In this document: in pieces, positions 1 to 64,000 of the stretch | How the letters are laid out: each line of letters opens with the position of its first letter | Numbering within the stretch: position 1 is the first letter of the stretch | Program-made: the position numbers and the translations under genes | Notes under the pieces: model-generated | The model's input: only the letters and a program-made list of their open reading frames with translations | Database searches by the model: none | What the model was told of the DNA's origin: nothing | NCBI RefSeq assembly: GCF_030265065.1 | Contig: NC_080410.1 | Coordinates: 29,890,661 to 29,954,660 of the forward strand | DNA length: 64,000 nucleotides | Direction of reading: 5' to 3' | DNA from: Corythoichthys intestinalis | Lineage: Eukaryota

Positions 1-135
1 TAACTTGTTAAACAGTTGCTGTGGCAACTCATTGTGTGAAAGTGAGTAGCTTGAGACAATTTGAGTGGACTCACTCAACTCAAAAATGAAGCATTTAATA
101 AAGACACGCATTTTTTAAAACTTTATTCTTGTTTA

Positions 136-680
136 GTGCTGCAACGATTAATCGATTAACTCAAGTATTCGATTAGGAAAAAAAGATTCAGATTAAATTT
201 TGCTGCTTCGAGTACTTGTTTAATTAAAGCGGGGTTGTAATGGTTTATTTTGAAAGTGTTTGCATTTAGTTTAATTGATTTGGCTGGATACACTGCCCTC
301 TGGTCTGCCTCATTTCACATGGCTGAATCCAGATGCTCCCTGTTAAGACCAACATAAGATTAGTTGTTTGAGCTTGGTTTTTTTAATGCATTTGGAATTT
401 AGTTTTGTTGTAGGAATGTGTGTCCGAACAATTTGTCAAGAAAATTGTAAAAAAAAAAAAAAAAAAAAACACATTAGCATTTTATGGCATTTAAGCTATC
501 TGACTTGCTATGTAAGTTAGCCAATTGTTCTTTTGTTGTAGTACATAAATCCTCATTTATATTTTTGAGGCTCAGCTCAGGTATTTTAATTTTTCATGTT
601 CCTTATCCGATTACTCGATTATTCGAAATAACTAGTTCATCGATTAATCGACTACTAAAATAATAGATAGCTGCAGCCCT
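136..680 (-). mobile_element. MITE copy (TIR GGGCTGCAGCTATCGATTA... / ...TAATCGTTGCAGCAC) inside a jmjd8 intron
   Basis: About 90% identical in reverse orientation to the element at 7308-7835. A partial third copy is at 31404-31490. Confidence 0.7.
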
Positions 681-732
681 ACATGATATCTGCTCCAAAC
701 TTCCCATGCTTGGTGAGAGTCTTGCCTTGAAG

Positions 733-892
733 AGTCCAGTAGTGGTCATTTGCATCGTTGGCACTGTCGTAGACACGTTATACCTGTTCGGTGACACCAA
801 CTGGAGCGAGTGGCACAAACTTCTGGACCTTTACAAGCCGCCCGCCTACCTGCTACCCGGCACTAGCCGGGCTTTAAGCTTCGGAATCGCCG
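733..892 (+). CDS. jmjd8: jmjd8 internal exon (...DTLYLFGDTNWSEWHKLLDLYKPPAYLLPGTSRALSFGIAG); 5' boundary uncertain
   Basis: Translation matches the JMJD8 region preceding the FHWHG motif. GT donor after ATCGCCG at 892. The acceptor was chosen by frame only. Confidence 0.45.
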
Positions 893-975
893 GTAGGTCG
901 ACTTTCCCGGTTGTCCACGGCTCAAAATAGAGGTTCAGTGGCAATGCGCTGACTCATTTTTGTTCTGTTCTTCAG

Positions 976-1043
976 GTCCCGGAACTGGCGTCCCTTTCCA
1001 CTGGCACGGACCGGGGTACTCGGAAGTCATTTACGGGAGAAAG
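976..1043 (+). CDS. jmjd8: jmjd8 exon (PGTGVPFHWHGPGYSEVIYGRK)
   Basis: ttcag acceptor, AAG|gtaggt donor, JmjC iron-binding HWH motif. Near-identical to human JMJD8. Confidence 0.8.
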
Positions 1044-1103
1044 GTAGGTGGAAACCTGCCATTTCCATTCTCAACCGCAACTTAATGGCTTTTCCATTTG
1101 CAG

Positions 1104-1238
1104 CGTTGGTTCTTGTACCCGCCCGACCATGAGCCGCATTTCCACCCTAATGTGAGCACTCTGGCGTGGCTGAGGGACGTCTACCCGAAGCTGCCACAGC
1201 AACAGGCCCCCTTTGAGTGCACCATTCGACCTGGACAG
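1104..1238 (+). CDS. jmjd8: jmjd8 exon (RWFLYPPDHEPHFHPNVSTLAWLRDVYPKLPQQQAPFECTIRPGQ)
   Basis: tttgcag acceptor, CAG|gtaacc donor. Homology to the JMJD8 C-terminal half. Confidence 0.85.
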
Positions 1239-1778
1239 GTAACCGAAGAAAGGACAAAGTCAAACACTTAAACATTATTAGTGTCACATTGTAGTCGTTT
1301 AGTTCACAGTGGTGGATGAAGTACTTTTTTTCCTACTTAAGTACAGATGCAGGTGCAAAATTGCTTATGTAAAAAATACCCAAGTACAAAAGTACTTTAA
1401 AATTTGCAAGTAAAAAATAAAAGTATTTTCTCCCTATGCAAAAATCTAATATATGTACTCAAACAAGAGCTTACCTTATGTTGGTCTTAACAGGGAGCAT
1501 CCATGTTAAATGACTTGTCATATTCGCTGTTACCACTAGAAGGAAGTGTGTCCACCCAAATAGAAAAGACTGCAAATACTTGCAACAAATGATTACGCCA
1601 TTCTAATGACTGTACACGAATACTCGAAGCAGCAAAAATTTGATTCGAACCCCCCCCCCCCAAATCGATTAATCGTACAGAATCTGCATATTTCTTAGCA
1701 CTCGCCAATAATGACAAAAGACGGGGCTGATGAATCGCACTTTTTTTAAATTGTTGCATTTTGTTCCGTCAACTACAG

Positions 1779-1859
1779 GTTCTTTATTTCCCTGACCGCT
1801 GGTGGCACGCCACGCTCAACTTGGACACCAGCGTCTTCATCTCCACCTTCTTAGGATGA
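1779..1859 (+). CDS. jmjd8: jmjd8 terminal coding exon (VLYFPDRWWHATLNLDTSVFISTFLG*)
   Basis: Acceptor aactacag. Ends in TGA at 1857-1859. Matches the JMJD8 C-terminus. Confidence 0.85.
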   Translation, partial: VLYFPDRWWHATLNLDTSVFISTFLG

Positions 1860-1881
1860 AGACAACTTTTCACACTTGTAA

Positions 1882-1887
1882 AATAAA
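1882..1887 (+). terminator. jmjd8: AATAAA polyadenylation signal downstream of jmjd8 stop
   Basis: AATAAA hexamer 23 nt after the stop codon. Confidence 0.45.
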
Positions 1888-2389
1888 ATCTTTAAAACGT
1901 GAAACGACTGTTTGCATTGTGTGTGAATGAGGTGGCACAAGCTTTGGAACAATATAGACTTTTATTAGTTCACTCAATAAGAAATGAAAAGACTCAATGA
2001 CAACTCAACTTGTCAACACAGGAAGTTGTTCTCCCAACAGCTGCTGCAGCTCACCAAAATAAAAGCCCCGGAAGCTGTTTGCTTCAGCATTTGGAGCGTG
2101 CCAACTCAACTTCCCGTTGGCCAAAGAAAAAAAAAAAAACTTGCCGTGTATAAAACCGCAAAAACAAACAAAAAGATGGTATGAAAAAGGGTCAAAGTCC
2201 AAAGCGAGTCCAGGTTTCGGAAAGAAAAAAAGGTCAACAAACGTGGGGTGCTTGGGGAATGTTTCACAATCTTTTATTCGTTTTGAACCATAATGGAAAA
2301 ATAGAACCTTTAACAAACGTCTTCAATTCTCAAGCAAAAATGTTGAGTGAGCCAAAAGCCAAACCAAGTGCAGCCGCTTCCTTTGGCAC

Positions 2390-2600
2390 CCGCCCCTCAA
2401 GTGCTTTCATCGGGCGACGCGTCGTCGGCGGGAGGGGCTCCGTTGTCTGTCCGTTGTCCGTCCGGTCGGAAGAGACGCCAAAGCAACAAGTCCCGATTTT
2501 AGCCCCTCCCCGCCGCCAGGAGGCGGGGCTTTCATTTAAGGGAGGAGTCAGTTGTCCGCAGGCTGTCGGGAGGGGGGGAGAGGGGCAAGAAGACCTCAAA
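2390..2600. other. GC/CpG-rich block in the convergent intergenic region or 3'UTR between jmjd8 and kpnb1
   Basis: GC boxes (CCCCGCCGCC, GGAGGCGGGG). Only unrecognised ORFs overlap it. Confidence 0.3.
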
Positions 2601-2807
2601 GTGGTGATGTCATCATCTCACGCAGACACTCGTCATCGTCGTCGTCGTCATCATTGTCAATCGGGCCGACAACGTCGTCCATTTTGTCCTTAACGTCCAG
2701 ACGTCCAAATGCACACGTGTGTTGCTTGTGTAATGCTGCCGGCTCATCTGACGCAAAACAAACATTTATTAGGATATACAAACTCAAGAGTAGATTTTTG
2801 TTTTAAT

Positions 2808-3001
2808 TTATATGGTGCTTATTTCTGACCAGGCCTGGTTCTTGAGCTTGCGCAGCTCCTTGGTAGCCCAAGTGGCCAAGGTTTTGGTCCGGCTGGTTTT
2901 GGAGCGCCGTCCTTCGGTTAGCATGTCGTTGATTAGCGGTTTAGCTTCCAGCAGTTTAATGATGTCCTTGCCGAACGCCGTCAAGAGGTCGCTGCCGCAT
3001 A
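2808..3001 (-). CDS. kpnb1: kpnb1 terminal coding exon ([60 protein letters not shown])
   Basis: Acceptor tgcggcag. Homology to the KPNB1 C-terminus through ...KLKNQA. The ORF continues 8 further codons to TAA at 2808-2810. Confidence 0.8.
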
Positions 3002-4353
3002 TAGCAACACATGGTCATTTGCAGGAGATGGACTTTTACATTGGCAACTAAACGGGAACTTTTTTTAGGGGGATGGGAATTTTTTTTTTTTTTTTTTAAA
3101 GATTTAATTAGCACATTTGTAAATAATTCATCTTGATAAATCATTTTAATCTCATACTATGGTCACCCGAAAAATATTTACATTCTTATTTATTTTAAAA
3201 ACATTTCAATCTTCTTCTAGTCCGTTTTTTTAAAGCAAAAATTTTAACATATTTTTATTTTTTTTAGTTAATTTAAAACAAATGTTCAAAGCTTTGCTAA
3301 ATTTATTCATTTAAAAAAAATTAAACAATGTTTAAAAAATTTTTCAAAGTACATAAAACATTTAATGGTTTTTAAAATCCTCCAGGTTTTTTAAAATTTC
3401 AAATACCTTTATTCAACTATTAATGTGTACACACAAAAAAAAAAAAAAAAAACGGGACAGCTCTCCCCAACTGTCCTTATAAGCTCTTTAAAGGAGCCAC
3501 TGACATAAGGCTTGTAGGCTCTAATAAGTCACATTTGTTCTCTTTTACTAAAATATGTTATTAGAAAAAAATGTATTATTGCCCTCCATTTATAAATCTA
3601 TAATATTTAGTACATGTTTTGACCTACGGAGGGCGCCATGTTTTGTGCACGCAATGCACGCTGCGGGTGATGACGCGGTTGGGCTGTACTGGGAGAATAG
3701 CTGTGCAAGCAAAGCCAGTATGACGTCTGGCATGATTTTGTCACATTGTGTTGCAGGTCATATTGTTTTGTTACAGAGCTGTGAGATGAGTTCCCGATGT
3801 AATACCTGCATACAAATCCAGCTCATCAGCAGTGTCTTTAAACCAATCCTAGGTGGCTTGCCTAGATATTCACTTGCTGTCATTTGACAGTTTGTATATT
3901 CTTTCTTGCTAGTTGCATCACCGCTTTGTTTTTTCTTTTCTTTCATTTGTCTATCTCTCACCATGGTTTTCCTTTTTTTTTTTCTTTTTAAATTGATGCC
4001 GACCTACTGTCACTGACTCTTTGTGTCTACCTTTTTGTGTGTTCAATAAACCCTTTTACGCAAATTTATGAAATATCAACAGTGCTGTCCTGCTTATCAC
4101 TTTTCCGCTCTGGTTCAAATTGGAAGGGCAGAACCGACGTGTTTATGTAGCTAAAGAGTGACACTTGTAGCTTGGCAGTGACGTCACCTCCCAGAGTGCA
4201 TTGCGTAGTCAACAACAATGGCGATCGACTAGTTAAACTAATTTTTACAAATTTGATTAAAACTAAAACAAAAATGCTCTTTAATATCAAATTATTACAA
4301 CTCATACTCAAATTTATCTTTCAAGAATTACATGTCTTTATCCATGGTAACTA

Positions 4354-4830
4354 GGGTTGTTCCGATCATGTTTTTTTGCTCCTGATCCGATCCCGATCGT
4401 TTTAGTTTGAGTATCTGCCGATCCCGATATTTCCTGATCCAATTGCTTTGTTTTTGCTCCCGATTCAATTCCAATCCTTCCCGATAATTTTTCCCTATCA
4501 TATACATTTTGGCAATGCATTAAGAAAAAAATGAATAAAACCCGGACGAATATATACATTCAACATACATAAGTACTGTATTTGTTTATTATGACAATAA
4601 ATCCTCAAGATGGCATTTACATTATTAACATTCTTTCTGTGAGAGGGATCCACGGATAGAAAGACTTGTAATTCTTAAAGGATAAATGTGACTTTGTATA
4701 TTGCGACTAAATATTGCCATCTAGTGTATTTGTTGAGCTTTCAGTAAATGATACTGCAGCCATTTAACTTCTGCCCAAATGCATGATGGGAAGTGCAACC
4801 ATGTGCGTAGGGCTACCAATTGATATATCT
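4354..4830. repeat. Dispersed repeat (TAGGGTTGTTCCGATC... family), copy A; an adjoining short hAT-like MITE lies at ~4962-5150
   Basis: About 90% identical to 63145-63589. Copy A shows the uninterrupted TA site (ccaattgatatatc) where copy B carries a Tc1 insertion. Confidence 0.6.
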
Positions 4831-5661
4831 TCTCTGCGTTGGGAAAGAACATAGGGTGTTAAGAAAATGATCAACTACTACCTTTCTTCCCCACGTTCCC
4901 ACATTATATTTAATTGCTGAGAGAAGTATTCTAAGGCTTTAGCCACTTAAAAAATGGGACCAAAGGCTGTCAAAATTCTCTCTACTCATTATACATTGCC
5001 TTTAGGCGCTATCTATAGGTAAAACGGCGTCTTTATAGATTGCACGCGACAATGCGCGAGTGGGTCTTGCAGCGCATGCGTTAATTACTTAACATGATTA
5101 ATTAAAAAAAAAATTACTGCCGTTAACGCAATAAATTTGATAGCCCTACTTTAAGCCAAAACTACTCTGGATGAGTGTAAGACATTTTGTCTGTAACGTT
5201 AAATACAATTAGAAAACAAAACAAAACAAAAATAAATAAATAAATAATTTCAAAAGGCATGTCGAATATTTTTTTGCCGATTCCGATACTTTGAAAATGA
5301 CGTGATCGGACCTGATCGATCGGGATGACATCTTTAATTGTAACCTTTATCTTTTACATTAATTAAAAAAGGAGAAAGCTGTTCTCGTTTTGTATATTTC
5401 AAATCATTCCTTTTAATTTTTTTTTTCATTTTAAGTAAAAATTAAATATTGTTATATACTTTTGTTTTATTGTAGGACTTTTGCACACAGAGGACACTAA
5501 GTGTCCAGTTTAACATCCACCATCTTTGAGAGTTTGCGTATCACGCTCTGGAACACATCAAGTGCTGGCCTTTGCCCTTCAATTCTCAAAACAAAAACTA
5601 CAAAATGCCCCAAATTTGCTCATTTAGCAACAGAGAGGTTAGAGTTGTCGTCTGGCCTTAC

Positions 5662-5776
5662 CCGATGAGTCCAGCCGCGTTGCCCACCACCACGTCGGAG
5701 TGTTCGTCATCCTGGGCGATGTGATGGATAAACGACAAGATGAACTCCACCTGAGGTTGCACTAGCAACACGTCCG
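5662..5776 (-). CDS. kpnb1: kpnb1 exon 20 ([39 protein letters not shown])
   Basis: Acceptor gaatcag, donor GG|gtaaggcc. Found 4.3 kb downstream of exon 19 across a repeat-rich intron. Confidence 0.85.
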
Positions 5777-7307
5777 CTGATTCCACAAAAAAAAAAAAAG
5801 ATAATTAGGAGAAGCACACACATGTGCAATCAACACAGACTTGTACGAAATCTAGATCAAGGGTCTCAAATTTGCGGCTCAAGGGTTTTTTGAGGCCAGG
5901 GGGACAATAATTTGGAGCCCACTATTTGACATCAAATGTCAAGAATTTTGTAATGAACAAATTAGAAGTCCTTCCTTTAAATATACTTTAAAAAAAGGCG
6001 TGGCCCACACAAATTTTGCCCTAGGAATTCATTTACAGCACGGGTGTCCAAACCTGTCCTCAAGGGACGCTGTGGGTCCTGGTTTTTGTTCCTACCAATC
6101 GAGCACAGACAGTTTAACCAATGAAGTTTGTGCTAAAACAAGCAGCACCTGACTGCAATCAACTGATTACACTTATGAGACACCAGATTGGAGAAAAGAT
6201 GTCGTCTTGTTTTGTAGGAATGAAATCCAGCACCCACTGCGGCCCTATGTGGAATAGCTTGGACACCACTGATTTACAGTGATCCCTCGTTTTTCGCGGT
6301 TAATGGGGACCAGAACCCGCCGCCGTAAGTGGGAAAACTACGAAGTAGCGCACCCCACCCAAAAATAAAATTGTTCATTCTGTTCATGTATTTATTCAGA
6401 TCGATCATTGAATAGAGATACCTACCTAAAAGACATTTTTTTTACCCTGACCCCCAAGTATAATTTTAAAAAACATGTGGAAAACACAGACGAGGGGGGA
6501 AAATGCACCCTTCTTCAAAATAAACTGCTGTATTTTAAGCCAAAAGAACATGCTGCCATGGCAGTTTCATGATGCATGAAGCCCCCAAACTATTTTTAAT
6601 TTGTCTGTTTTACCCTGGAGACCCCCGTTTATAGACACCGCGCAAACGCTTTTGTTTCAACCCAGCCATAAAAAGTAAGTAATTATATTATTCAAAAGCT
6701 ATCATTTTTATCTTAGAATCATTAAATTGTGTCAAATTCATGTATATAAAAAAAAAAACCCTTAATAAAATTATTCACTTTCATATTCTAAACTTTTTAA
6801 AAAATTACGTCACAATGAAAAAAATACTGTGTTAATTTGTCACGGATATATACCTCATAGCTATCACTTAATTGTATTTTTTTGTTACTGTCGCATTTCC
6901 CCCGATATTTTAAATAATCGGTCCGATCAAAGAAAAATTGGAAAGAAAAAAACAAAGTTTAAAAAGGCGAAACATTTGAAAAAGAAAATCTCGACCACTC
7001 CTTGTTGTCTGCGATTTCTGCATTGCGACCCTTGTTATATTACCGTGTTTCACCCATAAAATTCCCAAAAGGTCCGGCTGTGGCCATTTACAGCTGTGTC
7101 TTTGACACTCAGTGATACATGCTACACAAAGTATTTAGATCGAAATAAGGTATGTATGCGATAATATCTAGTTAAAATCATGGTGTCTTAATTATGCTCT
7201 CTCACACTCTTATTTCAAGCTAGGGTTTAAAACATTTTTTTTTTAAAATGCCCTCCGGTTCAAAATTTTTCTTCCCCCAGAAAATTGAGATTTTAGCTTT
7301 CCAATTA

Positions 7308-7835
7308 GGGCTGCAGCTATCGATTATTTTAGTCGTCGAATAATCGAGTAATCGGTTAAGGAACATGAACAATTAAAATACCTGAGCCGAGCCTCAAACA
7401 GTATAAAAAATAAGGATCTATGTTTAACAAAAAATAATTGAATAACTTACATAGCAAAAGTCTGCGAGCTTAAATGCTATAAAACACAAACTTTTTTTTT
7501 TTTTTAAACAATGCTCTTAACAAATGGTTCAGGCACATATTCCCACCAAAAAATGGCTAAATATACTCAAACTAAATTCTGAATACATTAAAAAAAGCTA
7601 ACTCAAAATAAAACTTCGCTTAGGTTGGTCAACATGGAGCAGCTGGATTCACCCATGTGAAATGAGGCAGACTAGAGGGCAGAGTATCCACTTAAATCAA
7701 TAAAACTGAATGCAAACACTTTCAAAATAAACCATTACAACACCACAATAATCAAACGAATACTCCAATCAGCAAAATTCAAATCTTTTTTTTCCTAATC
7801 AAATACTCGAGTTAATCGATTAATCGTTGCAGCAC
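7308..7835 (+). mobile_element. MITE copy of the same family (GGGCTGCAGC...ATCGATTAATCG)
   Basis: Imperfect TIRs and an internal match to 136-680. Confidence 0.7.
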
Positions 7836-8300
7836 TATTTCCAATGATGTATCACACATGCATATCAGACAATTTTGAAATTTGGCCAAATTGGGGGTCT
7901 CAGAGCGGAACAGTTTTTCGCCATATATATATATTTTAATAAATGTTTTATAAGCACTTTAAATGTAATAATTATGATAAATTTTAAACTTGTTATTGTC
8001 CCACAGAATTGTTTTTAAACAACACAAAAAAACTAGACACCCAATCCATTAAAAAAAAAAAAAAAATGCTTGTGCTTATTAAATGCTTCATTGAGTGTCC
8101 ACTCAAATCCGCACCAGCTGCTCACTTACACACAATGAGTTGCCACAGCAACTGTTTAACAAAAATGATGATTGACGCATAAGGCGCTTTGAAGGTAGAG
8201 TCTCTGGCAAACAAACAGCAAGGAGAGGGTGGGAGGGAGCGAGTGTGAGAGTGCGATTGGCTAGAGGCAGCTCATCTGTATTTTTTTAAATTGGAAAAAC

Positions 8301-9570
8301 TAGGGCTGTCAAAATTATCGCGTAAACGGGCGTTAATTTTTTAAATTAATCACGTTAAAATATTTGACGCAATTAACTAGAGCTGGGAATCTTTGGGCAC
8401 CTAACGATTCGATTACGATTCAGAGGCTCCGATTCGATTATAAAACGATTATTGATGCACCCGCCCTCCTTTTTTATTTATTTATTTATTTTTTAATTTT
8501 TAATTTCTTTTTTTTAAATGTTTTGTACATTAGTTCCAAAATTGTTCAAAAATACTCTCAGGCTAAACCAAACTACTATTTTAGTATCAAGTTAACATAT
8601 AGCAGTAAACAAATATACAAAAATAACTGCAAAAAAAAAAACTCCAGTCCCCATTCTGTATCAGCAGCTTTAAACTACATTCAATTAATTTAATGTTGTG
8701 AATCAACCGTTGTTAAAATTGCTCCCGTTATTCCATAGAAAGTTTTAAAACTATTTTAAAGATAGATTCAAGTCAATATTTTACCGATTTAGGAGTATTT
8801 TTGATAAAAAGTTAATTAGGTTTGCTTGGAAGGTTCGCTACAACAGCCTTGCAGGGAAGTGTACAGCTTTAAGATGGCGGCCGTTTACTAACGCCCGCAT
8901 CTAGCTTTTTGTAGGTGTGCTGCTAACGCTACCGAAGCTATATTGCAACTAGTCCTATATAAATGATATCTACCGTAACATTATGTGGATGTACTTTGTA
9001 GCAGCTTTTTGGCAGCAGTCACGTATGTTGTTGCGTTTTTTTTATCTCGTGGCATGAGTTGAGCATTGGCATTACCCGAGGGGCCGGGTAATGAGAAGCA
9101 TGATGTTTAGCTACTCTCGCTCCGTTCCTCATTGACCGCGCGGCGCGCTGAGTGTGTTGTACTTCCGCTTTACTTGGCATATTTCAATAATCGGAATTTG
9201 GATGTTTGTGAATCGTTCTCGAATCTTCCACGGCTGAATCGCGAATAATCTAAGAATCGGAAATTTTGCACACCTCTAATAACTTGTAACTAACATTTAT
9301 CTTTTATGAACTACAAGTCTTACTATCCGTGGATCACTTAAACAGAAAGAATGTTAATAATGCCATTTGTGGATTTATTGTTATAACAAATACAGCACTT
9401 ATGTACAGTATGTTGTATGTATATATCCGTCTTGTGTCTTATCTTTCCATTCCAACAATAATTTACAGAAAAATATGGCAATTTTAGAGATGGTTTGAAT
9501 TGCGATTAATTACGATTAATTTTTAAGCTTAATTAACTCGATTAAAAATTTTAATCGTTTGACAGCCCTA
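8301..9570. mobile_element. Non-autonomous hAT-like element (TIR TAGGGCTGTCAAA...TTTGACAGCCCTA) flanked by 8-bp TSD GGAAAAAC/GAAAAAAC
   Basis: Terminal inverted repeats and a near-perfect 8-bp TSD. A paralogous empty site is visible at ~19500. Confidence 0.7.
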
Positions 9571-10095
9571 GAAAAAACAAATCCACGATGGTCTAAGGGC
9601 GCGAAGTTTGAAGCGCGAAGTAGCAAGCGATCACTGTATTTTGATTTTTTTTTTTTTTTTTTTAACAACATGTTAGCCAGAGCCAAAGGGTATTTTGCAA
9701 CATGAGTTCCTTTTTTGGGGCGAATACTTGATGCAGGCCCAGACAATTTCCAGCAGAGATAAAATGAGTTTGAGACCCCTGCGCTAGATCAATAGAAAAT
9801 TGTTTGTTCTCATCACATGAAACTTTCCTATTTCTGTTATGTCATGTAATCAATTTAATCTACTCATGAGTCTGACTTAAATGCTTTGGAGTGTTTTTTT
9901 TTGGTTAAATTAGGTTTGTGAGGTCCCGCAAAACCAGCAAGCTGTTTGACGTTTGGCATGTTGCCTGCAGCTTTCTGGGTGAAAAAGACCCCCAATTTCT
10001 CTGTGATGTCATCAAAGCTTCCTGCTGGACTTCAGACAGGAAGCGGAACGGACATCAGCGTGCGTGTGATAGAAAAGAGTAGAAGAGTCTTACGG

Positions 10096-10473
<378 letters not shown>

Positions 10474-10477
10474 TCAC

Positions 10478-10585
10478 CCCGAGGTTCTCCAGGAGGAGCT
10501 GCATGATCTCGTCGCAGTACGGAAGGATGTTGGACGAAAGCGCTCGGCACAGGTCGCTCACCAGACCCACGGTGGCGAGACATAC
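10478..10585 (-). CDS. kpnb1: kpnb1 exon 17 ([36 protein letters not shown])
   Basis: Acceptor tcttgcag, donor GGG|gtgagtgac. Confidence 0.9.
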
Positions 10586-10800
10586 CTGCAAGATGGACAA
10601 GCCGCTTTAAATTGAGTCGTCTCAATGAGAACTCTTGTAAATAGGAGTGGGAACCTCTTGGTACCTCACGATACGCGATACAAAGTTCACGATAATGAGA
10701 TATGGCGATACAACGATTATCTAAATATTGGTCAGGAAATCATTCTAGGATATTCTACAAACAACTTCTGCTGTGAATTGTAATGAGTTTATCACTTGTA

Positions 10801-10896
10801 GACATCCAATCCATTTGAAGTGGGAGGGATGGCAGCGAATGAACATTCGTTCATTCGCTGCCATCCCTCCCACTTCAAATGGATTGGACGTCTATG
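10801..10896. repeat. 96-bp near-perfect palindrome (GACATCCAATCCATTTGAAGTGGGAGGGATGGCAGCGAATGAAC|GTTCATTCGCTGCCATCCCTCCCACTTCAAATGGATTGGACGTC)
   Basis: Self-complementary about its centre. Shares the GGATTGGACGTCTA motif with copies at ~16800, 29640, 30320, 37770, 52740 and 53010. Confidence 0.8.
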
Positions 10897-12039
10897 GCCG
10901 GTAGTGGCAGCCAATGCCAGGCAATGAGGTAATTTTGGGCCATTTAAGGTCATTTTCCTGTTGATTTTGGGGTATTTCATGGGTCACTTCATGTTTGAGT
11001 TACAGAACAGGAAGTGACCAGGGAATCACCTGAATCAATGGGCAGTGACTCAAACTCAACAGGAGATGACCTGTAAATGCCCCAAAATGAACAGCAAGTG
11101 AGCTAAAAATCGGACAGAATAACTGTAAATGCTCTGATTTCGAATGAACAAACGTTCACAGTCTAAATGATTGGGCGTCGAGCACCATCAGTGCAGCCTT
11201 ATAGTTAACAGACACTATTATGGTGGAAGATTTTGGTAGCAACTTATTGGTTCCCTTTTTTTTTAAAACAGACACCTTTTTAAAACGATATTTCGATTCT
11301 TGGCAGGAGCATTTCGATAACCTTTTGGGATACAAAGTATCACGATATATCACCATTTCGACATTTTGTTACACCCCTACTTGGAACAAACCAATTGTTA
11401 AAAATTTAATAAAAAATAAGTGGGACCCGTGTGCATTTTGCTCAGGCAATTTTGTTTTAGAAAGCTTGTGACCTCACATAAGCCCCTTTCATACTTATAT
11501 CCCGGTAAATTCCCGTGTAAGGTGACACGGGATTTAGCCGTGTCATGGTTTTCATACATGGGGAAATGTCCCGGGAACAAACCGGGTTGTGTGAAAGTGG
11601 CTTGATTTATCCCATGGTGCGGGGAGGGCGGCTGGCGCAATTTTAGAACCCGGACATCATTTTTGGTCAGCATTTGCAGTCACATTCTCTTGGTCAAATC
11701 ATGTTTTGTTAGAGTGTAGGGGCATTCCCAACGTCGTACTTGCAGCCAATTCAAGCTCAAACTCATTTGCTCCCAAAAACGTATAAATACGTTCTATTTT
11801 TGATTGTTTCAGTGTCCCAGAGACGTATTTATACGTCTTTTACGGGGTTTTTTTTCCACAAGAGACATCTCTGGGTTCTGATTCAATTTAGTTCCAAAGC
11901 ACAAAGCTGAAAATCCATTTTAAAGCAATTAAACAGGCCACTGGAGGGCAGTAGCGCATTTGGTAAGACCCCCAACTTGACTCAATGGCAATGAACGGCC
12001 GGGCCGCACAGCCGGGGCGCTGGCGGAAGACGACCGAAT

Positions 12040-12160
12040 GAACGTCCAGGATGCCAGGCGGTGGACAACCGAGCAGAACAACCGGTAGGATGCCTGGGAT
12101 GCCAGGCGCTGGACGACTGAGCAGAACGACCGGGACCACCAGTGCAGCGGTCCGTGCTGC
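12040..12160. repeat. Minisatellite, ~2 units of ~57 bp (GGATGCCAGGCGGTGGACAACCGAGCAGAACAACCGG...)
   Basis: Tandem duplication with a few substitutions. Confidence 0.6.
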
Positions 12161-12586
12161 TCGCGAGCAGAGCCCGCAGAGACTCAAAAAAATTCATCTT
12201 TATGAGACAGGCGGAGATGAGGGAAAGGTTTACCCGGCTGTCGCGGCCACAGCAGCGTCATCTCTCAGTTATGTGTAAATAAATTGCTACTTTGCTATCA
12301 AAACCTCTATTTGTCTTGTTGTTATTTTGTACAAGGAAAACATTAATTCAGATGTTTGGGATGTAACTAAAGCAAAAAATAGCTGTGTTAAAGTCGAAGT
12401 TATGTTTGAAATGTATGCTTTCACAAAAAGCTCAATTTATCTTTTTTCATCAGAAATTGGAAAATTGCTCAAACTAGGCTATTTTCTAATGCTGATTTCT
12501 AAAGAATTGAAAAAGATATGAACTTTTTTTTCCTGCTCAAAGAAGAGAGTCTAATCGTTCTTTTGGCGGGTGTTTGTGTTTATATA

Positions 12587-12668
12587 CAGTGGGGAGAACA
12601 AGTATTTGATACACTGCCAATGGGTTTTCCCATTGACAGTGTATCAAATACTTGTTCTCCCCACTGTA
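12587..12668. repeat. 82-bp hairpin made of two back-to-back Tc1-like TIRs (TACAGTGGGGAGAACAAGTATTTGATACACTG)
   Basis: Near-perfect palindrome. Confidence 0.8.
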
Positions 12669-13696
12669 GCAATAGAACAGAATTTTCTGTGGGCCTTGCA
12701 AAATCTGTCAAAATCCAGTAAAACGGCTGGGAGTGAAGGGGGTTGCACCGGTGAAAAGAAAATGGCTGGGAGTGAATGAGTTAAGACCAGTAATGTCAGT
12801 AACACATTAATGTAATCTGCTTACTTTCAGTAACGACTAACGAGCAATCTAATGCGCTCATTTTTCCAAAAGATGACAAAAGATCTCAGTTCGTTGCTAA
12901 CTACACTGGCTCAAAAACACTGGGGACAGCTAAAAACTCCACCTTCAATTCAAAGAACCACTTGTAATTACAGCACAGTGCTATTTAATTGAATATATCA
13001 AAACTATGAATGAACATGTGAAATTATGTCTTTGACCAAAAAAAAAAAAAAAAGATAACAGAAAACAGGTTTTACATTCAACTTTCTTCAAAGTATCTAC
13101 CCTTTGCTCTAATTACTTTTTTGCACAATTTTGACACAGTTTCAATGAGCTTCAGGAATTCTAAATATCCATCTTGCCTCCTAAGGTGTGGTCTTGGCTA
13201 AGCAATGCAGTCTCTAAGGTGCTAGTCACATGATCTGTTCGAAAAATAATTTGGACCCATTATGAAATACTTTGAAGAATTCTTGTTAATTTCTTTCATT
13301 TTTGTTAATTTGCTTTACGACTTTTATAGACACCATTTAAATGGCCAGGTCTTTATTTTAAAGGTGAATTTCAGAATTTTTGAATTTTTTAAATCCTGGG
13401 ATTTTAACAGTGTTCAGGTATATGTGAAAGGCGCTTCTGATGTCACCTCTGTGCCTATTCACACGCATAATCAAAATTAGATTTGGACGAATAAATTATT
13501 CAAAAACGTTTTTCTAACCATCAGGTTCACATAATTTTTAATGGTTCAAATATTTAGTTTATTGCTTTATAAGGCCTGAATTTTGTAAAAATCAATTTCA
13601 TGAATGCTTTTCAATGACCCGCATAAACCCAGGGCTGGATCACTCCCCGTCAATGGGTGTTTTCAATTAGAGCCCCATCTTCAAATGGCAGCCTAC

Positions 13697-13779
13697 CTGA
13701 TACTCTGCGTAATTCTTGAGGCCGATTGTGAGGAAAGGCTTAAAGGCCTCCATGTACTTCTGGAATTCTGCTCCCAAAA
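13697..13779 (-). CDS. kpnb1: kpnb1 exon 16 ([27 protein letters not shown])
   Basis: Acceptor gttgcag, donor CAG|gtaggctg. Confidence 0.9.
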
Positions 13780-13844
13780 CTGCAACACCAAATCCCATCT
13801 GAGTTTCGACGTCAGGCGTCAAGACTCGGATCTGCGCGTCTTAC

Positions 13845-13989
13845 CCTCCACTAGTGTGCCGACGGCCATGAGCGCCTCCTGCTGCACGCCTCCAGAACCG
13901 GCCGTGCTTTGGAACATCCGCAGCAGCGAGGCCATCACCACGTCCGAGATCTGGACGGTGTCCTGATGCTGCACCTTGCGAAGAACATT
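13845..13989 (-). CDS. kpnb1: kpnb1 exon 15 ([48 protein letters not shown] + G)
   Basis: Acceptor cctcccag, donor G|gtaagacg. Confidence 0.9.
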
Positions 13990-14056
13990 CTGGGAGGAAG
14001 CACGAGAAGGTGTCAGGCGGAAGTCGACACGCGCCCAGGGACTGTGGACGGCTCAC

Positions 14057-14128
14057 CTGCAGGGTGGCGCACAAGAGCGACTGAAGGTCGTTGAACTGGA
14101 TTCTGTCCGAGGTGCTCTGGATGTGCGA
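14057..14128 (-). CDS. kpnb1: kpnb1 exon 14 ([24 protein letters not shown])
   Basis: Acceptor acctccag, donor CAG|gtgagcc. Confidence 0.9.
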
Positions 14129-14192
14129 CTGGAGGTAAAAGATCAAAGAATGAGAATTGAACATATCGAGGACGACCACATTGAAATTGTTA

Positions 14193-14414
<222 letters not shown>

Positions 14415-14832
14415 CTAACATTTGCTGCCATGTACCCTTTAAAAGGGGCATTCTCTCAGGCAAAAAGACACCCTTTGAAATCTTGACGCAAATTTACAGC
14501 AAATTAAATGACGTAGGAATGATTATTAGGAAGAATTAAGAGATTGGTTTCAAAGTCTGTTGACAAGTTTGACACAGGGTTCTTACAGGTTACATAGAAA
14601 ATATTGACTGTTAACTCTTTAGATGCTATTGACAATTAATACAGTGGTAGCTCTACTTACGAAATTAATTGGTTCTGGAAGTAGTTTCATAAACTGAAAA
14701 TTCCCTAAGTAGAGACACGTTTTCCATGTAAATGCTCTAATCTGTTCCAAGCCCCTCAAAATACAGACATAAATCCTTTATAAAGGATAACAATGAATCG
14801 AAAAATGTAACAAATACATTTGACAATTATAA

Positions 14833-15552
14833 CCCTTTCCCACTGAAACTAGTGGGTCAATGCGCATTTTTTTCCAAGCCGATGCAACCCACTAGCAATT
14901 GGCATTTGGCACCTTTCCCATTGACAAAAAAAGTTTTTTTTTTTTTAGCCGTCTAACACCCCACCCCTCCTCAGCCTTGCGCAAGGTTCGTGACGTCACC
15001 ACGCTAAGATGCGCTTCGACAAGTGCGACCGAATTCATTCAGTTCAAGGAAGTAAACAATGCAAAGCAACATGGAAGCCTCCTTTCCGTTTGTGTTCTCA
15101 GTTTTCATGCTTTTTACTGCCCTCAAAATGGTCGAAATGCAGCAAAGGATCAACACTCTGCTTGTGCTGGGGCAACGTAGGCGACGTGAATTTTGGTTTG
15201 AAATTGAAAGGAGTCATGTATGTCACAGAAGGAGGAGAAGAGCCTTTGTTTCATCTGTTATGGCTATTGCTAACGCTGCTACACCGACTGTTCGCCGTAT
15301 GTGGATCCGGGTTAGAGCACATGGTTTTTGTTTTTGTTATGACGCATCACGTACTAGCCTACGTCACCACGTAGATTACGGTGTTGACTGTTGACCCGGG
15401 GTTTTGCTTTCACACTGCATGACGATCAAAGCAGAGGTGATTTTAACGCGGGTCGATTGACACGGGTCGAGGCGGTCACTGCACCTTTCCCCCTGCCACC
15501 AAAAGCCGATTGTTAGTGGGTTGACACGGGTTTTTTGGCCAGTGGGAAAGGG
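14833..15552. mobile_element. MITE with TIR CCCTTTCCCACTG...CAGTGGGAAAGGGG in a kpnb1 intron
   Basis: Inverted termini about 700 bp apart. Confidence 0.55.
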
Positions 15553-16247
15553 GTATTACAATATTGCACAAAGAGAAAATGAGTTGTGCATAATGTAGAA
15601 AACTAAGATTTCAATACGCCCACGTACAGCTGTCGGAACATCTCATTGCCCGAGGGGCGAATGAAAAGGACACTGGGATACACACATATGAATACAGTAT
15701 AGGTCCTTGTTAGCCAATTGGATGCCAGGAAGATGCTTGTCAAGAGCCAATGGCAGAGCAGCTATAAGTATGTTACCGTCGGTAAACTCTGGGAGTTGCG
15801 AGTAGCACCCCATACTGTATTAACGCCTAACGTATCCTGAAATTTCTTTCGTAACAAGAGATAATCTTTTCCCGTTGAGGTGTGTCATAACCTGATGTAG
15901 AGATGTTCCCTAGGTAAAGGTACCACTGTATAGGATTACTGTAGAGCCGTTAGAACAGTCGGAAAGCTGTTGAAGTGTTTCCTCACTCGTAATAGTAAGA
16001 TACTGTGTGGTCAATGTAAAAACAGTTCACTCTCACAGCAGATTTAGTTCATTCAGCACAGTCAATGCTGACGCATGAGTCAATATAAACACTTTTTTTG
16101 CCATGATCATTTTTTAAAGTCTCCAGCACTGTGTGTGTTGACTGTTACTTGAAATTTTGATTTAGGTTTGTTATTTTTGTTTAGCTGGTTTAAAAAAATC
16201 TAACTTAAGCAACAAGCAAAAGCTCGTATATCTCCGTTTTCTCTGAC

Positions 16248-16378
16248 CTGTCGGTCGTCTCCAGCAGTTTCTGGACAATGAGCTCAAAGGAAGACGACAG
16301 GCAGTATGTGCTGGGCTCTTCCTGGTCCTCGGCTGCCTCGGTGGCCTCGTACGCCGCCTCCGCCAAAGACGTGAAAGC
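16248..16378 (-). CDS. kpnb1: kpnb1 exon 12 ([43 protein letters not shown] + AG)
   Basis: Acceptor cccctcag, donor AG|gtcagag. Confidence 0.9.
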
Positions 16379-16451
16379 CTGAGGGGACAAGTGACGGCCA
16401 GGCGTCAGCTCCTCGACACGCACGTCGACACCACGCCAGACGCAAACGTAC

Positions 16452-16643
16452 CCAGCACACGTTGTTGGCCACCCGAGGTTCAGCACCCAGGCCCTCGATC
16501 AGACACTGCAGGAGCGGCTGTAGGTAGACTTCGTTGATGACTGCCTCAGGCAGCAGCTCGCAGATCCGGCCCACCGTCCACGCCGTGGTGTCCCTCACCG
16601 CCACGCTCGGATCCTTCATCAGCTCAATTAGTGTTGGCATGGC
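16452..16643 (-). CDS. kpnb1: kpnb1 exon 11 ([64 protein letters not shown])
   Basis: Acceptor ttgctcag, donor TGG|gtacgtttg. Confidence 0.9.
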
Positions 16644-16880
16644 CTGAGCAAAAAAAAAAACAAAAAACAATGATTGTTAGGCGATCTGTATCCTCCGATG
16701 TTGGGAATTCATCTAGTGGCACCCGTAGAGGGGAGCCAAGCGCGTCAATGGGCCTCAAAAATGGTTTGCACGTCGAGTGCATTTGTTTTAAAGTATCAAC
16801 TCATTGGCTGCCATGGACAACGATACACATCCAATCCATTTTGACTTGGACGGCTGGAAAGGATCATTCGAGCATCTCAC

Positions 16881-17105
16881 CTGGATGACGAGCGGTTTGA
16901 GCTGGCTTGGATCAGGTCCCTCCAAGATGGAACCAAAGGCCATGACGGAGGCATCGCGGTATCGCCAGTCGGGGTGTCTGATGTGACTTTTAATGAAGGG
17001 CAGGATGTGCGGCACCACGTCGCCCTCGCAGCACGTAGAAAGCAACAACAGACAAACGCCGGCTGCTTTGCACGGGTTCCAGTCATCGTCGTCGTCATTC
17101 TCGTC
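16881..17105 (-). CDS. kpnb1: kpnb1 exon 10 ([75 protein letters not shown])
   Basis: Acceptor gcgctcag, donor CAG|gtgagatgc. 75 aa. Confidence 0.9.
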
Positions 17106-17139
17106 CTGAGCGCCACAGACAGATGTTGCACAAATGTCA

Positions 17140-17313
<174 letters not shown>

Positions 17314-17323
17314 TCATTCTTTA

Positions 17324-17515
<192 letters not shown>

Positions 17516-18010
17516 TTACATGCGATTCTGTGCTATTATGTTGCTTCTCAATGATCGGAGAATTTTCCTCCTCACGAACGTTTCTGTCTAGTGGGGTGCC
17601 ACAAGGTTCGATTTTAGGGCCTGCTCTGTTTACACTTGTTACTTTTAGGATCAATTAAAAAAAAAAAACTGGTGCTTCTCAATGATTGGAGAATTTTACT
17701 CCTCATCAACTTGTCTGTCTTGTGGGGTGCCACAAGGTTCAATTTCAGGGCCTGTTCCATTTACAGTTAACTAGTTACCGTCAGGATCAAATATAAAAAA
17801 AAGTATCTCATTTTTATGGCAATCACTTGCAGTTGTATTTGCCTTTTAGACCCAATGAACGAACTGCTCTCACTAAATTAATAGACTGGATGTCCAATGT
17901 GAAGCAGTGGTGAGCACTGAAATTTGCACCTTAATGACAGCAAAATTGATTGTATAACTTTTGGCTCACCATCCATGATGAATGCCCTTGAACCGAACTC
18001 CGGCTGTATA

Positions 18011-18368
18011 CAGTGGGGCAAATAAGTATTTAGTCAACCACCAATTGTGCAAGTTCTCCAACTTGAAAAGATTAGAGAGGCCTGTAATCGTCAACCTGGG
18101 TGTAGGTTCCAAACCAAAAAAAGGCCCCCAGCTCGACGCGCTCTTCGTTTCCTCACAAGCCCACCGGACAGCGGCAAAAAGGACTCTCACTGCTCGTATT
18201 GAGTTCGTTCATTTAATCCAACAAAAAAACGACTCCACAGAGCGATATCCAAAACGTAAACAAAGGAGCAAACAGAGGCAAATAATGAGGAAACGAAAAA
18301 TTATCCACTTCAAACGTAAAAGAGAAACATAGAACGTTAGAGAGACTAAATACTTATTTGCCCCACTG
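18011..18368. mobile_element. Tc1-derived MITE (TIR CAGTGGGGCAAATAAGTATTTAGTCAACCACC), TA TSD
   Basis: Inverted 32-bp termini flanked by TA on both sides. Confidence 0.75.
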
Positions 18369-18612
18369 TAGCTCCTTTTTTTAAGACGCATGAAAATAAA
18401 TCTCTGATATTCGATAACAGGCTCAACTTTGACAACAAGTTTTTTCACTTTTTCCCCCAAATTATATTATATATATTATATATACTAATAAATGTTTTTT
18501 AAGTACTTCAAATGTAATAATTATGTTAAGTTTCTAACATGTTACTGTCCCACCAAATTATTTTTAAACAAGAATAGGCAGAAAAATGCTTGGCTTTATT
18601 AGTTGCTTCATT

Positions 18613-19210
18613 GGGGCCGTTTACATGGCGACTCTCCGAGAATACGAAAAATGTCAAATTTGCATTTGCGTCTCCATTTGAACAATGTCGCGATTCCCCA
18701 TGAAAACGATGTAGTATTCATGCCAGGCCCTAGGGGGCAGTGCAGATTTACCGGGCGACAGAGAATGATGCACTTTGACCCCACCAAGCTCCCTCAGCCC
18801 GGAAAAAAAATATGCTCGCCCACTCGAAGCAATGTCATTTTTCTTTTGCTCAAAAAGGCACAAAAATTGAAACGTTCAACATATTTAAAAATATTATTAA
18901 AACAGTAAATTAAAGCCGACATTCCGCCACATTTGCTGTTTTTAATGTTTAGTAGCACCGCTGCGCACGCCCAATGTGACATGTACGAGTGCCGAAGTTA
19001 ACGACGCGGTCTCGCGCTGCAGGAGCCTTTGATATGCATGCCGAGGAAGCCCCCCTCAACCCCCTGCAATCGGATTCTTCCACTTTGGAGGCAGGATTCA
19101 GAATTTTTCGTCTTCGCCTTCAGTCTTCGCCGACACCATATGCACGCGAGGCGAGTCCGCAACTCAGTCATTGCGTCTTTGTGTCGCAGAGTCGCCATGT
19201 AAACTGCCCC
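18613..19210. mobile_element. MITE with TIR GGGGCCGTTTACATGGCGACTCT
   Basis: Inverted termini. The site is unoccupied in the paralogous sequence at ~8090 (cttcattgagtg). Confidence 0.6.
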
Positions 19211-19816
19211 ATTGAGTGAAGAAAGAAGTGGTCAGCCTGATCGGCCCCAACACTCTCACACCTCCCAGCTGCTCATTTACACACACAGAGTTGCCGCAAC
19301 TTTTTAACAAGTTAAACGATGATTGACATATGCGGCGCTCTGATCTTGCCAGAGAACCGCACATCAAACATTGAACATCTGTCAATCATCGTTTACCTTA
19401 ATAAGCAACTCCAATGCACTCACTGCCTGACAACATTGAGCAGGGAGAGGGAGGGACAGAGAATGAGACGAGCTGTCCCGAATAGATCGCTCGTCTTTTT
19501 TTTTTTTTTTAATTGGAAAAAAAAATCTGCGATGGACTGAGGGCGCGAAGTTTGAAGCGCGAAGTAGTGAGGGATAACTATAGTTCTGTTTTAAGAGCAA
19601 GTTTATTCCAGCTCCGCCTCTTGGACAAAGTAAAGCCTTTTCTTAGGCGCCATGACCTTGAACAAGCAAATCGTGCCTTCATAAACTCAAGGCTGGGCTA
19701 CTGCAGTGCGCTTTATGTTGGGCTACTCATGATGATTTCTCCATATGGGATGAGGTAACTGATTGCAGTTTTGGATCTATGTGATGGGTCGTCACTTGGT
19801 TTGCTGTCAGTCTTAC

Positions 19817-19906
19817 CGCAAAGAGAGCCGGGCCCATGTAGGCCTCCATGTACTGGTAGTACAATGACATGATCTTGACTAAATTCTGAAGAGCTGCCAC
19901 TCGCAC
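19817..19906 (-). CDS. kpnb1: kpnb1 exon 7 ([30 protein letters not shown])
   Basis: Acceptor gtttttag, donor GCG|gtaagactg. Confidence 0.9.
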
Positions 19907-19979
19907 CTAAAAACAAAAATCACAGGATGAGCTGCATGCATTTTAGCGTGAGGTCCCAGCACCCGATGGGGTTACTCAC

Positions 19980-20039
19980 TCGTGTGTCCGGACACTGTGT
20001 GGCCTCGCACACCACCTGCATAATGACGTGTCTCTCCGT
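19980..20039 (-). CDS. kpnb1: kpnb1 exon 6 ([20 protein letters not shown])
   Basis: Acceptor gtcgcag, donor CGA|gtgagtaac. Confidence 0.85.
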
Positions 20040-20060
20040 CTGCGACACATACAAGCGTCA

Positions 20061-20312
<252 letters not shown>

Positions 20313-20551
20313 CTACTTAGCAAAAACCTAAACCTAGTGCCGGCTACACGAAATTCGATGCTGTTAGAACAACACGCAAACACATAATTCATTATTGTTT
20401 GGACGATATGTATTAAGAGCTACATACGTCAAATGATCATCAGATGAGGTTAAAAATGAGGAGCCGAAAGAACAGATTAGTTCTTAAATGTAAGAAGCCA
20501 AATGCAAAACATTTTCTTAAGCAGAAAAGGTAAGCCTTTGCATTGGGGCTA

Positions 20552-20788
<237 letters not shown>

Positions 20789-20854
20789 TTATGGGTTTTA
20801 GGCTAGGACACCCTATCAAAACGGACAACGGCAACTCATCCACCACCAACTTAC

Positions 20855-21037
20855 GTAGTTTTTTATCTGGCAACGAGAATTGGCGTCCACGGCCAGCCAT
20901 CTTTGCTGGTATCTAGCTTTGACGTCCGGGTCTTTGGAGGTCAGCGAGTTCTTCACCTGCAAGCCGGCAGCCACTCGAGCCACCTGAGTGTTTCCCGGGT
21001 TGGCCAAAACCTTGGACAACTCCACCAGGAAGGTCGG
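20855..21037 (-). CDS. kpnb1: kpnb1 exon 3 ([61 protein letters not shown])
   Basis: cctttcag acceptor, TAC|gtaagt donor. 61 aa collinear with human KPNB1. Confidence 0.9.
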
Positions 21038-21259
21038 CTGAAAGGATAACATGTCAACAATTAGTAAAACGGCTAGCAGAATCGCTTCCAAAGTTCAATG
21101 TTTTCAACAGTAAGTATTCCAAAACTCAAATGTTTATCTTGCAAATATTTTTTCCCCCTGCAAGAGACAGAAGCATCTCTCAGAGACCTCAAGTAAGAAT
21201 ATTGATCGATGTTTAGCGTTTCCATGGGATGGATTAGATTGTTCCTTAACAATCTAAGG

Positions 21260-23329
21260 CAGGGGTCCCCAACCTTTTTTGCGCCACGGACCGGAGTGAT
21301 TTGGGTCTTTTTTTTCACGGACCAATGTTCTGTCAAATTTTGCACCCTTATAAAATTTTGCTCCCAACACGTTTATGTCGGTGAAAAAAGCCTTTTATAT
21401 TCAGTTGGACTCTCAATGTTATCCAACGGTGTAAAAAATTATATGCATATTAAACATACAAGTGCAACACGAAAATGGCGTAAACTAATGCTTAATGACA
21501 CGGCGAAGTCGCTAAGTGATAGAGTTGCGTGCAGCTAACATGGCAAACGTAAGTTTATATTCAGGGGTGCACATAAGTGGTCCGCATGCGCGCATGCGTA
21601 CTGGACGTAGACAAACGCGCTGGCCCTCAACGGCTTCCATACGCTTTTGCGTACCGATGGCTGACCACTGTATTTGCGGCGGACACGAGAAAAAAACTAC
21701 TCAAAATGTCGAAGAGGCAGGCCACACTGAGTAATTACTTCCGTGTTCCCCCACCCCCGTCAAAAGACAGACAGACGACAGAGACGTCACCGGAGCTACC
21801 GAAAAAAAGGACTTTTGCTGAAAAGTGGCTACAGGAGGTACCACGGCTAGAAGCAAATGATGCTCGCACGGAAATGCGATACAAATTGTGCCGTGAGAAT
21901 CCCAATGTCGCCGATAAGAGCAGCGCATTTTATGTACGGTCAAAGAATTTCAGCCATCCAAACTTTGAAAAGCACGAAAAAAACAGCATGTGGCAATTAA
22001 GCAAACTATCGATGTCAAACAGGACCCCACTCGCGGCGAGTCCACAGGGCGAGTGACTCGCCCTATGGACAAGTGGCGGAATAAAGGTAATGAACAGCGA
22101 CATGCACTGACAAACGTGTTTTTGCTTGCATTTTACAAAGCTAAACATGCATGTTCAATGAGGTCTTATGAGGAGGACATCCCACTTTTAAAAAGGCTTG
22201 GAGTTAATGTGGGAGCCGCATAATGCCCTTTATTTTGAATTGGTGCTTTTTATTTCTTTACATTTCACTTCAAAGTAATGGCAATTTTGTTGTGCCAGTT
22301 GATGTTAATCAAGCATTAATTGTTAATATAATTAATTAAAGTTAATTGGCTCTAAGTAAAGCTTGTCATAAATTTATCGCATCAGGCGGGTCGGCTCTCA
22401 AGCTCAATGAGGACCAAGTTACATCTCCAGGTCCTCCTCTGAGAACCTGGGCAAAAAAATTATGTGCACCCCTGTTTATATTCCTTTCTTGAAAGAAAGT
22501 GTACTTTGGAATCGCCGCAGTCGCGGTCATTTTTAACGTTACGCGCATGCCAAACTTGTCAGAACACCAACAATGTGTGGCAGAAAAATACAGCAAATAT
22601 AAAATAACATTTGTTTTGAGCCCCATCGTGTCAAGTGCAGGGAAAATACAACTCACCCGCTGAATTAGTGTGAGGCCTGAGCTTGTTTCGTTTGTTTCAA
22701 TACTCTCCTAGCGACATCAGGCTATTTCGAAATGACGTTAATTCAGAAACTCTGGACTGTTGTCTCAAATGTACGTTTAAGGTCGTCGTGATTTGCGATC
22801 TCTACAAGCTGATATTCTTGTTGCACGGACATGCTCGAATCACTCGGTTTATTAACATACGGGGTCACAAATCCATTCCTTCGCAGTTCGTGGGTCTTTA
22901 GTGATTGAGAAGTAGCATAGATCTTGTTTTCTTGAGGTCGTAGGCTCATCTTCTGGCTTGTGAGTTTCCCTTTTCCACGTAAAAAATCTGTCCAAAGATG
23001 TCTTTTTCTGTCATTCTAGTGTGGGGGCCAATTATTTTCGGGAACAAATGTGATGGGTGACAACCTACATCATACGTTATTATCGAGGCCAAGTGCACAT
23101 AGATATACAAACAAGATGTACTGCTAACAGTCCAAGCAATGCATTTCTATGACGACGTCCCTTTCTGTAGTTGTATATCTAGAGTAGACAGGGATATTGG
23201 CGTGTTAAGCGGCACAGGCCAAAGTCAATCGGCCAGAACACAGTCGTTAATATATTATTTCTGCGCCGCCAGGTACCAAATGCGCCACGGACCGGTACCG
23301 GTCCGCGGCCCGGTCGTTGGGGAACCCTG
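21260..23329. mobile_element. hAT-Charlie-like element (TIR CAGGGGTCCCCAACC.../...GGTTGGGGAACCCTG) in kpnb1 intron 2
   Basis: Inverted termini. Internal ORF 21577-22056 has an N-terminus like TTF-type zinc-finger hAT transposases (MSKRQATLSNYF...KRTFAEKWLQEVPRLE...). Confidence 0.6.
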
Positions 23330-24133
23330 CTACAAGGTCTGTGGACGCACAGGCGCAAGCCATCTCATGAGCCTCGTGACATGGTGATTACGTCACCCAC
23401 TCGTTTGCGGTACCCCTCTTTCAAAAGTGCGAAAGTGGAGCTTCATCCTTGTTTTTACTCTGTCAATAGACCAAGTAAAACCGGAGACAATGCCCTTAGA
23501 ATGTTATCGCCTTAGTTTATGTCAACTTATTTGTTATTTCTTGTCCTTTTCCCAATCGGAAAGCATGGAAGCGAACAACATATTCCATGATTCTATTCTG
23601 ACGTCAAACCGCAAATTAAAATTTTTGCACGCGAGGTCAAGGGCGTGTGTTGTGAGAAGGAAGAGAAGGCTCGCGTATCAGTGACCACGATTAGGAGTGA
23701 TTGTGAAGAGTTTATTTGGAGATCTGTAAACTGAACTTTGCTTTCTTTCAAAAACTTGATGAAGAGGATGACTCAGATGTGTCATCTTTGGACGAGTCTG
23801 TGAGTGATAATGTTTACATAAATATGTGTGTGTTCAAGATAAAGTGACGGGTGAAAAAACAAACCTCACAACAAGACGTCCTCCAAACACTTTTTAGCCG
23901 CGCTATAGGAACAATCTATGGAACCTTTTTTGGGGCCAATGTCATTATTTTGCGTGTTCGCACATGTAGGAAGTCGGGACCAGGATCTCGAGTTACGAGA
24001 ACCATTTCAGTTCCTTCTGAGGTAGGGACTTTCAGTGGGGCCATAGGAACTTGATTACGTAAGTGTTTGGTGATTTACTGAAATCAACAACTATGCCCCT
24101 TAATTCTGTCACGTCTCAATTAGCCGCCATATT

Positions 24134-24134
<1 letters not shown>

Positions 24135-24176
<42 letters not shown>
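24135..24176. repeat. poly(A) tract of ~42 nt preceded by ATTTATTA, possibly a retroposon tail
   Basis: Homopolymer run after an AATAAA-like motif. Confidence 0.5.
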
Positions 24177-24177
<1 letters not shown>

Positions 24178-25420
24178 ACTACCCTGTACTAAATCAGAGT
24201 CCTCCTCCAGTCTCATCATGAGATACTGGATTTGCTCGCAAATGGAAACCATTCCCTTCATTCATGCAAGAATTGCTGTTGAATCCTCGACGATCTTCAT
24301 TTCGTTTCTATCCGTTCATTTTAGTTTTCGTGGTTTTATTTTGCCAAAGGTGGGTGTGGCGAGTAAATAATGCGTCACTGTCGTAGACTACATCGTCACA
24401 GCAGTTTGTATCAGGCGCAGTACCCATGTGTGTAGGTGACTGCCTGGCAAAAGAGTTCATTTAACTACTGGAGAGGCCTAAAGTTATAGGAACTAAATAC
24501 TCAGGTTTTTACAGTCCATAAGCAGCTTTTGTGTTGGATGGCATATTTTTGTGTTATATTTGCACTGTTTTGAACTTTTTAGTAGTTGTTCTACTGTATA
24601 TAAATTGTTTTGACCATGGTATGTATAAAGGCCAAAAACGCAGATGACCATACCTGCTGTTTCTGTTGAATTATCAAACTATTCAGTCTCTTTTTCCCTC
24701 CTATTGAATGTTCATCCGAACAAGTTGAATATATAATATCAAGCTTCGAAACGGTTTGTTGAGCATGTTTGGCTGTCAATTAGGCTCGAGCGTTTACGTC
24801 ACAGCAATGAGGGATCTCGGGAGATTTCGTGAGATTTGACAACAACGCAGCCATATTGGAAGCAGGTCTGGTTCGTGGGACATTTAAACGGCAAATACAA
24901 TTCAACTACGAGTGCCACAAGATGGAAAAAAGTTAGGAAAACTTCGAACTAGCCAGTTCGATACAGAGACAAACTCGTTATTAAAGCGAGGGACAGATAT
25001 CTGATCAAACTTAAGGATGTGAACAACGTTGACCCTTACGAGCAAGCCGAAGGCAAATGGAGTAAATTACGCGAAATGGAAATTCTGCTGTATTTGGTGT
25101 AAGTTACTACACTCATCACCAATTCCGCAATTACAAATCGCTACAAAGCTATGAACAGTTTTGCTGCGGATGGGTACAGGACCTGCACATTATGACCGTA
25201 TCAAACGGCAACACCATCATCTTGCAAAAGTAGGCTATGTGTGTTTACCATTTTCATTGCCATGAACATCTGAATTTGTGCTGTGCTGAGCTGTGATTGT
25301 TAAGTGACAAATCAATGCTGTGTTTTAGAAAACAGATTTACCTTGCTCAATGTTTCCCAGTTGGCCTACTGCAAGCAAACTCACTTCAGAAATTTACGTA
25401 GACAAATGAAATTAACTTAC

Positions 25421-25664
25421 CGGAGTGGAAGTGCATAGAGCAAACTCTGTGTACAACTGTAGAATTAAACGTTATATCCTTTCTTTTGATCAAGGCAACC
25501 CATGCCATTCTTCGACGTTTGTTAAGTTCAGATATGACCTTCACCTCGCCTTTTCTCCATGTAGGGATCCGGAAGAAGCTCAATGGGGTTCCGTCGATCT
25601 GTACATTCTCCTTTCTATTCGATCGGTTGTTGTAATTCTTTACCGCACAATAATTCCCAAACAT
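25421..25664 (-). CDS. THAP zinc-finger exon nested in kpnb1 intron 2 (MFGNYCAVKNYNNRS...SFFRIP...RVCSMHFHS); alternative upstream ATG at 25697
   Basis: C2CH THAP signature with SFFRFP-like and VCSxHF motifs. Exon ends at canonical donor TCCG|gtaagt. GCCATTTTG and CAGGAAGT motifs lie just upstream. Confidence 0.5.
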
Positions 25665-26558
25665 TTTTAAAGAGCGACCTGTGTCGAAATGCCTCACTGT
25701 TTATGTTTCCCGGGGTTCTGATACCGAACTTCCTGCTTCCAAAATGGCGAGAGGGGCGGAAATCTCGCGCATGGGGAGGGGGGAGTGCTAGGTCATACAC
25801 ACGAGCCTAATAGGACATCAATGTTACAAATTCTGACAAATAAATTTTGGATTTTTTTGTAGTTATGGGCCGAAAGGTCGGGGCTGAGAATAGCAATGCA
25901 TTTTTAGTTTTGCATTGCTATTTTTCGGCCCCTGACCTTTCTGCACATCTCTAATTTTTTGGTCTTTGTGAGCCTAAAATGTTAATTAGTCAGAGAGATG
26001 AAAACAACAGTTTGAACATGAAGGTTATGTTGTCCTGATAAACAGGACCCAACAAGCCCATTGTGAATAATTCTTTGAAATATGAAGGTAACATTAAAGG
26101 GTTAACCAATTGATGTCACGATCCGGATCGAAGGTCGTTAAGTTTGTCGATACGTGTCAAAATGTCCGGTTATCGGCACCAACAGTTGGCCAGTATCAGT
26201 AAAGCACTTGAGCGTTGTTTCGAAAACCAACAATTTAAAGCAACAAAACCAATGCCAACTCTCATGAGTGTTAGGAAAAACCCCTGAAACGCATACAGTG
26301 TATTAGGGCCAGTGACGTTGCTCACCCACAATGCATCGCGTGGCACCACCGGTCTAAACTTTAATCGGTAACGAATATTAGTCTTTACCAGCGTCTTAAA
26401 TAACAGCACGACGAGTGCCCGAGGTGGCCCCGAGATACCTCCGGGGTCACATGCGAGCGAGCCGAGCCTGCCTTTAGGGTGCGCCGGGAGGGGCTGATGC
26501 TAACGCTAATGCTAGCGCCGGTCAGGCGGGCTCCACGCTCGCGCGTCATCTTACTCAC

Positions 26559-26617
26559 CAGGTTCTCGATGGCCGCTTGCTCCAGAAACTTCTGCGCCGC
26601 CTCCAGCTCATTCCGAT
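26559..26617 (-). CDS. kpnb1: kpnb1 exon 2 (DRNELEAAQKFLEQAAIENL)
   Basis: Acceptor tgtgcag, donor CTG|gtgagtaag. Phase agrees with exon 1. Confidence 0.8.
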
Positions 26618-27199
26618 CTGCACATAATCAAACATGACAAGTGAAAAGTGGCTCGAAAAGTGTGAAAATTGAGCCACCAAAAACGGCAAGGCGCCAACGT
26701 GCGCGTTAGCTTGCTAGCACTGCAGCTCGCGCTCGGCGTCCACTCGGGCCCGCTTAACGCAGCAGACACCACAATAAAGTTTGCCAGTCCACTCGGAAGT
26801 GGTTTAATACAACCAAACTAGTTGGGTGAAGGGCCTCTCGTCTGTCCAGAGAGCGTAAAAGAATGTTGACGACGGCAAATAGGAGGAATGCTAGGGTGCT
26901 AGCCAAGCAGCTAAAGGCATGGGCAGGGTCGCGACACCACGACGACGTCGACAACGAAGCCCATAAACAAGCGCGTCTGAACCAAGGCGACTCACAACAT
27001 GACGACGAGTTGAGGCCGGATGGTAAACTGAGCGGGCCGACGCAGCCGCACCGCCCCGGTTAACTCGTTGCTAGCAGCCAAATAGCCGGCTACCTAGCCG
27101 GCTAACTAGCTAGTTAACAGCCCCAAACTTTCACCGGTCGACCGGCGCCGCCCCGTCCGGCCAACGGCGGCCCCGGCGCAGCCCGTTTGAGCCACTCGC

Positions 27200-27239
27200 C
27201 TGGAGAGATAGTCTTCTCGAGGATAGTGATGAGCTCCAT
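27200..27239 (-). CDS. kpnb1: kpnb1 exon 1 (MELITILEKTISP + first base of Asp codon); start codon 27237-27239
   Basis: ATG in GC-rich context. The peptide equals the importin beta-1 N-terminus. The donor reads CCAG|GCGAGT, a GC-AG type. Confidence 0.75.
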
Positions 27240-27900
27240 TCCTTCCGTCCGTCCGCCGGTGTCCGGCAGCCGCTCGTCCGTCTATCAAGACTTTGGGTGG
27301 CCGCCGCGCGAAGCCCACAAGATAGACTGAGTGGTTCCGGTTCTCGCTCAAGAGGCGGAAGGTCCCCCGTTGCTCGGCTATGGGCGTGGATTGTTGAGAG
27401 CGCTCAGGGGTCGCGGTGGTGGTTGTCGTGAGCTGAAGCAGCCTCGCCGCCGCCCGTTCGCATCGCTAGTGAAAGGCCGCGCGATTTCAGCCGGCGGAAG
27501 GATATCACAGCAAGGGGCCGCGCGCTCCCGGCCGGCGGAAGGATACGGCGACGCCTTCAGGGAGCGTCGGACATGGTCAACGCCGCAGGGCGGAAACCCC
27601 GCGCGCGTACTTCTTCGCCAGTTCCGGGTGCTTGATCCGAGACGACCTCGCTGTTCATCTGTCAAGCGGCGAATCTCATCGTTTATGTTGGTGACAAAAA
27701 CTAGCTGATAGGTAGTAGTAGGAGCAAACTCGGACCAAGATTGCGATTTGTCGGAGACTTTGAACGCAACGGCGCGCCCACACGAGACGCAAATGCTTGC
27801 ATTTCCAGGCGAAGGCGCGCGCGTACTTTGGACTTTTTGTTTCGCTTGAAGGACCAAAGGCGACGACGCGGTGACGTAATCGGCTCGTTACAGAGCTAAG
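27240..27900 (-). promoter_or_regulatory. kpnb1: CpG-island promoter / 5'UTR region of kpnb1 (contains a TGACGTAA CRE-like site near 27870)
   Basis: Very high CpG density immediately 5' of the start-codon exon on the minus strand. Confidence 0.6.
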
Positions 27901-30900
27901 AGACTTGACATCCCCCCTAATATGTATGAAAATAAAATACACAAAGTATAAGGTGGGAAATTAGGGGAAAACATGCAATATAGTGAAAGATTTTTTTAAA
28001 TTAATTTGTCACCTGTATCTACTCATTTCCTGCCACTGACAAAACAGACGTCAGATTCTTTTAAACTGGAAGGAGTTTGTGTGAATGTTCGTTTCAGTAC
28101 CAATGGAATGGCAGAAAATGAGATAATTATTCAACTTATTAGTGTGCACAAACACCCATTGATATGGATTCATAAGAATCAACGTTTGCTTTAGTGTGCT
28201 TAAAGCAACACTGGGCAACTTTTCAGGTTTGGTCGATTTTAGCAACGCAGGTGGACTAAAGCGGTAGTGTTTTTCCTTAAGACAGTTTCCCATGAGGACC
28301 AGCGCACAGTGTCGTAAAATCCTGATCTCCCGATCGCCTGCAGATGGATTAAACAACACTTAGTTGGGGGGTAGGGGAGGATGTCACGCCAGCGAGTGAA
28401 AGCCGGACCAATGTTTGAGTGTCCTTTTATCCTGCTGGCCTCCCTTTTTCTTTTTGGTCTACTCGGACAATACTTAGTCTTTTTATTGCTCTGCCATCTT
28501 TGCAGAATTTTCATGAAAGCGTTCGTATCGACTTCAGTCTTTATGAAGAATGGGGAAAAGGGGAAGTGACGTATGCTGTAAATGCAGTCAGCACATTTGT
28601 AGTTTTTGGTGTGGCAGTGTTTCTGCCACACACCTCAAAGTTAAACTAGTTGTCAGTCGACATTTCACAAATGTTATGAATATATTTGATAAAAGTTAAA
28701 AAGTTACCAAGTGTATGTTCATAATAACACACAATAAATGTACATTCATGGCAATATTGCTTTTATTCACAAATTTTCACCCTATGAGACATTCAATGCT
28801 GTTTATCACTTTTTAGCATGAGCACATATGAACAACAGCTGTTGATGTTCATATTTGCACGTTCATCTTTTATTATTTTTGTGCGCACTTTCTTGCATGT
28901 GTAGAATTACATGTTTGCATTTGACGTTGTGCATGTGGTTATTAGTGATTCCGCTGAGTAAGCGAACAACTAAAACAGCCGAGTCATGTCATTTAGTTTT
29001 TAAATTCTTGAACTGGATGAAAACATCTGGAATTTCCCTCTCTTAACTGAGTACACATTTCACAAGGACGAAATATGCTTCAGTTCCTGTTTTTTGTGTG
29101 TGAAATGTTCTTCAAAATAAATTAACAGCTGTTTTTTAAACGTATGACGTGTTAATACATCTGTCCAATGTTGGACAGGCAGTCAAAAGTCGAATAAAAA
29201 ACTGCAGAGGAATAAAAACCAACTCGTTGCTTTATTAGTTTTACAGTAGTCACTCATACGTCATAGCTGCCTTGAGTTGCTCTTTTATATTTTCTTCCAA
29301 TTTCCCTCCACTTTTCCCAACAACACAACGGAAGAGTTATGGACAACGTATAAAAAAAAACGTATAAAAAAAAAATCAAATAAAAATACATTAAAATAAA
29401 AAATGCCTCTTCACAAAGAAAACAAGTTTTGGCAACAGAGAGTGAAGGTCCTGACAATCCAGTGCATTCGAAAACATCCATGACGAGAAATACGTCAACT
29501 CAGCGCATACAGCTAATTAGATAAGAGCTAGAAGGACCTCGGTTCAATCAGATTTCATCTCCTCGCTCGTCTCCGGCCAGCTCGGAGGTTAACCTGCCAC
29601 AAACATATAGTGGACTTGGATAGTCTTTTCGCTCAATGGCTGCCATTGACTAGCAGCAATCAAATGGATCGGGTGCCCACTGCTGTTGATGGCAGCCAAC
29701 GAGTTCAAAATTCCACTTGGTAGCAATTTGACCAGGGACCGACGCTTCTGAACGTTACATCGGCAGTCACGTGCTATGCATTTTTATATAGTGGCTCTAG
29801 ATAGTTCCCAAACTCAAACTGCTTTTCTAGCGACTGGGAAGTCAGGATTGAGTGACTATTAGGGCTCATACACTCCTAATTCCCAAATCACACCAAAAGG
29901 CATTTTACACAGCATAGCATTCATTTTACGCTAGAGCTGAAACCATGTATTGAATAGTCCCTAATCACTAATCAGAGCTTCTGATATAGTGGAATATACA
30001 GTTGAGTATCAACTGGATGGCACAACACAGCTAACAGGAACCCATTCCTGCTTGCGTCGCTTCCACCAGTGAGGAGCGTTTGGTTGCGCCGCAATTCATC
30101 ACAGCTTCGTAAACGTGACCGAGCAGACACAAAATAGTCTTCAATTACTTTCGCTAACATGCAAAAGCAGACAAAGTTGGCTTTTGTGCTTAAGCTAGCT
30201 ATACTATCGCTAGCTTGGACGGATGACATTCCTTGAACTCTTTCACTGCCGCTGCCAAGTTTAAGATCCATTTCAACTGGGCTGGCTGGCATTAAATGAT
30301 CATGTTTTGGCACCATTGACCGTCAAAAAGGATTGGACGTCTATCGCCGTCAGTGGCAGCCCATTAATTTATGACATTAAAACCGTCAGAACAGAAGGAA
30401 GGTTGTTGACGCAAGTCCTTAAATTGAGTGTTGTAAGAAGTAATCATATGCCAAACGTACTGTGTGGTCAACGTAAAAACCATTCACTTTTAAAGCAACT
30501 CTGGTTCATCTATCATTTATAGTTGACGTTGAGACGATCGGCAAATTATAGCGTGTAAGTAAGAATGAATTTAAGGCCTTTGCTCACAATTATCAGAAGT
30601 GGTCACGGCACTCATTATTGGCAAGATTGAACACTTCTACTAGCATCAATGTGATCAAAGGGCTACGGATTAGCTGTTGTGCAAATGGCTGGCAGTGAAA
30701 GAGTTCAATGTCTCGACACCACAGTGGCTGCTTAGTTGAACCTCGCAACTTGGCGCGAGGACGTGTCGACATTTTAGCCGGAAGACTTTGTGTTTCTGGA
30801 CGTCGGCGGTAGCGTTGCGCTGAAGACCGCCGAGGTAGGAGATGGATACTTTTGGGAGCCAAGTCCGACAAGCGTCTGGGAGTGTTGAATGAAGGGGGCG

Positions 30901-31053
30901 CATGGACACTCTTTGACATTAAACGACAGATACACGCACGCACACACCCATTGTACAGAGAACAAATATGTACACACCACTCAGTTACGCTGACACCCTC
31001 TTCCTCACCTTTAGTGTCCTCAAAACAACGCCGCGGGCACTTGGCGTTAACAT

Positions 31054-31289
31054 TTAGCTGCTCTTTAGCAGCGTCCTGTCATCAGGGGGACAGGAAGTGG
31101 TAGCAGCGAGAACGGCGGAGGAAGAGGAAGCGGACGAGCACGAAGACGACGATGAGGACGGCTGAGCGGGGAAGCTGAGAAGTTGTCCCGCTTCGGCGGG
31201 GAGGAGCGAGCACGAGCGAAGGTCCACGGTCTGCAGCGACGGACAACGGCGCAACAGCGGCACGCTCTGCTCTGTCACCTTGGTGCAAC
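31054..31289 (-). CDS. kdm2b: kdm2b-like terminal coding exon (CTKVTEQSVPLLRRCPSLQTVDLRSCSLLPAEAGQLL... Ser-rich tail ...LLKSS*)
   Basis: Acceptor gtatcag, phase matches. The LRR consensus continues. TAA at 31054-31056. Confidence 0.7.
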
Positions 31290-31687
31290 CTGATACACAC
31301 AAGCACATGCAATGGTTACATCCTAAACATATCAAGTTTTGACGATGACAAAGTTTGCAGAAGATTCGTTGTTTTCACTTCACAGAATGAAGGGATTGTA
31401 TTAGGGCTGCAGCTATCGAATATTTTAGTAATCGAGTAATCGGCTGAAAATTCTATCGATTAATCGAGTAATCGGATAAAACAAATATATTTTTAGGTGA
31501 GCAATTATAAATAAACATGAGAAAACAAGACATTTAATCTAATCTTGAACCATTTTCAGTCAATCAATGTCTTTATTTTCGATGTATATTGTTGAAAACA
31601 GCCAACAATTGCATCTCAGATGTAACTACAATTTAAAAAAAAAAAAGATGAATTCACTGCTTTCACTCAAAAAACCTTTAGATCTTA

Positions 31688-31718
<31 letters not shown>

Positions 31719-34292
31719 CACTCAGTATATATACCTAAAAATGCCGTTACGCTTGATAACACACATCACTTAAAAGTTAGGATTTTTTTCCATGTGTTTC
31801 AATTGAATTTCTATTTGTGACAAGCCATTTTTAAGTTCTAGTTAAGTTTTAAGTTAGTCTAAACTGTAAGTCCTGATAGGATTTTGAGTTTTTGCAGTGT
31901 TCAATCAAAATAAATGTATGATACAGGCTGTATTGGAGCACATTAGGGACCAGTGCTACTTGGTGTTTTATCCAGCAATGACTACTGAGCTGAAATTGAT
32001 AGTTAGCATTATTGAGTTTTTATTTTACACCCTCATCACTCCACATCGCTACGTTATGTTAAAGCCTGTATGTAAGACACGTTAGCCACGCATCGACAAT
32101 GGTCATAATTAATAGAAACCTAGCCCTCCGCAGGGCTAACGTTACGTGAACTAGAGACAGTAACGTTAATCTTATTTATTAGCGCTTAGTGCTCTTTATT
32201 AGCGCTTAGCGCTCTACTGCTTTAAGATGGCGGCTGTTTATCAACGCTGCCCAGACGCGGCCGAGTCTGTCAATAGGCATCTAGTTCAACATACATGTGA
32301 TCTCTATGAGACTCATCAGACGCTACCTGCTACCAAGTAACGTAGCATCGTGCGGGCTAGTATTTAGCAATGTCGGCGTCGTTTGTAGCGGCTGTCGGCT
32401 GCAGTAAGTTTTTTTTTTTTTTTATTCTTCCTCTACGCACGGGACATCAGCGCGTTGTCCCACATTAAAAGTAGTCCGAGCAAAACGTGATGCTTAGAGC
32501 TGTCAAAATAAACGATTACTCGAGGTGAATAAAATTACTCTGATCAGTTTTTAAACTCGAGTTACTCGAGTATTCGTTTCAGCTCTAGATTGTATTATCT
32601 GTTTTATGGCATGTTTGTCTCCACTGTAGGTTGACCCATAGGGGATTATCATAGGCCATTGGGGATAAAGACTTTAAAAAACAAAAAAATAGCTGATTGC
32701 TGATATCTAAATCCAATTTTGTAAGAAGAAACATTTTTCTTGTGCTACTTCGTTATGTAATATTGGCCACTAGGTAGTGCGAAATCACAATTCACAAAGA
32801 TCATTACTTAAACCAGGGGTTGGCAACCCAAAATGTTGAAAGAGCCATATTGGACCAAAAAAACATATGTCTGGAGCTGCAAAAAATTAAAAGCCTTAAA
32901 TAAGCCTAATAATGAAGGCAACACGTGCTGGTATGTACTGTATCTGTATTAGCTATATTAGCCTACTATCAGAATGACTAAGTCAGCTAAAAATACCGTA
33001 TTGGCCCGAATATAAGAGTGTTTTTTGCATAGAAATAAGACTGAAAAAGTGGGGGTCGTCTTATATTCGCGGTCTCGACAGTATACCCATTCACGACGTT
33101 AGATTGCGCCAAATATCATTTAAGCGATCTTCTGTCATGATAGATCTCAGCTACTCTGTAGTTTAACCAGTTTGCATTATTTTATTGCAATATTTTTCCT
33201 TATTCAGATTTGTTTCAAGATTAAAGTTAAACTTCACTTTGATGGTTAATGCAGTTATGGCAATTTTGTTGTTTTATCACAATAGCTTCGTTTATTTACA
33301 TTTCAAAAACCAGAAGCCATTCATTTACGAATGTGATTGCACTTTAGTTTAAATATTTAAATGTTTAGATATTAAGATTTGAATGAGGGAAAACAACATG
33401 CTTTTTCTCTCAAACATATTGTTATAATTGCGTTTCAGATGTACTGGAATTTTCTGTATAAAAATTAATTTGGTGTTCAAAAAGTCTTTTTTTCCCCAAA
33501 CTTCAGTCTTGAAAAAGAGGGGATCATCTTATAATCAGGGCCGTCTTATATTCGGGCCAATAAGATACATAATGAGCCTTGATGATTTAACGTTTATTTT
33601 CCCTGCAGTGCGTCAAACACACGACGTGACTATGCTTTATGATGCCACCTCAAGCTTAACTTCATTACAATATTATTAATTAATGAATTGTTTCACTGCT
33701 TTTATGAAATTATGGAAATGCAATAAAAAATCTGATTTTTGTTGTCATTTTTATTTTGAGGTTTCGAAAAACAACAAAATGGAACGTGCATAACATGCCC
33801 CTTATCTGTTGCCTGGCACGGCCAGACCGTTCTCCCTGTATTTTTCAAACACTGTGACAATAGTCTGGCACCCAGCCCATTAACGGCCTCTCGAGCAAGC
33901 ACAAAATCAACCGTCCAATCAGATTCGTTTATTTGCGTGACGTGTGCTTAACGAGCAACGTCACTCTTCCGCGTCGGAAGTCGTCTCCACAATAACAGGA
34001 GAAGAACAAACAGGAGAGCCAAAAATATGTTCCAATCCACGGTAAAATCAGTTTTAAAATGACCAAAAACACATCGACACAAGTCATTCACAACAGTCTG
34101 TCCCGCGCTAGCCATGTTGAATAAAGTCCGCTCTACTCGTATGTTTACTTCCGCGTGCGAGTCCCTTGTTGCTTTAATAACGTCACGTTCGCCCGTCGCT
34201 GATTGGTCCACTCCGCTGTCTGTTTGCTGTGGCTTGCTCCGCCCTGGAAATTTTATCCGCTGAATGGTGGCCAGACTCAAAGCCAGGCTACC

Positions 34293-34526
34293 TTATTTGG
34301 GCATGTCTTTGATTTTCTGTATTATCTTGGTTTTGGAGTCTGCAAATTGGTGTTCTGATATGTTGATGAATCTGTCCTTCATGTACTCACCATCTGTGAA
34401 TGGTTCTCCACGCTTTATCTCTCGGGTTGCAACAAAACACGCAGCAGTAGTGGAGTTTGGCGATGCAATCCACTTCTTAAATCTATTTTTGCGCTCCTCT
34501 AAGTTCTTCAGAAGTGATGGAATCAC
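34293..34526 (-). pseudogene. hAT-Charlie/Tip100-type transposase fragment (…REIKRGEPFTDGEYMKDRFINISEHQF…)
   Basis: Resembles the conserved region N-terminal to the hAT dimerisation domain found in ZMYM1/ZBED5-like transposases. Confidence 0.4.
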
Positions 34527-35838
34527 ACTTTTTCCCCCCTCACTCCCAGCTGCGTACTAGGCTGCCGGTTTGTTGACAATAGCTACCTGCCTGGCATCCT
34601 GCCCTGCTGTTAGAAATGTGTGTCGCAGGCTATGACGCAAATTTTTCTGTTGTGTTCCTTTTATGGGTTCAGACCCTGATTGGAATATTCAACAGAACAA
34701 ACTGCATGGATGCACTCTTTAGTCTTACACTGTCTTTAACTACTGCTTGCCAAGTAACATAAATCAAGAGGACGAACGCAAGCATCATCCATAACAAGGT
34801 ACATAGGGGCACTTTGAGGCATTTGTGCAGTACAACATGACAAAAACGTCATATATTCGTTGACAGAAATGTTTAAATTTAATATATATTCACCACATTT
34901 TTACAGCATTAGAAAACGTTAAGAATGTTTGTGTCATATTTGTCCTCCTAGAGAAACCATATCAAAACAAAAAATATATTTTCTTCAACCATATTTTTCC
35001 ATTTTCAAACATTTTTGAAAATGCTCCAGGCAGCCACTAGGGTTGCTGACCCCCAACTTAAACAATGAACATAATTATCCTATTATTTCGGCTGATATCA
35101 GTCGATTTTGGAAAAAGTCAATCTCGGCCCGAAGTATCAGTGCTAAAGAAAGATCAACACCCAAACAGTGAGAATAACAATTATCCTAATATATTGGTGA
35201 ATATTGAAAAATGGTCCTTATATCAGGCTGGTATATTGGCCAGCCAATGCATCGTTTTAAAGAAAGATCATCACCCAAACAGTAGGGTTCGGCATCAAGC
35301 ATCGCTTGGATCCGGGAATAACACTAACACCCATTCTCCCGGAACCGTTCGAATTTTTGAATTTCGATTCCATGTTTTGATGCCCTGACCGCCGATTAGG
35401 GAAAAAACAGCTCCCGACCACTATGAAGAAGCCACATGAAGCGTGTGTTTGTGCATTGCAACTTGATTTCAACCATGGACACGGTGCAGCGGCGCTCAAA
35501 AGTTTTGGTTTAACTTCACAAAGGAAAATGACCAGTATGCTCAGTGCAACATTTGCAACACAGCTATATCATGCAAAGGTGGCTGCACGACCATCATGAT
35601 TAGACATCTCTGGCTTCATGGAATACAAGTGCCCTGGAGTGCATTGCTGATTGCCGCGTATTTGACACGCTGCGCCGGTCCTCTAACCAGTCAGAACCAG
35701 GTAAGTAGAACAATAAATTACACCTGTCTTCTGCTGGCCCCGTGACCTGACCCCGGATTAAGCGGTAGATGATGAATGGATGGATGGAGTGGTAGGAGAA
35801 TAAGTCGTATTATCACGTTGGGCTAATGTAGCTATATA

Positions 35839-37020
35839 CAGTGGTATGATAAAGTATCTGAACCTTTCGGAATTTCTCACATTTCTGCATAAAATCACCA
35901 TAAAATGTGATCTGATGTTTGTAAAAATCACACAGATGAAAAAACAGTGTCTGCTTTAACTAAAACCACCCAAAAATGTATAGGTTTTCATATTTTAATG
36001 AGGATAGTATACAAACAATGAGAGAAGGGGGAAAAATAAGTAAGTGAACCATCACATTTAATATTCTGTGCCCCCACCTTTGGCAGCAATAACTTTAACC
36101 AGACGCTCCCTGTACCTGCAGATTAGTCTGGCACATCGCAAAATCCAAATCACGACGCTCCCTCCACCATGGTTCACTGTGGGGATGAGGTGTTGATGTT
36201 GGCATACCGTTTCGTTTTTCCTTCACACATGACGTTGTGTGTTACTCCCAAACAATTCAACTTTGGTTTCTTCAGTCCACAAAATGTGGAGTGTCCAAGT
36301 GCCATTTTGCAAACATTAAACGGGCAACAATGTTTTTTTTTAGACAGCAGTGGCTTCCTCCGTGAAGTCCTCCCATGAACACCATTCTTGGCCATAGTTT
36401 TACATATGGTTGATGCGTGCACATAGATACTGGACTGTGCCAGTGATTTCTGTAAGTCTTTAGCAGACACTCTAGGGTTCTTTTTCACCTCTCTGAGTAT
36501 TCTGTGCTGAACACTTGCCATCATCTTTGGTGGACGGCCACTCCTTGGAAGAGAAGCAACAGTGTCAAACTCTCTCCATTTGTAGACAACTTCTTTGACT
36601 GTCGATTAATGAACATCCAGACTTTCAGAGATGGTTTTGTATCCTTTCCCAGCTCTTTTGACTGAGCCATGATCCACATCAGACAATGCTTCTCATCAAG
36701 ACAATTCTAACCAGGTGTTTATTTTATAGTGGAGAGGGCAGCTTTAAACCACTCAGGCACTTAAATTGTTTGGTAAAAATTGGTTTCAATTGCTCTTTGA
36801 AGAGGCGCTTCAATTGTTGACTTACTTATTTTCCCCCCTTCTGTCATTGTTTGCATCCTCATTAAAATATGAAAACCTATAAATGTTTGGGTGGTTTTAG
36901 TTAAAGCAGACACTTTTTTTATCTGTGTGATTTTGACAAAAGATCAGATCACATTTAATGGGGATTTTATGTAGAAATGTGACAAATTCCAAAAGGCTCA
37001 GATACTTTTTCATACCACTG
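35839..37020 (-). mobile_element. Internally deleted Tc1-like element (TIR CAGTGGTATGA(T/A)AAAGTATCTGA..., TA TSD) with transposase N-terminal fragment
   Basis: ORF 36174-36524 (…RILREVKKNPRVSAKDLQKSLAQ…GRTSRRKPLLSKK) is a Tc1 HTH region. Inverted ends at both boundaries. Confidence 0.75.
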
Positions 37021-37396
37021 TAAGCAGCTACGTACTTTATGTCGCGCGTTGCCGCCTTTGTTAAAATCAACAGTATCAAAAGCATCTTTTGTTTTAGAAT
37101 TGGTTTTACAAATAATGAAATCCTTGTTATTTTGCCTCATCTACATCAAATTATAATCAACAGAAGACTTTATACTAATGCTTCGTCGTAGCTCCAAGCT
37201 AAGGTACATGTATGTAAAGTGCGTAGCGGCTCACAGTTACCTTACCCCTACGTAATATATATATCGGCCAATGGCTCATCTTGAAAAAAGTCCATATATC
37301 GGCCCAATATATCCAACTTTAGTCTCCAAAATCAAGGATTTTGGGGGAAAGGAAAAGCAAAAGAATATATAAATTATTGCAACCATGTATACGTAC

Positions 37397-37634
37397 CTGC
37401 TAGGTTGAGGTGTGTGAGGGTGTGCCTGAGCGGCGAGGCAGGTGCGGCCAGTGTGGCAACGCTGTGATCCGACACGCTGGCGCAGTAGCTGAGATCCAGC
37501 TTGGCCAGGCGCGGCACGAAGCGCACCAGCAGACGCGACGCGGCGTCCGTCAGGTCCAACCCGGAGAGACGCAGCTCGGTCACGCCGTGGAAACGGCCGG
37601 CCCGCAACTCACCACCGCCGACGACTCCCTCGCG
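37397..37634 (-). CDS. kdm2b: kdm2b-like LRR exon ([80 protein letters not shown])
   Basis: Acceptor gtgcgcag, donor G|gtacgtatac. Matches KDM2B ...[34 protein letters not shown].... Confidence 0.8.
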
Positions 37635-37892
37635 CGCTGCGCACAGCAGGGGACAGAAATCATTCAAACATTAGCAATAATCCACGAGATCGAGAAATGA
37701 CTAACTGACTACAGTGATGAAAAAAGGAGCACTGTGAATTTGAATGAGTTTTTCACTAGTTGACATCCAATCTGATTCAAATGGATTGGACGTCTAGAGC
37801 TGTCAATGGCAGAAAATGAGTTAAGCAGTGTCTAACCAAGCCATGATAGCAAATTACCTTACGTTCCAGTGAGAAATAATGAGAATTTAGTA

Positions 37893-39086
37893 CAGGGGTC
37901 CCCAAACTATGGCCCGCCTCCACATTTGGTCCGCACCCCCTGAACAATACCAGAGTGTGTTTTGATTTTTTTTTTCTCTCCCCAATAGTGTTATTTATTC
38001 CCTGGCTTTTTTCTGTGAAGAACCCAGAGAGGGTTATTTGGATATTATCTATTTAATGAATAGTGTTATTGTAGGAAAGCCCCATTCCATGTTTGTGCTT
38101 TAGTTTAATTGTTACTACGCTGGCCCTTTAAGAAAAGCGAAGCGCGCACGAGTCACTTTCTTTCCTCCCTTCATTGGCGCGCACGAGTTACGGTCTTTCC
38201 TCCCTATGCTGCCGGTTTACACGAATCACTTTTTCCTCCTTTCACTGCCTGCGGTTCGTTCTTCAAGCTGCCGTCCTGTTTAGTGGCAATCCAAGTGTTG
38301 TGTGTGAATGAGAGATGTGGGTATATTGCAGAAGTGTGTCTTGGCAGTGCATAAACACGTTTGGCAGATGAGTTACCTGCATAGGGTCCCTTGTATTCGT
38401 TAGCCGCCACAAGCTAACTGCTAGCCGTCGTGCGCTAACTGTTAGCCGTTAGCGCTAATACTAATCCTTGGCCCCTTTGGCTACATGGTGGCTGAATTTT
38501 GTTGATTGCCAATTCACTCATCTAAATTGTTAGTTATTTTCCTGCCTAATGTGTATGCTCATTATTGTGAATGATGAGCACTGTATGCATTATGTAAGCA
38601 GTGTTAAATTAGATACGTTTATAATACAGTATATGTTTATAGGTTATATAATATTACTGACATATTATATGGTTATCTTGAATTCACAGAAACCACAATG
38701 CGACAAAATAAATCTTACTCATTTCATCATTATTAAAGGAAACAAATAAATCCTGAAAGTCCCCTGTTGATTCTCTGATCGGAGTCACAACACCATAGCG
38801 TCACCGGCTTTATACCACACACCCACAGAGGGATCCCCAGTCAAATTAACCCTCTTTTTCAGTTATTATTATTATCATAATATAATATAGTATTATTTTC
38901 TTTACTTTTGTTCCCTGAAGAATCCAAAAAGGGTTATTTGATTGTGGCTTTCTGAAAAACAAAACATTTTTACATTTAGGCACTCCTGCAATCGTCACAC
39001 TTTTTCTGTTACAAACTGACCCCGGCCCCTCATCAGAGAAGGGAAAAGTTATGTGGCCCCCACAGGAAAAAGTTTGGGGACCCCTG
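37893..39086. mobile_element. hAT MITE (TIR CAGGGGTCCCCAAAC...GTTTGGGGACCCCTG) with 8-bp TSD ATTTAGTA, in a kdm2b intron
   Basis: Perfect TSD at 37885-37892 and 39087-39094. Confidence 0.75.
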
Positions 39087-39249
39087 ATTTAGTACAAAAA
39101 AAAATTCTTAAAAACTGAGGGTTTAAAAAAAAAAAAAAAAAAAAAATCAGTCCAGTATCGAAATCGGTGCAACACTCATTTCTAAAAATCTAAGCCACTC
39201 CTAAAGAAGGATTTTGAATCCAGAAAGAAGAGCTGGGTGTCAAGCTCAC

Positions 39250-39411
39250 CGGTCCTGCTGTCAGGGGGCGGGGCCAGCAGCTCCCTCAAGTGAGCATCCT
39301 TCAAGTCGTCCACGCCGCTCAAATCCAACACACGCAAACATGGACACACTGTCTGACACAACGCGGAGACAGCGGGCCACGCAACGCCGGCCACCGTCAA
39401 CTCCACTAGGC
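39250..39411 (-). CDS. kdm2b: kdm2b-like LRR exon ([53 protein letters not shown])
   Basis: Acceptor tctttag, donor G|gtgagcttgac. Confidence 0.85.
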
Positions 39412-39532
39412 CTAAAGATCACAAACATAAACATGTTTTCACACAAATCCATGAACGGAGAGGAAGTTGTTGACAGAATGTGTGTGAAAGCAAGAAAAAG
39501 CAAAAGTTTCAGTCGATTGTGGCGTCGTGTAC

Positions 39533-39696
39533 CAGGCAATCGGCTGAGGAGCCAAAGCAGCTGTTTCTTGGAGATGTTGGTGTATCCGAGGTCCAGCGAG
39601 ACGGGTTGCCTGCGAATGATGCCGCTGAGCATGGGTGGCGTGATGGAGCGCTGGCGGCTCAGGTCGATCTGACTCCACAGACGCTTGTCGCAACAC
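39533..39696 (-). CDS. kdm2b: kdm2b-like LRR exon ([54 protein letters not shown])
   Basis: Acceptor gtcacag, donor G|gtacacgac. Near-identical to the human KDM2B segment. Confidence 0.9.
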
Positions 39697-39829
39697 CTGT
39701 GACACCACGGCAGGCAAAGGCCACACCTTAAGTTAGTTAATTGTGGAAATTCTCGACCCACGCGGTATTTTGATTTCGCGGGCCAAGCGAAGGCTGGCAA
39801 AAAGCGGCACCAGTGGCGGCGTGACTGAC

Positions 39830-40911
39830 CATCGGCTCCAGGTGCGACACACGCGCATGCACAGGCACAACTCTCGCTGGCTGAGGAAAGTGAAGACGCG
39901 CAGCCACACATCGCGCGGCATGACGTGAGCGCGGCCTGAGTCCAGCGGAAGGCAGCTGGGTTCGGGGCAGGCAGGTGGCGGCCTCACCAGGTGGCGCTCC
40001 ATCTGGACGGGACGGGGTGGCGACGGCACGGCTGGAGGGCTACGCTTCATTACGTGCGAGCGCCCTGCCGCGCCGAGGCGAGACGACTGCGAGCACGGTG
40101 ACGCCGCGGTCACCGATACTAGCGGGCCGCCGCCTCGCCCGCCGTTGGGGGTGGGGATAGAGGTGGAGCAGTTCCTTGGACGACTTTTGTTGCCTTTGGC
40201 CACGCCCGCTCCCACCCCGCCGTGTCTGTGATTGGTCGGCGGACCACTGGCGTTCTCCTTTTCACCCCGCGTGCGGCCGTTGCGAGCCTCCTGCCCGTTG
40301 TTGCGCTGCGAGGACGGAGCCATCTGATTGGATGAGAGAGGCGACGGCGGCGGGAGGGAGGAGATTTTCCCCAGTCTGTCCGAAGGGGGCGGCTCGTCCT
40401 GGTCGGCGTCCGATGCGCCAGCTTTCCTCCCACGCTGCACCAGGGATCCTCCAGCGTCACTGTCCCCTCGCCGACGGGCCTTATCCCGTTCCTCCTCCCG
40501 CTCCTCGTCCTCACCTTCCGACTCTTCACTTGCGCTGAAGCCCAACTCCGCCAGGCGGCGGTCCCGCTCGCTGCGGAACCTCTCCGGGCGGCTTCCATTG
40601 CCGTGGGCGATGGGAGGGGGTGGCGGCGGCGAAGAGGGCGAGGACGCCCCTCCCCTGCGAAGGGAGTCATCCGAGTCGGACTCAGAGTCTGACTCCGAGC
40701 TGGATGACGAGGACGAAGACGAGTCAGGCCTGCGTTCCAGGAGACACATCCTCTTGAAGCGTTCCAGTTTTTCCCGATGACGTGAACGCTGGTCGGCGCC
40801 AGAAGCTCCGCCACCATCGGCTGGCGGCGTTGACGAGGACGCGGAGCCCTGAGGAGCCCCTCCCGCCGAGGGAATGGGGCCATTGGACTCGGCTCCTTCT
40901 TGTTTGGGCTT
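39830..40911 (-). CDS. kdm2b: kdm2b-like large exon: Ser/acidic/Pro-rich linker plus F-box (…[30 protein letters not shown])
   Basis: Acceptor ttttttag. 1082-nt open frame. F-box matches KDM2[32 protein letters not shown]. Donor TG|gtcagtcac. Confidence 0.85.
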
Positions 40912-40978
40912 CTAAAAAATGACAGCCAGAGGCCCCGTCAGAACCGCAACGGAACAACGACGAAAATATTTCGGGTAC

Positions 40979-41011
40979 CTTTTTGAGGCGTCTTTCATGT
41001 GCAGCCTTCAT
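40979..41011 (-). CDS. kdm2b: kdm2b-like 33-nt micro-exon (MKAAHERRLKK)
   Basis: Acceptor tttctttcag, donor AAG|gtacccg. In phase with neighbours. Confidence 0.5.
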
Positions 41012-42722
41012 CTGAAAGAAAAAACACACTTTTATTTAAAAGGAGCAGAAGAAGAGACCGCGTGCTTTCAAATAAGAAAACTGATTTTTCATCTTTGAGC
41101 AATGGACCTATCCCAAAGCCCCACTCCCTTGTAAAACTCAAGACAACCCTAGGCCCAAATTCTCTCAGTGACAGTGACTGAGTGAATAAAAAAAATTTAA
41201 AGATGACAGCGAGAGTTCAAATTTCTGAATTTGCACTCTCATAGCTGGCAATATACCTTTTTTTTTTTTTTTTTTAAATGATTTTTTTAAAATTAATTTT
41301 ATTTAGAAGCAGACAAAGGGTTGCAGTATGTTACAGTTATTATACTGTAATTTTCCCACTAGAGGGCGCACCTGACAATAAGCCGCCACCCACCAAATTT
41401 GACAGGAAAACAAAATTTGTTCATAGATAAGCCGCAGCTGTCCTCACTGTATTATGGGATATTTACACCAAAGGATATTAACCGGTAACCCTTTATTTGA
41501 CTGTGGCATCATACGACTGTAATAATACTAAATGAACCACCATGAAGCTTTGAAACGATTGGCTACAAAGCTACAAAGCTACAAAGCTTCATTGCTTCAA
41601 GAAGCTTCATTTGGCCATCACTGCTCCTTTAGGAGACAGTCAACCTTTGCTGCCACTTGGTGTCAACACTGTTGTAGTCCAACATGCGTCCTAGCATGCA
41701 TTGCAGCGCTAAGATGTAAATAACAATCAAAATTCATGTTCTGTGCTAAATATTCCTTCAGTTACTGTTCCAGTTTCATTAATTGCTAGGTATGGTATTT
41801 GGTAACACTTTATTTGACAGTGGCGCCATAAGACTATCATTACACAATCATAATTATGACATGACACTGTCATGAACATTAATGAATGCTTATAACAGAT
41901 GTCACTTTTGAATGGATGTAAAAGATCCTAACTGGAAATAAATGGAGTTAGTGACATAGTTTGCCGGATGACACTCAATGACATCTGGCATAAGTATTCA
42001 GTAACCCCCATAATAATGTCATGTCCTATTTATGACGTCGCTGTCAAATAAAGTGTTACCTATTAACCCAAATAAATTAAAAAATAAGCAACACTGGAGT
42101 ATGAGTCGCAGGATTCAAACTGAAGGAAAAAAGTAGCGACTTATTGTCCCAATATTACGGTAATCGAGGTGAAATGCTACCACTGGCAACTTAAAAACCC
42201 ACAGGCCGAAAATCTATCTAGCTATAACGTTAGCTACTCAGTAACCTTATTAAAATACAGTACTAGTATTTTGTGTAATGTATTTATTTAAAACTGATTT
42301 TAAAACTGTAATGCGTCCATGAAAACATTTGATGTTTTCACCTCAATAACGCGTTATAAATAAGCGCTCCCGTCAGGGGAGAGCATTCACGCGGGGGGGG
42401 ATATTTTTCGGCTCAACACCGGCAGCGTAACCATTGGATGTCACCGCCCTACGACGTCAAACAACAATGGCGCCCTACAAGTTAAATTAATTTTACAAAT
42501 TGTATAAACACAAAAACATCAGGAGGAGTTTCAATCTCAAATTATTTTAACTCATAAACTCATCGTTTATCTTTTAAGAACTAAAAGTCTCTCTGTCCAT
42601 TGATCCCATTTAGTCACGACCACACAGTATTCCTATGCAACTCTACAGCTGGCGTTCGACTTTTGTGATATGGAGGCGTTGTTTTGCGACAGGTCCATTG
42701 AAGAAGTGGTGCACCACCTGAC

Positions 42723-42917
42723 CTTCTTTTTGGGGCCGCCGTCCTGTGGCTGCTCCTTCCTCCTCTTATGGGCACCGTCTGGCCTGGGCGCTACAGCCTC
42801 CTTCTTTGGAGGCGGTTCATCCGTCAGCTTCCAGCAACCCAGCTCCACGTTGTCTAGACGCCGCTTGGCCAAGATGTCTGCCTGCTCCTGCGGTCGCAGA
42901 GGGCAGCAAGTGGAGAA
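42723..42917 (-). CDS. kdm2b: kdm2b-like basic-region exon (FSTCCPLRPQEQADILAKRRLDNVELGCWKLTDEPPPKKEAVAPRPDGAHKRRKEQPQDGGPKKK)
   Basis: Acceptor ttgacag, donor AAG|gtcaggtgg. Phase-0 and consistent with flanking exons. Homology is weaker because the region is low-complexity. Confidence 0.6.
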
Positions 42918-43239
42918 CTGTCAATAATTATTCTTTATATTTATTCTATATACATGATATCTAAGGTCGCGCACTCAATACAGAATGTTACATTGAGAAC
43001 ACAAACGCCCCAAATGGAAAAGGAGATAAATGTATCGTTTTACTAGGCATGTGCCGGTATGCAATTCTGACGGTATGATAACCTTAACCAAAAATATCAC
43101 GGTTTCACGGTATTGCAATTACAGCTCTAAAATGTTTGAGATTTCTGGGTTCCAAAAAAAAAAAAAAAAAAAACTTTTTCCATTGAATAGGATTTTTATT
43201 TTTCAAAACTGTATAACATAATTAGCAAATTGGAATATA

Positions 43240-44869
43240 CAGTGCCTTGCAAAAGTATTCGGCCCCCTTGAACCTTGCAACCTTTCGCCACATTTCAGGC
43301 TTCAAACATAAAGATATCAAATTTTAATTTTTTGTCAAGAATCAACAACAAGTGGGACACAATCGTGAAGTGGAACAACATTTATTGGATAATTTAAACT
43401 TTTTTAACAAATAAAAAACTGAAAAGTGGGGCGTGCAATATTATTCGGCCCCCTTGCGTTAATACTTTGTAGCGCCACCTTTTGCTCCAATTACAGCTGC
43501 AAGTCGCTTAGGGTATGTTTCTATCAGTTTTGCACATCGAGAGACTGACATTCTGGCCCATTCTTCCTTGCAAAACAGCTCGAGCTCAGTGAGGTTGGAT
43601 GGAGAGTGTTTGTGAACAGCAGTCTTCAGCTCTTTCCACAGATTCTCGATTGGATTCAGGTCTGGACTTTGACTTGGCCATTCTAACACCTGGATACGTT
43701 TATTTTTCAACCATTCCATTGTAGATTTGGCTTTATGTTTTGGATCATTGTCCTGTTGGAAGATAAATCTCCGTCCCAGTCTCAGGTCTTGTGCAGATAC
43801 CAACAGGTTTTCTTCCAGAATGTTCCTGTATTTGGCTGCATCCATCTTCCCGTCAATTTTAACCATCTTCCCTGTCCCTGCTGAAGAAAAGCAGGCCCAA
43901 ACCATGATGCTGCCACCACCATGTTTGACAGTGGGGATGGTGTGTTCAGGGTGATGAGCTGTGTTGCTTTTACGCCAAACATATCGTTTTGCATTGTGGC
44001 CAAAAAGTTCAATTTTGGTTTCATCTGACCAGAGCACCTTCTTCCACATGTTTGGTGTGTCTCCCAGGTGGCTTGTGGCAAACTTTAAACGAGACTTTTT
44101 ATGGATATCTTTGAGAAATGGCTTTCTTCTTGCCACTCTTCCATAAAGGCCAGATTTGTGCAGTGTATGACTGATTGTTGTCCTATGGACAGACTCTCCC
44201 ACCTCAGCTGTAGATCTCTGCAGTTCATCCAGAGTGATCATGGGCCTCTTGGCTGCATCTCTGATCAGTTTTCTCCTTGTTTGAGAAGAAAGTTTGGAAG
44301 GACGGCCGGGTCTTGGTAGATTTGCAGTGGTCTGATGCTCCTTCCATTTCAATATGATGGCTTGCACAGTTCTCCTTGAGATGTTTAAAGCTTGGGAAAA
44401 CTTTTTCTATCCAAATCCGGCTTTAAACTTCTCCACAACAGTATCTCGGACCTGCCTGGTGTGTTCCTTGGTTTTCATAATGCTCTCTGCACTTTAAACA
44501 GAACCCTGAGACTATCACAGAGCAGGTGCATTTATACGGAGACTTGATTACACACAGATGAATTCTTTTTATCATCATCGGTCATTTAGGACAACATTGG
44601 ATCATTCAGAGATCCTCACTGAACTTCTGGAGTGAGTTTGCTGCACTGAAAGTAAAGGGGCCGAATAATATTGCACGCCCCACTTTTCAGTTTTTTATTT
44701 GTTAAAAAAGTTTAAATTATCCAATAAATGTTGTTCCACTTCACGATTGTGTCCCACTTGTTGTTGATTCTTGACAAAAAAATTAAATTTCATATCTTTA
44801 TGTTTGAAGCCTGAAATGTGGCGAAAGGTTGCAAGATTCAAGGGGGCCGAATACTTTTGCAAGGCACTG
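43240..44869 (-). mobile_element. Tc1-like DNA transposon (1630 bp, TA TSD, ~200-bp TIRs CAGTGCCTTGCAAAAGTATTCGGCCCCC...)
   Basis: Inverted ends at 43240-43450 and 44650-44869. Internal 302-aa transposase ORF at 43459-44367 carries D,D,E motifs (DNDPKH, SPDLNPIEN). Confidence 0.9.
43459..44367 (-). pseudogene. Tc1 transposase ORF, nearly intact. The N-terminal HTH segment (MKTKEHTRQVRDTVVEKFKAGFG*KK...) lies upstream but is separated by a single in-frame TAG.
   Basis: The six-frame ORF begins MQAIILKW.... Reverse-strand translation upstream recovers the conserved Tc1 N-terminus with one stop. Confidence 0.65.
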
Positions 44870-46510
44870 TACGCATAAAGGTAAATAAATAAAAAATAAT
44901 AAAAATAAATGAAATATTCTAAATAAAATAAAATTGCCATGATAATTAGCCCCTTTATTAAATAAATAAAAAAATAACAAAAAATAAATGAAATATTCTA
45001 AATAGAACTAAATTGGCATGCTAATTAGCCCCTTTATATACCTCGTTAACAAGCTTACGTTTCAGTATGTTTTACCAATGCTAGACACACTACAGATGCT
45101 GGAGTAAATGCTCGTAGCTAGTAGGAAACGTTCATGACAGCGTTACTAATTTTGTATAAATGCGAAATCATATTGGGAGATATTGCCTTCTCTGTTAGCC
45201 ACCCCGTGCAAACATGTTTTACATGTTGGTTGGCCCACCTAAGCCGCGGCCTTAAAGAGAATTATAATACTAAGGGGCTGTGTGATATCAATGGAACAGT
45301 TATGTGGCAAGATAATAAAGTTAAAAAAAAAATAAATCACACTCATGACCAATTATCGAAAATAAATAGAAAATTACGAACATTTACGAATGTAGCCCGG
45401 AAACAGCCAAATGGGGCTATGACGTCACAGCCAGGAAGCAAAAGGTCGAGGCAGATGCCATTGTTGTTTATCGACGAGAGAGTTGCGTTCGTTTTTTATC
45501 AAAAAAATCGCTAAAATGGTTCCAACCTGTCGTGCTATGTGGTGTACAAATAGCAATTTGTCGCAATGTAGAACCCATGAGTTCCCGAATGCGAGAAAAA
45601 GAGCTGGACTAAGCAGACAAAAGGTAAAGTTCGTCCGTGCTAAGAGGGCCAATTTTGCAGACCCAGCCTCCGGCACGGTTTTGTGTGGTGTAAATTTTAC
45701 ACCTGAAAGCTTTTCGAACTATGGACAAATTAAATCAGGTTTTGCTAAGAAATTGCTGCTGAAAGCAGATGCGGTGCCCACCATACACGCGCAGCCACCT
45801 AAATGTTCTGAGATATCAAGAAAGAGGACGATGACTGGCACTGATGATACCACCCCAGGCAAAGCAAATGAGTTGAGCAGCCAAGCTCGAAATGGCCAGA
45901 GTGAGTACTCTTTTATAATAAAAAACATATCATGCATTGGCTATAGGACTGGACACATGTATAAATTATCGCTCGTAAAATATATACAACAAATCCTTTA
46001 ATCCCATTCATATTTGTGTCTGTTGGCAGAGCGAAAACCTATGATAGCACAATAAATGATAATTATTCTATATATTACTTTATTTTGCGGTCACGGTGTA
46101 TCAGCTTCACAAAAAGAAATGCAAAACAAACCATTCGGTGTTTCCCACACGATCTGTTGCCGGTGTTTCATCAGTGTGATTGCTCCCCTCAATGATCCTT
46201 TCATTAGGCTGCATTGGCTTTCGTTTGGGCTCAAATTGATAACCCAAAACACCAAAGAAAGGTTCATAACTTTCCTTGTCACTATTAGAAGAACGTTCAT
46301 TACGTCGGATTCGTCGCTGCAAATAGAAACAAAATTGTCCGCCATCATCGCTGCCATTCAGTACTTTGTCAGGACCCAAGCACTGAGCGGGTGTTTCCTA
46401 GTTGTGACGTCACGCACACAATATGCTAGATTTCGGGGATCTCGGGCACCGGTCGTTTTAGCTTGACAATCGATCCAAATTTCTACCATTTTCTTGGTGT
46501 GTGTAATTAC

Positions 46511-48305
46511 TAGCAGTGCAACGGTTTGCGGTTCAAAACCGAACCGTACGGTTCGCCCTGTACGGTTCAATACGCCTTTATGAACCGCGCCTTTTTGGTT
46601 TTACAATTACAGTAATCTATTCTGAACGCTTGTGAAATGAATTGGTCAAACTCTGTGTGCCTGTGTGTGACGTGAAGCGCAGCTGTGGAGAAATTCCCGC
46701 CCCGCGAGTAAATGTCCAATCGCTGTCAAGCACCTGTGTAATAGGAGCCGAGTAACGACCTCTCTCGCTTACGAGCGAGGTGAAAGTGAAACAAGAAAGA
46801 AAACAAAAAAAGTTATGGCGAGCGGAGGAGTCGACAGACCGATTTCTGAGGAGGCACCGGCTTCTTTCAAATCTGCGGTGTGGCAACATTTCAGTTTCCC
46901 CGTGGACTACAATGCAGACGGAGAGAAAACATTGAAAGAAAAAAAACAATTTGCAAGCATTGCTTAGCGCTTGTTCCCTATGCTAACGGCAACACTTCTA
47001 ACATGACTTGGGCACCTCAGCCGGCATCACCCACAGACATCGCTTTCTCAGAGCAGGACAACCCCGAAGATGACACCAGTGAAAACACACGGGTCTATAG
47101 AAGAGGCGTTCGAAAAGCCTTACAATATCAGGTCAGAAAAACACAAGAAAATAACCCACGCAGTGGGAATGTGCATTGCAAAAGACATGCAACCATATTC
47201 CGTGGTTGAAGATGCGGGCTTAGTTAATTTGATTGTAACGCTTGACCCGCGTTATATTGTTCCCTCGCGGATATATTTCGCCAACAACATAATCCCCGAC
47301 ATTTATGAAATGTCACGCAAAGCCATCGAAGGTGATTTCGCGAAAGCACATAGTTTCGCCCTGACCGCTGATAGTTGGACGTCCCGTGCTAGAGAGTGCT
47401 ACTACCTAACTGTGACGATCCACTATAATTCATACCTGTCAAGTTGTAAGGTCTCGGCGTTATTTGTACAAGTGAGCACTGATTTTTAAATGTGTACGCC
47501 GCAGGTTACGTTCAAAATCTGCACGTTTTTCGTGCATTGGCGTTTTTGTTGGGTTTTTTTTCATCCGTTTGGATTTGGTCACGCGTTTGGTTTGTAGCAA
47601 ACGCGATGCTAGGCGGCTCCAATATTTCCTGACTGTGGCCGACATCATACAATCTACGCCTAGATATCTCATGCATATAGAACTACATGCGAAATGACAC
47701 ACGGTAGCGTTAGTAAACAGCCGCCATTTTAGAGCAGTAAACTTCTCAGAAAGGCTCTGTTGTAGTGAACCTTCCGAGCGAACCTAAGCAACTTTTTATC
47801 TAAAATACTCCTAAATCGACAAAATCTTGACTTGAGTCTATCTTTAAAGGATGAAACAGTTTTGAAATTTTCACATTCGAAAGTAGACAGAAGGGAACTA
47901 AGGCAAAAACGGGAGCAATTTTATCAACTTTAACCGTTGATTCACAACATTAAATGACCTCCAAACATAGCAAAGGTTACTATGTTTTTGGGTTTGTTTG
48001 TTTTTTTTTAATGAAAAAAAAAAGAAAGGTATCACCAGTTACTTTGCCAAGTAACTTTTTTACTACTGTGTATTTCAGTAGTCAGTCACTACACTTGCCA
48101 AAGAGCTAAGAGGCATTTTAACAGTCGAAAATGTTTACATTTTAAGTGTTTATTTCATTTTTTTTAAAAGCAAAATAAAGGCAGTTTAAAAAAAAAAAAA
48201 GAAGAAAAGCAAAACGCAAAACGCAAACCGAACCCGAACCGAAACCGTGATCCCAAAACCGAGGTTCAAACCGAACCGTGGGCTAACTGAACCGTTGCAC
48301 CCCTA
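46511..48305. mobile_element. hAT element (TIR TAGCAGTGCAACGG...CCGTTGCACCCCTA) with 8-bp TSD GTAATTAC, nested in THAP-element copy 1
   Basis: TSD at 46503-46510 and 48306-48313. Copy 2 retains the unoccupied site gtgtGTAATTACacg at 52521-52532. Confidence 0.8.
46800..47490 (+). pseudogene. Decayed BED-zinc-finger / hAT transposase N-terminal region (SAVWQHF...CKHC...; ...DAGLVNLIVTLDPRYIVPSR...TADSWTSRA)
   Basis: BED-finger and hAT motifs split across two frames (ORFs 46880-47209 and 47070-47489) with a stop between them. Confidence 0.6.
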
Positions 48306-50300
48306 GTAATTACACAAAGTGGCATGATATGAATCCAAAAGGCATGCGTTTATGGATAAATGATGGAATATTAGCATTTCCCCAGGTGTTGTCATACCCT
48401 TTAACTTTCCTGTACCCAAAGTATTCCCATACCAGTGACTTCGTTTTCTTCGATGGGGGTAAAAGTTCAGGGGTTTCATGTCCTCCAGCCAACGTGCAGC
48501 ACAGCTGTCTCACTGACACTGAGCAACAACTTGAGGGGGGAGCCCTACATTTTTGGGACATAAAATACAGTCATACGTAGGGACGGTATGACTGAAAGTT
48601 TTAGCGGTTTTGAAACCTTGACGTTTTCATACCACGGTAGACCTTGAAACAAGTAACCGACACATGCCTACGTTTTACACCCTGAATCGACACAAAAACA
48701 GACCACAGGAGTGGAATCAGCCTAAAAGTAACACTTTCAAAAATTACTAAAACATGACTAAGGATAAAAAGTATTTAACTAAATCTCAACGGCCTGCCAA
48801 AAACAACACCAAATGTAACAGGACTTATTTTCTTTATTTAACATGAAAAATATACGCATCGTGAGCAGCTGCAGAGGCGGATGTCCTTTTTTTAACCAAC
48901 TCTAAAAAAATCCTCAACAAAAAGAGTTACTGAATATGACAGTGTTTGAAATTATATTTACTGCTGTTTTGTTTTGCTCTCCTATGGTATGCCTCCTTAT
49001 GAAGTCAAAAAAGTAATTAAATTTGAATTTATTGGAACTTCTTATTAGCAGTCGGTCGGCAGAGGAAATGAGAGTCGATGCGCTTTTCTATTTTTGAGTT
49101 GATCTCCTCTCTAAGAAATGCTGAATAAAATACAATGATGCCACTCATTCTTCATTTACTAGTCAGCAGCCACCCCAACACACACACTTAAAGCACCTTC
49201 CCCCCCGCTCTTGCAGATATTCCAAAACGACTACTTCACCGTTGACTTAACTCGAGTCAAAATTCCAAAACAGCTATTAGAGAGCACTCCATGATCAAAA
49301 CAGCTCCAATATAATGTGATTAGACATGTGCCGACTACCGGTTTCAAAGTATACCGTGGTATTAAAAAACGTCGCGGTTTCAAAAGAGCAAAAATTTTCC
49401 ATCATACTGCCCCTACAGGATTAGCTATTTTTTTATGTCCCAAAAATGCAGGGAGAAATCCCTCGCTTGCAGCTGCAAAGCTCAAACCTCCCCCACCTGT
49501 TGTTGCTCAGTGTCAATAAATCAGCTGTGCTACACGATGGCTGGAGGAGGTGAAACTCCTGAACTTTTTCTCCCCATCGAAGAAATCGTTTGGTTTGGTA
49601 AATACTTCGGCTACAGAAAAATTACAGACGGCCGCGGCTTGGAGGAGGAGGGCAAACCGACATGTACAACATGTTTGTGGAGGTTGGCTGCTGAGGAAGC
49701 AATCCATCCAATATTTACACAAAATTTACACAAAATGAAAGGCAAGTAAACATTATCATGAACGTTTCCCACCACCTACAAGAGTTAACTCCAGTGTGTT
49801 TAGTGTGTCTAGCGGTGGCAAAATGCGTTTCTCTCTGGCAACTGTGTTGAGAAAGAGTGTGTGTATCATGAAACATGATACGAGTCATACACATGTGCTT
49901 TTTATGGACAATAACTCAATTATTTTTGTTCTGATGTTAATAATGTGAGCCGTGGCTGTGGGTTTACACTCACTTAAAGCACTACATTTATTGTAATTTT
50001 ATTTAGAATATTTCAGTTATTTTTTACATTTATTTTAACATTATACTTATATTCCAAATTGCTAATATCGTTTGAAAAATAAAAATCCTGTTCAATGGAA
50101 ATAAGTTTTTTTAACCCAGATATCTCAAAGTAACACATTTTAGAGCTACCATAAGAGCTTGCGATACCGTGATACTGTGAAAGTTTTGCTTAAGGTTCAC
50201 ATACCGTCAGAATCTCACACCGGCACATGCCTAAATGTAATGATTATGGATTGAATGGATTTCTACACCGCTTTTATCTCTAAAATTCAGCAGGACTCAC

Positions 50301-50387
50301 CTTGCTGGTTTTTCCTTCCTTGTGACACTTGGGACACTCCCAGCAGTTGGGAATCTCGTCGTTGATGATGCCCTCCGCTTTGCCCAT
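50301..50387 (-). CDS. kdm2b: kdm2b-like exon ([29 protein letters not shown])
   Basis: Acceptor tctcgtag, donor AAG|gtgagtcc. Matches KDM2B ...[18 protein letters not shown]. Confidence 0.85.
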
Positions 50388-50468
50388 CTACGAGACAGCA
50401 CAAAAAAAATAGTACATGAAAACTATATGTACTTGACAGCTAGCCACCATGAAGGTAGAGGTCCCCAC

Positions 50469-50612
50469 CTTGAGGCAGCGCGGGTGTATGATTTCGTTGC
50501 AGATGGTGCACTCCATCAGGCTCAGGCTGAACTTGTCCTCCTCGCCTTCCACAGTGTCCTCCTTTCCCGCCTCGCCGCACGCCAGGCACACCGCCGTGTG
50601 CGGCAGCACCGG
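50469..50612 (-). CDS. kdm2b: kdm2b-like PHD-finger exon ([48 protein letters not shown])
   Basis: Acceptor tgtgcag, donor AAG|gtgggg. Matches the KDM2B PHD region. Confidence 0.9.
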
Positions 50613-51078
50613 CTGCACACAGATGTCACAAGTCACAACACGACCCATGCCTAATTAGCTACAGCATACCACCATTTACAGTGTTCCACTGTTTTGATAC
50701 CCCCACGTCCATGTTTTTAAAACAAAATTTAATGGAAAAAAATAACACATTTGGACAGTCCTTTTCCTCTTTGGCCCAGAAGACACGAAAAAAAAATTCA
50801 AACATGGACTCATCAGACCACATTGCGCCCGCACTACATCAGCACAAGACATGGCATCCTCTCCATTGGCCTGAGATTATTTTTGTATGTTTTCATATCA
50901 GTTCTCAGCCTTAATTCATCAATTAATCGATCAGTTGCCCAAGATCCATGCACAGTGCATGTCTGTTTCTGGTTAACTGGTAATGCCAGTTGCCATGGAA
51001 ACACAGCATCGTTGCCTGCTGGCCTACAGCTTGCCTTGGATGCTATTTGAAGAATCCGTGTGTGGCTTTTGGTCTTAC

Positions 51079-51255
51079 CGCTGTGCACTGCCTGAGCAGG
51101 CAGGACTGCTTCATGCGCCCGGGCCCTCCGAACTTCTTCATATCCTTGCAGAAGTGACACTCGCCGCACTCGCTACGGGTGCACGCCTGGCAGCGGCGGC
51201 ACCGCGTCCTCCTGCGCCTCGCCCCCCCGCCCAGCGCCTTACTGCCCGACATCCC
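51079..51255 (-). CDS. kdm2b: kdm2b-like CxxC zinc-finger exon ([59 protein letters not shown]); in-frame ATG at 51250-51252
   Basis: Near-identity with the KDM2B CxxC domain. Acceptor cgttag, donor GCG|gtaagacc. Confidence 0.85.
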
Positions 51256-51297
51256 CTAACGAGTCAGCTGCAAAAACAACAAGAACAACAACATTAA

Positions 51298-52619
51298 AGG
51301 GTATTATAATACTAAGGGGCTGTGAGAGATCAATAGAACAGTTATGTGGCAAGATAACAAATATTAACAAAGTTAACAAAAAAATAAATAACGTTCATCA
51401 GCAATTATCAAAAATAGATTGAAAATTACGAACATTTCCAAAAGTATTCCGGAAACAGCCGAATGGGGGGGGGGGGGGGGGGGGGGACGTCACAACAAGG
51501 AAACAAAAGGTCGAGGCAGGTGCCATCGTTGTTTATCGACGAGAGAGTTGCGTTCGTGTTTTATCAAAAAATTGCTAAAATGCTTCAAACTTGTCATGCT
51601 AAGTGGCGTACAAATAGCCATTTGTCGCAATGTAGTACCCAAGAGTTCCCGAACGTGAGAAAAAGAGCTGGACTACGCAGACAATGAGTAAAGTTCGTCC
51701 ATGCTAAGAGGGCTAATTTTCCAGACCCAGCCAACAGCACGGTTTTGTGTGGTACGCATTTTATACCTGACAGCTATTCGAACTATGGACAAATGAAATC
51801 AGGTTTTGCTAAGAAATTGCTGCTGAAATCCCGAGATATCCCTGATATCCTGAGATATCAAGAAAGAGGACGATGACTGGCTCTGATGAGACCACCCCAG
51901 GCAAAGCAAAGGAGGGAAATGACCAGAGTGAGTACTTTTATAATAAAAAACATATCACGCATTGGATATAGGACTGGATACATGTATAAATTATCGCTCG
52001 TAAAATATATACAACAAATCCTCTAATCCCATTCATAAATGTGTCTGTTGGCAGAGCGAAAACCTATGATAGCACGATAAATGATAATTATTCTATACAT
52101 TACTTTATTTTGCGGTCACGGTGTATCAGCTTCACAAAAAGAAATGCAAAACAAACCTTTCGGTGTTTCCCACACGACCTCTTGCCGGTGTTTCATCAGT
52201 ATAATTGCTCCCCTCAGTGATCGTTTCATTAGGCTGCATTGGCTTTCGTTTGGGCTCAAATTGATAACTCAAAACACAAAAGAAAGGTTCATAACTCTCC
52301 TTGTCACCATTAGAAGAACGTTCGTTACGCCAGATTCGTCGCTGCAACTAGAAACAAAATTGTCCACCATCATCGCCGCCATTCAGTACTAAGCACTGAG
52401 CTGATTGTTTGCTTGCTGTGACATCACGCACACAATATGCTAGATTTCCGGGATCTCGGGCGCCGGTCGTTTTAGCTTGACAATCGATCCAAATTTCTAT
52501 CATTTTCTTGGTGTTGCGATGTGTGTAATTACACGAAGTGGCATGATATGAATCCAAAAGGCATGCGTTGATGGATAAATGATGGAATATTAGCATTTCC
52601 CCAGGTGTTGTAATACCCT
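51298..52619 (+). mobile_element. TTAA-flanked THAP-carrying element, copy 2 (1322 bp, no nested insertion), 45 bp upstream of the kdm2b CxxC exon
   Basis: Same termini and internal sequence as copy 1. TTAA at 51294-51297 and 52620-52623. THAP-like ORF 51463-51687 is degenerate. A 23-nt G-run lies at 51464-51487. Confidence 0.7.
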
Positions 52620-53249
52620 TTAAGGTGACATATTTCACCTTTCCAGTCTTAGGTTTAACTCTTTACACAGCATTGACGATGATTGACATCAAATCATGTG
52701 ACTTCATCTTATGCTTTCAATTTAAATTTGCCACTAACAGACGTCAAATCCATTTGAACTGGGAAGGGTGGCCGCGAATGCCATCAAATCGATGGATCAA
52801 CATCTTCATGATATGCCATTTTGTGAAAAAGAATGCTTTTCATTCAAATGTTGAAAATATTTCAGCGACAAAAAAACGTCAAAAACATCGATAGCGTATT
52901 TCATTGTTTAGGCAAATATAACTCTTTGTATTGAATGTGTTATAAAACTGTTTTTTCCCCCATCAATTAATTCATTGATTGCACATTGACAGTGGTAGAT
53001 GTTAGATCCATTTGGATTGAATGGACTGCCATCTCCTCCCAATCCAAATAATTGGACGTCTATCGTCGTCAGTGTCACTTAATCATTTGCTACCACTGCC
53101 TGACTCGTATTTCAAAATAATTTGACGTCAAAGGCTGTGAAATGGTTCAAATAGCCTGTCGACACCACTGTTCCATGATGGGGGTGTCCTAGAAATATTA
53201 GCATTGAACTCTTCTGCTTGATGCTTTCGACTTGCGGTCATCGGGTCAC

Positions 53250-53900
53250 GTGATAAGTGGACATCACAAAGCATGCCGCTAGCAGAGGTCGCAAGCATCA
53301 AGAAGGCACCACTCGAACGACGCCAACAGCTAACACACGCACGCGCGCACACACCCCCACACCAAGCACCTCTGGAACATGAAAAGGGGAACATATGCTA
53401 ACATGCTAATGATGCTATCCCATAGCATCACTCCGGCTGCTCCCTGGAGATTGATAGGCGTCGCGCGCACACGCGCATGCAGGCAGGCAGGCGCGCGTCC
53501 GCCCGTTGTTGTCACCCACCTCTGGCTTTCAGCTCGCATGCTCGTGGCTCGCACATTAGCAACAATATTAGCCAGCCAGCTCTTAGCCACGTTAGCTCGT
53601 CGTCCGTCAGCTTCCTTGTTTGGAGCCGGAGAGCCTCCGCCGCCTCACGCGCACCCCATGCCGCCGTTAGCCTCCAGCTAGCTCCCGGCTAGCCCTGCGC
53701 AGCCGACGTGTTATCGATAAGCCAGCTAATCGATATCGACGAGGCGAGAGGCGCAGTGCCGATGCTGCTGCTACTAGTGCTGTGAGGCAAGCCCATTAAC
53801 CCTCATCCTCTCTCTCTCCTGTCCCTCCTCCTCATCCTCTCTCTCTACCTCCGCACGTGCCTGCTAGTAATAGTATCACTCCGCGCGTGGAAGTAGTCCC
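53250..53900. promoter_or_regulatory. CpG-rich island between the kdm2b CxxC exon and ube2m; candidate internal or bidirectional promoter
   Basis: High CpG density and GC boxes with no recognisable coding exon. A minus-strand GT donor follows an ATG at ~53590-53520. Confidence 0.35.
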
Positions 53901-54233
53901 ACCACTGCCGCACATGTTGTACTAGTCCTCAAAAAATTACTATATTGTGATATAGTTCATTATTTTCTGTAATGTACTGATAAACATTAGACTTTCATAT
54001 ATTTTAGATTCATTACACACAACTACACTCGACTGAAATAGTTCAAGCCTTTTATTGTTTTAATATTAATGATTTTGGCAAAAAAGTCATGAAAAACCAA
54101 AAATCCCAATCTCAAAAAATTTGCATATCATGAAAAATTCTAAAGAAGCTGCTAACCTAATCATCTGAAACAACGAATTACCTCAAAATAAAGATTCCTG
54201 AGGCTTTTAAAAACTCCCAGCCTGGTTCATTAC

Positions 54234-55228
54234 CAGTGTTGGGCACGTTAGTTTAAAAAAGTAATTAGTTACATTACTCACTACTTCTTCCAAAAAGTAA
54301 CTGAGTTAGTAACTGAATTACTCTATAGTAAAAGTAACTAGTTACCAGGGAAAGTAACTATTTCCGTTACTTTAAAAAGAACTTTTTGTATGTCAAAGAA
54401 TTTGAAATTTTCTGAGCAGTATTCGAGTCAGTGGAATAGAGAAGAACAGACAGGTAGTTAACTTGTTAGGTGCTTCAGCAGATTTGAATTGCTTACAACA
54501 GATGTCGACAAAAGCTTTGCCACGGGACATAAATTACACATTACATGCAGGTTCTTTCCTTTAATTTCGACAAACTTGAAATAGTGTCTATATCTCCACC
54601 TCTTAAAGGACAATTTTTCTTCTGAATGCTCTGCCATCCCGACCCTGTGCTTCTGTTTTGCGTGTGTGTGTTTGCCGCACGCGCTGTTCCGGTTTGCTTG
54701 TGAAATCACCGGCTCTGATTGGCTTACCACGACACCTCAGCCAATCACAATCAGTTCCATTGCATCTCTCGAGGGGCTGCATTCAGGTAGGCTCGTTTTC
54801 CGACAATTCACGTCACCTTCAAAGCGTCTGCCGTCCTCAAGATGGAAGCAGAATTATTGCTGGCTGACAGTGGGAGATGGGAACGAGGCTAGCATCAGGT
54901 GTAGCAAACACAGAAACGTTACCAAACTTTGGAAAGCATTGTCTAATTGAATGAGCAGGGACAAACAGCTTGGAGTCAGAAGTACGTGCGCTGTTCTCGA
55001 ACCTGAACGCACCCCAAGTTTTGGATGACAAATCAAGAGCAGAGTCGACTCGACACGGCTGGTAGTTTCTTCAATTTATTCAGAGTAAGTAACGCACCGC
55101 TTTTGACCGTCAGTAACGGTAACGGCGTTGTAACGGCGGAAAAAGTAATTAGTTAGATTACCCCGTTACTGAAAAAATAACGCCGTTACGTAATGGCGTT
55201 ATTTATAACGGCATTACTCCCAACACTG
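54234..55228. mobile_element. hAT-type MITE (TIR CAGTGTTGGG...CCCAACACTG, subterminal GTAAC(T/G)/GTTAC repeats) nested in the Tc1-like element, 8-bp TSD TTCATTAC
   Basis: Perfect 8-bp direct duplication at 54226-54233 and 55229-55236. Confidence 0.7.
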
Positions 55229-55250
55229 TTCATTACTCAAAACCGCAATC

Positions 55251-56027
55251 ATGGGCAAGACTGCTGACTTGAGTGCTGTCCAGAAGGTCATCATTGACAC
55301 CCTCAAGCAAGAGGCTAAGACACAGAAAGAAATTTCTGAGCGAATGGTCTGTTCCCAGAGTGCTGTATCAAGGCACCTCAACGGGAAGTCTGTGGGAAGG
55401 AAAAAGTGTGGCAGGAAACGCTGCAGAACCAGAAGAGGTGACCTCACCCTGAGAAAGATTGTGGAGAAGTGCCGATCCCAGACCTTGGGGGACCTGCAGA
55501 AACAGTGGACTGAGTCTGGAGTAGAAACATCCAGAGCCGCCGTGCACAGGTGTGTGCTGGAGCCACTTTTGAACCTGAAACAGCGGCAGAAGCGCCTGAC
55601 CTGGGCTACAGAGAAGCAGCACTGGACTGTTGCTCAGTCGTCCAAAATACTTTTTTCAGATGAAAGCAAATTTTGCGTGTCATTCGGAAATCAAGGTGCC
55701 AGAATTTGGAAGAAGACTGGTGAGAAGGAAATGCCGAAATGCCTGAAGTCCAGTGTCAAGTACTCAAATTCAGTGATGGTCTGGGGTGCCATATCAGCTG
55801 CTGGTGTTGGTCTACTGTGTTTTTTCAAGGGCAGGGTCAATGCAGCTAGCTATCAGATTTTGGAACACTTCATGCTTCCATCTGCTGAAAAGCTTTATGG
55901 AGATGAAGATTTCATTTTTCAGCACGGCCTGGCTCACAGTGTCAAAACCACTGGTAAATGGTTTACTGACCATGGCATTACTGTGCTCAAGTGTCCCGCC
56001 AACTCTCCTGACCTGAACCCCATAGAG
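55251..56027 (+). pseudogene. Tc1-like transposase remnant (MGKTADLSAVQKVIIDTLKQ...ANSPDLNPIEH), disrupted by MITE insertion at 56028
   Basis: Transposase homology. The reading frame runs into the inserted MITE. It resumes as NLGTKY* after the TSD. Confidence 0.6.
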
Positions 56028-56255
56028 CACAGGTGTCAAACCGATTCCAGAAAGGGCCGAGTGGGTGCTGGATTTTGTTCCAACCGATACAACGCAGAGA
56101 GTTTAATGAACTTCCTGCTGAAACAAGCAGCACCTGACAAAGTTTAACTGATTACACATGTAAAAGATCTAATTGGTGAAAAGGTGTCCTCTTCATTGGT
56201 TGGAAAGCAAACCTGCACCCACTTGGCCCTTTCTGGAATCGGTTTGACACCTGTG
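56028..56255. mobile_element. Palindromic MITE (CACAGGTGTCAAACCGATTCCAGAAAGGGCC...), 8-bp TSD CCATAGAG, inserted in the transposase ORF
   Basis: TSD at 56020-56027 and 56256-56263. A divergent family member is at ~6035-6262. Confidence 0.7.
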
Positions 56256-56778
56256 CCATAGAGAATCTGGGGACCAAGTATTGAGTGCATAGCTGATATA
56301 ATTAATCGAAGGTTGACATTTTTTTTGTATTGGTCGGATGAAATATGCTAATTTTTTTTTAGCTAGGGATTTTTGTTTTTTCTTGACTTTTTTGCCCAAA
56401 TCATCAATATAGCAACAATAAAAGGCTTGAACTACTTCAGTTGTGTTTAATGAATCTAAAATATGAAAGTCGAATGATTATCAGTACATTACAGAAAATA
56501 ATTAACTTTATCACAATATGCAATTTTTTTGAGAAGGACGAGTATGTTCTGTTTTTTAAAATGTTATTTATTAGGTTGTGTGCTCTGTTCGCATCAAGGA
56601 TGCGTGCGTTAATGACGTCACGCAGGTGACTGTGGGCAAAATTTAAAAAATGCTTGAAAATGGGCCAGAGAGCGCAGGCGTAGATGCGCATCAGGACCCT
56701 TGGCACAGCCCATATATGCCAAAAAGTGTATTTCTTCTGGGTTCCATTTTTGGCCATTTTGCTTCCCCTTTTTGGGGG

Positions 56779-56816
<38 letters not shown>

Positions 56817-57559
56817 CATTTTTGGGCCCGGGAGCGCCAGGAAACGTACAAATACGCATCAGGACTCCTGACACAGCCAGTGGCGCCTCCAGAAATTTTT
56901 CATAGGGGTGGCCTGATGGGGCCACTTAAAATCTTGGGGTGGCCAAAACTAAAAGCCATAATTTCAGGTTTTCATTATATTATTGCAGTAAAAAGGTCAG
57001 GGGAAAACTATCAGAAAGACTTAAGGACACGGCTACTGATATACTTTGGTGTATTGTGAAATATTTGATGTTACTAATGATTTAATGTGCATAGTCCATA
57101 ACTGTCCAGTCAACATTTTGAGTTCCACAACAATTCTGTTTTATTGTGTTATGTATATATTAGGCATAAGGTGTACATTTAAGTTAACAAAACAAAATAA
57201 ATGCATTCATTTGGGATGAAATGCATAACTGATGCTGCAACAATCTAATGATATACTGGCAAGCGGGGTGGCCAGTGGGGTGGCCAACCAATTTATAGGG
57301 GTGGCCGTGGCCACCCCTGGCCACCCCCTAGTGGCGCCATTGGACACAGCCCGAATTTCCCAAAACTGTGTACTTTACGATAAGACGTGACGAGCGTGAC
57401 GTATGAAAAGAAAAGGAATTGTGGGACTTGAAGTTTTCTTCTGAATGAAAAGATTCACTCCTTAAATTCAGGTAATTTCATTTGATGAAATGACCCCTGT
57501 GTGCCAAAATATTTCAATTTAAATCCAAAGTATTTTTAGGGGAATCACCCTTCTCTCTC

Positions 57560-57776
57560 GGTTCTCTCTCCCTGTCTAACAGTTAGCATGTAGCTAGTGA
57601 GTTAACATGCTAGGCTACGTTAGGCTAGCGGCGTGTCATTAGTTGACGTACGCCGGCGGCTCCTCCAGCAACATTTGGGTGCTGTGTCGGACGGAACACA
57701 CTCCCTAGCGAGCGAGGCAGCGACGCGGACTCGGCGAACACGGAGACGGCGTGCGCGTCTCATCCCGCCAGTGAAC
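57560..57776 (+). promoter_or_regulatory. ube2m: CpG-rich putative ube2m promoter/5'UTR
   Basis: CpG-dense block immediately upstream of the ube2m ATG. Confidence 0.45.
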
Positions 57777-57891
57777 ATGATTAAGCTCTTTTCCCTCAAG
57801 CAGCAGAAGAAAGACGAGGAATCTGCTGGAGGAAACAGAACCGGAGCCGGCGGAAAAAAAGCCAGCGCGGCCCAGCTGCGGATACAAAAAG
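57777..57891 (+). CDS. ube2m: ube2m exon 1 ([38 protein letters not shown] + G)
   Basis: ATG at 57777. The peptide equals the UBE2M/UBC12 N-terminus. Donor G|gttcgcc. Confidence 0.85.
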
Positions 57892-60800
57892 GTTCGCCCC
57901 TAACACTCAAAAACGTGTGGAAATATATGTCTAAATGTGCGTGTATGCGTACGTGTATGTCTGTAATTGACCAAACGCGCAAGGGAGAGCTCGTCAGTGC
58001 ACACAAGCCAAGAATAGATTCAGTTAGCAGTTAGCCAAACAGGCTAACTTGGAACGAGCCGACTCCGCCAAGATTGCTGCACTTGTGTGTTCATTCTACA
58101 CAAACACATAATATACACGCAACATGCCAACTCCGACATATTTGACGACTGCTTAGCAGCTAACAGCTCTCACTAGTGTGCTCTTTGCGTTAAACTGCTA
58201 GACAGCTCGAATTCACATGTGTTAGCATCCTGACGTCATGAGACCCGCAGGTGAGCAGGCCACACCTGGCAGGTTTTATGCGGCATTCGAGGAAGGTGGG
58301 AAATCTGAGTTATCCCACTTGGATAATACCAGTTTCGACCTTAAAGATGAAGTTAAGAATTTTTGACATCAGGCGTAATTTTTTAATTAGCCGGATTTTA
58401 ATTAGTCGGTAGAGTTGATTTCAACAAATTTCATGCAGTTAGTTAGTTATTTATTAGTTTTAGTGCTCCGGAATGGCTAAGCTGGCACAAATCAATCGCC
58501 AATAAAAAAACAACATATGCACTAGTGGTGTGCCAATACATCGATTATTAGATTCATCGAGATTCATCACGCGACGATTCGATTACGATTCATAAATAAT
58601 TTTATAAACGATGGTTTTCCCTAATAACTTAATGACAGCCGCTGCTAGCCGAACACAATTCAAGACACGTCTGCTCCCTGGACACCTTAAGGCAGTGTTT
58701 TTCAACCAGTGTGCCATGAGAGATCATCAGGCGTGCCGCGACAAATCATCCAATATCACTTTTTTTTTTTTAACATCGTTGGGCTGAGTTACAGACTGCA
58801 GTTGGAAGGAAGGAGTAGGAGAAGGTTGCGGTCGTGTGCAGATGAGCAAGGTATTGCTCGTGTCGCATTCAAAAATTGCTTGGATTTCTAGCCATCAGCC
58901 ATCTTGCTGTCAATGTGGACCCCAGCACGTCTACTGTACATAATTTGATTAGAATCGTCAAGTGTTGATATACTCGGAAATTTATTTTCCATTGTATCCA
59001 TATACAAGGACCATCAATCCCCCCCGTGTTTTAATCCAACACATTGTCGAGGACAGCAAGGCGGCTGATGGCTAGAAATCCGAGCAGTTCTTGAACGCGA
59101 CACGAGCAGCTACCAACAGCGCCATGGTGCCAAAGTTCATTTTTAAAAAAAACAAAACACCCATCGCTTCAAAACAGTTGATGGACTATTTTGTTCGCCT
59201 TTGTAAAAACGGAGAAACGGGCAACTTTTTTTCTTTACCTTTTTGCTGAACTTGTTGCGAAATCCAAAAAGTCCCACACTGCGGCAGAGACATTAATATT
59301 ACCTGCCTGCAAAGCCATTGTCAGCGACATGGTTGGCCCTGATGCGGTCAAAACATTGCTAAAGTCCCCTTGTCTGATAATTCTGAACTTTTCAAGCCTA
59401 ACTGCTATAAATAAAAATAAAAACGGAGAGCGACTGAGAGCTTTTGAAGATTGATGCCAGCATATTGGGTTTGTGTTCATCCAAACAGGCTCAAGTTTTG
59501 CACTGAGTAAGTACAAATATTGAGAAATTATTTTATGATTAAATATATTGTGCAGACAGTAATTTTGGAACATTTTTGGTTTGTGGTGTGCCACAAGCTT
59601 TTTTCAAATGTAAAAACATACCGTAATGCAGAACAGGTTGAAAAACACTGCCTTAAGAGATGCACAAGGTGAGGATGGCGGCAGCTGAAGTTACTGAGTG
59701 AGAGATTTACTCCTGTACAAAAGATTCAAAAATACATTTGTGTATGAGACAGGCAAGCGGTGGTCGCGCTTTAGGTCCTCTTCTGTGCGCAAGTTATTTT
59801 TTAGAGCAAGAGGGGAAGAGAGAGAGTTCACTGCTCCTTGCCTTTCAGTTGTCCAGCAGTAGTTTCAAGTCATGTTAATTGAAACAATGTTGTGAGTAGG
59901 CATGTGCCGGTATGAGATTTTGACGGTACGATAACCGTGAGCAAAAATACTGCGGTTTCACAGTATCACGGTATTGCAATTATAGCTCCAAAATTTTGAG
60001 ATGTATGGGTAAAAAAAAAAACTTTTTTCAATTGAACAGGATTTTTTTTTTTTCCAGAACATAGTTGCAAATTGGAACATGAATATATTGTTAATTGTTA
60101 ATTATCAATAAAAAAACCCAGATATTTTAATTAAAATATAACTTATAGACTATACCCACAGCCACAGCTCAAGTTGCTCAAGATTAGAGCAAGAGCAAAA
60201 TAATTTGTAGAAAAAAATAAAAACACTTCTGAATAATTTTTTTTTTAATTGAGGGTGGAAAAGCTCAAGTGAAGTTTTGCCAATTTCAGCCATTGTGTCA
60301 AATCTAGTCTACATGATGTCATGCCTTTGTGTTAAAAAGAACATAAAGAATTCATAAATTAATAAGTTAGTTAAAAATGTACAAGTTAGTTAAAATGTAA
60401 ATATTGTTGTGGAAAGGTTTCATCTGAAAAAAAAAAAAAAACATTGGAAGTGAGACCTCTCCTTGCGCTAACGAACGTGGATTTGTGCTTAGGGCAAGAT
60501 CATCTTTTGCAATTAACGATCTTTGATGCTATCCTTTTTTCCCCCTTCATTCAAGCGAATCAAGCTTGTTTTTTCACTCTGCGGCTGTAACACTCGACGA
60601 AGTTGCTCTCCCAGCTAAGCTTAGGCTAACATTCATCTTTGTAAGCTTTTAGTTAGTTTTCGAATTTGAAAGGAAAATGTGTGTTTTGTTTTTGGCGAAC
60701 TTTTCCATGGTGCTAATCTGTTGAAGCTACTCACACATGGAAAAATACAATTGTACAACATTTTAAATGTATTCATTTTGTATATTACCCTTACCACGAT

Positions 60801-62912
60801 TTGAGAGCTCAATAAATTGAAGAAAAGAACGCCTTATGTTTGGAGTATTTGTTTTTGTGTTCGCTGGCTGGCTAGCCGATAGCATCACTTTCACACACAG
60901 AAACAAACGGTAGGGGGTGAGCGCTGCCGCGCCATGCCACTTCTGGCTGCATTTTTGAGACATGAAAAATGGCGAATACCGTACTACGGTCTGACGGAAA
61001 ATTTTAGTGGTTTTGAAACCGCGACGTTTTCACACCACGGTAAACCGTGAAACCGGTAACCGGCACATGCCTAGTCCTGAGTGTGTTGTTAAGTCCCGTG
61101 TGCGTCTATTAGAGGTGAGTACACGAACCCTCTTGTACTGTTTAGCCTTTATTGTTGTTGTTTTTGAGATGTTAACAGTTAGTGCTAAGCTAAATAGGGA
61201 ATTCGCTAACGTGTATTTCCATGTCTATTTGTGCGTTATTAGTGTACAAAAGCATACTAAATAATACATATGCAGAACATGTAAAACCAGGATCAAGTAC
61301 AGCGGTAACACTACAAACATGCGAAATAATACAGAAATCTGTGAAAACAAAGTATATTGGTTAAAAGAAGTCTTATTTCTAAAGGCACTTTGGTTTTTTT
61401 CCAGAAAATGTGGAATTCATTCCACCACTGTAAATTTTATTGTATTGTTGGGAGAAATAAGTACTCCCTTTGAAACAGCTGCGCCTTCTTGTGAAAAAGA
61501 GCAGCTTAAGTTCAGCTTTTTGTTGTATAGGCATGTTTCCATTGTTCCTGCTGGATCATTAGTATGAAGTAGCCACAAAGTAAGAGAAAAGAGGTAGGGG
61601 CGTAAAGAAATCCTGATCATTGTTAATACCGTGAAGATAATTCAATAATCATTCAAGTTCAATAATCGAATCGTAGTACCCTGAATCGTAATTTAGTCCA
61701 ATCGTGGGGTGCCTTAGATGGCACACCCCTAATATGCACGCATGAAAATCACCGATGACCCATGCAATCAATAGTGTTGGCTATATTTTCAGGATGAAGT
61801 TATTAAAACTTACCATTGCATGTCAATAACTGTAGTATGAACAGCAACATTTGTAATCCAGCTGCTCTGTAGGCAACATGCTGCAGAGTGGATAATTTTT
61901 CCACCGGTGTGTTTATATCGTGGCCAGCAGCAAGTATCCAAAGTTTGTATTGTTCCTCGTTCTTCATAGGGAATTTGTGGAAACTCTCATTTGCCCATTT
62001 CTTCTGTCTGTTTCCACAGCCTCTAAATGCATGTTTCACTATGTTGCCGTTCTTCATTCAAGACTCCTTAGACTGATGCTGCATTCGAGGAAGGTGGGGA
62101 GTCCGAGTTTCCAACCTCCGACCAGAAAAAAATAACATTGGAACGCCACTCGAACTGGGAGGCACTAGTCGCCAAGTCAGGAAAAAAAAACAAAAACAAG
62201 TTGCTTCAATCAGACGTCACTCAATAAAATGCGGTGCCCGTCGAAAAGCAGACCGTCAATAGAAAAACTAAAGAAGGCAGTATACAATGTGGTCTATTTA
62301 GAGTTTTCCTCCAGTATTTGATCACTTATGAGAAGGCAGGTTTGCTGGAGGTCAACATGTCTTTTGATGTCCAAAATAAAAAACGATTGGAACACTTTGA
62401 GGTCACAACTGGTACCATCCGAGTGGGATAAGTCCAACTACCCATCTTCCTCGAATGCAGCATGAGCACAAGTTGCCGTAGCACTCCTCTCTATGGGGGT
62501 CTCATTACGCATCTAAAAAATAGTCTCGCAGAAATAAATGAATTACGGCAATTTGGTGTGACATTGTTTTTGGCTGTATGTGTATTTTGAACAAACGATG
62601 TGCATTTTGAATTTTTTTGACTATATTCGATCTGTTAATATCATTTTATTGGGATGCTAGGAAGGGACCATTCACTCACGCCGGGTACCCCCCCCGACTT
62701 TGCGACTAGGACCTCCAAATTCGAGTGGCATTCCAATGATATTTTTTCTAGTTGGAGGTTGGAAAACTCCCGACTTCCCACCTTCCTTAAATGCAGCATT
62801 CGAGTCCAAATGAAATAACGTCCTGTGTTGAAAACCCCCGAAACAACCGATGATGGCATGCGAGTTTCAGACAACGAAATCTAAAGGGTTTATTTGGGAT
62901 TGTATGTTTCAG

Positions 62913-63007
62913 ACATCAATGAGTTGAACCTGCCAAAGACATGTGAGATCAACTTCCCTGACGACGACGACCTCCTCAACTTCAGACTCATCATCTCGCC
63001 TGATGAG
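62913..63007 (+). CDS. ube2m: ube2m exon 2 ([32 protein letters not shown])
   Basis: Acceptor tgtttcag, donor GAG|gtgcgtgc. Matches UBE2M residues ~37-68. Confidence 0.85.
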
Positions 63008-63144
63008 GTGCGTGCATTTATATTTGCGTGAGTCACAAGTAAGGTTGCCGTAAATGATTACTTTAATAGGTGACTAATCAGAAGGATTAGCGATCACATA
63101 GCAAGAAGTAGGATGTTGAGCTCACTTACTACATATTACGAATA

Positions 63145-63589
63145 GGGTTGTTCCGATCATGTTTTTTTTTTGCATCGATCGTTTTAGTTTGAGTATCTGC
63201 CGATCCCGATATTTCCCGATCCGATTGCTTTTTTTTTTTTTTGCTCCCGATTCAATTCCAATCATTCCCGATAATTTTTCCCGATCATATACATTTTGGC
63301 AATGCATTAAGAAAAAAATGAATAAAACTCGGACGAATATATACATTCAGCATACAGTACATAAGTACTGTATTTGTTTATTATGACAATAAATCCTCAA
63401 GATGGCATTTACATTATTAACATTCTTTCTGTGAGAGGGATCCACAGATCGAAAGATTTGTGATTTTGTATATTGTGACTAAATATTGTAGTGTATTTGT
63501 TGAGCTTTCGGTAAATGATACTGCAGCCATTCAACCCAAATGCATGATGGGAAGTGGAACCATGACTGTGCGTTGTGCTACCAATTGAT
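63145..63589. repeat. Same repeat family, copy B, truncated by a Tc1 insertion at 63590
   Basis: Aligns with 4354-4830. Confidence 0.6.
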
Positions 63590-64000
63590 ACAGTGCCTTG
63601 CAAAAGTATTCGGCCCCCTTGAACCTTGCAACCTTTCGCCACATTTCAGGCTTCAAACATAAAGATATAAAATTTTAATTTTTTGTCAAGAATCAACAAC
63701 AAGTGGGACACAATCGTGAAGTGGAACAAAATTTATTGGATAATTTAAACTTTTTAAAATAAAAAACTGAAAAGTGAGGCGTGCAATCTTATTCGGCCCC
63801 CTTGCGTTAATACTTTGTAGCGCCACCTTTTGCTCCAATTACAGCTGCAAGTCGCTTGGGGTATGTTTCTATCAGTTTTGCACATCGAGAGACTGACATT
63901 CTTGCCCATTCTTCCTTGCAAAACAGCTCGAGCTCAGTGAGGCTGGATGGAGAGTGTTTGTGAACAGCAGTCTTCAGCTCTTTCCACAGATTCTCGATTG
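63590..64000 (+). mobile_element. 5' part of a second copy of the same Tc1-like family (continues past window end)
   Basis: Identical left-TIR sequence preceded by a TA. Confidence 0.85.

What the first reader, a model, noticed from the sequence alone, without database searches (positions are those of the whole stretch)
25386..25800. Stand-alone THAP-domain first exon with its own promoter-like motifs nested antisense-neutral inside kpnb1 intron 2
A clean THAP finger (MFGNYCAVKNYNNRS…SFFRIP…VCSMHFHS) ends at a canonical GT donor. Directly upstream on the same strand are GCCATTTTG (YY1-like) and CAGGAAGT (ETS-like) motifs. No downstream exons were recognised. It may be a nested gene, such as a THAP paralogue or a domesticated P-element/hAT, or an exonised TE fragment. 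It is unrelated in sequence to the THAP ORF of the TTAA element.
Basis: partly seen in the sequence, partly recalled or inferred. Interest (0 to 1): 0.5.

Follow-up and report, generated by a model that had tools for sequence, protein, structure and literature searches.

The report
Orphan first exon of THAP transposase
The THAP-like exon in the second intron of the fish importin-beta gene (kpnb1) is real. It is a leftover piece (promoter plus first coding exon, with one zinc-binding residue lost) of a THAP–DDE transposase-like gene family common in teleost fish, not a working nested gene.

Summary
On the minus strand, an ATG at 25664 opens 81 codons plus 1 nt that end at a G|GTAAGT donor (exon 25664-25421). 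The exon lies in kpnb1 intron 2, on the same strand as kpnb1. It passes Pfam THAP (36.5 bits against a cut-off of 23.9) and scores E=1e-26 against a profile of 108 teleost relatives (40-51% identity).

Full-length relatives are THAP + HTH_Tnp_4 + DDE_Tnp_4 proteins, the architecture published for ISL2EU (PHIS superfamily) transposases. The four full-length relatives whose exons I mapped have two coding exons, and the intron sits exactly where the window's donor sits. The donor is therefore inherited and is not evidence of function here. The YY1-like CGCCATTTTGG also recurs 61-90 nt upstream of the ATG in three of eight relatives' loci.

Three points count against a working gene:
- Exon 1 covers only profile positions 1-58 of 87.
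- Exon 2 (rest of THAP, HTH, DDE) is absent from all 64 kb.
- The second zinc ligand, Cys in 108 of 108 relatives, is Tyr here.

Splicing to kpnb1 exon 3 would shift the frame. A weak inverted repeat (24779-24866 / 25732-25811) hints at a ~1 kb internally deleted element. Verdict: an ordinary transposon-type relic, of low interest.

The parts
25421..25664 (-). Orphan first coding exon (81 codons + 1 nt, phase-1 end). It encodes the N-terminal two thirds of a THAP domain.
   Evidence: Searches give the coordinates. Pfam THAP covers profile positions 1-58 of 87. The family profile scores 82 bits, E=1e-26. Identity to 166 relatives is 40-51%.
25415..25420 (-). GTAAGT splice donor at the family's conserved intron position (after HFHS-G, phase 1)
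   Evidence: In L001 and L003-L005, exon 1 ends at the same codon, and GT or GC follows the same G. Many database relatives are read-throughs of the form '...HFHSGKL'.
25632..25634 (-). Codon 11, TAC (Tyr), replacing the invariant second zinc-ligand Cys of the C2CH signature
   Evidence: C6, C11, C75 and H78 are each 100% conserved in 108 family N-termini. The window sequence is the only one with Y11.
25728..25750 (-). Promoter-like block TCGCCATTTTGGAAGCAGGAAGT, with the YY1-like CGCCATTTT at 25749-41 and the ETS-like CAGGAAGT at 25735-28
   Evidence: CGCCATTTTGG lies 84 nt upstream of the ATG here. It lies at -61, -90 and -77 in L003, L004 and L009, with variants in L006 and L001. The ETS-like part is only partly conserved (AGGA).
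25732..25811 (-). Right arm of a weak inverted repeat (ATTAGGCTCG ... GAGATTT ... GCCATTTTGGAAGCAGG)
   Evidence: Repeats I5 and I10; alignment. Collinear exact seeds arose in 45 of 3000 shuffles. The gapped score was not significant over an 11 kb search space.
24779..24866 (+). Left arm of the inverted repeat (ATTAGGCTCG ... GAGATTT ... GCCATATTGGAAGCAGG). It carries a second, inward-facing copy of the promoter-like block.
   Evidence: The 17-mer occurs only at these two places in the window with 0 mismatches.
24781..25809 (.). Putative ~1.03 kb internally deleted element, TAGGCTCG...CGAGCCTA, flanked by AT on both sides (tentative)
   Evidence: Flanks were read: TCA-AT|TAGGCTCG on the left and CGAGCCTA|AT-AGG on the right. 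This is compatible with the AT duplication reported for ISL2EU (PMC4482050) but is not diagnostic.
21038..26558 (-). Host context: kpnb1 intron 2 (phase 0), on the same strand as the THAP exon
   Evidence: tblastn of human KPNB1, recalled from memory, against the window, plus sequence reading. Joining the THAP exon to exon 3 shifts the frame and stops after 41 codons.

Best explanation
The segment is the 5' remnant (promoter-proximal region plus first coding exon) of a member of a large teleost gene family. Intact members of that family encode THAP + HTH_Tnp_4 + DDE_Tnp_4 proteins, which is the architecture of ISL2EU/PHIS-type DNA-transposon transposases.

In intact members, exon 1 encodes the first ~58 positions of the THAP zinc module. 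Exon 2 encodes the rest of the THAP fold (KPAYEM..PDWAPSLHLGH), a coiled-coil-like linker, the HTH and the DDE nuclease. A conserved YY1-type site 60-90 nt upstream of the ATG presumably drives transcription.

The window copy keeps only the promoter block, exon 1 and the inherited splice donor. Exon 2 is gone, most likely through internal deletion of the element, and one of the four zinc ligands has mutated (Cys11 to Tyr). It therefore cannot make a folded THAP domain or a transposase. If it is transcribed, the RNA would either end in the intron or splice to kpnb1 exon 3 out of frame.

Shown: family membership, intron position, conserved upstream motif, missing exon 2, lost ligand. Inferred: transposon origin of this particular copy, deletion as the mechanism, and lack of function.
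For: - Pfam THAP match. A HMMER search of 1.84 billion representative proteins gave 166 relatives. The listed matches mostly span nearly the whole exon, and nearly all stop at its last or second-to-last residue.
- The ten relatives looked up are teleost proteins, and named hits include many distinct cichlid entries, which indicates a multi-copy family.
- P0009, P0015, P0026 and P0045 are THAP + HTH_Tnp_4 + DDE_Tnp_4. The literature assigns DDE + HTH + THAP transposases to ISL2EU, which is present in teleosts (PMC4482050, PMC9179366).
- The four full-length relatives mapped by tblastn (L001, L003-L005) have exon 1 covering aa 1-82, with the intron at the same codon and phase as the window's donor.
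- Three of eight relatives' loci (L006, L007, L009) are themselves truncated or internally deleted copies that keep exon 1.
- CGCCATTTTGG is conserved upstream of the ATG.
- C11 is Cys in 108 of 108 relatives and Tyr here.
- No trace of exon 2 exists anywhere in the window by tblastn, motif regex or two profiles.
- There is an inverted repeat with AT flanks.
- The chimera with kpnb1 exon 3 is frameshifted.
Against: - Apart from C11Y, the exon is well preserved. It keeps 14 of the 16 columns that are at least 80% conserved, and its profile score of 94 bits is within the family range (rank 78 of 109). It has an intact ATG and a strong donor. It is therefore either young or still constrained.
- The inverted repeat is weak (38 of 300 shuffles reach the gapped score).
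- The relatives' loci examined show no clear TIRs and no YqaJ partner ORF, so the family's mobility is inferred from architecture and literature, not demonstrated here.
- Copy number in the source genome is unknown. The source species does not appear to be represented in the protein database (best fbxl19 match 63%).
- No expression data were available.
Confidence: 0.8

Rival explanations
1. A functional nested gene. The THAP exon would be the first exon of a host gene (a domesticated THAP paralogue) whose further exons lie downstream and encode a novel, unrecognisable C-terminus.
For: The ORF, the ATG context and a strong donor are intact, and a family-type promoter block is present. Several relatives carry non-transposase C-termini, for example P0007, P0037, P0049 and the zinc-finger fusion P0008. 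L001 and L007 both lie next to Ig-like genes, which hints that some family members are fixed host genes.
Against: Where the listed relatives (first 70 rows of the alignment) continue past exon 1 as coding sequence rather than intron read-through, they do so with the KP..PDW.PSL segment that completes the THAP fold. That segment is absent from the whole window: the regex gave no hit and the best profile hit was E=0.56. The invariant zinc ligand C11 is lost. No protein in 5.8 billion clusters shares even three 5-residue words with the exon.
Confidence: 0.1
2. A transposon-derived alternative promoter and first exon of kpnb1. Transcripts would start at the YY1-like block and splice from 25421 to kpnb1 exon 3.
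For: It is on the same strand as kpnb1, inside intron 2, with a GTAAGT donor and a promoter-like block.
Against: The junction is out of frame. It gives 81 aa plus a 41-aa unrelated tail and a premature stop in exon 3, so such RNA would be a nonsense-mediated-decay substrate and not a new importin isoform. No expression evidence is available.
Confidence: 0.06
3. A truncated THAP peptide acting as a repressor of its transposon family, in the manner of the P-element KP repressor (a DNA-binding domain without the catalytic part).
For: Internally deleted copies that keep exon 1 recur in the family. From established P-element biology, N-terminal THAP-only products can repress transposition.
Against: The exon holds only about two thirds of the THAP fold and lacks a zinc ligand, so sequence-specific DNA binding is implausible. 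Read-through adds only 11 residues (KLISFVYVNF, after the split Gly codon) before a stop.
Confidence: 0.03
4. A chance ORF with fortuitous THAP-like residues.
For: None beyond its short length.
Against: It scores E=1e-26 against the family profile and is the only hit in six frames of 64 kb. It passes the Pfam gathering cut-off. Its intron position is identical to that of relatives.
Confidence: 0.01

Closest known systems
ISL2EU transposases (PHIS superfamily: PIF/Harbinger, ISL2EU, Spy)
   Same: Relatives of the exon have the DDE (DDE_Tnp_4) + HTH (HTH_Tnp_4) + THAP architecture that the literature gives for the ISL2EU transposase, and ISL2EU occurs in teleosts (PMC4482050, PMC9179366). The AT dinucleotides flanking the inverted repeat fit the reported AT duplication.
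   Different: The window copy has only the first exon. No YqaJ exonuclease ORF was seen here or near eight relatives. The inverted-repeat arms start TAGG rather than the usual GG. The 3' flank is A, not T. No clear TIRs were found around the relatives' genes.
P-element transposase / THAP9 and internally deleted KP-type elements
   Same: An N-terminal THAP DNA-binding module sits on a cut-and-paste transposase, and internal deletion derivatives keep the 5' end.
   Different: The catalytic part in relatives is DDE_Tnp_4, not the P-element RNase-H-like/GTP-binding transposase. No Pfam P-element domains were found in the relatives.
Cellular THAP proteins (best solved-structure matches THAP11 2lau and THAP2 2d8r)
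   Same: The ...RRxxW...VCSxHF... part of the C2CH module is shared.
   Different: Sequence similarity is only marginal (E=0.4 and 1.1). Those proteins have all four zinc ligands and the complete domain.
HARBI1 (domesticated Harbinger nuclease)
   Same: The relatives' catalytic domain belongs to the same Pfam family (DDE_Tnp_4), and some relatives look immobile (no TIRs).
   Different: HARBI1 has no THAP domain. Nothing of the nuclease is present in the window.

Membership tests
THAP domain (Pfam PF05485, C2CH zinc module) | Profile score above the curated cut-off | tested here: met
   36.5 bits against 23.9, E=8e-9
THAP domain (Pfam PF05485, C2CH zinc module) | Four zinc ligands, C-X2-4-C-X35-53-C-X2-H | tested here: not met
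   C6, Y11 (not C), C75, H78. C11 is Cys in 108 of 108 relatives.
THAP domain (Pfam PF05485, C2CH zinc module) | Complete domain, including the C-terminal segment (AVPTIF-type; in this family PDWAPSL) | tested here: not met
   Only profile positions 1-58 of 87 are matched. Relatives match 1-86 across the exon junction. No PDW.PS motif occurs in any frame of the window.
Teleost THAP + HTH_Tnp_4 + DDE_Tnp_4 family | Homology of the N-terminal exon | tested here: met
   166 relatives, 40-51% identity over the exon. Profile E=1e-26.
Teleost THAP + HTH_Tnp_4 + DDE_Tnp_4 family | Intron after HFHS-G, phase 1 | tested here: met
   Same position in L001, L003, L004 and L005
Teleost THAP + HTH_Tnp_4 + DDE_Tnp_4 family | Exon 2 with HTH_Tnp_4 and DDE_Tnp_4 | tested here: not met
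   A profile of 17 members gave a best i-E of 0.92 over the whole window. tblastn found nothing.
Teleost THAP + HTH_Tnp_4 + DDE_Tnp_4 family | Upstream CGCCATTTTGG block 60-90 nt before the ATG | tested here: met
   Window -84; L003 -61; L004 -90; L009 -77; variants in L006 and L001
ISL2EU DNA transposon | Terminal inverted repeats (6-259 bp, usually starting GG) | tested here: inconclusive
   Arms at 24779-24866 / 25732-25811 share a 10-mer and a 16/17-mer in collinear order (45 of 3000 shuffles). The gapped score was not significant. The arms begin TAGG.
ISL2EU DNA transposon | AT target-site duplication in an A|AT|T target | tested here: inconclusive
   AT is present on both sides, with A on the 5' side but A rather than T on the 3' side. 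A 2-bp match has little weight.
ISL2EU DNA transposon | Second ORF with a YqaJ exonuclease domain | tested here: not met
   None in the window's element. None among the called genes near eight relatives and none among the ORFs of L003.
ISL2EU DNA transposon | Multiple copies in the source genome | not testable with these tools
   Only one copy exists in the 64 kb window. No fish genome collection is available, and the source species does not appear to be represented in the protein database.
   In the ten full-length relatives scanned, the only transposase-type Pfam domains are HTH_Tnp_4 and DDE_Tnp_4. None has a P-element or hAT domain.
Functional nested gene | Transcription and in-frame splicing to downstream exons | not testable with these tools
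   No expression data. No candidate downstream exon was found.

The most novel reading that the evidence does not exclude
The relic is still active as a sense-oriented intronic promoter with a strong donor inside kpnb1. It would give either a short THAP-derived peptide that modulates its transposon family (KP-repressor style) or chimeric, frameshifted kpnb1 transcripts that lower importin-beta output in tissues where the YY1-type promoter fires.
Probability: 0.06. Interest if true: 0.45.

Novelty: new member of a known kind. Interest (0 to 1): 0.14.

Why it matters
Mainly for annotation. An intact-looking 81-codon THAP ORF with a promoter motif and a canonical donor could be called as a gene or as an alternative kpnb1 first exon. 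The evidence says it is a degenerate fragment of a transposase-like family.

Two minor general points follow. This teleost THAP–DDE family has a fixed two-exon structure and a conserved YY1-type upstream block, both useful for recognising further fragments. Copies that retain only exon 1, or exon 1 plus fragments of exon 2, recur in the family.

Tried and rejected
- A word-indexed protein search with the exon found nothing. The HMMER search was needed.
- Downstream exons were sought by three-frame reading, tblastn with 150 relatives, a PDW.PS regex and a 45-aa profile, and a 410-position exon-2 profile. None was found. The best hit, 'HPSLYLEHT' at 23865-23785 (-), had E=0.56 and is treated as noise.
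- Very permissive tblastn suggested a second, decayed THAP exon on the + strand at 25072-25266, facing the first. The family profile did not support it, so it was rejected.
- A long terminal inverted repeat was tested. blastn found none. A gapped local alignment looked significant when the two windows were chosen post hoc but not over an honest 11 kb search space. Only the two collinear exact blocks remain suggestive.
- ORFs between the arms have no Pfam match.
- A scan of metagenome contigs for close copies gave only one distant partial match, L002.
- Relatives' loci were searched for TIRs or a YqaJ ORF. None was clear.
- An attempt to identify the source species from the fbxl19-like exon gave a best match of only 63%.
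- Solved structures gave only marginal THAP11 and THAP2 hits.
- The bacterial promoter/terminator scan is irrelevant here.

Full report
**1. What is in the sequence**

On the minus strand, an ATG at 25664 opens the reading frame MFGNYCAVKNYNNRSNRKENVQIDGTPLSFFRIPTWRKGEVKVISELNKRRRMAWVALIKRKDITFNSTVVHRVCSMHFHS. One further G follows, and then GTAAGT at 25420-25415. The exon is 25664-25421: 244 nt, or 81 codons plus one base, so the intron is phase 1.

I mapped kpnb1 with tblastn, using human KPNB1 recalled from memory, and by reading the junctions. The gene is on the minus strand.
- Its ATG is at 27239.
- Exon 2 is 26617-26559.
- Exon 3 starts at 21037.

**2. The THAP similarity is real**

Pfam THAP (PF05485) matches residues 6-79 at 36.5 bits, against a cut-off of 23.9. 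A profile built from 108 relatives scores the exon at 82 bits (E=1e-26), and nothing else in six frames of the window comes close. The other THAP ORF of the window (45483-46001) has no alignable similarity to it.

**3. The family**

A word-indexed search of 5.8 billion protein clusters found nothing sharing three 5-residue words with the exon. There is therefore no close copy among predicted proteins anywhere in that collection.

A full HMMER search of 1.84 billion representatives found 166 relatives at 40-51% identity. The listed matches mostly span nearly the whole exon, and nearly all stop at its last or second-to-last residue. Source names place the family in teleosts: Megalops, Brienomyrus, Acnodon, Leuciscus, Knipowitschia, Festucalex, Corythoichthys, Epinephelus, and many distinct cichlid entries.

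Full-length members P0009, P0015, P0026 and P0045 are THAP + HTH_Tnp_4 + DDE_Tnp_4. The literature describes the ISL2EU group of the PHIS (PIF/Harbinger–ISL2EU–Spy) superfamily as having a DDE + HTH + THAP transposase, AT target duplications and TIRs of 6-259 bp, and reports it in teleosts (PMC4482050, PMC9179366). Other relatives carry the same N-terminus fused to other tails or to C2H2 zinc fingers.

**4. Gene structure of relatives**

- In the four full-length relatives' genomic loci mapped by tblastn (L001, L003, L004, L005), exon 1 encodes aa 1-82 and ends right after HFHS-G, with GT (GC in one) following.
- In L001 and L003, the single exon 2 encodes all the rest, about 440 aa.
- Pfam's THAP match in relatives runs to residue ~98, across the junction. 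Exon 1 alone is therefore about two thirds of the domain.
- The window's 'canonical donor' is the family's inherited intron position. It is not independent evidence that this copy is spliced.
- Three of eight relatives' loci (L006, L007, L009) are themselves truncated or internally deleted copies that keep exon 1 plus only fragments of exon 2.

**5. The promoter-like motifs**

CGCCATTTTGG, a textbook YY1 site (CGCCATNTT, from general knowledge), lies 84 nt upstream of the ATG in the window. It lies 61, 90 and 77 nt upstream in L003, L004 and L009. Variants occur in L006 (CCGCCATGATGG) and L001. The flanking context (CCCC.TCTC-GCCAT..TGG.AGGA) is also similar. The YY1-like motif is thus a conserved family feature. 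The ETS-like octamer is only partly conserved.

**6. Why this copy is a relic**

(a) The four zinc ligands C6, C11, C75 and H78 are each 100% conserved in 108 family N-termini. The window has Tyr at position 11 (TAC, 25634-32) and is the only sequence without that ligand. Established THAP biochemistry holds that C2CH zinc coordination is required for folding and DNA binding.

(b) Exon 2 is absent. There is no PDW.PS motif in any frame. The best hit of a 45-aa profile is E=0.56. A 410-position profile of HTH + DDE has a best i-E of 0.92. tblastn with 150 relatives finds nothing.

(c) Splicing from 25421 to kpnb1 exon 3 (the intron is phase 0) shifts the frame. The product would be 81 aa plus 41 unrelated residues, then a stop inside exon 3.

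Against a very old relic, the exon is otherwise well kept. It retains 14 of the 16 columns that are at least 80% conserved, and its profile score of 94 bits compares with a family median of 113 (rank 78 of 109).

**7. Transposon termini**

The repeat finder reported two collinear inverted matches:
- ATTAGGCTCG..., at 24779-24793 and 25797-25811;
- GCCATWTTGGAAGCAGG, at 24850-24866 and 25732-25748, matching 16 of 17.

The 17-mer occurs nowhere else in the window without mismatch. A collinear pair of 9-mer or longer seeds arose in 45 of 3000 dinucleotide shuffles. A gapped alignment over an 11 kb search space was not significant, with 38 of 300 shuffles reaching the score.

The flanks read TCA-AT|TAGGCTCG ... 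CGAGCCTA|AT-AGG. This is compatible with an AT duplication but not diagnostic. I rate a TIR-bounded, ~1.03 kb internally deleted element (24781-25809) as plausible, at roughly one in three.

No clear TIRs or YqaJ ORFs were seen around the relatives' genes. The family's mobility is therefore inferred from architecture, diversity, copy number in cichlids and the literature.

**8. Limits**

- No fish genome or transcriptome could be searched.
- The source species does not appear to be represented in the protein database. The best match to the neighbouring fbxl19-like exon is 63%.
- Copy number and expression therefore remain untested.
- A metagenome scan gave only one distant partial hit.

**9. 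Verdict**

The exon is the first exon of a THAP-bearing gene type, and its YY1-like motif is a conserved family feature. The interpretation as a stand-alone THAP gene, or as a P-element or hAT derivative, is not supported. The best explanation is an orphan, partly degenerate 5' fragment of an ISL2EU-type THAP–DDE transposase-like gene lodged in kpnb1 intron 2 (confidence about 0.8). This is ordinary genome debris of low interest. A small residual possibility is that it acts as a sense-oriented intronic promoter and donor.

Noticed in passing
window 21270-23327: In the same kpnb1 intron there is a non-autonomous hAT-like element with CAGGGKTCCCCAAC-type ends. It contains a decayed hAT C-terminal coding fragment (minus strand, about 22850-22700). 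Nested inside it is an element bounded by TATATTCAGGGGTGCACATAA inverted repeats (21556-21576 / 22460-22480), which carries the + strand ORF 21577-22056.
   Followed up: partly
window 25865-25948: An 84-nt imperfect palindrome (77% self-complementary) lies just outside the right arm of the inverted repeat. It may be a small MITE or hairpin.
   Followed up: no
window 61893-62042 (-): This is a third THAP-like fragment in the window (...RGCGNRQKKWANESFHKFPMKNEEQYKLWILAAGHDINTPVEKL). It is 44% identical to the N-terminus of P0079 (E=8e-11) and belongs to a different THAP subfamily. The first Cys position appears to be lost.
   Followed up: partly
window 45483-46001 (+) and 47070-47489 (+): A complete-looking THAP ORF (with AVPTIH) is followed by a hAT/ZBED-like ORF.
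   Followed up: partly
window 27198-27199 (-): kpnb1 intron 1 appears to use a GC donor (CCAG|GCGAGT), if the reading frame M-E-L-I-T-I-L-E-K-T-I-S-P-D-R-N is to be kept.
   Followed up: no
window 39733-40749 (-): This is a large fbxl19-like F-box coding exon. The best database match is only 63% identical, so the source species or its close relatives appear to be missing from the protein collection.
   Followed up: partly
window 43459-44367 (-) and 55251-56147 (+): Two long Tc1/mariner-type transposase ORFs (302 and 298 aa) show that the window is rich in DNA-transposon copies.
   Followed up: no
L001 1-1818 and L007 1-1847: In both Festucalex and Epinephelus the THAP family gene sits next to an Ig-domain gene (VSIG10L2-like). 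This may be conserved synteny, so at least one lineage of this family may be a fixed, domesticated host gene and not a mobile copy.
   Followed up: no
window 23785-23865 (-): A weak resemblance (FFHPSLYLEHTHI against the family's HPDWAPSLHLGHT; profile E=0.56) lies 1.5 kb downstream of the THAP exon on the same strand. It is not significant. If it were real, it would place a decayed start of exon 2 outside the putative inverted-repeat boundary.
   Followed up: partly
L005 7261-7632: The relative in L005 carries four tandem partial repeats of the 3' end of exon 1 (profile positions 56-81) just after the exon. This suggests local tandem duplication in that copy.
   Followed up: no

Follow-up and report, generated by a model that had tools for sequence, protein, structure and literature searches.

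Two related repeats in the analysed stretch of Corythoichthys intestinalis DNA (64,000 nucleotides, hereafter the window) are very probably non-autonomous, internally deleted copies of a Kolobok transposon of the two-gene Kol0 type, residing in a teleost genome. Taken together, the TTAA target, the AG...CT termini and the THAP domain place the element in the Kolobok superfamily, an ordinary and well-understood kind of mobile element. The literature on this superfamily and its Kol0 lineage includes work by Kapitonov and Jurka. [quoted passage not shown] The Kol0 lineage encodes a transposase together with KolX, a protein with the P2X7 ballast fold (Kojima & Bao 2022, PMC9587614). An earlier reading of the window, made from the sequence only, had described the repeats as outside any standard annotated family; the combination of TTAA, 5'-RR...YY-3' ends and a THAP transposase is that of a textbook Kolobok (PMC9587614, PMC6004289).

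Two insertions bounded by TTAA

BLAST and global alignment recover both copies at the positions assigned to them by the sequence-only reading (Table 1). With the nested 1795-bp insert of copy 1 taken out first, the copies are 91.0% identical over 1290 ungapped columns, with 84 gap columns, which bears out the earlier estimate of about 90%. Copy 2, used as a BLAST query against the whole window, matches itself and copy 1 and nothing else. The reported element size of about 1.3 kb holds for copy 2 but not for copy 1, where the nested insert had been missed. This hAT-like element, with a stitched zf-BED match of 23.7 bits, explains the size gap between the copies (3145 versus 1322 bp): subtracting it and one copy of its 8-bp TSD leaves 1342 bp. 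Copy 2 carries a single GTAATTAC at the corresponding place and is therefore an empty site for the nested element, which would have hit copy 1 later, after the insertion of copy 1 itself.

TTAA is present at all four boundaries, as had been claimed, and the homology between the copies breaks off exactly there on 4/4 sides, the flanking sequences being unrelated by BLAST. TTAA occurs in the window at a frequency of 0.0074 per base, and four exact boundary tetranucleotides are therefore far beyond chance; the TTAA specificity of the element is judged from two copies. Copy 1 interrupts an older repeat, and its flanks, once joined, are colinear with an inverted paralog of that repeat (~49321-49823), which is unbroken at that point. 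The search for a paralogous empty site, suggested by the earlier reading, thus yields an uninterrupted counterpart of the copy 1 site, but this counterpart reads TAAT with a 5-bp indel and offers no clean TTAA. These results bear directly on whether a 1.3-kb stretch was duplicated locally as a segment instead of being transposed. The copies lie only ~3 kb apart in identical orientation, as a segmental duplication might leave them, yet there is virtually no probability of such an origin: it is already refuted by the homology limits and the intact paralog, and each copy shows inverted termini together with a duplication of 4 bp. The copies are transposon insertions, as first proposed—independent events at unrelated sites, now ~9% diverged and mutationally dead.

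Table 1. Features of the two Kolobok copies and of the insert nested in copy 1 (positions in the window)
Feature	Position	Strand	Details
Copy 1, non-autonomous Kolobok element (very probable)	45256..48400	+	3145 bp; BLAST and global alignment
Copy 2, non-autonomous Kolobok element (very probable)	51298..52619	+	1322 bp; BLAST and global alignment
TTAA target-site duplication, copy 1 left	45252..45255	.	Sequence; BLAST homology limit
TTAA target-site duplication, copy 1 right	48401..48404	.	BLAST homology limit
TTAA target-site duplication, copy 2 left	51294..51297	.	BLAST homology limit
TTAA target-site duplication, copy 2 right	52620..52623	.	BLAST homology limit
Left terminal inverted repeat, copy 1	45256..45270	+	AGAGAATTATAATAC, mutated
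Right terminal inverted repeat, copy 1	48386..48400	+	GTGTTGTCATACCCT
TGACGTCA box, subterminal	45420..45427	.	CRE-like palindrome, 165 bp from copy 1 left end
TGACGTCA box, right arm	46405..46412	.	Mirror image, ~190 bp from right end, nested insert discounted
THAP exon, copy 1, apparent remnant of Kolobok transposase exon 1	45516..45900	+	GTGAGT donor at 45901
THAP exon remnant, copy 2	51580..51927	+	GTGAGT donor at 51928
Non-coding core	45901..46131	.	Presumed 5' parts of transposase intron 1 and KolX intron 1
Probable KolX first coding exon remnant, copy 1	46132..46357	-	...YQFEP...RVGNTEW; donor TG/GTTTGT at 46131 splits Trp codon
Probable KolX exon remnant, copy 2	52157..52389	-	Trp codon mutated to AGG; donor at 52156
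Nested hAT-like element in copy 1	46511..48305	+	1795 bp
8-bp TSD GTAATTAC of nested element	46503-46510, 48306-48313	.	Sequence

Termini and related TTAA-specific elements

The termini differ from their first description, in which both copies began alike, ended in 'GTATTACAACACCCT' and formed a perfect inverted repeat. The start then given fits copy 2 only (AGGGTATTATAATAC, against AGAGAATTATAATAC in copy 1), and the right ends are GTGTTGTAATACCCT in copy 2 and GTGTTGTCATACCCT in copy 1. The inverted repeat matches at 13/15 positions in copy 2, being perfect only over the terminal 9 bp (AGGGTATTA/TAATACCCT), and at 9/15 in copy 1, whose left end is mutated. Copy 2 thus has 5'-RR...YY-3' termini of the AG...CT type within terminal inverted repeats (TIRs), 5'-AGGGTATTA...TAATACCCT-3'. 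A search for long TIRs found that beyond the 15-bp ends the arms share only an 18-mer, which contains the TGACGTCA box. The same box recurs in two related Kolobok loci, 193 bp inward from the left end in L002 and 5' of the THAP ATG in L001; we regard it as a putative promoter or transposase-binding element.

The Kol0 elements Kolobok-1_XT, Kolobok-2_DR and Kolobok-1_BF likewise combine TTAA duplication, 5'-AG...CT-3' ends and short TIRs, and have an N-terminal THAP exon as in the window, where KolX appears to survive as a convergent first-exon remnant. The window copies differ from them as 1.3-kb derivatives without the whole DDE/H2CH core and the Cys-rich domain of KolX. The T2-MITE/XKol elements of Xenopus likewise derive from Kolobok and are non-autonomous, with TTAA as target and ends of the AGG type: the T2 motif is TTAA/AGGRR, and XKol ends include AGGGGAACT... 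and AGGACATG... (PMC6004289). The terminus of copy 2, AGGGT, agrees with AGGRR at 4/5 positions, the fifth base being T; that of copy 1, AGAGA, is mutated. T2-MITEs are short and non-coding, whereas the window element keeps two recognisable exon remnants and belongs to a teleost, not a frog.

piggyBac transposons have the TTAA duplication and the cut-and-paste DDE mechanism in common with Kolobok. The TTAA duplications at both copies would suit a non-autonomous member of the piggyBac superfamily, a few families of which also encode KolX-like proteins (PMC9587614). We nevertheless hold this affiliation to be extremely improbable. The copies end in AGGG...CCCT and not in the CCC...GGG of piggyBac, a departure already recognised in the sequence-only reading and exactly the one that distinguishes Kolobok (PMC9587614). 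They retain a THAP exon of the Kolobok type, with homology to the first exon of Kolobok transposases, as their coding remnant; piggyBac transposases have no THAP domain. No similarity to piggyBac transposases was seen in any related locus; the full-length ones encode Kolobok cores.

P elements and THAP9 were rejected as relatives. They have an N-terminal THAP DNA-binding domain in common with the window element, but P elements make 8-bp duplications and their ends are unlike those described here, where the duplication is the 4-bp TTAA and the THAP relatives are joined to Kolobok cores and not to those of P elements. The KP repressor of Drosophila is an internally deleted P copy that retains only the THAP-encoding 5' part. 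A comparable repressor role is unlikely for the window copies, because their THAP ORFs are inactivated by the loss of Trp, the loss of His or a stop codon.

Origin of the THAP exon

The THAP domain of copy 1 scores 27.9 bits against Pfam PF05485 (cut-off 23.9 bits) and includes the AVPTIH box; it has decayed through replacement of the invariant Trp by Lys and of a zinc-ligand His by Asn, and the tail of the exon is frameshifted. In copy 2 an in-frame stop occupies the Trp codon, a 22-bp deletion takes out AVPTIH, and the score of 20.8 bits falls under the cut-off. The description of a THAP ORF with an AVPTIH box consequently suits copy 1 but not copy 2; a GTGAGT donor follows the exon in both. 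That the ORF is a fragment of an intron-containing gene is upheld by the GTGAGT donor that follows it and by a boundary conserved with Kolobok exon 1. The downstream AG acceptor proposed along with it finds no support, since the sequence that follows it bears no resemblance to a transposase exon.

A word-indexed protein search with the THAP exon found nothing; an exhaustive HMMER search returned 290 matches. The ORF P0002 (91 bits, 52% identity to the window exon) lies in L001 directly 5' of Kolobok core exons and co-oriented with them, and P0007 (66 bits) is exon 1 of a Kolobok transposase gene in L002. Identity between the window exon and the exons 5' of the Kolobok DDE core in these two loci is 44-52%. 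A third locus, L003, offers just a THAP ORF on a contig of 2 kb. In P0155 THAP and core are combined, and the core matches Kolobok-2_DR (E=1.7e-46), Kolobok-1_XT (2e-34) and Kolobok-1_BF (1e-33). Of the host genes, THAP1 reaches only 21 bits and THAP2 only 16 bits. The exon boundary ...LE(M/V)AR/GTGAGT is common to the window (...AKLEMAR/GTGAGT), L001, P0001 and P0159.

The last two of these are C2H2 zinc-finger gene models of C. intestinalis that begin with the same THAP exon, and they, not transposases, are its closest relatives by far: P0159, the model 'zinc finger protein 391-like isoform X1', is 78% identical and P0001 (XP_057701391.1) 71-72%, and among the HMMER relatives the THAP exon of no transposase exceeds 52% identity. 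Such proximity could suggest that a MITE-like TTAA element acquired exon 1 from a THAP or THAP-zinc-finger gene of the host. We consider this very unlikely. Kolobok transposases natively carry THAP at their N-terminus (PMC6004289), and wherever the context of the next relatives is known, they form the first exon of a Kolobok transposase. The position of the exon also agrees with that in L002, with a promoter-proximal TGACGTCA box to match and, at the far end, the probable KolX remnant. Finally, the reverse route, in which a transposon exon is spliced to host exons, is documented and common (bioRxiv 10.1101/2020.05.07.082677). The THAP exon is best regarded as the transposon's own transposase exon 1, given its homology to that exon in Kolobok transposases and the exon boundary common to both; it is neither the foreign cargo nor the host exon acquired by transduplication that the earlier reading allowed.

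A probable internal deletion and the two-gene architecture

The DDD/E core with its C/DxxH and H2CH motifs is missing from the window copies: tblastn with seven canonical Kolobok cores and P0155 against the window recovers the THAP exon only and no core (best E=0.11). With no catalytic core and disabling mutations in both copies, these are therefore non-autonomous derivatives that would have been moved in trans, in keeping with the original description of a non-autonomous, TTAA-flanked and TIR-bounded transposon.

The complete arrangement is exemplified by L002, a full-length relative with a convergent transposase/KolX layout. It comprises a THAP exon (+, 7460-7801), core exons (+, 10239-13295) and KolX (-, 16174-15980), the last reaching the Pfam P2RX7_C cut-off with 26.1 bits. 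Its left end reads TTAA/AGGTAGGCCC, starting TTAA/AGGTAG, with a 24-nt TIR; the right TIR ends on the final base of the locus, and the sequence covers the left TTAA only. In L001, TTAA/AGTCCAAGG at 121 is a candidate for the left end, and neither a right end nor KolX was found within 11 kb. Neither locus has DNA similarity to the window element, the likeness being at the protein level only (44-52%), and an autonomous partner with an identical TIR sequence is absent from these related full-length loci, which belong to other families.

On the opposite strand of the window element lies an ORF that had escaped the first reading and is probably the remnant of the first exon of KolX, the P2X7-ballast-like accessory gene of Kol0. 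The assignment is based on an alignment of 44 residues, a motif and the position of an intron. The ORF aligns to residues 229-272 of P0033 (44 residues, 32% identity, pairwise E=0.002), a segment just before the P2RX7_C Cys cluster of that protein. It stops at the Trp preceding the KolX Cys cluster, with a phase-2 split codon as in the KolX of L002, and it is convergent with the THAP exon, again as in L002. The KolX motif occurs in 0/200 shuffles, and the KolX-like ORF is kept in copy 2 (86%). The ORF has no Pfam match, and a word-indexed protein search gave no homologue; the Cys-rich domain of KolX is deleted from the window copies. The sequence between the two exon remnants (45901..46131) is homologous to no exon of a transposase or of KolX and would represent the internal-deletion junction, as its splice donors on both flanks suggest.

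We infer an origin by internal deletion followed by mobilisation in trans. The autonomous ancestor would have consisted of a TIR, a promoter, the transposase gene, the convergent KolX gene, a second promoter and a TIR, with exon 1 of the transposase gene encoding the THAP DNA-binding domain and later exons the DDE core. A deletion from transposase intron 1 to KolX intron 1 would have taken out everything catalytic, leaving ~1.3 kb in which the two ends, the two promoter regions and, from each gene, the first coding exon survive. Unable to move alone, the element would depend on a full-length relative for Kolobok transposase, which would bind the ends, excise the element and insert it into TTAA, thereby duplicating the target.

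A correct annotation would treat these 4.5 kb as repeat sequence, masking two non-autonomous DNA/Kolobok copies and the hAT-like element nested in copy 1, and would not list the THAP ORF among the host genes. Copy 2 sits 28 bp from a 3' splice site (51268-51269) of the FBXL19 orthologue, a position that could affect FBXL19 splicing. In compact form the element illustrates the two-gene layout of Kol0, a THAP transposase with a convergent and probable KolX, the transposon protein proposed as the source of the ballast domain of the P2X7 receptor.

P element/Kolobok transposases account for 21% of tetrapod host-transposase fusions (Cosby et al., bioRxiv 10.1101/2020.05.07.082677). At least two pipefish models, P0001 and P0159, resemble such fusion genes, whereas the window copies are fused to nothing; in both computational models the THAP exon is joined to C2H2 exons through its own GTGAGT donor position. 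Deletion derivatives with a promoter, a complete THAP exon and a strong GTGAGT donor could serve as portable 5' exon modules; the window copies, unlike such derivatives, are themselves dead. It is conceivable, though on balance we doubt it, that the Kolobok family seeded THAP-ZNF fusion transcription factors of the pipefish by splicing into downstream host exons. The joining of a THAP exon to zinc-finger arrays in the pipefish models fits the known route from transposase domain to host transcription factor and, if the proposed seeding is true, would constitute a teleost, donor-site-driven version of transposase capture.

The two copies and their insertion sites

A BLAST search with copy 2 and its TTAAs (51294-52623) returns only itself and copy 1 in the 64-kb window. 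The match to copy 1 is split into 45252-46500 (86% identity including gaps) and 48306-48404 (97%) by a nested hAT-like insert. The 8-bp sequence GTAATTAC is duplicated in direct orientation on either side of the insert, at 46503-46510 and at 48306-48313, and stands only once at the corresponding point of copy 2, which therefore represents the empty site. The insert carries the terminal inverted repeats (TIRs) TAGCAGTGCAACGGTT / TAGGGGTGCAACGGTT. Its reading frames are decayed; a BED finger, once stitched together, passes the Pfam cut-off with 23.7 bits, and a weak match to the Hermes DNA-binding domain is also present. With the insert taken out, the copies measure 1342 bp (copy 1) and 1322 bp (copy 2) and share 91.0% identity across 1290 aligned positions with 84 gap columns, in agreement with the ~90% of the sequence-only reading. 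The TTAA flanks that it described are also present: the alignments begin and end exactly at TTAA, which forms the four bases outside all four ends, and the sequence further out is unrelated between copies. TTAA has a frequency of only 0.0074 per base in the window, so its presence at 4/4 ends is not due to chance. The common ends and perfect inverted repeat attributed to both copies were not recovered: copy 2 has the ends AGGGTATTATAATAC...GTGTTGTAATACCCT, matching at 13/15 positions and perfect over 9 bp only, and copy 1 has the differing ends AGAGAATTATAATAC...GTGTTGTCATACCCT. No longer inverted repeat was found between the arms, save for an 18-mer with TGACGTCA ~165-190 bp inside each arm. 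In copy 2, a 23-nt poly-G run (51466-51488; GGGGCTAT in copy 1) adjoins and partly destroys the left TGACGTCA box, and could reflect either expansion of the homopolymer or an error of assembly.

In inverted orientation, the stretch ~49321-49823 resembles the sequences that flank copy 1 on both sides. When the two flanks are joined through a single TTAA and aligned to this paralog, they are colinear with it, and no insertion breaks the paralog at the junction ('...AAGCCGCGGCC gtctg TAAT TTTTCTGTAGCC...', versus '...AAGCCGCGGCC TTAA[element]TTAA CTTTCCTGTACCC...' at copy 1); copy 1 therefore inserted into an older repeat. The paralogous empty site suggested as a check thus exists, but with TAAT in place of TTAA, a 5-bp indel and divergence along its length (68% overall), and so supports, without strictly proving, the duplication of a single TTAA. 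Segmental duplication, which would have left shared sequence beyond the TTAA, is excluded as the source of the two copies by their unrelated flanks and by the uninterrupted paralogous site. The surrounding repeat is an inverted duplication or long-TIR element with arms of ~0.9 kb and a spacer of ~650 bp. Its left arm was struck in succession by a Tc1-like element and by copy 1, whereas the right arm has neither insertion and provides the empty sites for comparison. The Tc1-like element carries a 302-aa minus-strand ORF with a Tc1-type motif, '...FQQDNDPKH...'.

Features of the window and of two related Kolobok loci (window coordinates unless a locus is named)
Feature	Position	Strand	Remarks
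Inverted duplication or long-TIR element, left arm	43044-43237, 44872-45251, 48405-48670		
Inverted duplication or long-TIR element, right arm	49321-50233		
Tc1-like transposon	43238-44871		TA-flanked; 223-bp TIRs, 97% complementary, starting TACAGTGCCTTGCAAAAGTATTCGGCCCCC
hAT-like insert	46511-48305		1795 bp; inside copy 1, between the two BLAST blocks
Second ORF	46132-46357 (copy 1); 52157-52389 (copy 2)	minus	86% identical as protein
TGACGTCA box	45420-45427, 46405-46412; 338-345 (L001); 7090-7097 (L002)		palindromic, CRE/ATF-like
Host gene exons	50280-51252	minus	CXXC and PHD fingers

The THAP exon and its relatives

The plus-strand ORF of copy 1 starts at the ATG at 45516, contains the AVPTIH box, and matches Pfam THAP (PF05485) over its first 91 residues with 27.9 bits (cut-off 23.9). 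The earlier description of such an ORF in both copies is accurate for copy 1 and fails for copy 2, where the score is 20.8 bits, an in-frame stop interrupts the ORF and a 22-bp deletion has removed AVPTIH. In alignment with relatives, the nearly invariant THAP tryptophan is replaced by lysine in copy 1 and by a stop codon in copy 2, and a zinc-ligand histidine of copy 1 has become asparagine (CGVN versus CGAH/CGTH in relatives). A frameshift in the exon tail is common to both copies; at 45880-45900 of copy 1, the conserved '...AKLEMAR' ending is legible in another frame only. Judged by these lesions, the THAP ORFs of both copies are pseudogenic. The predicted GT donor is confirmed in position, GTGAGT following directly after '...AKLEMAR', as it follows '...AKLAVAR' in the related ENA contig L001.

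Word-indexed protein searches found no relatives, but 290 matches emerged when 1.84 billion representatives were scanned exhaustively with HMMER. The top match, P0001 (XP_057701391.1; 178 bits, 72%), and P0159 (78%), found in a follow-up search, are C. intestinalis gene models in which a window-type THAP exon precedes a C2H2 zinc-finger array, with zinc-finger-gene sequence beginning immediately past '...LELAR' and '...LEMAR', respectively. The protein P0002 (91 bits, 52%) lies in L001, where its THAP ORF (445-1098) is followed by same-strand exons (3113-5601) matching the transposase P0155; P0007 (66 bits, 44%), in the full-length locus L002, likewise stands upstream of P0155-like exons. P0155 (758 aa, C. 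intestinalis) combines THAP with a full core, 'GDGRCDSMGHCAKYGSY...TDRH...YDCWH...', which was identified by BLASTP against canonical Repbase sequences (Data S5 of Kojima & Bao 2022, PMC9587614). It matches Kolobok-2_DR with E=1.7e-46 and 38% across the whole D-to-E core, followed by Kolobok-1_XT (2e-34), Kolobok-1_BF (1e-33), Kolobok-1_AP (4e-23) and Kolobok-1_NV (8e-15), with no significant match to the distant KolobokE and Kolobok-1_CGi lineages. The L001 and L002 exons match the same cores; no Kolobok core was found anywhere in the 64-kb window.

The Kolobok context of the relatives, the conserved exon boundary and the low scores of the window THAP against host THAP1 (21 bits) and THAP2 (16 bits) identify the exon as exon 1 of a Kolobok transposase gene, rather than the foreign cargo or transduplicated host exon proposed before. 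Of the rival explanations, only the capture of a host THAP exon has any support, which comes from THAP-zinc-finger models being the nearest proteins; however, wherever the context of a relative is visible, that relative is a Kolobok exon 1, and the acquisition of transposase DNA-binding exons by host genes through splicing is both documented and frequent, P/Kolobok being the source of 21% of tetrapod fusions (bioRxiv 10.1101/2020.05.07.082677). Transfer from transposon to gene model is therefore the likelier direction.

A probable KolX remnant and the plan of the element

After the sequence '...SYEPFFGVLGYQFEPKRKPMQPNERIIEGSNHTDETPATDRVGNTEW' of the minus-strand ORF comes a donor, TG/GTTTGT, that splits a Trp codon. 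The ORF has no Pfam match, and aligns (pairwise E=0.002) to residues 229-272 of the pipefish protein P0033 ('YMFEP...RLGNTEW'), which stand immediately before its 'CSCGTC...' P2RX7_C domain. The Kol0 lineage (type Kolobok-1_XT) encodes two proteins, the transposase and KolX, the latter a P2X7 cytoplasmic-ballast fold beginning 'W-C-x-C-x2-C' (PMC9587614). In L002, KolX exon 1 ends '...DNVNTG/GTATGC', again splitting a Trp codon in phase 2, exon 2 begins 'CLCDNCKPQPSEGECLCC...', and the joined peptide scores 26.1 bits against a Pfam P2RX7_C cut-off of 23.5. The pattern Y.FEP-(15-45)-GNT.W, defined post hoc, has a single occurrence when the window is translated in six frames, and none in 200 shuffles. 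The ORF is probably a KolX exon remnant, probable and not proven because the diagnostic Cys-rich domain is deleted.

L002 begins TTAA / AGGTAGGCCCAAATGAAGCGATTT, with a 24-nt TIR matching the far end at 22/24 positions, and carries, from left to right, the TIR, a TGACGTCA box 193 bp inside, the THAP exon (+), DDE core exons (+), KolX (-) at the far end, and the right TIR. The window element has TTAA / AGGG..., TGACGTCA at +165 and the THAP exon with its donor on the left, ~230 bp of intron remnants, and, on the right, the probable KolX exon and its donor (-), then TGACGTCA in mirror image and ...CCCT / TTAA; by this comparison it corresponds to the L002 plan minus its middle. Its anatomy suggests that a deletion between the first introns of the transposase gene and KolX would have produced it, and that both copies would have been mobilised in trans. 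The TGACGTCA boxes, upstream of the THAP and KolX exons, keep a distance of ~165-215 bp from the ends in the window element and in two unrelated full-length Kolobok loci, and might act as a promoter element common to them or as a site bound by the transposase. The long intron of L002 between the THAP and core exons holds a satellite-like array of tandem short ORFs (9320-10156 and 8112-8530; 'MLRITHLAHRKSYLVIICPNSH...', period ~115-120 bp), recalling the internal tandem repeats reported in Xenopus T2 elements.

Kolobok elements are defined by TTAA-specific duplications and 5'-RR/YY-3' termini, 'unlike piggyBac' (PMC9587614), and their transposases have DDE, THAP and H2CH motifs; full-length Xenopus copies all begin AG... 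next to TTAA, and the THAP is placed N-terminally because N-terminally truncated copies are without it (PMC6004289). A piggyBac origin would account for the TTAA, but this is the sole feature in common, and P elements make 8-bp duplications. Copies 1 and 2 are both non-autonomous Kolobok copies, probably of the Kol0 type, and both are internally deleted and now decayed. Although described earlier as outside any standard family, the element fits Kolobok in its duplications, termini and THAP. It is a non-autonomous member of that well-described superfamily, new or at any rate without a name here. We found no report of Kolobok in syngnathids in the literature searched.

Host genes beside and beyond the element

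The host gene exons next to copy 2 have FBXL19 as their top solved-structure match (6ASB, E=2e-74), ahead of KDM2B and KDM2A, and the gene is therefore a probable FBXL19 orthologue. The ATG exon of this gene is preceded by a strong 3' splice site (tgttgttgttcttgttgtttttgcag/CTGACTCGTTAGGGGATG), and copy 2 lies 28 bp upstream of that site (interval 51253-51297), at the 5' border of the polypyrimidine tract, where a branch point would be expected. The KolX remnant of copy 2 and its donor site are on the same strand as the gene, and copy 2 might affect splicing or first-exon usage.

Predicted C2H2 zinc-finger proteins from pipefish, salmonids and others (P0001, P0159, P0012, P0036) repeatedly have a Kolobok-type THAP as their first exon, and in P0033 and P0154 such an exon is fused to KolX (P2RX7_C); P0012 (Salvelinus) keeps part of the transposase Cys-rich N-terminal region ahead of the zinc fingers. 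Either these proteins are genuine host-transposase fusions or the gene models are chimeric. The element as such is routine transposable element annotation. That the promoter-THAP-donor module of its family seeded THAP-C2H2 fusion genes in pipefish seems to us unlikely, and would, if true, be of moderate interest.

Follow-up and report, generated by a model that had tools for sequence, protein, structure and literature searches.

Two copies of one TTAA-flanked transposon lie in the same orientation within the 64-kb stretch of DNA analyzed here (the window), and one of them is split by 1795 bp that the other lacks. This locus raises the question of whether the longer copy was invaded or the shorter one cut down, and what kind of sequence makes the difference. 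The sequence-only reading had proposed a nested hAT insertion into the first copy. Our analysis supports this proposal, with exact junctions, collinear flanks, and a single target octamer in the second copy. We assign a probability of roughly 0.93 to the reading that cut-and-paste transposition placed a non-autonomous hAT in a palindromic octamer close to the 3' end of a Kolobok-like copy, the hAT deriving by internal deletion from a teleost ZBED1-like, putatively Ac-type element. The following features define the site, with TSD denoting the target-site duplication.

45252-48404, plus strand: host copy 1, including TTAA at 45252-45255 and 48401-48404; body 45256-48400
51294-52623, plus strand: host copy 2, uninterrupted, including TTAA at 51294-51297 and 52620-52623; body 51298-52619
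46503-46510, no strand: left TSD copy GTAATTAC, identical to 48306-48313 and single at the empty site
48306-48313, no strand: right TSD copy GTAATTAC, a perfect 8-bp direct repeat with 46503-46510
52525-52532, no strand: paralogous empty site, one GTAATTAC in host copy 2

The inserted element occupies 46511-48305, with exact bounds, and splits host copy 1 at 95 bp from the host 3' end. The left junction reads ...GGTGTGT GTAATTAC followed directly by TAGCAGTGCAACGGTT..., and the right junction reads ...AACCGTTGCACCCCTA followed directly by GTAATTAC ACAAAG.... At the homologous site, copy 2 reads ...GATGTGT GTAATTAC ACGAAG..., with the octamer present once. Pairwise alignment across the insertion point shows collinear flanks: 45252-46500 matches 51294-52514 at 86% over 1273 columns (gaps counted) and 48306-48404 matches 52525-52623 at 97% over 99 bp. 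Once the insert and one TSD copy are taken out, the host copies are collinear end to end. The 8-bp TSD claimed earlier is thus confirmed by the octamer on both sides of the insert and its single occurrence at the empty site. The claim of a single octamer at the homologous site also holds, but its placement at 52521-52532 was four bases too long.

The octamer GTAATTAC is a perfect palindrome within a 14-bp palindrome, TGTGTAATTACACA. As a result, judged from the filled site by itself, the inverted repeat seems to extend 27 nt into the flanks, and it is only through the empty site that the octamer is assignable to the target. The octamer occurs five times in the 64-kb window, three of these occurrences being the two TSD copies and the empty site. 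A degenerate form of the 16-mer that makes up the terminal inverted repeat (TIR) has two matches in the same 64 kb (0.10 expected), inverted and exactly at the collinearity breakpoints. Given this confinement of the TIR pair and the rarity of the octamer, chance does not explain the arrangement of the site.

The ends of the insert carry the following features.

46511-46526, plus strand: left TIR TAGCAGTGCAACGGTT, a 14/16 match to the right TIR
48290-48305, minus strand: right TIR, reading TAGGGGTGCAACGGTT on the minus strand
46511-46630, plus strand: 5' subterminal region with five GAACCG/CGGTTC motifs (46529, 46541, 46549, 46563, 46582)
48198-48305, plus strand: 3' subterminal region and right terminus, with GAACCG at 48236, 48273, and 48289

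The TIRs are 16 bp long and lie exactly at both breakpoints. The left TIR carries two substitutions, CA at positions 4-5; the right end, like either end of a relative from another genome (L001, below), has TAGGGG. The hAT terminal consensus is YARNG; the right end, TAGGG, fits it and the left end, TAGCA, departs from it through a mutation at position 5. GAACCG/CGGTTC motifs number eight in the terminal 2 x 120 bp (about 0.05 expected) and zero in the interior, against a window background of about 0.2 per kb, and the 5' subterminal region also includes the palindrome GAACCGTACGGTTC. hAT elements need subterminal sequence (PMC12637253), and a summary of hAT features gives TIRs of 10-25 bp (PMC3942097).

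The assignment of the insert to the hAT superfamily draws on its 8-bp TSD, short TIRs, subterminal motifs, and homology to transposases with a dimerisation domain. Ac-type non-autonomous derivatives such as maize Ds likewise combine an 8-bp TSD with short TIRs and repeated subterminal motifs. Like Ds-type derivatives, the insert keeps its termini but has lost the inside of its transposase gene, for which unrelated filler partly substitutes. It differs from Ac in its animal (teleost-type) lineage, its TIR sequence, and its motif, GAACCG rather than Ac's AAACGG. Arensburger et al. are said to have given the Ac-group target consensus as nTnnnnAn in 2011, and the Buster target consensus is nnnTAnnn. 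At this one site, GTAATTAC fits the former and not the latter; the TSD of the L001 relative fits at A7 only.

The interior of the insert contains a remnant of a transposase gene and non-coding sequence.

46815-47432, plus strand: hAT (ZBED1-like) transposase remnant of about 205 N-terminal codons, reading frame disabled
46936-47006, plus strand: segment between two compensating 1-nt frameshifts, from nucleotide alignment with the intact open reading frame (ORF) of L003 and the ORF list
47433-48197, no strand: non-coding filler of about 765 bp, standing where the other two thirds of the transposase gene would be
47706-47957, no strand: fragment of an unrelated dispersed repeat within the filler

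The remnant encodes a BED zinc finger at about 46872-47033 (Pfam zf-BED, 9.7e-8) and the first catalytic Asp, within 'TADSWTS'. A PDB search with the hAT fragment returned the BED domain of human ZBED1 (2CT5, 5.9e-9) as its only match, with no Hermes-type match that could point to a clade. The transposase was said earlier to be frameshifted, and the L003 alignment agrees, with one nucleotide lost from an A-run at about 46936/46937 and one gained at about 47006. Between them, the BED-finger core and its Cys pair are out of frame and a TAG is exposed at 46965-46967. That description was incomplete, as the gene is truncated as well. In tblastn searches with ten longer relatives, the alignment to the hAT ended at 47426-47432 in all cases, and no C-terminal transposase remnant was found anywhere in the window. 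About the first third of the transposase is kept; the element has neither the remainder of the DDE core nor the hAT dimerisation domain. The 1795-bp hAT therefore lacks the complete in-frame DDE/RNase-H-like core and dimerisation domain by which autonomy is judged. Due to the two frameshifts, the stop, and the lack of a C-terminal remnant, we file the element as non-autonomous; with about 205 codons left, this copy is unable to move itself.

No transposase homology (tblastn) and no Pfam domain in any ORF was detected in the filler. The dispersed repeat within it has a second copy at 8685-8895 on the opposite strand; the two are about 86% identical across 142 bp and align in one further segment. 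The filler was presumably gained through abortive gap repair. The ORFs of the hAT interior and the remaining host ORFs gave no Pfam match, and thus nothing points to gene capture. An Rfam search over 45000-53000 found no family.

The remnant is homologous to 312 hAT/ZBED1-like proteins, mostly from teleosts. The best amino-acid identities are 68% to P0033, from Aulostomus maculatus, and 63% to P0001. P0033 is the closest longer relative and has a Dimer_Tnp_hAT domain (6.3e-20). Across teleost genes annotated as 'E3 SUMO-protein ligase ZBED1-like' or 'zinc finger BED domain-containing protein 1-like', including P0033 and P0010/P0012 of Scomber japonicus, amino-acid identity is 47-68% over the surviving 140-205 residues. 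In precomputed Pfam annotation, the BED finger and the ZBED1_RNase-like N-terminal region are common to these proteins and the remnant. The teleost proteins are about 500-575 aa long, several with Dimer_Tnp_hAT, whereas the window copy is frameshifted and ends at about residue 205.

At the DNA level, the closest sequence found was L003, which is only 72% identical to the hAT, and thus the exact hAT family was not recovered. An independent relative from another genome (L001/L002) carries TAGGGGTGGCACGGT as its TIR and shares the GAACCG/CGGTTC subterminal motifs. The L001 element is flanked by a different 8-bp TSD, ACACTCAC, its 3' end is 75% identical over 109 bp to the hAT 3' end (48198-48305), and PF05699 lies inside the same TIR-bounded unit. 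The same termini with another TSD indicate that the unit moves with these termini. Metagenome contigs scanned with the TIR 16-mer gave at least 120 loci with one match each; these share nothing beyond the 16-mer and so are chance matches. Exact-sequence look-ups of two window ORFs for sister copies found neither recorded. Neither the scan nor the look-ups retrieved a further copy of the exact hAT family.

The host can be named more exactly than the 'THAP element' of the earlier reading, which was right that it bears a THAP domain. One further feature is needed here.

45516-45788, plus strand: degenerate THAP-domain coding region of copy 1, with ATG at 45516 and the Pfam match at 45528-45788

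Copy 1 has the termini AGAGAATTA... and ...TCATACCCT, and copy 2 has AGGGTATTA... and ...TAATACCCT. The host TIR AGGGTATTA is found at both ends of copy 2, perfect over 9 bp and matching at about 17 of 22 positions when extended, and is slightly mutated in copy 1. The THAP region of copy 1 is recognized by Pfam THAP (8.6e-6; 26.9 bits against a cut-off of 23.9) and by comparison with THAP1 (PDB 2KO0, E=0.003), with which it aligns across the C2C(H) and AVPTI motifs. The zinc-binding His is replaced by Asn in copy 1 (CGVNF) and kept in copy 2 (CGTHF), while the AVPTIH box survives in copy 1 but has been deleted from copy 2. Judged by its TTAA flanks, AGGG... termini, and degenerate THAP ORF, the host is a Kolobok-like, non-autonomous transposon of about 1.33 kb. 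The flanks also suggest a TTAA duplication.

These features agree with the reported hallmarks of Kolobok, which include TIRs starting RR / AG (PMC6004289). Kolobok and its T2-MITE relatives share with the host TTAA ends, AG-starting termini, and a THAP domain with C2CH and an AVPTI(H/F) box, and the host termini AGGGTATTA are comparable to AGGGGAACTATC and AGGRR in Xenopus (PMC6004289). Unlike the Kolobok superfamily (PMC6004289), the 1.33-kb host has no Kolobok DDE or H2CH coding sequence, and Pfam searches over the host ORFs gave no further domain. This absence is expected in a 1.33-kb deletion derivative, and the label is accordingly kept at 'Kolobok-like'. A protein-database search with the host THAP ORF returned no homologue and no autonomous Kolobok partner.

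Two other superfamilies were considered for the host and rejected. piggyBac elements target TTAA and have termini 5'-CCY...RGG-3'; the host termini are AGGG.../...CCCT rather than CCC.../...GGG, and THAP is not a piggyBac domain. P elements make an 8-bp TSD and have TIRs of roughly 31 bp; the host flanks share TTAA only, with no 8-bp duplication. A third layer of nesting, suggested by the BED-like 'KSLVWEYFGY' (48412-48489, minus strand) just outside copy 1, was not supported. When the host was removed in silico and the junction translated, Pfam found no BED finger and tblastn gave only E ~0.3.

The two host copies lie 6 kb apart and differ by 9 indel events; across 1291 aligned positions their identity is 91.0% (K2P 0.096). 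In copy 2 only, an 8-bp indel, TGTTGCGA, is found 6 bp upstream of the target octamer; the junction is untouched. Each copy has its own TTAA, and the sequence beyond it is unrelated between the copies on both sides, so that the two are independent insertions. Their short spacing and shared orientation would also suit a local segmental duplication that made both host copies, one of which the hAT then struck. The similarity, however, starts and stops exactly at TTAA and the inverted host termini, a signature of independent TIR-transposon insertions, and a duplication appears extremely improbable. If true, it would leave the hAT conclusion unchanged.

Alternatively, copy 2 might have reached its present state through loss. 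If the hAT had been present in the common ancestor of both host copies, a perfectly precise excision from copy 2 would in principle restore the single octamer, and the unexplained indel nearby might be counted as a trace of it. Excision of hAT elements (Ac, hobo, Hermes) proceeds through hairpins in the flanking DNA, and its usual footprints are both TSD copies, altered at the center. By contrast, copy 2 shows a single intact octamer whose neighboring bases match on either side, and the indel is off the junction and unlike a TSD copy. Such a history also needs the transposition of a composite 3.1-kb element and we regard it as very unlikely. Recombination between the 8-bp direct repeats could likewise have removed from copy 2 a 1795-bp segment ancestral to the host, leaving exactly one repeat, as at 52525-52532. 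Yet the segment is bounded, exactly at the breakpoints, by inverted termini of its own, and it carries hAT-type subterminal motifs and a hAT transposase remnant. In another genome, a relative bearing these termini is bordered by unrelated sequence and by a different 8-bp TSD. These properties mark the segment as an autonomous unit of mobility rather than host sequence, and there is little to commend a deletion.

Insertion of a non-autonomous hAT into copy 1 is therefore the preferred reading. On established hAT biology, the subterminal GAACCG repeats and TAGGGGTGCAACGG termini would have served as binding sites for a transposase supplied in trans. The target would have been cut with an 8-bp stagger, and gap repair would have given the direct GTAATTAC repeats. 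Host copy 2, independently inserted, was never hit and thus keeps the pre-insertion sequence. The entry of the hAT into the copy 1 lineage postdates the split of that lineage from the copy 2 lineage. The earlier claim that the host element preceded the hAT hence stands for this insertion event; it does not extend to the arrival of the hAT family. With only two host copies to compare, the hAT may have entered an ancestor of copy 1 before the composite moved to its present site.

The same logic underlies the paralogous-empty-site analyses of Spy, PHIS, and Helentron (PMC4122938, PMC4482050, PMC4067079), in which comparison of a repeat-nested transposon with an uninterrupted paralogue separates TIR from target and defines the TSD. 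There is no difference in principle; here both states are found within 6 kb. Both nested elements lie within introns of a KDM2/FBXL19-like gene, a chromatin gene, on the opposite strand.

The finding has little significance beyond annotation, being textbook nesting in ordinary fish-genome transposon debris. Fish genomes routinely contain nested DNA transposons and paralogous empty sites, and both superfamilies are well known; the exact hAT and host families may already be in Repbase or Dfam. We think it unlikely, though conceivable, that the 1.8-kb derivative belongs to a still-mobilisable non-autonomous family sustained by autonomous ZBED1-like hATs elsewhere in the genome. The derivative still has its subterminal repeats intact, along with a 5' gene fragment for the BED finger and a piece captured from another repeat. 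In such a family, the insertion could be polymorphic among individuals. The filled and empty pair provides a clean internal definition of the termini and TSD of one hAT family, which is useful because the palindromic target blurs the TIR/TSD boundary. The pair also places two insertion events in relative order and is a candidate marker for presence/absence.

A 1795-bp hAT transposon interrupts one of two copies of a THAP-domain element in the window, and the second copy preserves the empty site. Reading the sequence directly, the left junction is ...TTCTTGGTGTGT-GTAATTAC-TAGCAGTGCAACGGTT..., the right junction ...AACCGTTGCACCCCTA-GTAATTAC-ACAAAGTGG... and the second locus ...GATGTGT-GTAATTAC-ACGAAGTGG....

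Features of the filled and empty loci (insert and octamers by direct reading)
46511-48305, hAT insert, exactly 1795 bp
46503-46510 and 48306-48313, octamer GTAATTAC left and right of the insert
52525-52532, lone octamer GTAATTAC in host copy 2
45252-45255 and 48401-48404, TTAA of host copy 1
51294-51297 and 52620-52623, TTAA of host copy 2
47706-47957 and 8685-8895 (minus strand), unclassified dispersed repeat, ~86% identity, 39 kb apart

Self-BLAST of the window matched 45252-46500 to 51294-52514 (86% over 1273 columns, gaps included) and 48306-48404 to 52525-52623 (97% over 99 bp), so the flanks are collinear across the insertion point. A three-way alignment agreed, as did a global alignment made after taking the insert out, and no break in collinearity was found. 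Together with the junctions and the lone octamer in host copy 2, this confirms the nested hAT insertion with an 8-bp TSD proposed by the sequence-only reading. The octamer occurs five times in the whole 64-kb window, three of these being the filled- and empty-site copies. A degenerate TIR 16-mer occurs twice (0.10 expected), mutually inverted and precisely at the breakpoints.

As GTAATTAC is a perfect palindrome embedded in a 14-bp palindrome of the host element (TGTGTAATTACACA), a repeat finder runs the hAT inverted repeat on through the TSD, to a length of 27 nt. The filled site alone cannot fix the TIR/TSD boundary and the empty site in host copy 2 settles it; paralogous empty sites are routinely used to separate TIR from TSD (PMC4122938). 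Host copy 2 alone also carries an 8-bp indel, TGTTGCGA (52514-52521 versus 46500/46501), 6 bp upstream of the target octamer; its position and sequence rule it out as a hAT footprint. Arensburger et al. 2011 reportedly give the target consensus nTnnnnAn for the Ac group and nnnTAnnn for Buster. The octamer, a single site, matches the former and not the latter of these consensus sequences.

The termini of the hAT unit, TAGCAGTGCAACGGTT and TAGGGGTGCAACGGTT, match at 14 of 16 positions. GAACCG/CGGTTC occurs five times in its first 120 bp, three times in its last 120 bp and never in the 1555 bp between; at the window background of ~0.2 per kb, 240 bp would hold ~0.05. A related hAT element (protein 48% identical in amino acids) is present in another eukaryotic assembly, and two loci in two assemblies (L001, L002) hold the same insertion of it. 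This 2532-bp element has inverted termini TAGGGGTGGCACGGT(A/T) and likewise GAACCG-rich subterminal regions, matches the 3′ end of the window hAT at 75% over 109 bp, and is flanked by a perfect 8-bp duplication, ACACTCAC, differing from the window TSD. Its shared ends and separate duplication show that this hAT lineage moves with exactly these ends and makes 8-bp TSDs. The comparison also indicates TAGGGG as the ancestral terminus; if so, the left TIR in the window (TAGCAG) carries two substitutions. A LINE-type retrotransposon ORF (Exo_endo_phos and RVT_1) adjoins the related hAT at both loci (L001, 9747-12628, minus strand; L002, 9756-12638, minus strand).

Three ORF pieces of the insert can be assembled into the N-terminal part of a hAT transposase. 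It has a BED zinc finger (Pfam 9.7e-8), and among solved structures it matches the human ZBED1 BED domain best (2CT5, 5.9e-9). A profile search returned 312 relatives at E<=1e-10; those named are nearly all teleost proteins annotated as "E3 SUMO-protein ligase ZBED1-like" or "zinc finger BED domain-containing protein 1-like". The closest are from Aulostomus maculatus (P0033; 68% over 141 aa), with a hAT C-terminal dimerisation domain (6.3e-20), and from a marine metagenome contig (P0001; 63% over 203 aa). Frameshifts were mapped against the intact ORF of a related locus (L003), 72% identical in nucleotides to the window copy. A 1-nt deletion within an A-run at ~46936/46937 is compensated by a 1-nt insertion at ~47006; between them the BED-finger core is shifted out of its frame, uncovering a TAG at 46965-46967.

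The earlier description of a frameshifted BED-finger/hAT transposase thus holds for the frameshifts and the finger, but the gene is incomplete, most of it being missing past 47432. Homology to 3 short and 10 longer relatives ends at 47426-47432, past "...FALTADSWTSR...LTVTIHY", and the same comparison found no C-terminal remnant anywhere in the window. Of the catalytic residues only the first Asp is kept; the second Asp and the Glu are missing, as are both the insertion and the dimerisation domains. The remaining ~765 bp (47433-48197) yielded no protein domain and no Rfam match. Given this stop and domain-less interior, the unit is an internal-deletion derivative, non-autonomous and carrying filler DNA. 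The interior includes a ~250-bp piece of the dispersed repeat also present at 8685-8895 on the opposite strand (start GCGTTAGTAAAC...GCCGCCAT, end ...GGTTGATTCACAACATTAAAT). Neither TSD nor TIR was seen for this repeat; the piece may have been captured by the hAT as filler, or may be a nested fragment.

Three other histories of the two loci are disfavoured. Had a hAT departed precisely from host copy 2, the same empty site would result, but hAT excision normally leaves footprints and the octamer there is intact. Against a deletion between octamers in host copy 2 stand the termini, motifs and transposase remnant that the insert itself possesses, together with a relative that carries the same termini amid unrelated sequence. 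The ends of the host copies speak against a segmental duplication: the similarity of both copies begins and stops precisely at TTAA, directly inside which lie inverted termini (AGGGTATTA...TAATACCCT), and the flanks outside are unrelated. Each copy thus represents its own, independent insertion of a ~1.33-kb TIR transposon.

The host copies are 91.0% identical over 1291 aligned positions (K2P 0.096, nine indel events). The copy 1 ORF has a THAP domain (Pfam 26.9 bits; cut-off 23.9) and aligns with THAP1. Decay is complementary: the zinc-binding His is gone from copy 1 (CGVNF), where AVPTIH survives, whereas copy 2 retains CGTHF and has a deletion of the AVPTI box. Kolobok elements and their MITE derivatives are characterised by TTAA targets, termini that begin with AG and a THAP domain (PMC6004289). 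The host shares all three, but retains no DDE or H2CH sequence, and a database search found no homologues of its THAP ORF; we therefore describe it as Kolobok-like and non-autonomous, short of calling it a proven Kolobok. PiggyBac is at odds with the termini, and a P element with the flanks. A poly-G run of ~22 nt in host copy 2 (51462-51484), versus GGGG in copy 1 (45413), reflects homopolymer expansion.

The host family made at least two copies; the hAT is in copy 1, where it created the 8-bp duplication, and is absent without a scar from copy 2. By established hAT biology, transposase supplied in trans would have bound the subterminal repeats and TIRs, and cuts staggered by 8 bp followed by gap repair would have produced the TSD. 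The internal deletion with its filler would predate insertion, through abortive gap repair in a progenitor. The hAT entered the copy 1 lineage after its split from that of copy 2. The claim that the THAP element spread before the hAT arrived therefore stands for this event only, since a single hAT copy tells neither when its family arrived nor whether that family is older or younger than the host's. The perfect TSD is uninformative at this level of divergence.

In its gene and transposon content the window looks teleost-like. Its minus strand carries exons of a KDM2A/KDM2B/FBXL19-like gene.

Gene and neighbouring features
51043-51252, minus strand, CXXC zinc-finger exon (Pfam 7.4e-16; best PDB matches FBXL19 2e-25, KDM2B 2e-24)
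within 39733-40749, minus strand, F-box exon of the KDM2/FBXL19-like gene
43238-44871, Tc1-like transposon, ~1.63 kb, 218-bp TIRs 97.7% identical (43238-43455 versus 44871-44654)

Both host copies are intronic. In the direction of the gene, copy 2 occupies the intron upstream of the CXXC exon, starting ~40 bp from the CXXC ORF, and copy 1 with its hAT lies downstream of that exon, in the interval between it and the F-box exon. The Tc1-like transposon looks young, with a nearly intact transposase ORF (43459-44367, minus strand; Pfam HTH_Tnp_Tc3_2 2e-24, DDE_3 2.5e-16). A partial copy, 97.6% identical, ends the window (63588-64000), and a different Tc1/mariner-type transposase ORF encodes 298 aa at 55251-56147 (plus strand; Pfam DDE_3 1.8e-10). 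Just beyond the right-hand TTAA of host copy 1 is a BED-finger-like N-terminal motif, PPSKKTKSLVWEYFGYRKV (48412-48489, minus strand), with weak tblastn matches to two hAT proteins (E ~0.3) and no Pfam BED finger after in silico joining of the flanks; it may reflect chance, or else a hAT relic of great age. Inverted repeats at 48445-48539 and 49490-49585 (85% identity, ~1.1 kb apart) also adjoin this copy and, with related pieces at 60941-61073, suggest another TIR or MITE-like element that has related copies near 61 kb.

The observation is confirmed, and its initial interpretation is supported with these refinements. Both families may already be catalogued in Repbase or Dfam; at most, they would be new members of known superfamilies. 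The biology is that of a textbook nested, decayed DNA transposon with its paralogous empty site.

Follow-up and report, generated by a model that had tools for sequence, protein, structure and literature searches.

A CxxC-encoding exon beside a decayed transposon in Corythoichthys intestinalis is best explained as the first coding exon of fbxl19

A minus-strand exon of Corythoichthys intestinalis encodes a zf-CxxC domain, carries an in-frame ATG near its 5' end, and lies next to the end of a transposable element (TE). This arrangement raises the question of whether the exon opens a JmjC-less isoform of kdm2b, started from an internal promoter or from the TE itself, or whether it belongs to a gene of another kind. 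Mammalian KDM2A and KDM2B are known to make short forms from intronic promoters (PMC7000146), and FBXL19, the KDM2 paralogue lacking JmjC (PMC5997449), resembles these promoter-derived short forms, KDM2A/B-SF (PMC7000146). We analyzed a stretch of 64,000 nucleotides of contig NC_080410.1, here called the window, to whose positions all unlabeled coordinates refer. The best explanation overall is that the flagged exon represents exon 2, the first coding exon, of teleost fbxl19, a reading that we hold at a probability of about 0.93.

Identity of the gene and its neighborhood

Peptides joined from the window exons matched the Pfam families zf-CXXC (E = 4.7e-15), PHD_4 (E = 2.8e-27), F-box-like (E = 4.8e-10), and LRR_4 (E = 2.8e-08), which is the zf-CxxC/PHD plus F-box/LRR architecture of FBXL19. 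The same set of domains without a demethylase domain is found in KDM2B-SF (the FBXL10 short isoform), whose transcript likewise comes from a promoter rich in CpG, a short way upstream of the exon that encodes the CxxC domain. KDM2B-SF, however, is an isoform of a gene with upstream JmjC exons, whereas the window gene is without them, its promoter appears to be the canonical one, and its sequence groups with FBXL19.

When the CxxC-PHD peptide was compared with all of PDB, FBXL19 (6asb) scored 197 bits, KDM2B (4o64) 184 bits, and KDM2A 130 bits; in these PDB scores FBXL19 thus leads KDM2B by only 13 bits, a modest margin, and identity of the region to KDM2B is about 80%. The top named matches of this peptide in a search of 5.8 billion proteins were F-box/LRR-repeat protein 19 of several animals, sharks, gar, and turtle among them. 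At every diagnostic position of the alignment, the window protein has the FBXL19 state. It carries SCLLRQCTA and, in exon 4, the FBXL19-type MGKAEG, whereas fish kdm2b proteins (Caranx P0005 and Goodea P0008) are marked by SCIMRQCIA, KFNLMLMECSIC, and VKDSNG. In the database search, the F-box/LRR half was 75 to 83% identical to teleost zgc:158376/FBXL19-like proteins and 61% identical to mammalian FBXL19, compared with 55 to 56% for KDM2B of fish and mammals (48% for one fish Kdm2ba) and about 50% for KDM2A. Raw likeness of this half to human KDM2B (5jh5) is also strong, at 307 bits, and by itself could have suggested kdm2b; with the same query, however, teleost and mammalian FBXL19 outranked all KDM2B proteins in the database. 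In neither half were KDM2B orthologues the closest relatives, FBXL19 ranking above them in both, and the best matches in both halves were of the zebrafish zgc:158376 type of FBXL19. The end of the window protein, LLKSS followed by the stop codon, is similar to the human FBXL19 C-terminus, LLKDS. The assignment to fbxl19 rests on match ranking and diagnostic residues rather than on a formal phylogeny. The name kdm2b, under which the gene had been described in the earlier note, was wrong by all of these measures: PDB ranking, named matches, diagnostic residues, and F-box/LRR identities.

The absence of detectable JmjC exons points in the same direction. A tblastn search of the 64 kb with KDM2A residues 1 to 612, a query identical to PDB chain 7uv9_K, returned only the CxxC segment at 51171-51079 (E = 8.6e-13), all else having E values above 3. 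Minus-strand ORFs of at least 30 amino acids in 51300-64000, joined with X spacers, gave no Pfam family, although this approach has low power for short exons and missed even a Tc1 transposase fragment. Upstream of exon 1 lie a Tc1-like element and then the divergent gene ube2m (Ubc12). The coding part of ube2m exon 1 was located at 57777 to 57890 on the plus strand by tblastn, its window-encoded peptide matching PDB 4p5o with E = 1.4e-29, and the next exon at about 62909-63007 on the same strand, also by tblastn. Standing head-to-head with fbxl19, ube2m bounds the fbxl19 upstream region, since only about 3.9 kb separate its start from exon 1 as mapped. JmjC exons past the window edge (above 64000) are conceivable in a formal sense, but only on the far side of where ube2m starts. 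We detected no upstream exons of the same gene, and hence no alternative first exon set inside an intron of a longer JmjC-coding unit, as in KDM2B-SF. The human FBXL19 and UBE2M sequences used as tblastn queries served for exon location only; to check identities, the peptides that the window encodes were compared with PDB, Pfam, and the protein database.

Taken as kdm2b, the exon would supply the ATG of a JmjC-less short isoform made from an internal promoter, as in mammalian KDM2B-SF. This reading draws on the known intronic promoters of mammalian KDM2A and KDM2B (PMC7000146), on the roughly 80% CxxC-PHD identity, and on the 307-bit F-box/LRR score. Against it stand the higher rank of FBXL19 in every comparison, the missing JmjC exons together with a start of ube2m on the other strand 3.9 kb upstream, and an N-terminus that fits the predicted start of FBXL19 orthologues. 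We consider it barely credible.

The gene order in the window is kpnb1 (minus), encoding importin beta-1 and located downstream of fbxl19, then fbxl19 (minus) and ube2m (plus). The neighbors kpnb1 and ube2m differ from what we take to be the neighborhoods of both human FBXL19 and human KDM2B. A CpG-rich block of its own accompanies ube2m (57501-58000; GC 0.52, observed/expected [o/e] CpG ratio 1.13). At 9914-10057 on the minus strand, inside kpnb1 and presumably intronic, the window contains a match to the H/ACA snoRNA SNORA79 over the full-length model (65 bits, the gathering score being 55).

First exons, promoter, and start codon of fbxl19

Exon 2 occupies 51079 to 51267 on the minus strand, as delimited by a spliced cDNA of a related fish, by its splice sites, and by the zf-CXXC match. 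The cDNA, L001, is a 1,109-nt Logan RNA-seq contig (SRR30947829) that carries the closest protein match, P0001 (95% identity); at the nucleotide level it is only about 83% identical in coding exons and 61% in the 5'UTR. Its nucleotides 352 to 554 align to 51269-51079, nucleotides 554 to 705 to exon 3, and nucleotides 688 to 786 to exon 4, and later parts fall at 42.9 kb and 41 kb. Exon 2 comprises 15 nt of 5'UTR (CTGACTCGTTAGGGG) and 58 codons including the zf-CxxC domain, and it ends at 51079 with the donor GCG/gtaaga (slashes mark exon or element boundaries). The minus strand in this region reads ...ccctttaatgttgttgttcttgttgtttttgcagCTGACTCGTTAGGGGATGTCGGGCAGTAAG...CAGTGCACAGCGgtaaga. Position 51043, from which the exon had been counted earlier, only marks where the read-through ORF stops.

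The 3' end of intron 1, a polypyrimidine tract followed by a CAG acceptor at 51270-51268, spans 51268 to 51293 on the minus strand, and homology to a Cirrhinus mrigala locus (L002) begins within it, at 51290. Because both the L001 cDNA and Cirrhinus place the acceptor at this CAG (ttgtttttgCAG), exon 2 would start at 51267 and not at 51255. The junction reads ttgtttttgCAG/CTGACTCGTTAGGGGATG in the window and GAAGAG/CTGACTTGTTCGGGGATG in the L001 cDNA; the entry into exon 2 in Cirrhinus is ttcag/TTGAATGCAGAGGGGATG, also written ttcag/TTGAATGCAGAGGGGATGTCTGGCAGTAAG, again 15 nt before the ATG. The earlier description of an ATG directly after the acceptor was right about the exon and about the ATG (51252-51250), but the acceptor that it placed at 51255 gives way to the upstream site, and 15 nt of the exon precede the ATG. 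The "ag" then taken for the acceptor is part of an in-frame TAG in the 5'UTR (51256 to 51258, minus strand), where the related cDNA reads TTCGGGG; since an AG is missing from this cDNA at the corresponding place, the tag/GGG site is not the conserved acceptor. Minor use of this site (at 51257-51256) as an acceptor beside the main CAG, from which it lies 12 nt downstream, would shorten the 5'UTR and leave the protein unchanged. The AG does exist there in this species, and both sites lie upstream of the ATG; however, the polypyrimidine tract is followed first by the AG of the CAG at 51270-51268, the upstream site is the one spliced in the related cDNA, and the Cirrhinus acceptor is also 15 nt from the ATG. 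We regard such secondary usage as unlikely, though less so than the other alternatives considered here.

The start codon of fbxl19 is predicted at 51250 to 51252 on the minus strand, in the context TAGGGGATGT, with the in-frame TAG 3 nt upstream. FBXL19 predictions from gar (P0006) and a Logan teleost (P0001) start at the same methionine with MSGSKALGG, as do those from turtle (MSSSK) and pangolin (MSSSS). Comparison with these orthologues argues that the ATG at 51252 is no chance feature but the canonical start codon of fbxl19, kept in other species. Together with the non-coding exon 1, the TAG and the orthologue starts indicate a protein of FBXL19 type that begins just before the CxxC domain and is free of JmjC. 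Nothing essential distinguishes the window gene from FBXL19, with which it has the start methionine in common in gar, another teleost, and turtle; its particular features are the non-coding exon 1, the in-frame TAG before the ATG, and a lineage-specific transposon in intron 1. The human FBXL19 reference protein is longer by some 20 residues at its N-terminus.

Exon 1 is non-coding and was mapped to 53520 to 53846 on the minus strand by alignment of the L001 5'UTR, its 5' end being approximate and possibly lying further upstream. Local blastn placed nucleotides 1 to 356 of L001 at 53844-53517, minus strand, with E = 1.9e-16 and an identity of 61% across 373 nt. The exon ends with ...GAAAGCCAGAG/GTGGGT, the donor AG/GTGGGT being located at 53519-53518, and the breakpoints of L001 coincide exactly with this GT donor and with the CAG acceptor of exon 2. 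The end of exon 1 is conserved in Cirrhinus at about 4190-4229 of L002 (...GAGTATGCGACTCCACACGAGCAG/GTGAGT, also written ...CAAGGAGTATGCGACTCCACACGAGCAG/GTGAGT), where it was found by direct reading, blastn being swamped there by (GA)n/(TC)n low-complexity matches. The layout of exon 1 followed by exon 2 is hence common to the window and two other fish (L001 and L002), from which we infer that the same transcription start and splice sites are used in this species.

A CpG-rich block at 53250 to 53900 extends over exon 1 and roughly the first 270 nt of intron 1. This block, reported earlier, was confirmed (GC 0.59, CpG o/e 0.95, 51 CpGs); it ranks in the top 4% of 650-bp windows, while o/e alone is non-discriminating, being already 0.85 across the whole window. 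Because the L001 5'UTR maps to 53846-53520 and ends at an AG/GT donor inside the block, the block is, on this comparative evidence, the canonical fbxl19 promoter region with exon 1, and no internal kdm2b promoter. The proposal that it drives a JmjC-less product accordingly keeps its core, in that the related cDNA starts in the block, splices to the CxxC exon, and encodes a JmjC-less protein, and loses its frame of kdm2b, JmjC skipping, and an internal promoter. Transcripts that start in 51260-53900 and splice into 51255 had been proposed as a check: the related-fish cDNA does start in that range, but its junction is at 51267.

A Tc1-like element occupies 54024-56449, with 96-nt inverted terminal repeats that are 85% complementary and a 298-aa DDE_3 transposase ORF at 55251-56147 (plus). 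It lies upstream of exon 1, only some 180 bp away from the 5' end as mapped, and the core promoter is squeezed between this TE and exon 1.

In all three fish, a 7-codon upstream ORF (uORF) spans the junction of fbxl19 exons 1 and 2. It encodes MRAESQS in the window (53539-53520 plus 51267-51264, minus strand, ATG at 53539), MRPDTKS in L001 (334-357), and MRLHTSS in Cirrhinus (L002, about 4210-4229 plus 8572-8575), each followed by a stop that is always TGA at exon 2 nucleotides 2 to 4, 11 nt before the main ATG. The conserved CTGA or TTGA at the start of exon 2 would be explained by this stop codon, and the uORF may be a conserved translational control element for fbxl19.

Downstream, exon 3 (50469 to 50612, minus) encodes the first part of the PHD domain, up to ...IIHPRCLK, and is defined by cDNA alignment, canonical splice sites, and the PHD_4 match; exon 4 (50301 to 50387, minus), which includes MGKAEG, is defined by cDNA alignment and canonical splice sites. 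The remaining exons span 31054 to 42889 on the minus strand. Approximate positions from tblastn and cDNA are 42889-42706, 41013-40726, 40005-39805 (F-box), 39719-39531, 39412-39185, and 37598-37389, and the F-box-like and LRR matches fall in these downstream exons. The last exon, likewise from tblastn and cDNA, ends with ...DDRTLLKSS and a stop codon at 31056-31054.

According to this model, transcription would start at about 53846 or above, within the CpG-rich promoter, and exon 1 (to 53520) would be spliced to the CAG acceptor at 51270-51268 over an intron of 2,252 nt. The ribosome would then begin just past the in-frame TAG, 15 nt into exon 2, with the conserved ATG (51252). The TE in intron 1, antisense and 30 nt upstream of exon 2, would simply be spliced out.

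The TTAA-flanked transposon in intron 1

Two copies of the element lie in fbxl19 introns in plus orientation. Copy 2, in intron 1, extends from 51294 to 52623 including TTAA (element proper 51298-52619), as delimited by local blastn to copy 1 and reading of the ends; its TTAA sites are at 51294-51297 and 52620-52623, and its terminal inverted repeat begins exactly at 51298. Copy 1, in intron 4, extends from 45252 to 48404 including TTAA (element proper 45256-48400), as delimited by blastn, end reading, and the Pfam THAP match. The copies are 85% identical over 1273 nt (local blastn), and both read TTAA/AGGGTATTA ... TAATACCCT/TTAA, with imperfect terminal inverted repeats and unrelated flanks beyond. 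In having TTAA at both ends and inverted repeats, both copies correspond to a TTAA-specific DNA transposon with terminal inverted repeats (TIRs), of which non-autonomous piggyBac-type elements are an example, although with two copies only, TTAA as target duplication and TTAA as part of the repeat are indistinguishable. The window element differs from the piggyBac type in its ends, AGGG...CCCT, canonical piggyBac ends being CCC...GGG, and in having no recognizable transposase ORF.

Copy 1 resembles THAP-domain-bearing elements, as a THAP zinc-finger ORF is recognizable at 45483-46001 on the plus strand (26.9 bits for PF05485, whose cut-off is 23.9); it is the only ORF recognized in the TTAA element. 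The hAT-like ORFs belong to a nested hAT-like insertion in copy 1 at about 46501-48305, which is flanked by an 8-bp duplication (GTAATTAC) and contains BED-like and hAT-like ORF fragments. In copy 2, the THAP region gave no Pfam match, a zinc-binding Cys being changed to Arg and a premature stop being present, and this relic lies on the plus strand, antisense to fbxl19. Judged by its sequence, copy 2 is an old, decayed, non-autonomous DNA transposon. The earlier note, which spoke of a THAP-carrying TE end 45 bp upstream of the exon, had placed the end at 51298 exactly, but its distance from the true start of exon 2 is 30 nt and the THAP domain of this copy has decayed.

The comparison with an orthologous locus free of the TE, which had been proposed earlier, was informative. 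The window becomes homologous to Cirrhinus again at 51290, directly beside the TTAA; the Cirrhinus locus has no TE-related sequence, and it has the same ATG and exon layout. Because the layout is the same there without the TE, the exon and ATG architecture is older than the TE insertion and independent of it.

Could the end of the THAP-relic TE (51298 onward) nevertheless act as an additional, lineage-specific antisense start, giving an alternative fbxl19 5'UTR and the same protein? The TE end is only 30 nt from exon 2, and transposon ends can carry promoter activity. However, the THAP ORF on the plus strand runs away from exon 2, such that any promoter of the element itself would face in the wrong direction; both copies show age and decay (85% identity), Cirrhinus shares the exon and its ATG while lacking the TE, the 5'UTR of the related cDNA is free of TE sequence, and the gene has a canonical CpG-rich promoter. 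We see no sign that the TE acts as a promoter, and we consider a start of this kind highly improbable. A broader form of the idea holds that the TE, about 27 to 30 nt from the exon 2 acceptor, has been co-opted either for the branch-point region, for which CTTTAAT, spanning the TE end and TTAA, is a candidate, or as a cryptic antisense start, which would yield a lineage-specific 5'UTR isoform bypassing the junction uORF. This, too, appears very doubtful.

Other repeats were also found. Copy 2 contains a run of about 23 G on the plus strand (C on the minus strand) at approximately 51470-51493, which is missing at the matching place in copy 1. Downstream of the nested insertion, 48310-49750 holds more BED-like ORFs and an inverted repeat pair (48455-48539/49490-49574), making intron 4 of fbxl19 a pile-up of TEs. 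Young repeats with 95 to 98% identity (43237-43652/44649-44871/63588-64000 and 4447-4673/63234-63465) sit in fbxl19 intron 4, in a ube2m intron, and near the 3' end of kpnb1.

Relation to KDM2 short forms and the corrected gene model

The N-terminus of shark FBXL19-like proteins (P0002/P0003, MALSPEDEEQES...) resembles that of the Caranx kdm2b-like protein P0005 (MAMSLSADDEDYDSDSEQ...) upstream of the CxxC exon, the stretch in question being short. This likeness hints that the first exon of FBXL19 and the first exon of the KDM2B short form may share ancestry. A further, speculative idea is that the promoter and first exon of FBXL19 might be homologous to the internal promoter of the KDM2B short form.

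The value of this analysis is mainly corrective. What seemed to be a TE-driven, JmjC-less isoform of kdm2b most probably reflects the normal structure of fbxl19, an ordinary gene structure, and an fbxl19 without a demethylase domain is known biology. Its useful product is a corrected gene model for C. intestinalis fbxl19, with a predicted non-coding exon 1 at about 53846-53520, an exon 2 that would begin at 51267, and a predicted start codon at 51252.

Follow-up and report, generated by a model that had tools for sequence, protein, structure and literature searches.

FBXL19 has long been known as the third paralogue of the KDM2 family and is its member without a JmjC domain in all vertebrates (PMC5997449, PMC7000146). 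In mouse studies, FBXL19 binds unmethylated CpG DNA and associates with SKP1 and CDK-Mediator (PMC5997449, PMC5499583). Mammalian KDM2A and KDM2B also give rise to JmjC-less short isoforms, whose promoters are internal CpG islands located upstream of the CxxC exon (PMC7000146). In the 64-kb stretch of Corythoichthys intestinalis DNA analysed here (the window), a minus-strand gene running from 51.25 kb (53.5 kb with its probable non-coding exon 1) down to 31.05 kb had been named kdm2b in the first-pass annotation. This gene is, with near certainty, a complete fbxl19 and not kdm2b, and since fbxl19 is the family member that lacks JmjC, no exons are missing. With the kdm2b label dropped, the expectation of further kdm2b exons upstream, where ube2m sits, was therefore dropped as well.

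Structure and identity of the minus-strand gene

The fbxl19 coding model consists of ten minus-strand exons from 51252 to 31054, all with AG/GT splice sites, and forms a complete open frame of 828 aa. The previously proposed extent, 51255 down to 31054, held up: the frame of the CxxC exon opens at 51255 and the coding sequence stops at 31054. Coding exon 1 (51079..51252, exon 2 of the transcript) starts with an ATG at 51252-51250 and encodes about 10 N-terminal residues and the zf-CXXC domain. The PHD is divided between coding exon 2 (50469..50612, with AG/GT splice sites) and coding exon 3 (50301..50387). These are followed by coding exon 4 (42723..42887), a coding exon 5 of only 33 nt (40979..41011, MKAAHERRLKK) and coding exon 6 (39830..40911), which carries a low-complexity linker and the F-box. 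The LRRs are encoded by coding exons 7 (39533..39696), 8 (39250..39411) and 9 (37397..37636), and the last coding exon (31054..31289) ends with a TAA at 31056-31054. The gene spans 20 kb here as compared to 4.2 kb in the pipefish Stigmatopora argus because its introns are rich in transposons.

Pfam searches of the 828-aa model identified zf-CXXC at residues 12-56 (E = 7e-14), PHD_4 at 61-128 (7e-26), an F-box-like domain at 532-574 (3e-9) and LRR_4 at 743-777, the same order (zf-CXXC, followed by PHD, F-box and finally LRR) that is found in FBXL19, and no JmjC domain. All of the best 120 database matches (120/120) were teleost proteins of about 800–900 aa annotated as F-box/LRR-repeat protein 19, and the JmjC Pfam domain was present in none of these 120. 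The top match among those listed, S. argus FBXL19, is 95% identical over its full length, with small indels confined to low-complexity stretches.

The CxxC-PHD module was also compared to the solved structures of the paralogues. Human FBXL19 (6asb) scored 246.5 bits, KDM2B (4o64) 223.1 bits and KDM2A 160–170 bits, with identities of 88% to human FBXL19, 81% to human KDM2B and 56–66% to KDM2A. In a small neighbour-joining tree restricted, like the paralogue comparison, to this module, and drawing on some of the fragments of 65–203 aa that a homologue search with the human KDM2B CxxC-PHD module yielded, with no full-length fish Kdm2b among them, the window protein grouped with human and shark FBXL19. 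Partial gene models from Terrapene, Lepisosteus and Goodea were oddly placed in this tree, and their C-terminal tails are non-homologous. For the F-box/LRR half, the top match in PDB was KDM2B (302 bits), because we know of no solved structure for this part of FBXL19; the match reflects no more than the closeness of the paralogues. The name kdm2b thus gave way to fbxl19 on the strength of the database matches, the PDB scores, the tree and the full-length match to S. argus.

The 5’ end of fbxl19 and the search for JmjC exons

A KDM2A N-terminal sequence, validated as the KDM2A JmjC domain against PDB and Pfam, was used as a probe in tblastn searches. Across the whole 64-kb window, on both strands, this probe gave chance-level matches only (best E = 0.83), and no JmjC remnants were detected in the window. 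The earlier observation that the window has no JmjC exons, 51.3–57.5 kb included, is therefore confirmed. Likewise, no JmjC sequence was found within 10 kb upstream of fbxl19 in the four related loci searched (S. argus, tilapia, Astyanax and Amia).

It had been suggested that the JmjC exons of a kdm2b gene lie past 64 kb, so that ube2m would sit antisense inside a long intron of kdm2b. The strong similarity to KDM2B in both the CxxC-PHD module and the F-box/LRR half is compatible with this suggestion, as is the fact that the window stops within ube2m. However, the ATG of the gene lies within the CxxC exon, which begins at 51267 after a cag acceptor at 51270-51268, and it is preceded one codon ahead by an in-frame TAG at 51258-51256, that is, between the acceptor and the ATG. 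The resulting N-terminus matches the start that is annotated for the S. argus, tilapia, Astyanax and Amia orthologues, and the acceptor 15–20 nt 5’ of the ATG is conserved from Amia to percomorphs. The uniform FBXL19 identity of the best 120 matches, together with the diagnostic residues and the tree, places the protein with FBXL19. In S. argus, a TRIM gene is found past ube2m, and the absence of JmjC sequence within 10 kb upstream in the four related loci also argues against distant exons. A conserved putative non-coding exon 1 with its donor, described below, lies at 53.5 kb in a CpG island between the fbxl19 coding sequence and ube2m. Together these results leave the nested arrangement unsupported and give it a vanishingly small probability.

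The CpG island, at approximately 53.2–53.9 kb, has a GC content of 0.54–0.62 and a CpG observed/expected ratio of 0.93–1.05. It is part of a block (52945..53903, minus strand) that is 87% identical to S. argus. Within this block, a putative non-coding exon 1 of fbxl19 ends at 53520, with a GT donor at 53519-53518, and tilapia and Amia keep both the motif GAGCATGCGAGCTGA and this donor. Judging by this conservation, the fbxl19 promoter and non-coding first exon most likely lie in the island. Transcription would then start in the island, at approximately 53.5–53.9 kb, and splicing would join the short exon 1 (donor at 53520) to the acceptor of the CxxC exon at 51268, with translation predicted to begin at 51252. 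A putative upstream ORF of 6–7 codons spans the exon 1/exon 2 junction (MRAESQS in the window, MRADSES in tilapia and MRHETS in Amia, each followed by a stop codon).

ube2m and the intergenic region

ube2m encodes Ubc12, the NEDD8 E2 enzyme. Its reported start at 57777 on the plus strand was confirmed by an ATG at this position. Coding exon 1 (57777..57891) ends with RIQK, coding exon 2 is at 62913..63007, and further exons lie beyond 64000. The 70 aa encoded by these two exons match human Ubc12/UBE2M (4p5o_I) with E = 1.4e-29, and UBE2F scores far lower. The N-terminal extension of UBE2M/Ubc12 is present, and after it the UBC core begins, with the catalytic core lying past the window end. The ube2m side has a CpG island of its own, at approximately 57.6–58.0 kb, and the upstream region with the 5’ leader (57375..57776, plus strand) is conserved with S. 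argus.

As had been reported for 51.3–57.5 kb, the region between the two genes, followed here up to 57.7 kb, holds transposable elements and the fbxl19 CpG island. A 1.2-kb interspersed repeat occupies 51294..52514 in fbxl19 intron 1 and is missing from the S. argus intergenic region; a second copy, 85% identical, is found at 45252-46500 in fbxl19 intron 3. A 2.6-kb Tc1/mariner DNA transposon (53931..56529, plus strand) is bounded by inverted ends of about 200 bp (53931-54128 and 56343-56529), carries a DDE_3 transposase frame, now degraded, at 55251-56147, and occupies the gap between two blocks that adjoin in S. argus. Intron 2 of ube2m contains part of a Tc1 copy (63588..64000), cut by the window end and 97% identical to 43237-43652. 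Blastn blocks in the same order as at the S. argus locus extend over the whole window. Between the two genes collinearity is likewise kept, and this region measures approximately 1.8 kb in S. argus, with less than 1 kb between the ube2m ATG and the fbxl19 leader exon. The surplus in the window consists of the 1.2-kb repeat and the Tc1/mariner element. It is because of these two transposon insertions in this genome that the intergenic region is approximately 6.5 kb rather than less than 2 kb.

In both S. argus and tilapia, a UQ_con gene of 185 aa (ube2m) is divergently oriented upstream of fbxl19, and an importin-beta gene lies downstream. The head-to-head arrangement of fbxl19 and ube2m is a conserved layout in pipefish and tilapia. 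The adjacency was not found in Astyanax or Amia, and it is therefore probably a percomorph rearrangement without functional meaning. The two genes could instead form a co-regulated unit, and the putative conserved uORF in the fbxl19 leader may control translation, although we consider both unlikely. If co-regulated, such a pair would link a substrate receptor of SCF to the NEDD8 E2 enzyme by which cullin-1 is activated.

Comparison with the KDM2 paralogues

The earlier proposal that this paralogue encodes only the CxxC-PHD-F-box-LRR form is correct in substance, but not as a peculiarity of a kdm2b copy, as the gene is fbxl19, which lacks JmjC throughout the vertebrates. Superficially, the gene does resemble the JmjC-less short isoforms of mammalian KDM2A and KDM2B, and it could be read as a kdm2b duplicate, specific to this lineage, from which the JmjC exons were lost, or as a kdm2b locus whose only promoter in use is the internal one of KDM2B-SF. 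A fish KDM2B-like fragment (Caranx), however, is 94% identical to human KDM2B in the CxxC-PHD module, a near-identity that the window protein, at only 81%, does not approach. This JmjC-less gene occurs across the range from bowfin (Amia) to teleosts, where it has the same N-terminus and is annotated as FBXL19, and no JmjC remnants were found in the window. An Orai gene adjoins fbxl19 in Amia, and human FBXL19 is presumably adjacent to ORAI3. The internal-promoter model was dropped on the grounds of orthology and synteny, and a kdm2b origin of either kind is very improbable, if slightly less so than JmjC exons past 64 kb.

The fbxl19 locus is an ordinary one, already known, with a structure that matches annotated relatives; FBXL19 as a JmjC-less KDM2 paralogue is textbook knowledge in the field. 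The importance of the result is for annotation only: fbxl19 is the proper label, and neither ‘missing’ JmjC exons nor a nested ube2m need be looked for. The lesson is that reading domain motifs alone can make a close paralogue look like a truncated gene.

The biochemical role of the protein is carried over from the mammalian literature. Its CxxC-PHD module would bind unmethylated CpG DNA, as suggested by the 88% identity to the crystallised human module (6asb), and its F-box and LRRs would allow it to join SKP1/SCF.

Among the known systems, KDM2A (FBXL11/JHDM1A) has a homologous CxxC-PHD-F-box-LRR C-terminal half but differs from the window gene in having a JmjC domain and in its low CxxC-PHD identity. 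KDM2B (FBXL10/JHDM1B) is homologous in both the CxxC-PHD module and the F-box/LRR half, and its short isoform KDM2B-SF shares the JmjC-less architecture. However, the KDM2B gene includes exons for JmjC as well as a long N-terminal region, whereas the window gene has neither, and the window neighbourhood is that of fbxl19. The diagnostic KDM2B residues (CRKCEAC, SCIMRQCIA, NLMLMECS and GVVNDELP) also differ in the window protein, which has, for example, GIINDEIP in place of GVVNDELP. FBXL19 shares with the window protein its domain order without JmjC and its start about 10 residues ahead of the CxxC domain, and in S. argus and tilapia it has the same neighbour genes. Nothing essential differs between the two; the low-complexity linker in the centre is of variable length, as is also the case among fishes.

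An fbxl19 gene with ten coding exons on the minus strand

When the region was re-read on both strands, the CxxC motif was found within a minus-strand open frame running from 51255 down to 51046, in agreement with the start at 51255 given by the first-pass annotation. The ATG (51252-51250) lies inside this frame and is preceded, one codon 5', by an in-frame TAG (51258-51256); just upstream of the TAG are a polypyrimidine tract and an acceptor (ttgtttttgcag, cag at 51270-51268). Because the TAG falls between acceptor and ATG, no exon spliced onto the CxxC exon can add coding sequence, at least in the reading frame that the CxxC domain uses. The TAG is peculiar to the window sequence: Stigmatopora argus has TGG there (gttgggggATG versus gttaggggATG in the window), and the acceptor-to-ATG stretch is stop-free in tilapia, Astyanax and Amia (bowfin).

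Ten minus-strand coding exons (51252-51079, 50612-50469, 50387-50301, 42887-42723, 41011-40979, 40911-39830, 39696-39533, 39411-39250, 37636-37397 and 31289-31054) were joined along canonical AG/GT sites, giving an uninterrupted 828-aa protein with a TAA stop at 31056-31054. Over its full length the model is 95% identical to the annotated S. argus protein, the only indels being small ones in low-complexity stretches, and it is therefore both correct and complete.

Pfam matched zf-CXXC, PHD_4, F-box-like and LRR domains in this protein and found no JmjC domain. Searching about 5.8 billion proteins for homologues gave 1027 hits. The best 120 were all teleost proteins of about 800-900 aa that go by the name F-box/LRR-repeat protein 19 or, as the zebrafish synonym, zgc:158376; none of these 120 carried the JmjC Pfam domain. 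Syngnathidae were closest among the matches listed, with S. argus first, followed by Phyllopteryx, Syngnathus and Hippocampus at 80-84%. Against PDB entries, the CxxC-PHD module scored 246.5 bits with human FBXL19 (6asb), 223.1 bits with KDM2B (4o64) and 160-170 bits with several KDM2A entries. In the module alignment, the window sequence is 88% identical to human FBXL19, as compared to 81% for human KDM2B and 56-66% for KDM2A sequences, and is in the FBXL19 state at all diagnostic positions; a KDM2B-like fragment from a fish, Caranx, shares 94% identity with human KDM2B. A neighbour-joining tree groups the window with human and shark FBXL19. Homologue matches, PDB scores, diagnostic residues and tree all identify the gene as FBXL19, and the name kdm2b, assigned in the first pass, does not hold. 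The gene's orthology to FBXL19 across species from bowfin to percomorphs, like the diagnostic residues, contradicts two further readings: a kdm2b duplicate whose JmjC was lost, and a locus transcribed solely from a short-isoform promoter.

JmjC search and the fbxl19-ube2m spacer

A 521-aa KDM2A N-terminal sequence served as the JmjC probe after validation (1232 bits against KDM2A chain 7uv9_K, with Pfam JmjC and JHD matched). In tblastn searches of all 64 kb on both strands at permissive settings, it produced only chance-level matches (best E = 0.83), none covering the conserved JmjC motifs, which bears out the reported absence of JmjC-coding sequence from the window. In four related loci, each taken with the 10 kb of sequence 5' of fbxl19, no match reached E <= 1.

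By blastn, five blocks of the S. argus intergenic region align in the same order with the window: 58200-57375 (83% identity; ube2m exon 1 with the sequence 5' of it), 56637-56586 (85%; short), 53903-52945 (87%; containing a CpG island), 52779-52648 (71%; short) and 51296-51000 (92%; the CxxC exon). Two inter-block gaps are explained by insertions. One is an interspersed repeat (51294-52514), a second copy of which, 85% identical, occurs at 45252-46500 in fbxl19 intron 3; the other is a Tc1/mariner element (53931-56529) flanked by 200-bp inverted repeats (53931-54128, 56343-56529) and holding a degraded DDE_3 transposase frame (55251-56147). With the CpG island at 53.2-53.9 kb (GC 0.54-0.62, CpG observed/expected about 1), these confirm the earlier description of the region as transposable elements and a CpG island. 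Each gene, fbxl19 and ube2m, has its own CpG island, and because of the Tc1 insertion the two islands are now about 4 kb apart. The corresponding S. argus spacing is <1 kb, in effect a bidirectional promoter region.

The ube2m ATG stands at 57777 on the plus strand, as first annotated. Coding exons 1 (57777-57891, ending ...RIQK) and 2 (62913-63007) together match human Ubc12/UBE2M with E = 1.4e-29 and UBE2F much less well. The gene's further exons lie beyond the window, whose last bases belong to a Tc1 copy in intron 2. The product is a NEDD8-conjugating enzyme. Intron 1 is 5.0 kb (57892-62912), as compared to about 118 bp in S. argus, and contains several short inverted repeat pairs (57-108 bp, 81-89% identity; 58278-58346/62395-62463, 62076-62181/62693-62799, 58855-58911/59052-59108), probably small MITE-like elements.

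The fbxl19 coding region occupies 20 kb (31054-51252) versus 4.2 kb in S. argus. Despite this expansion, the order of exons and conserved non-coding blocks is unchanged, and interspersed repeats make up most of the added DNA. A Tc1/mariner element in fbxl19 intron 3 (43237-44871) retains an uninterrupted 315-aa transposase frame (43462-44406; HTH_Tnp_Tc3_2 and DDE_3), and a partial copy at 63588-64000 is 97% identical to it, which suggests recent transposition in the Corythoichthys genome.

The putative leader exon and gene order

The CpG island at 53.2-53.9 kb holds the motif GAGCATGCGAGCTGA and, after it, a splice donor (AG|GTGGGT) that would close an exon at 53520. Motif and donor are kept in S. 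argus and tilapia; in bowfin the motif has three mismatches and the donor context differs (AAG|GTTAGT). We infer that fbxl19 has a non-coding first exon ending here, and that its promoter is immediately 5' of this exon. This putative exon carries a conserved upstream ATG (53539-53520 joined to 51267-51264, minus strand; about 9079 in S. argus locus L001, about 7075 in tilapia locus L002 and about 6976 in Amia locus L004). The predicted spliced upstream ORF has 6-7 codons (MRAESQS in the window, MRADSES in tilapia and MRHETS in Amia, each followed by a stop), and its stop, a TGA, occupies nucleotides 2-4 of exon 2 in 5/5 species examined.

In S. argus, fbxl19 is preceded at 1.8 kb by a divergent gene for a 185-aa UQ_con protein; a TRIM gene stands on the far side of the UQ_con gene, and importin-beta is downstream of fbxl19. 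Tilapia has the same UQ_con/fbxl19/importin-beta order. A kdm2b with JmjC exons beyond ube2m is contradicted by this TRIM gene past ube2m, by the conserved leader exon located between ube2m and the CxxC exon, by the in-frame stop upstream of the ATG and by the orthologue N-termini. With fbxl19 as the gene, the puzzle of missing JmjC exons, which followed from the wrong name, also falls, while the first-pass sequence observations stand.

The head-to-head ube2m-fbxl19 arrangement is common to pipefish and tilapia (57777/53520 in the window, 8171/about 9095 in S. argus, 2576/about 7090 in tilapia). Within 10 kb upstream of fbxl19, no gene was found in Astyanax, and Amia has an Orai gene instead; the arrangement is probably a percomorph rearrangement. 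It places a cullin-1-activating NEDD8 E2 beside an SCF F-box receptor. Collinearity with the S. argus locus extends through the remainder of the window. Exon-sized minus-strand blocks at about 2086-28114 show 73-91% nucleotide identity to the importin-beta gene (IBN_N/HEAT, 876 aa), downstream of fbxl19 in both S. argus and tilapia, so the genes in the window are importin-beta, fbxl19 and the first part of ube2m.

Only two items are mildly new: the fbxl19 leader may contain a short, conserved upstream ORF, and transposons have enlarged the locus relative to S. argus. According to the literature, vertebrates have two paralogues of KDM2A, namely KDM2B and FBXL19, and the "missing" JmjC domain is thus a defining feature of fbxl19 and no anomaly. 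In mouse, CDK-Mediator and RNF20 are brought to CpG islands by FBXL19, which also serves as an SCF substrate receptor (PMC5997449, PMC5499583, PMC7000146); by homology, the window gene would encode a CpG-island-binding F-box protein functioning as in mouse. The fbxl19 described here is a known gene in a known arrangement, forming with ube2m a standard divergent gene pair.
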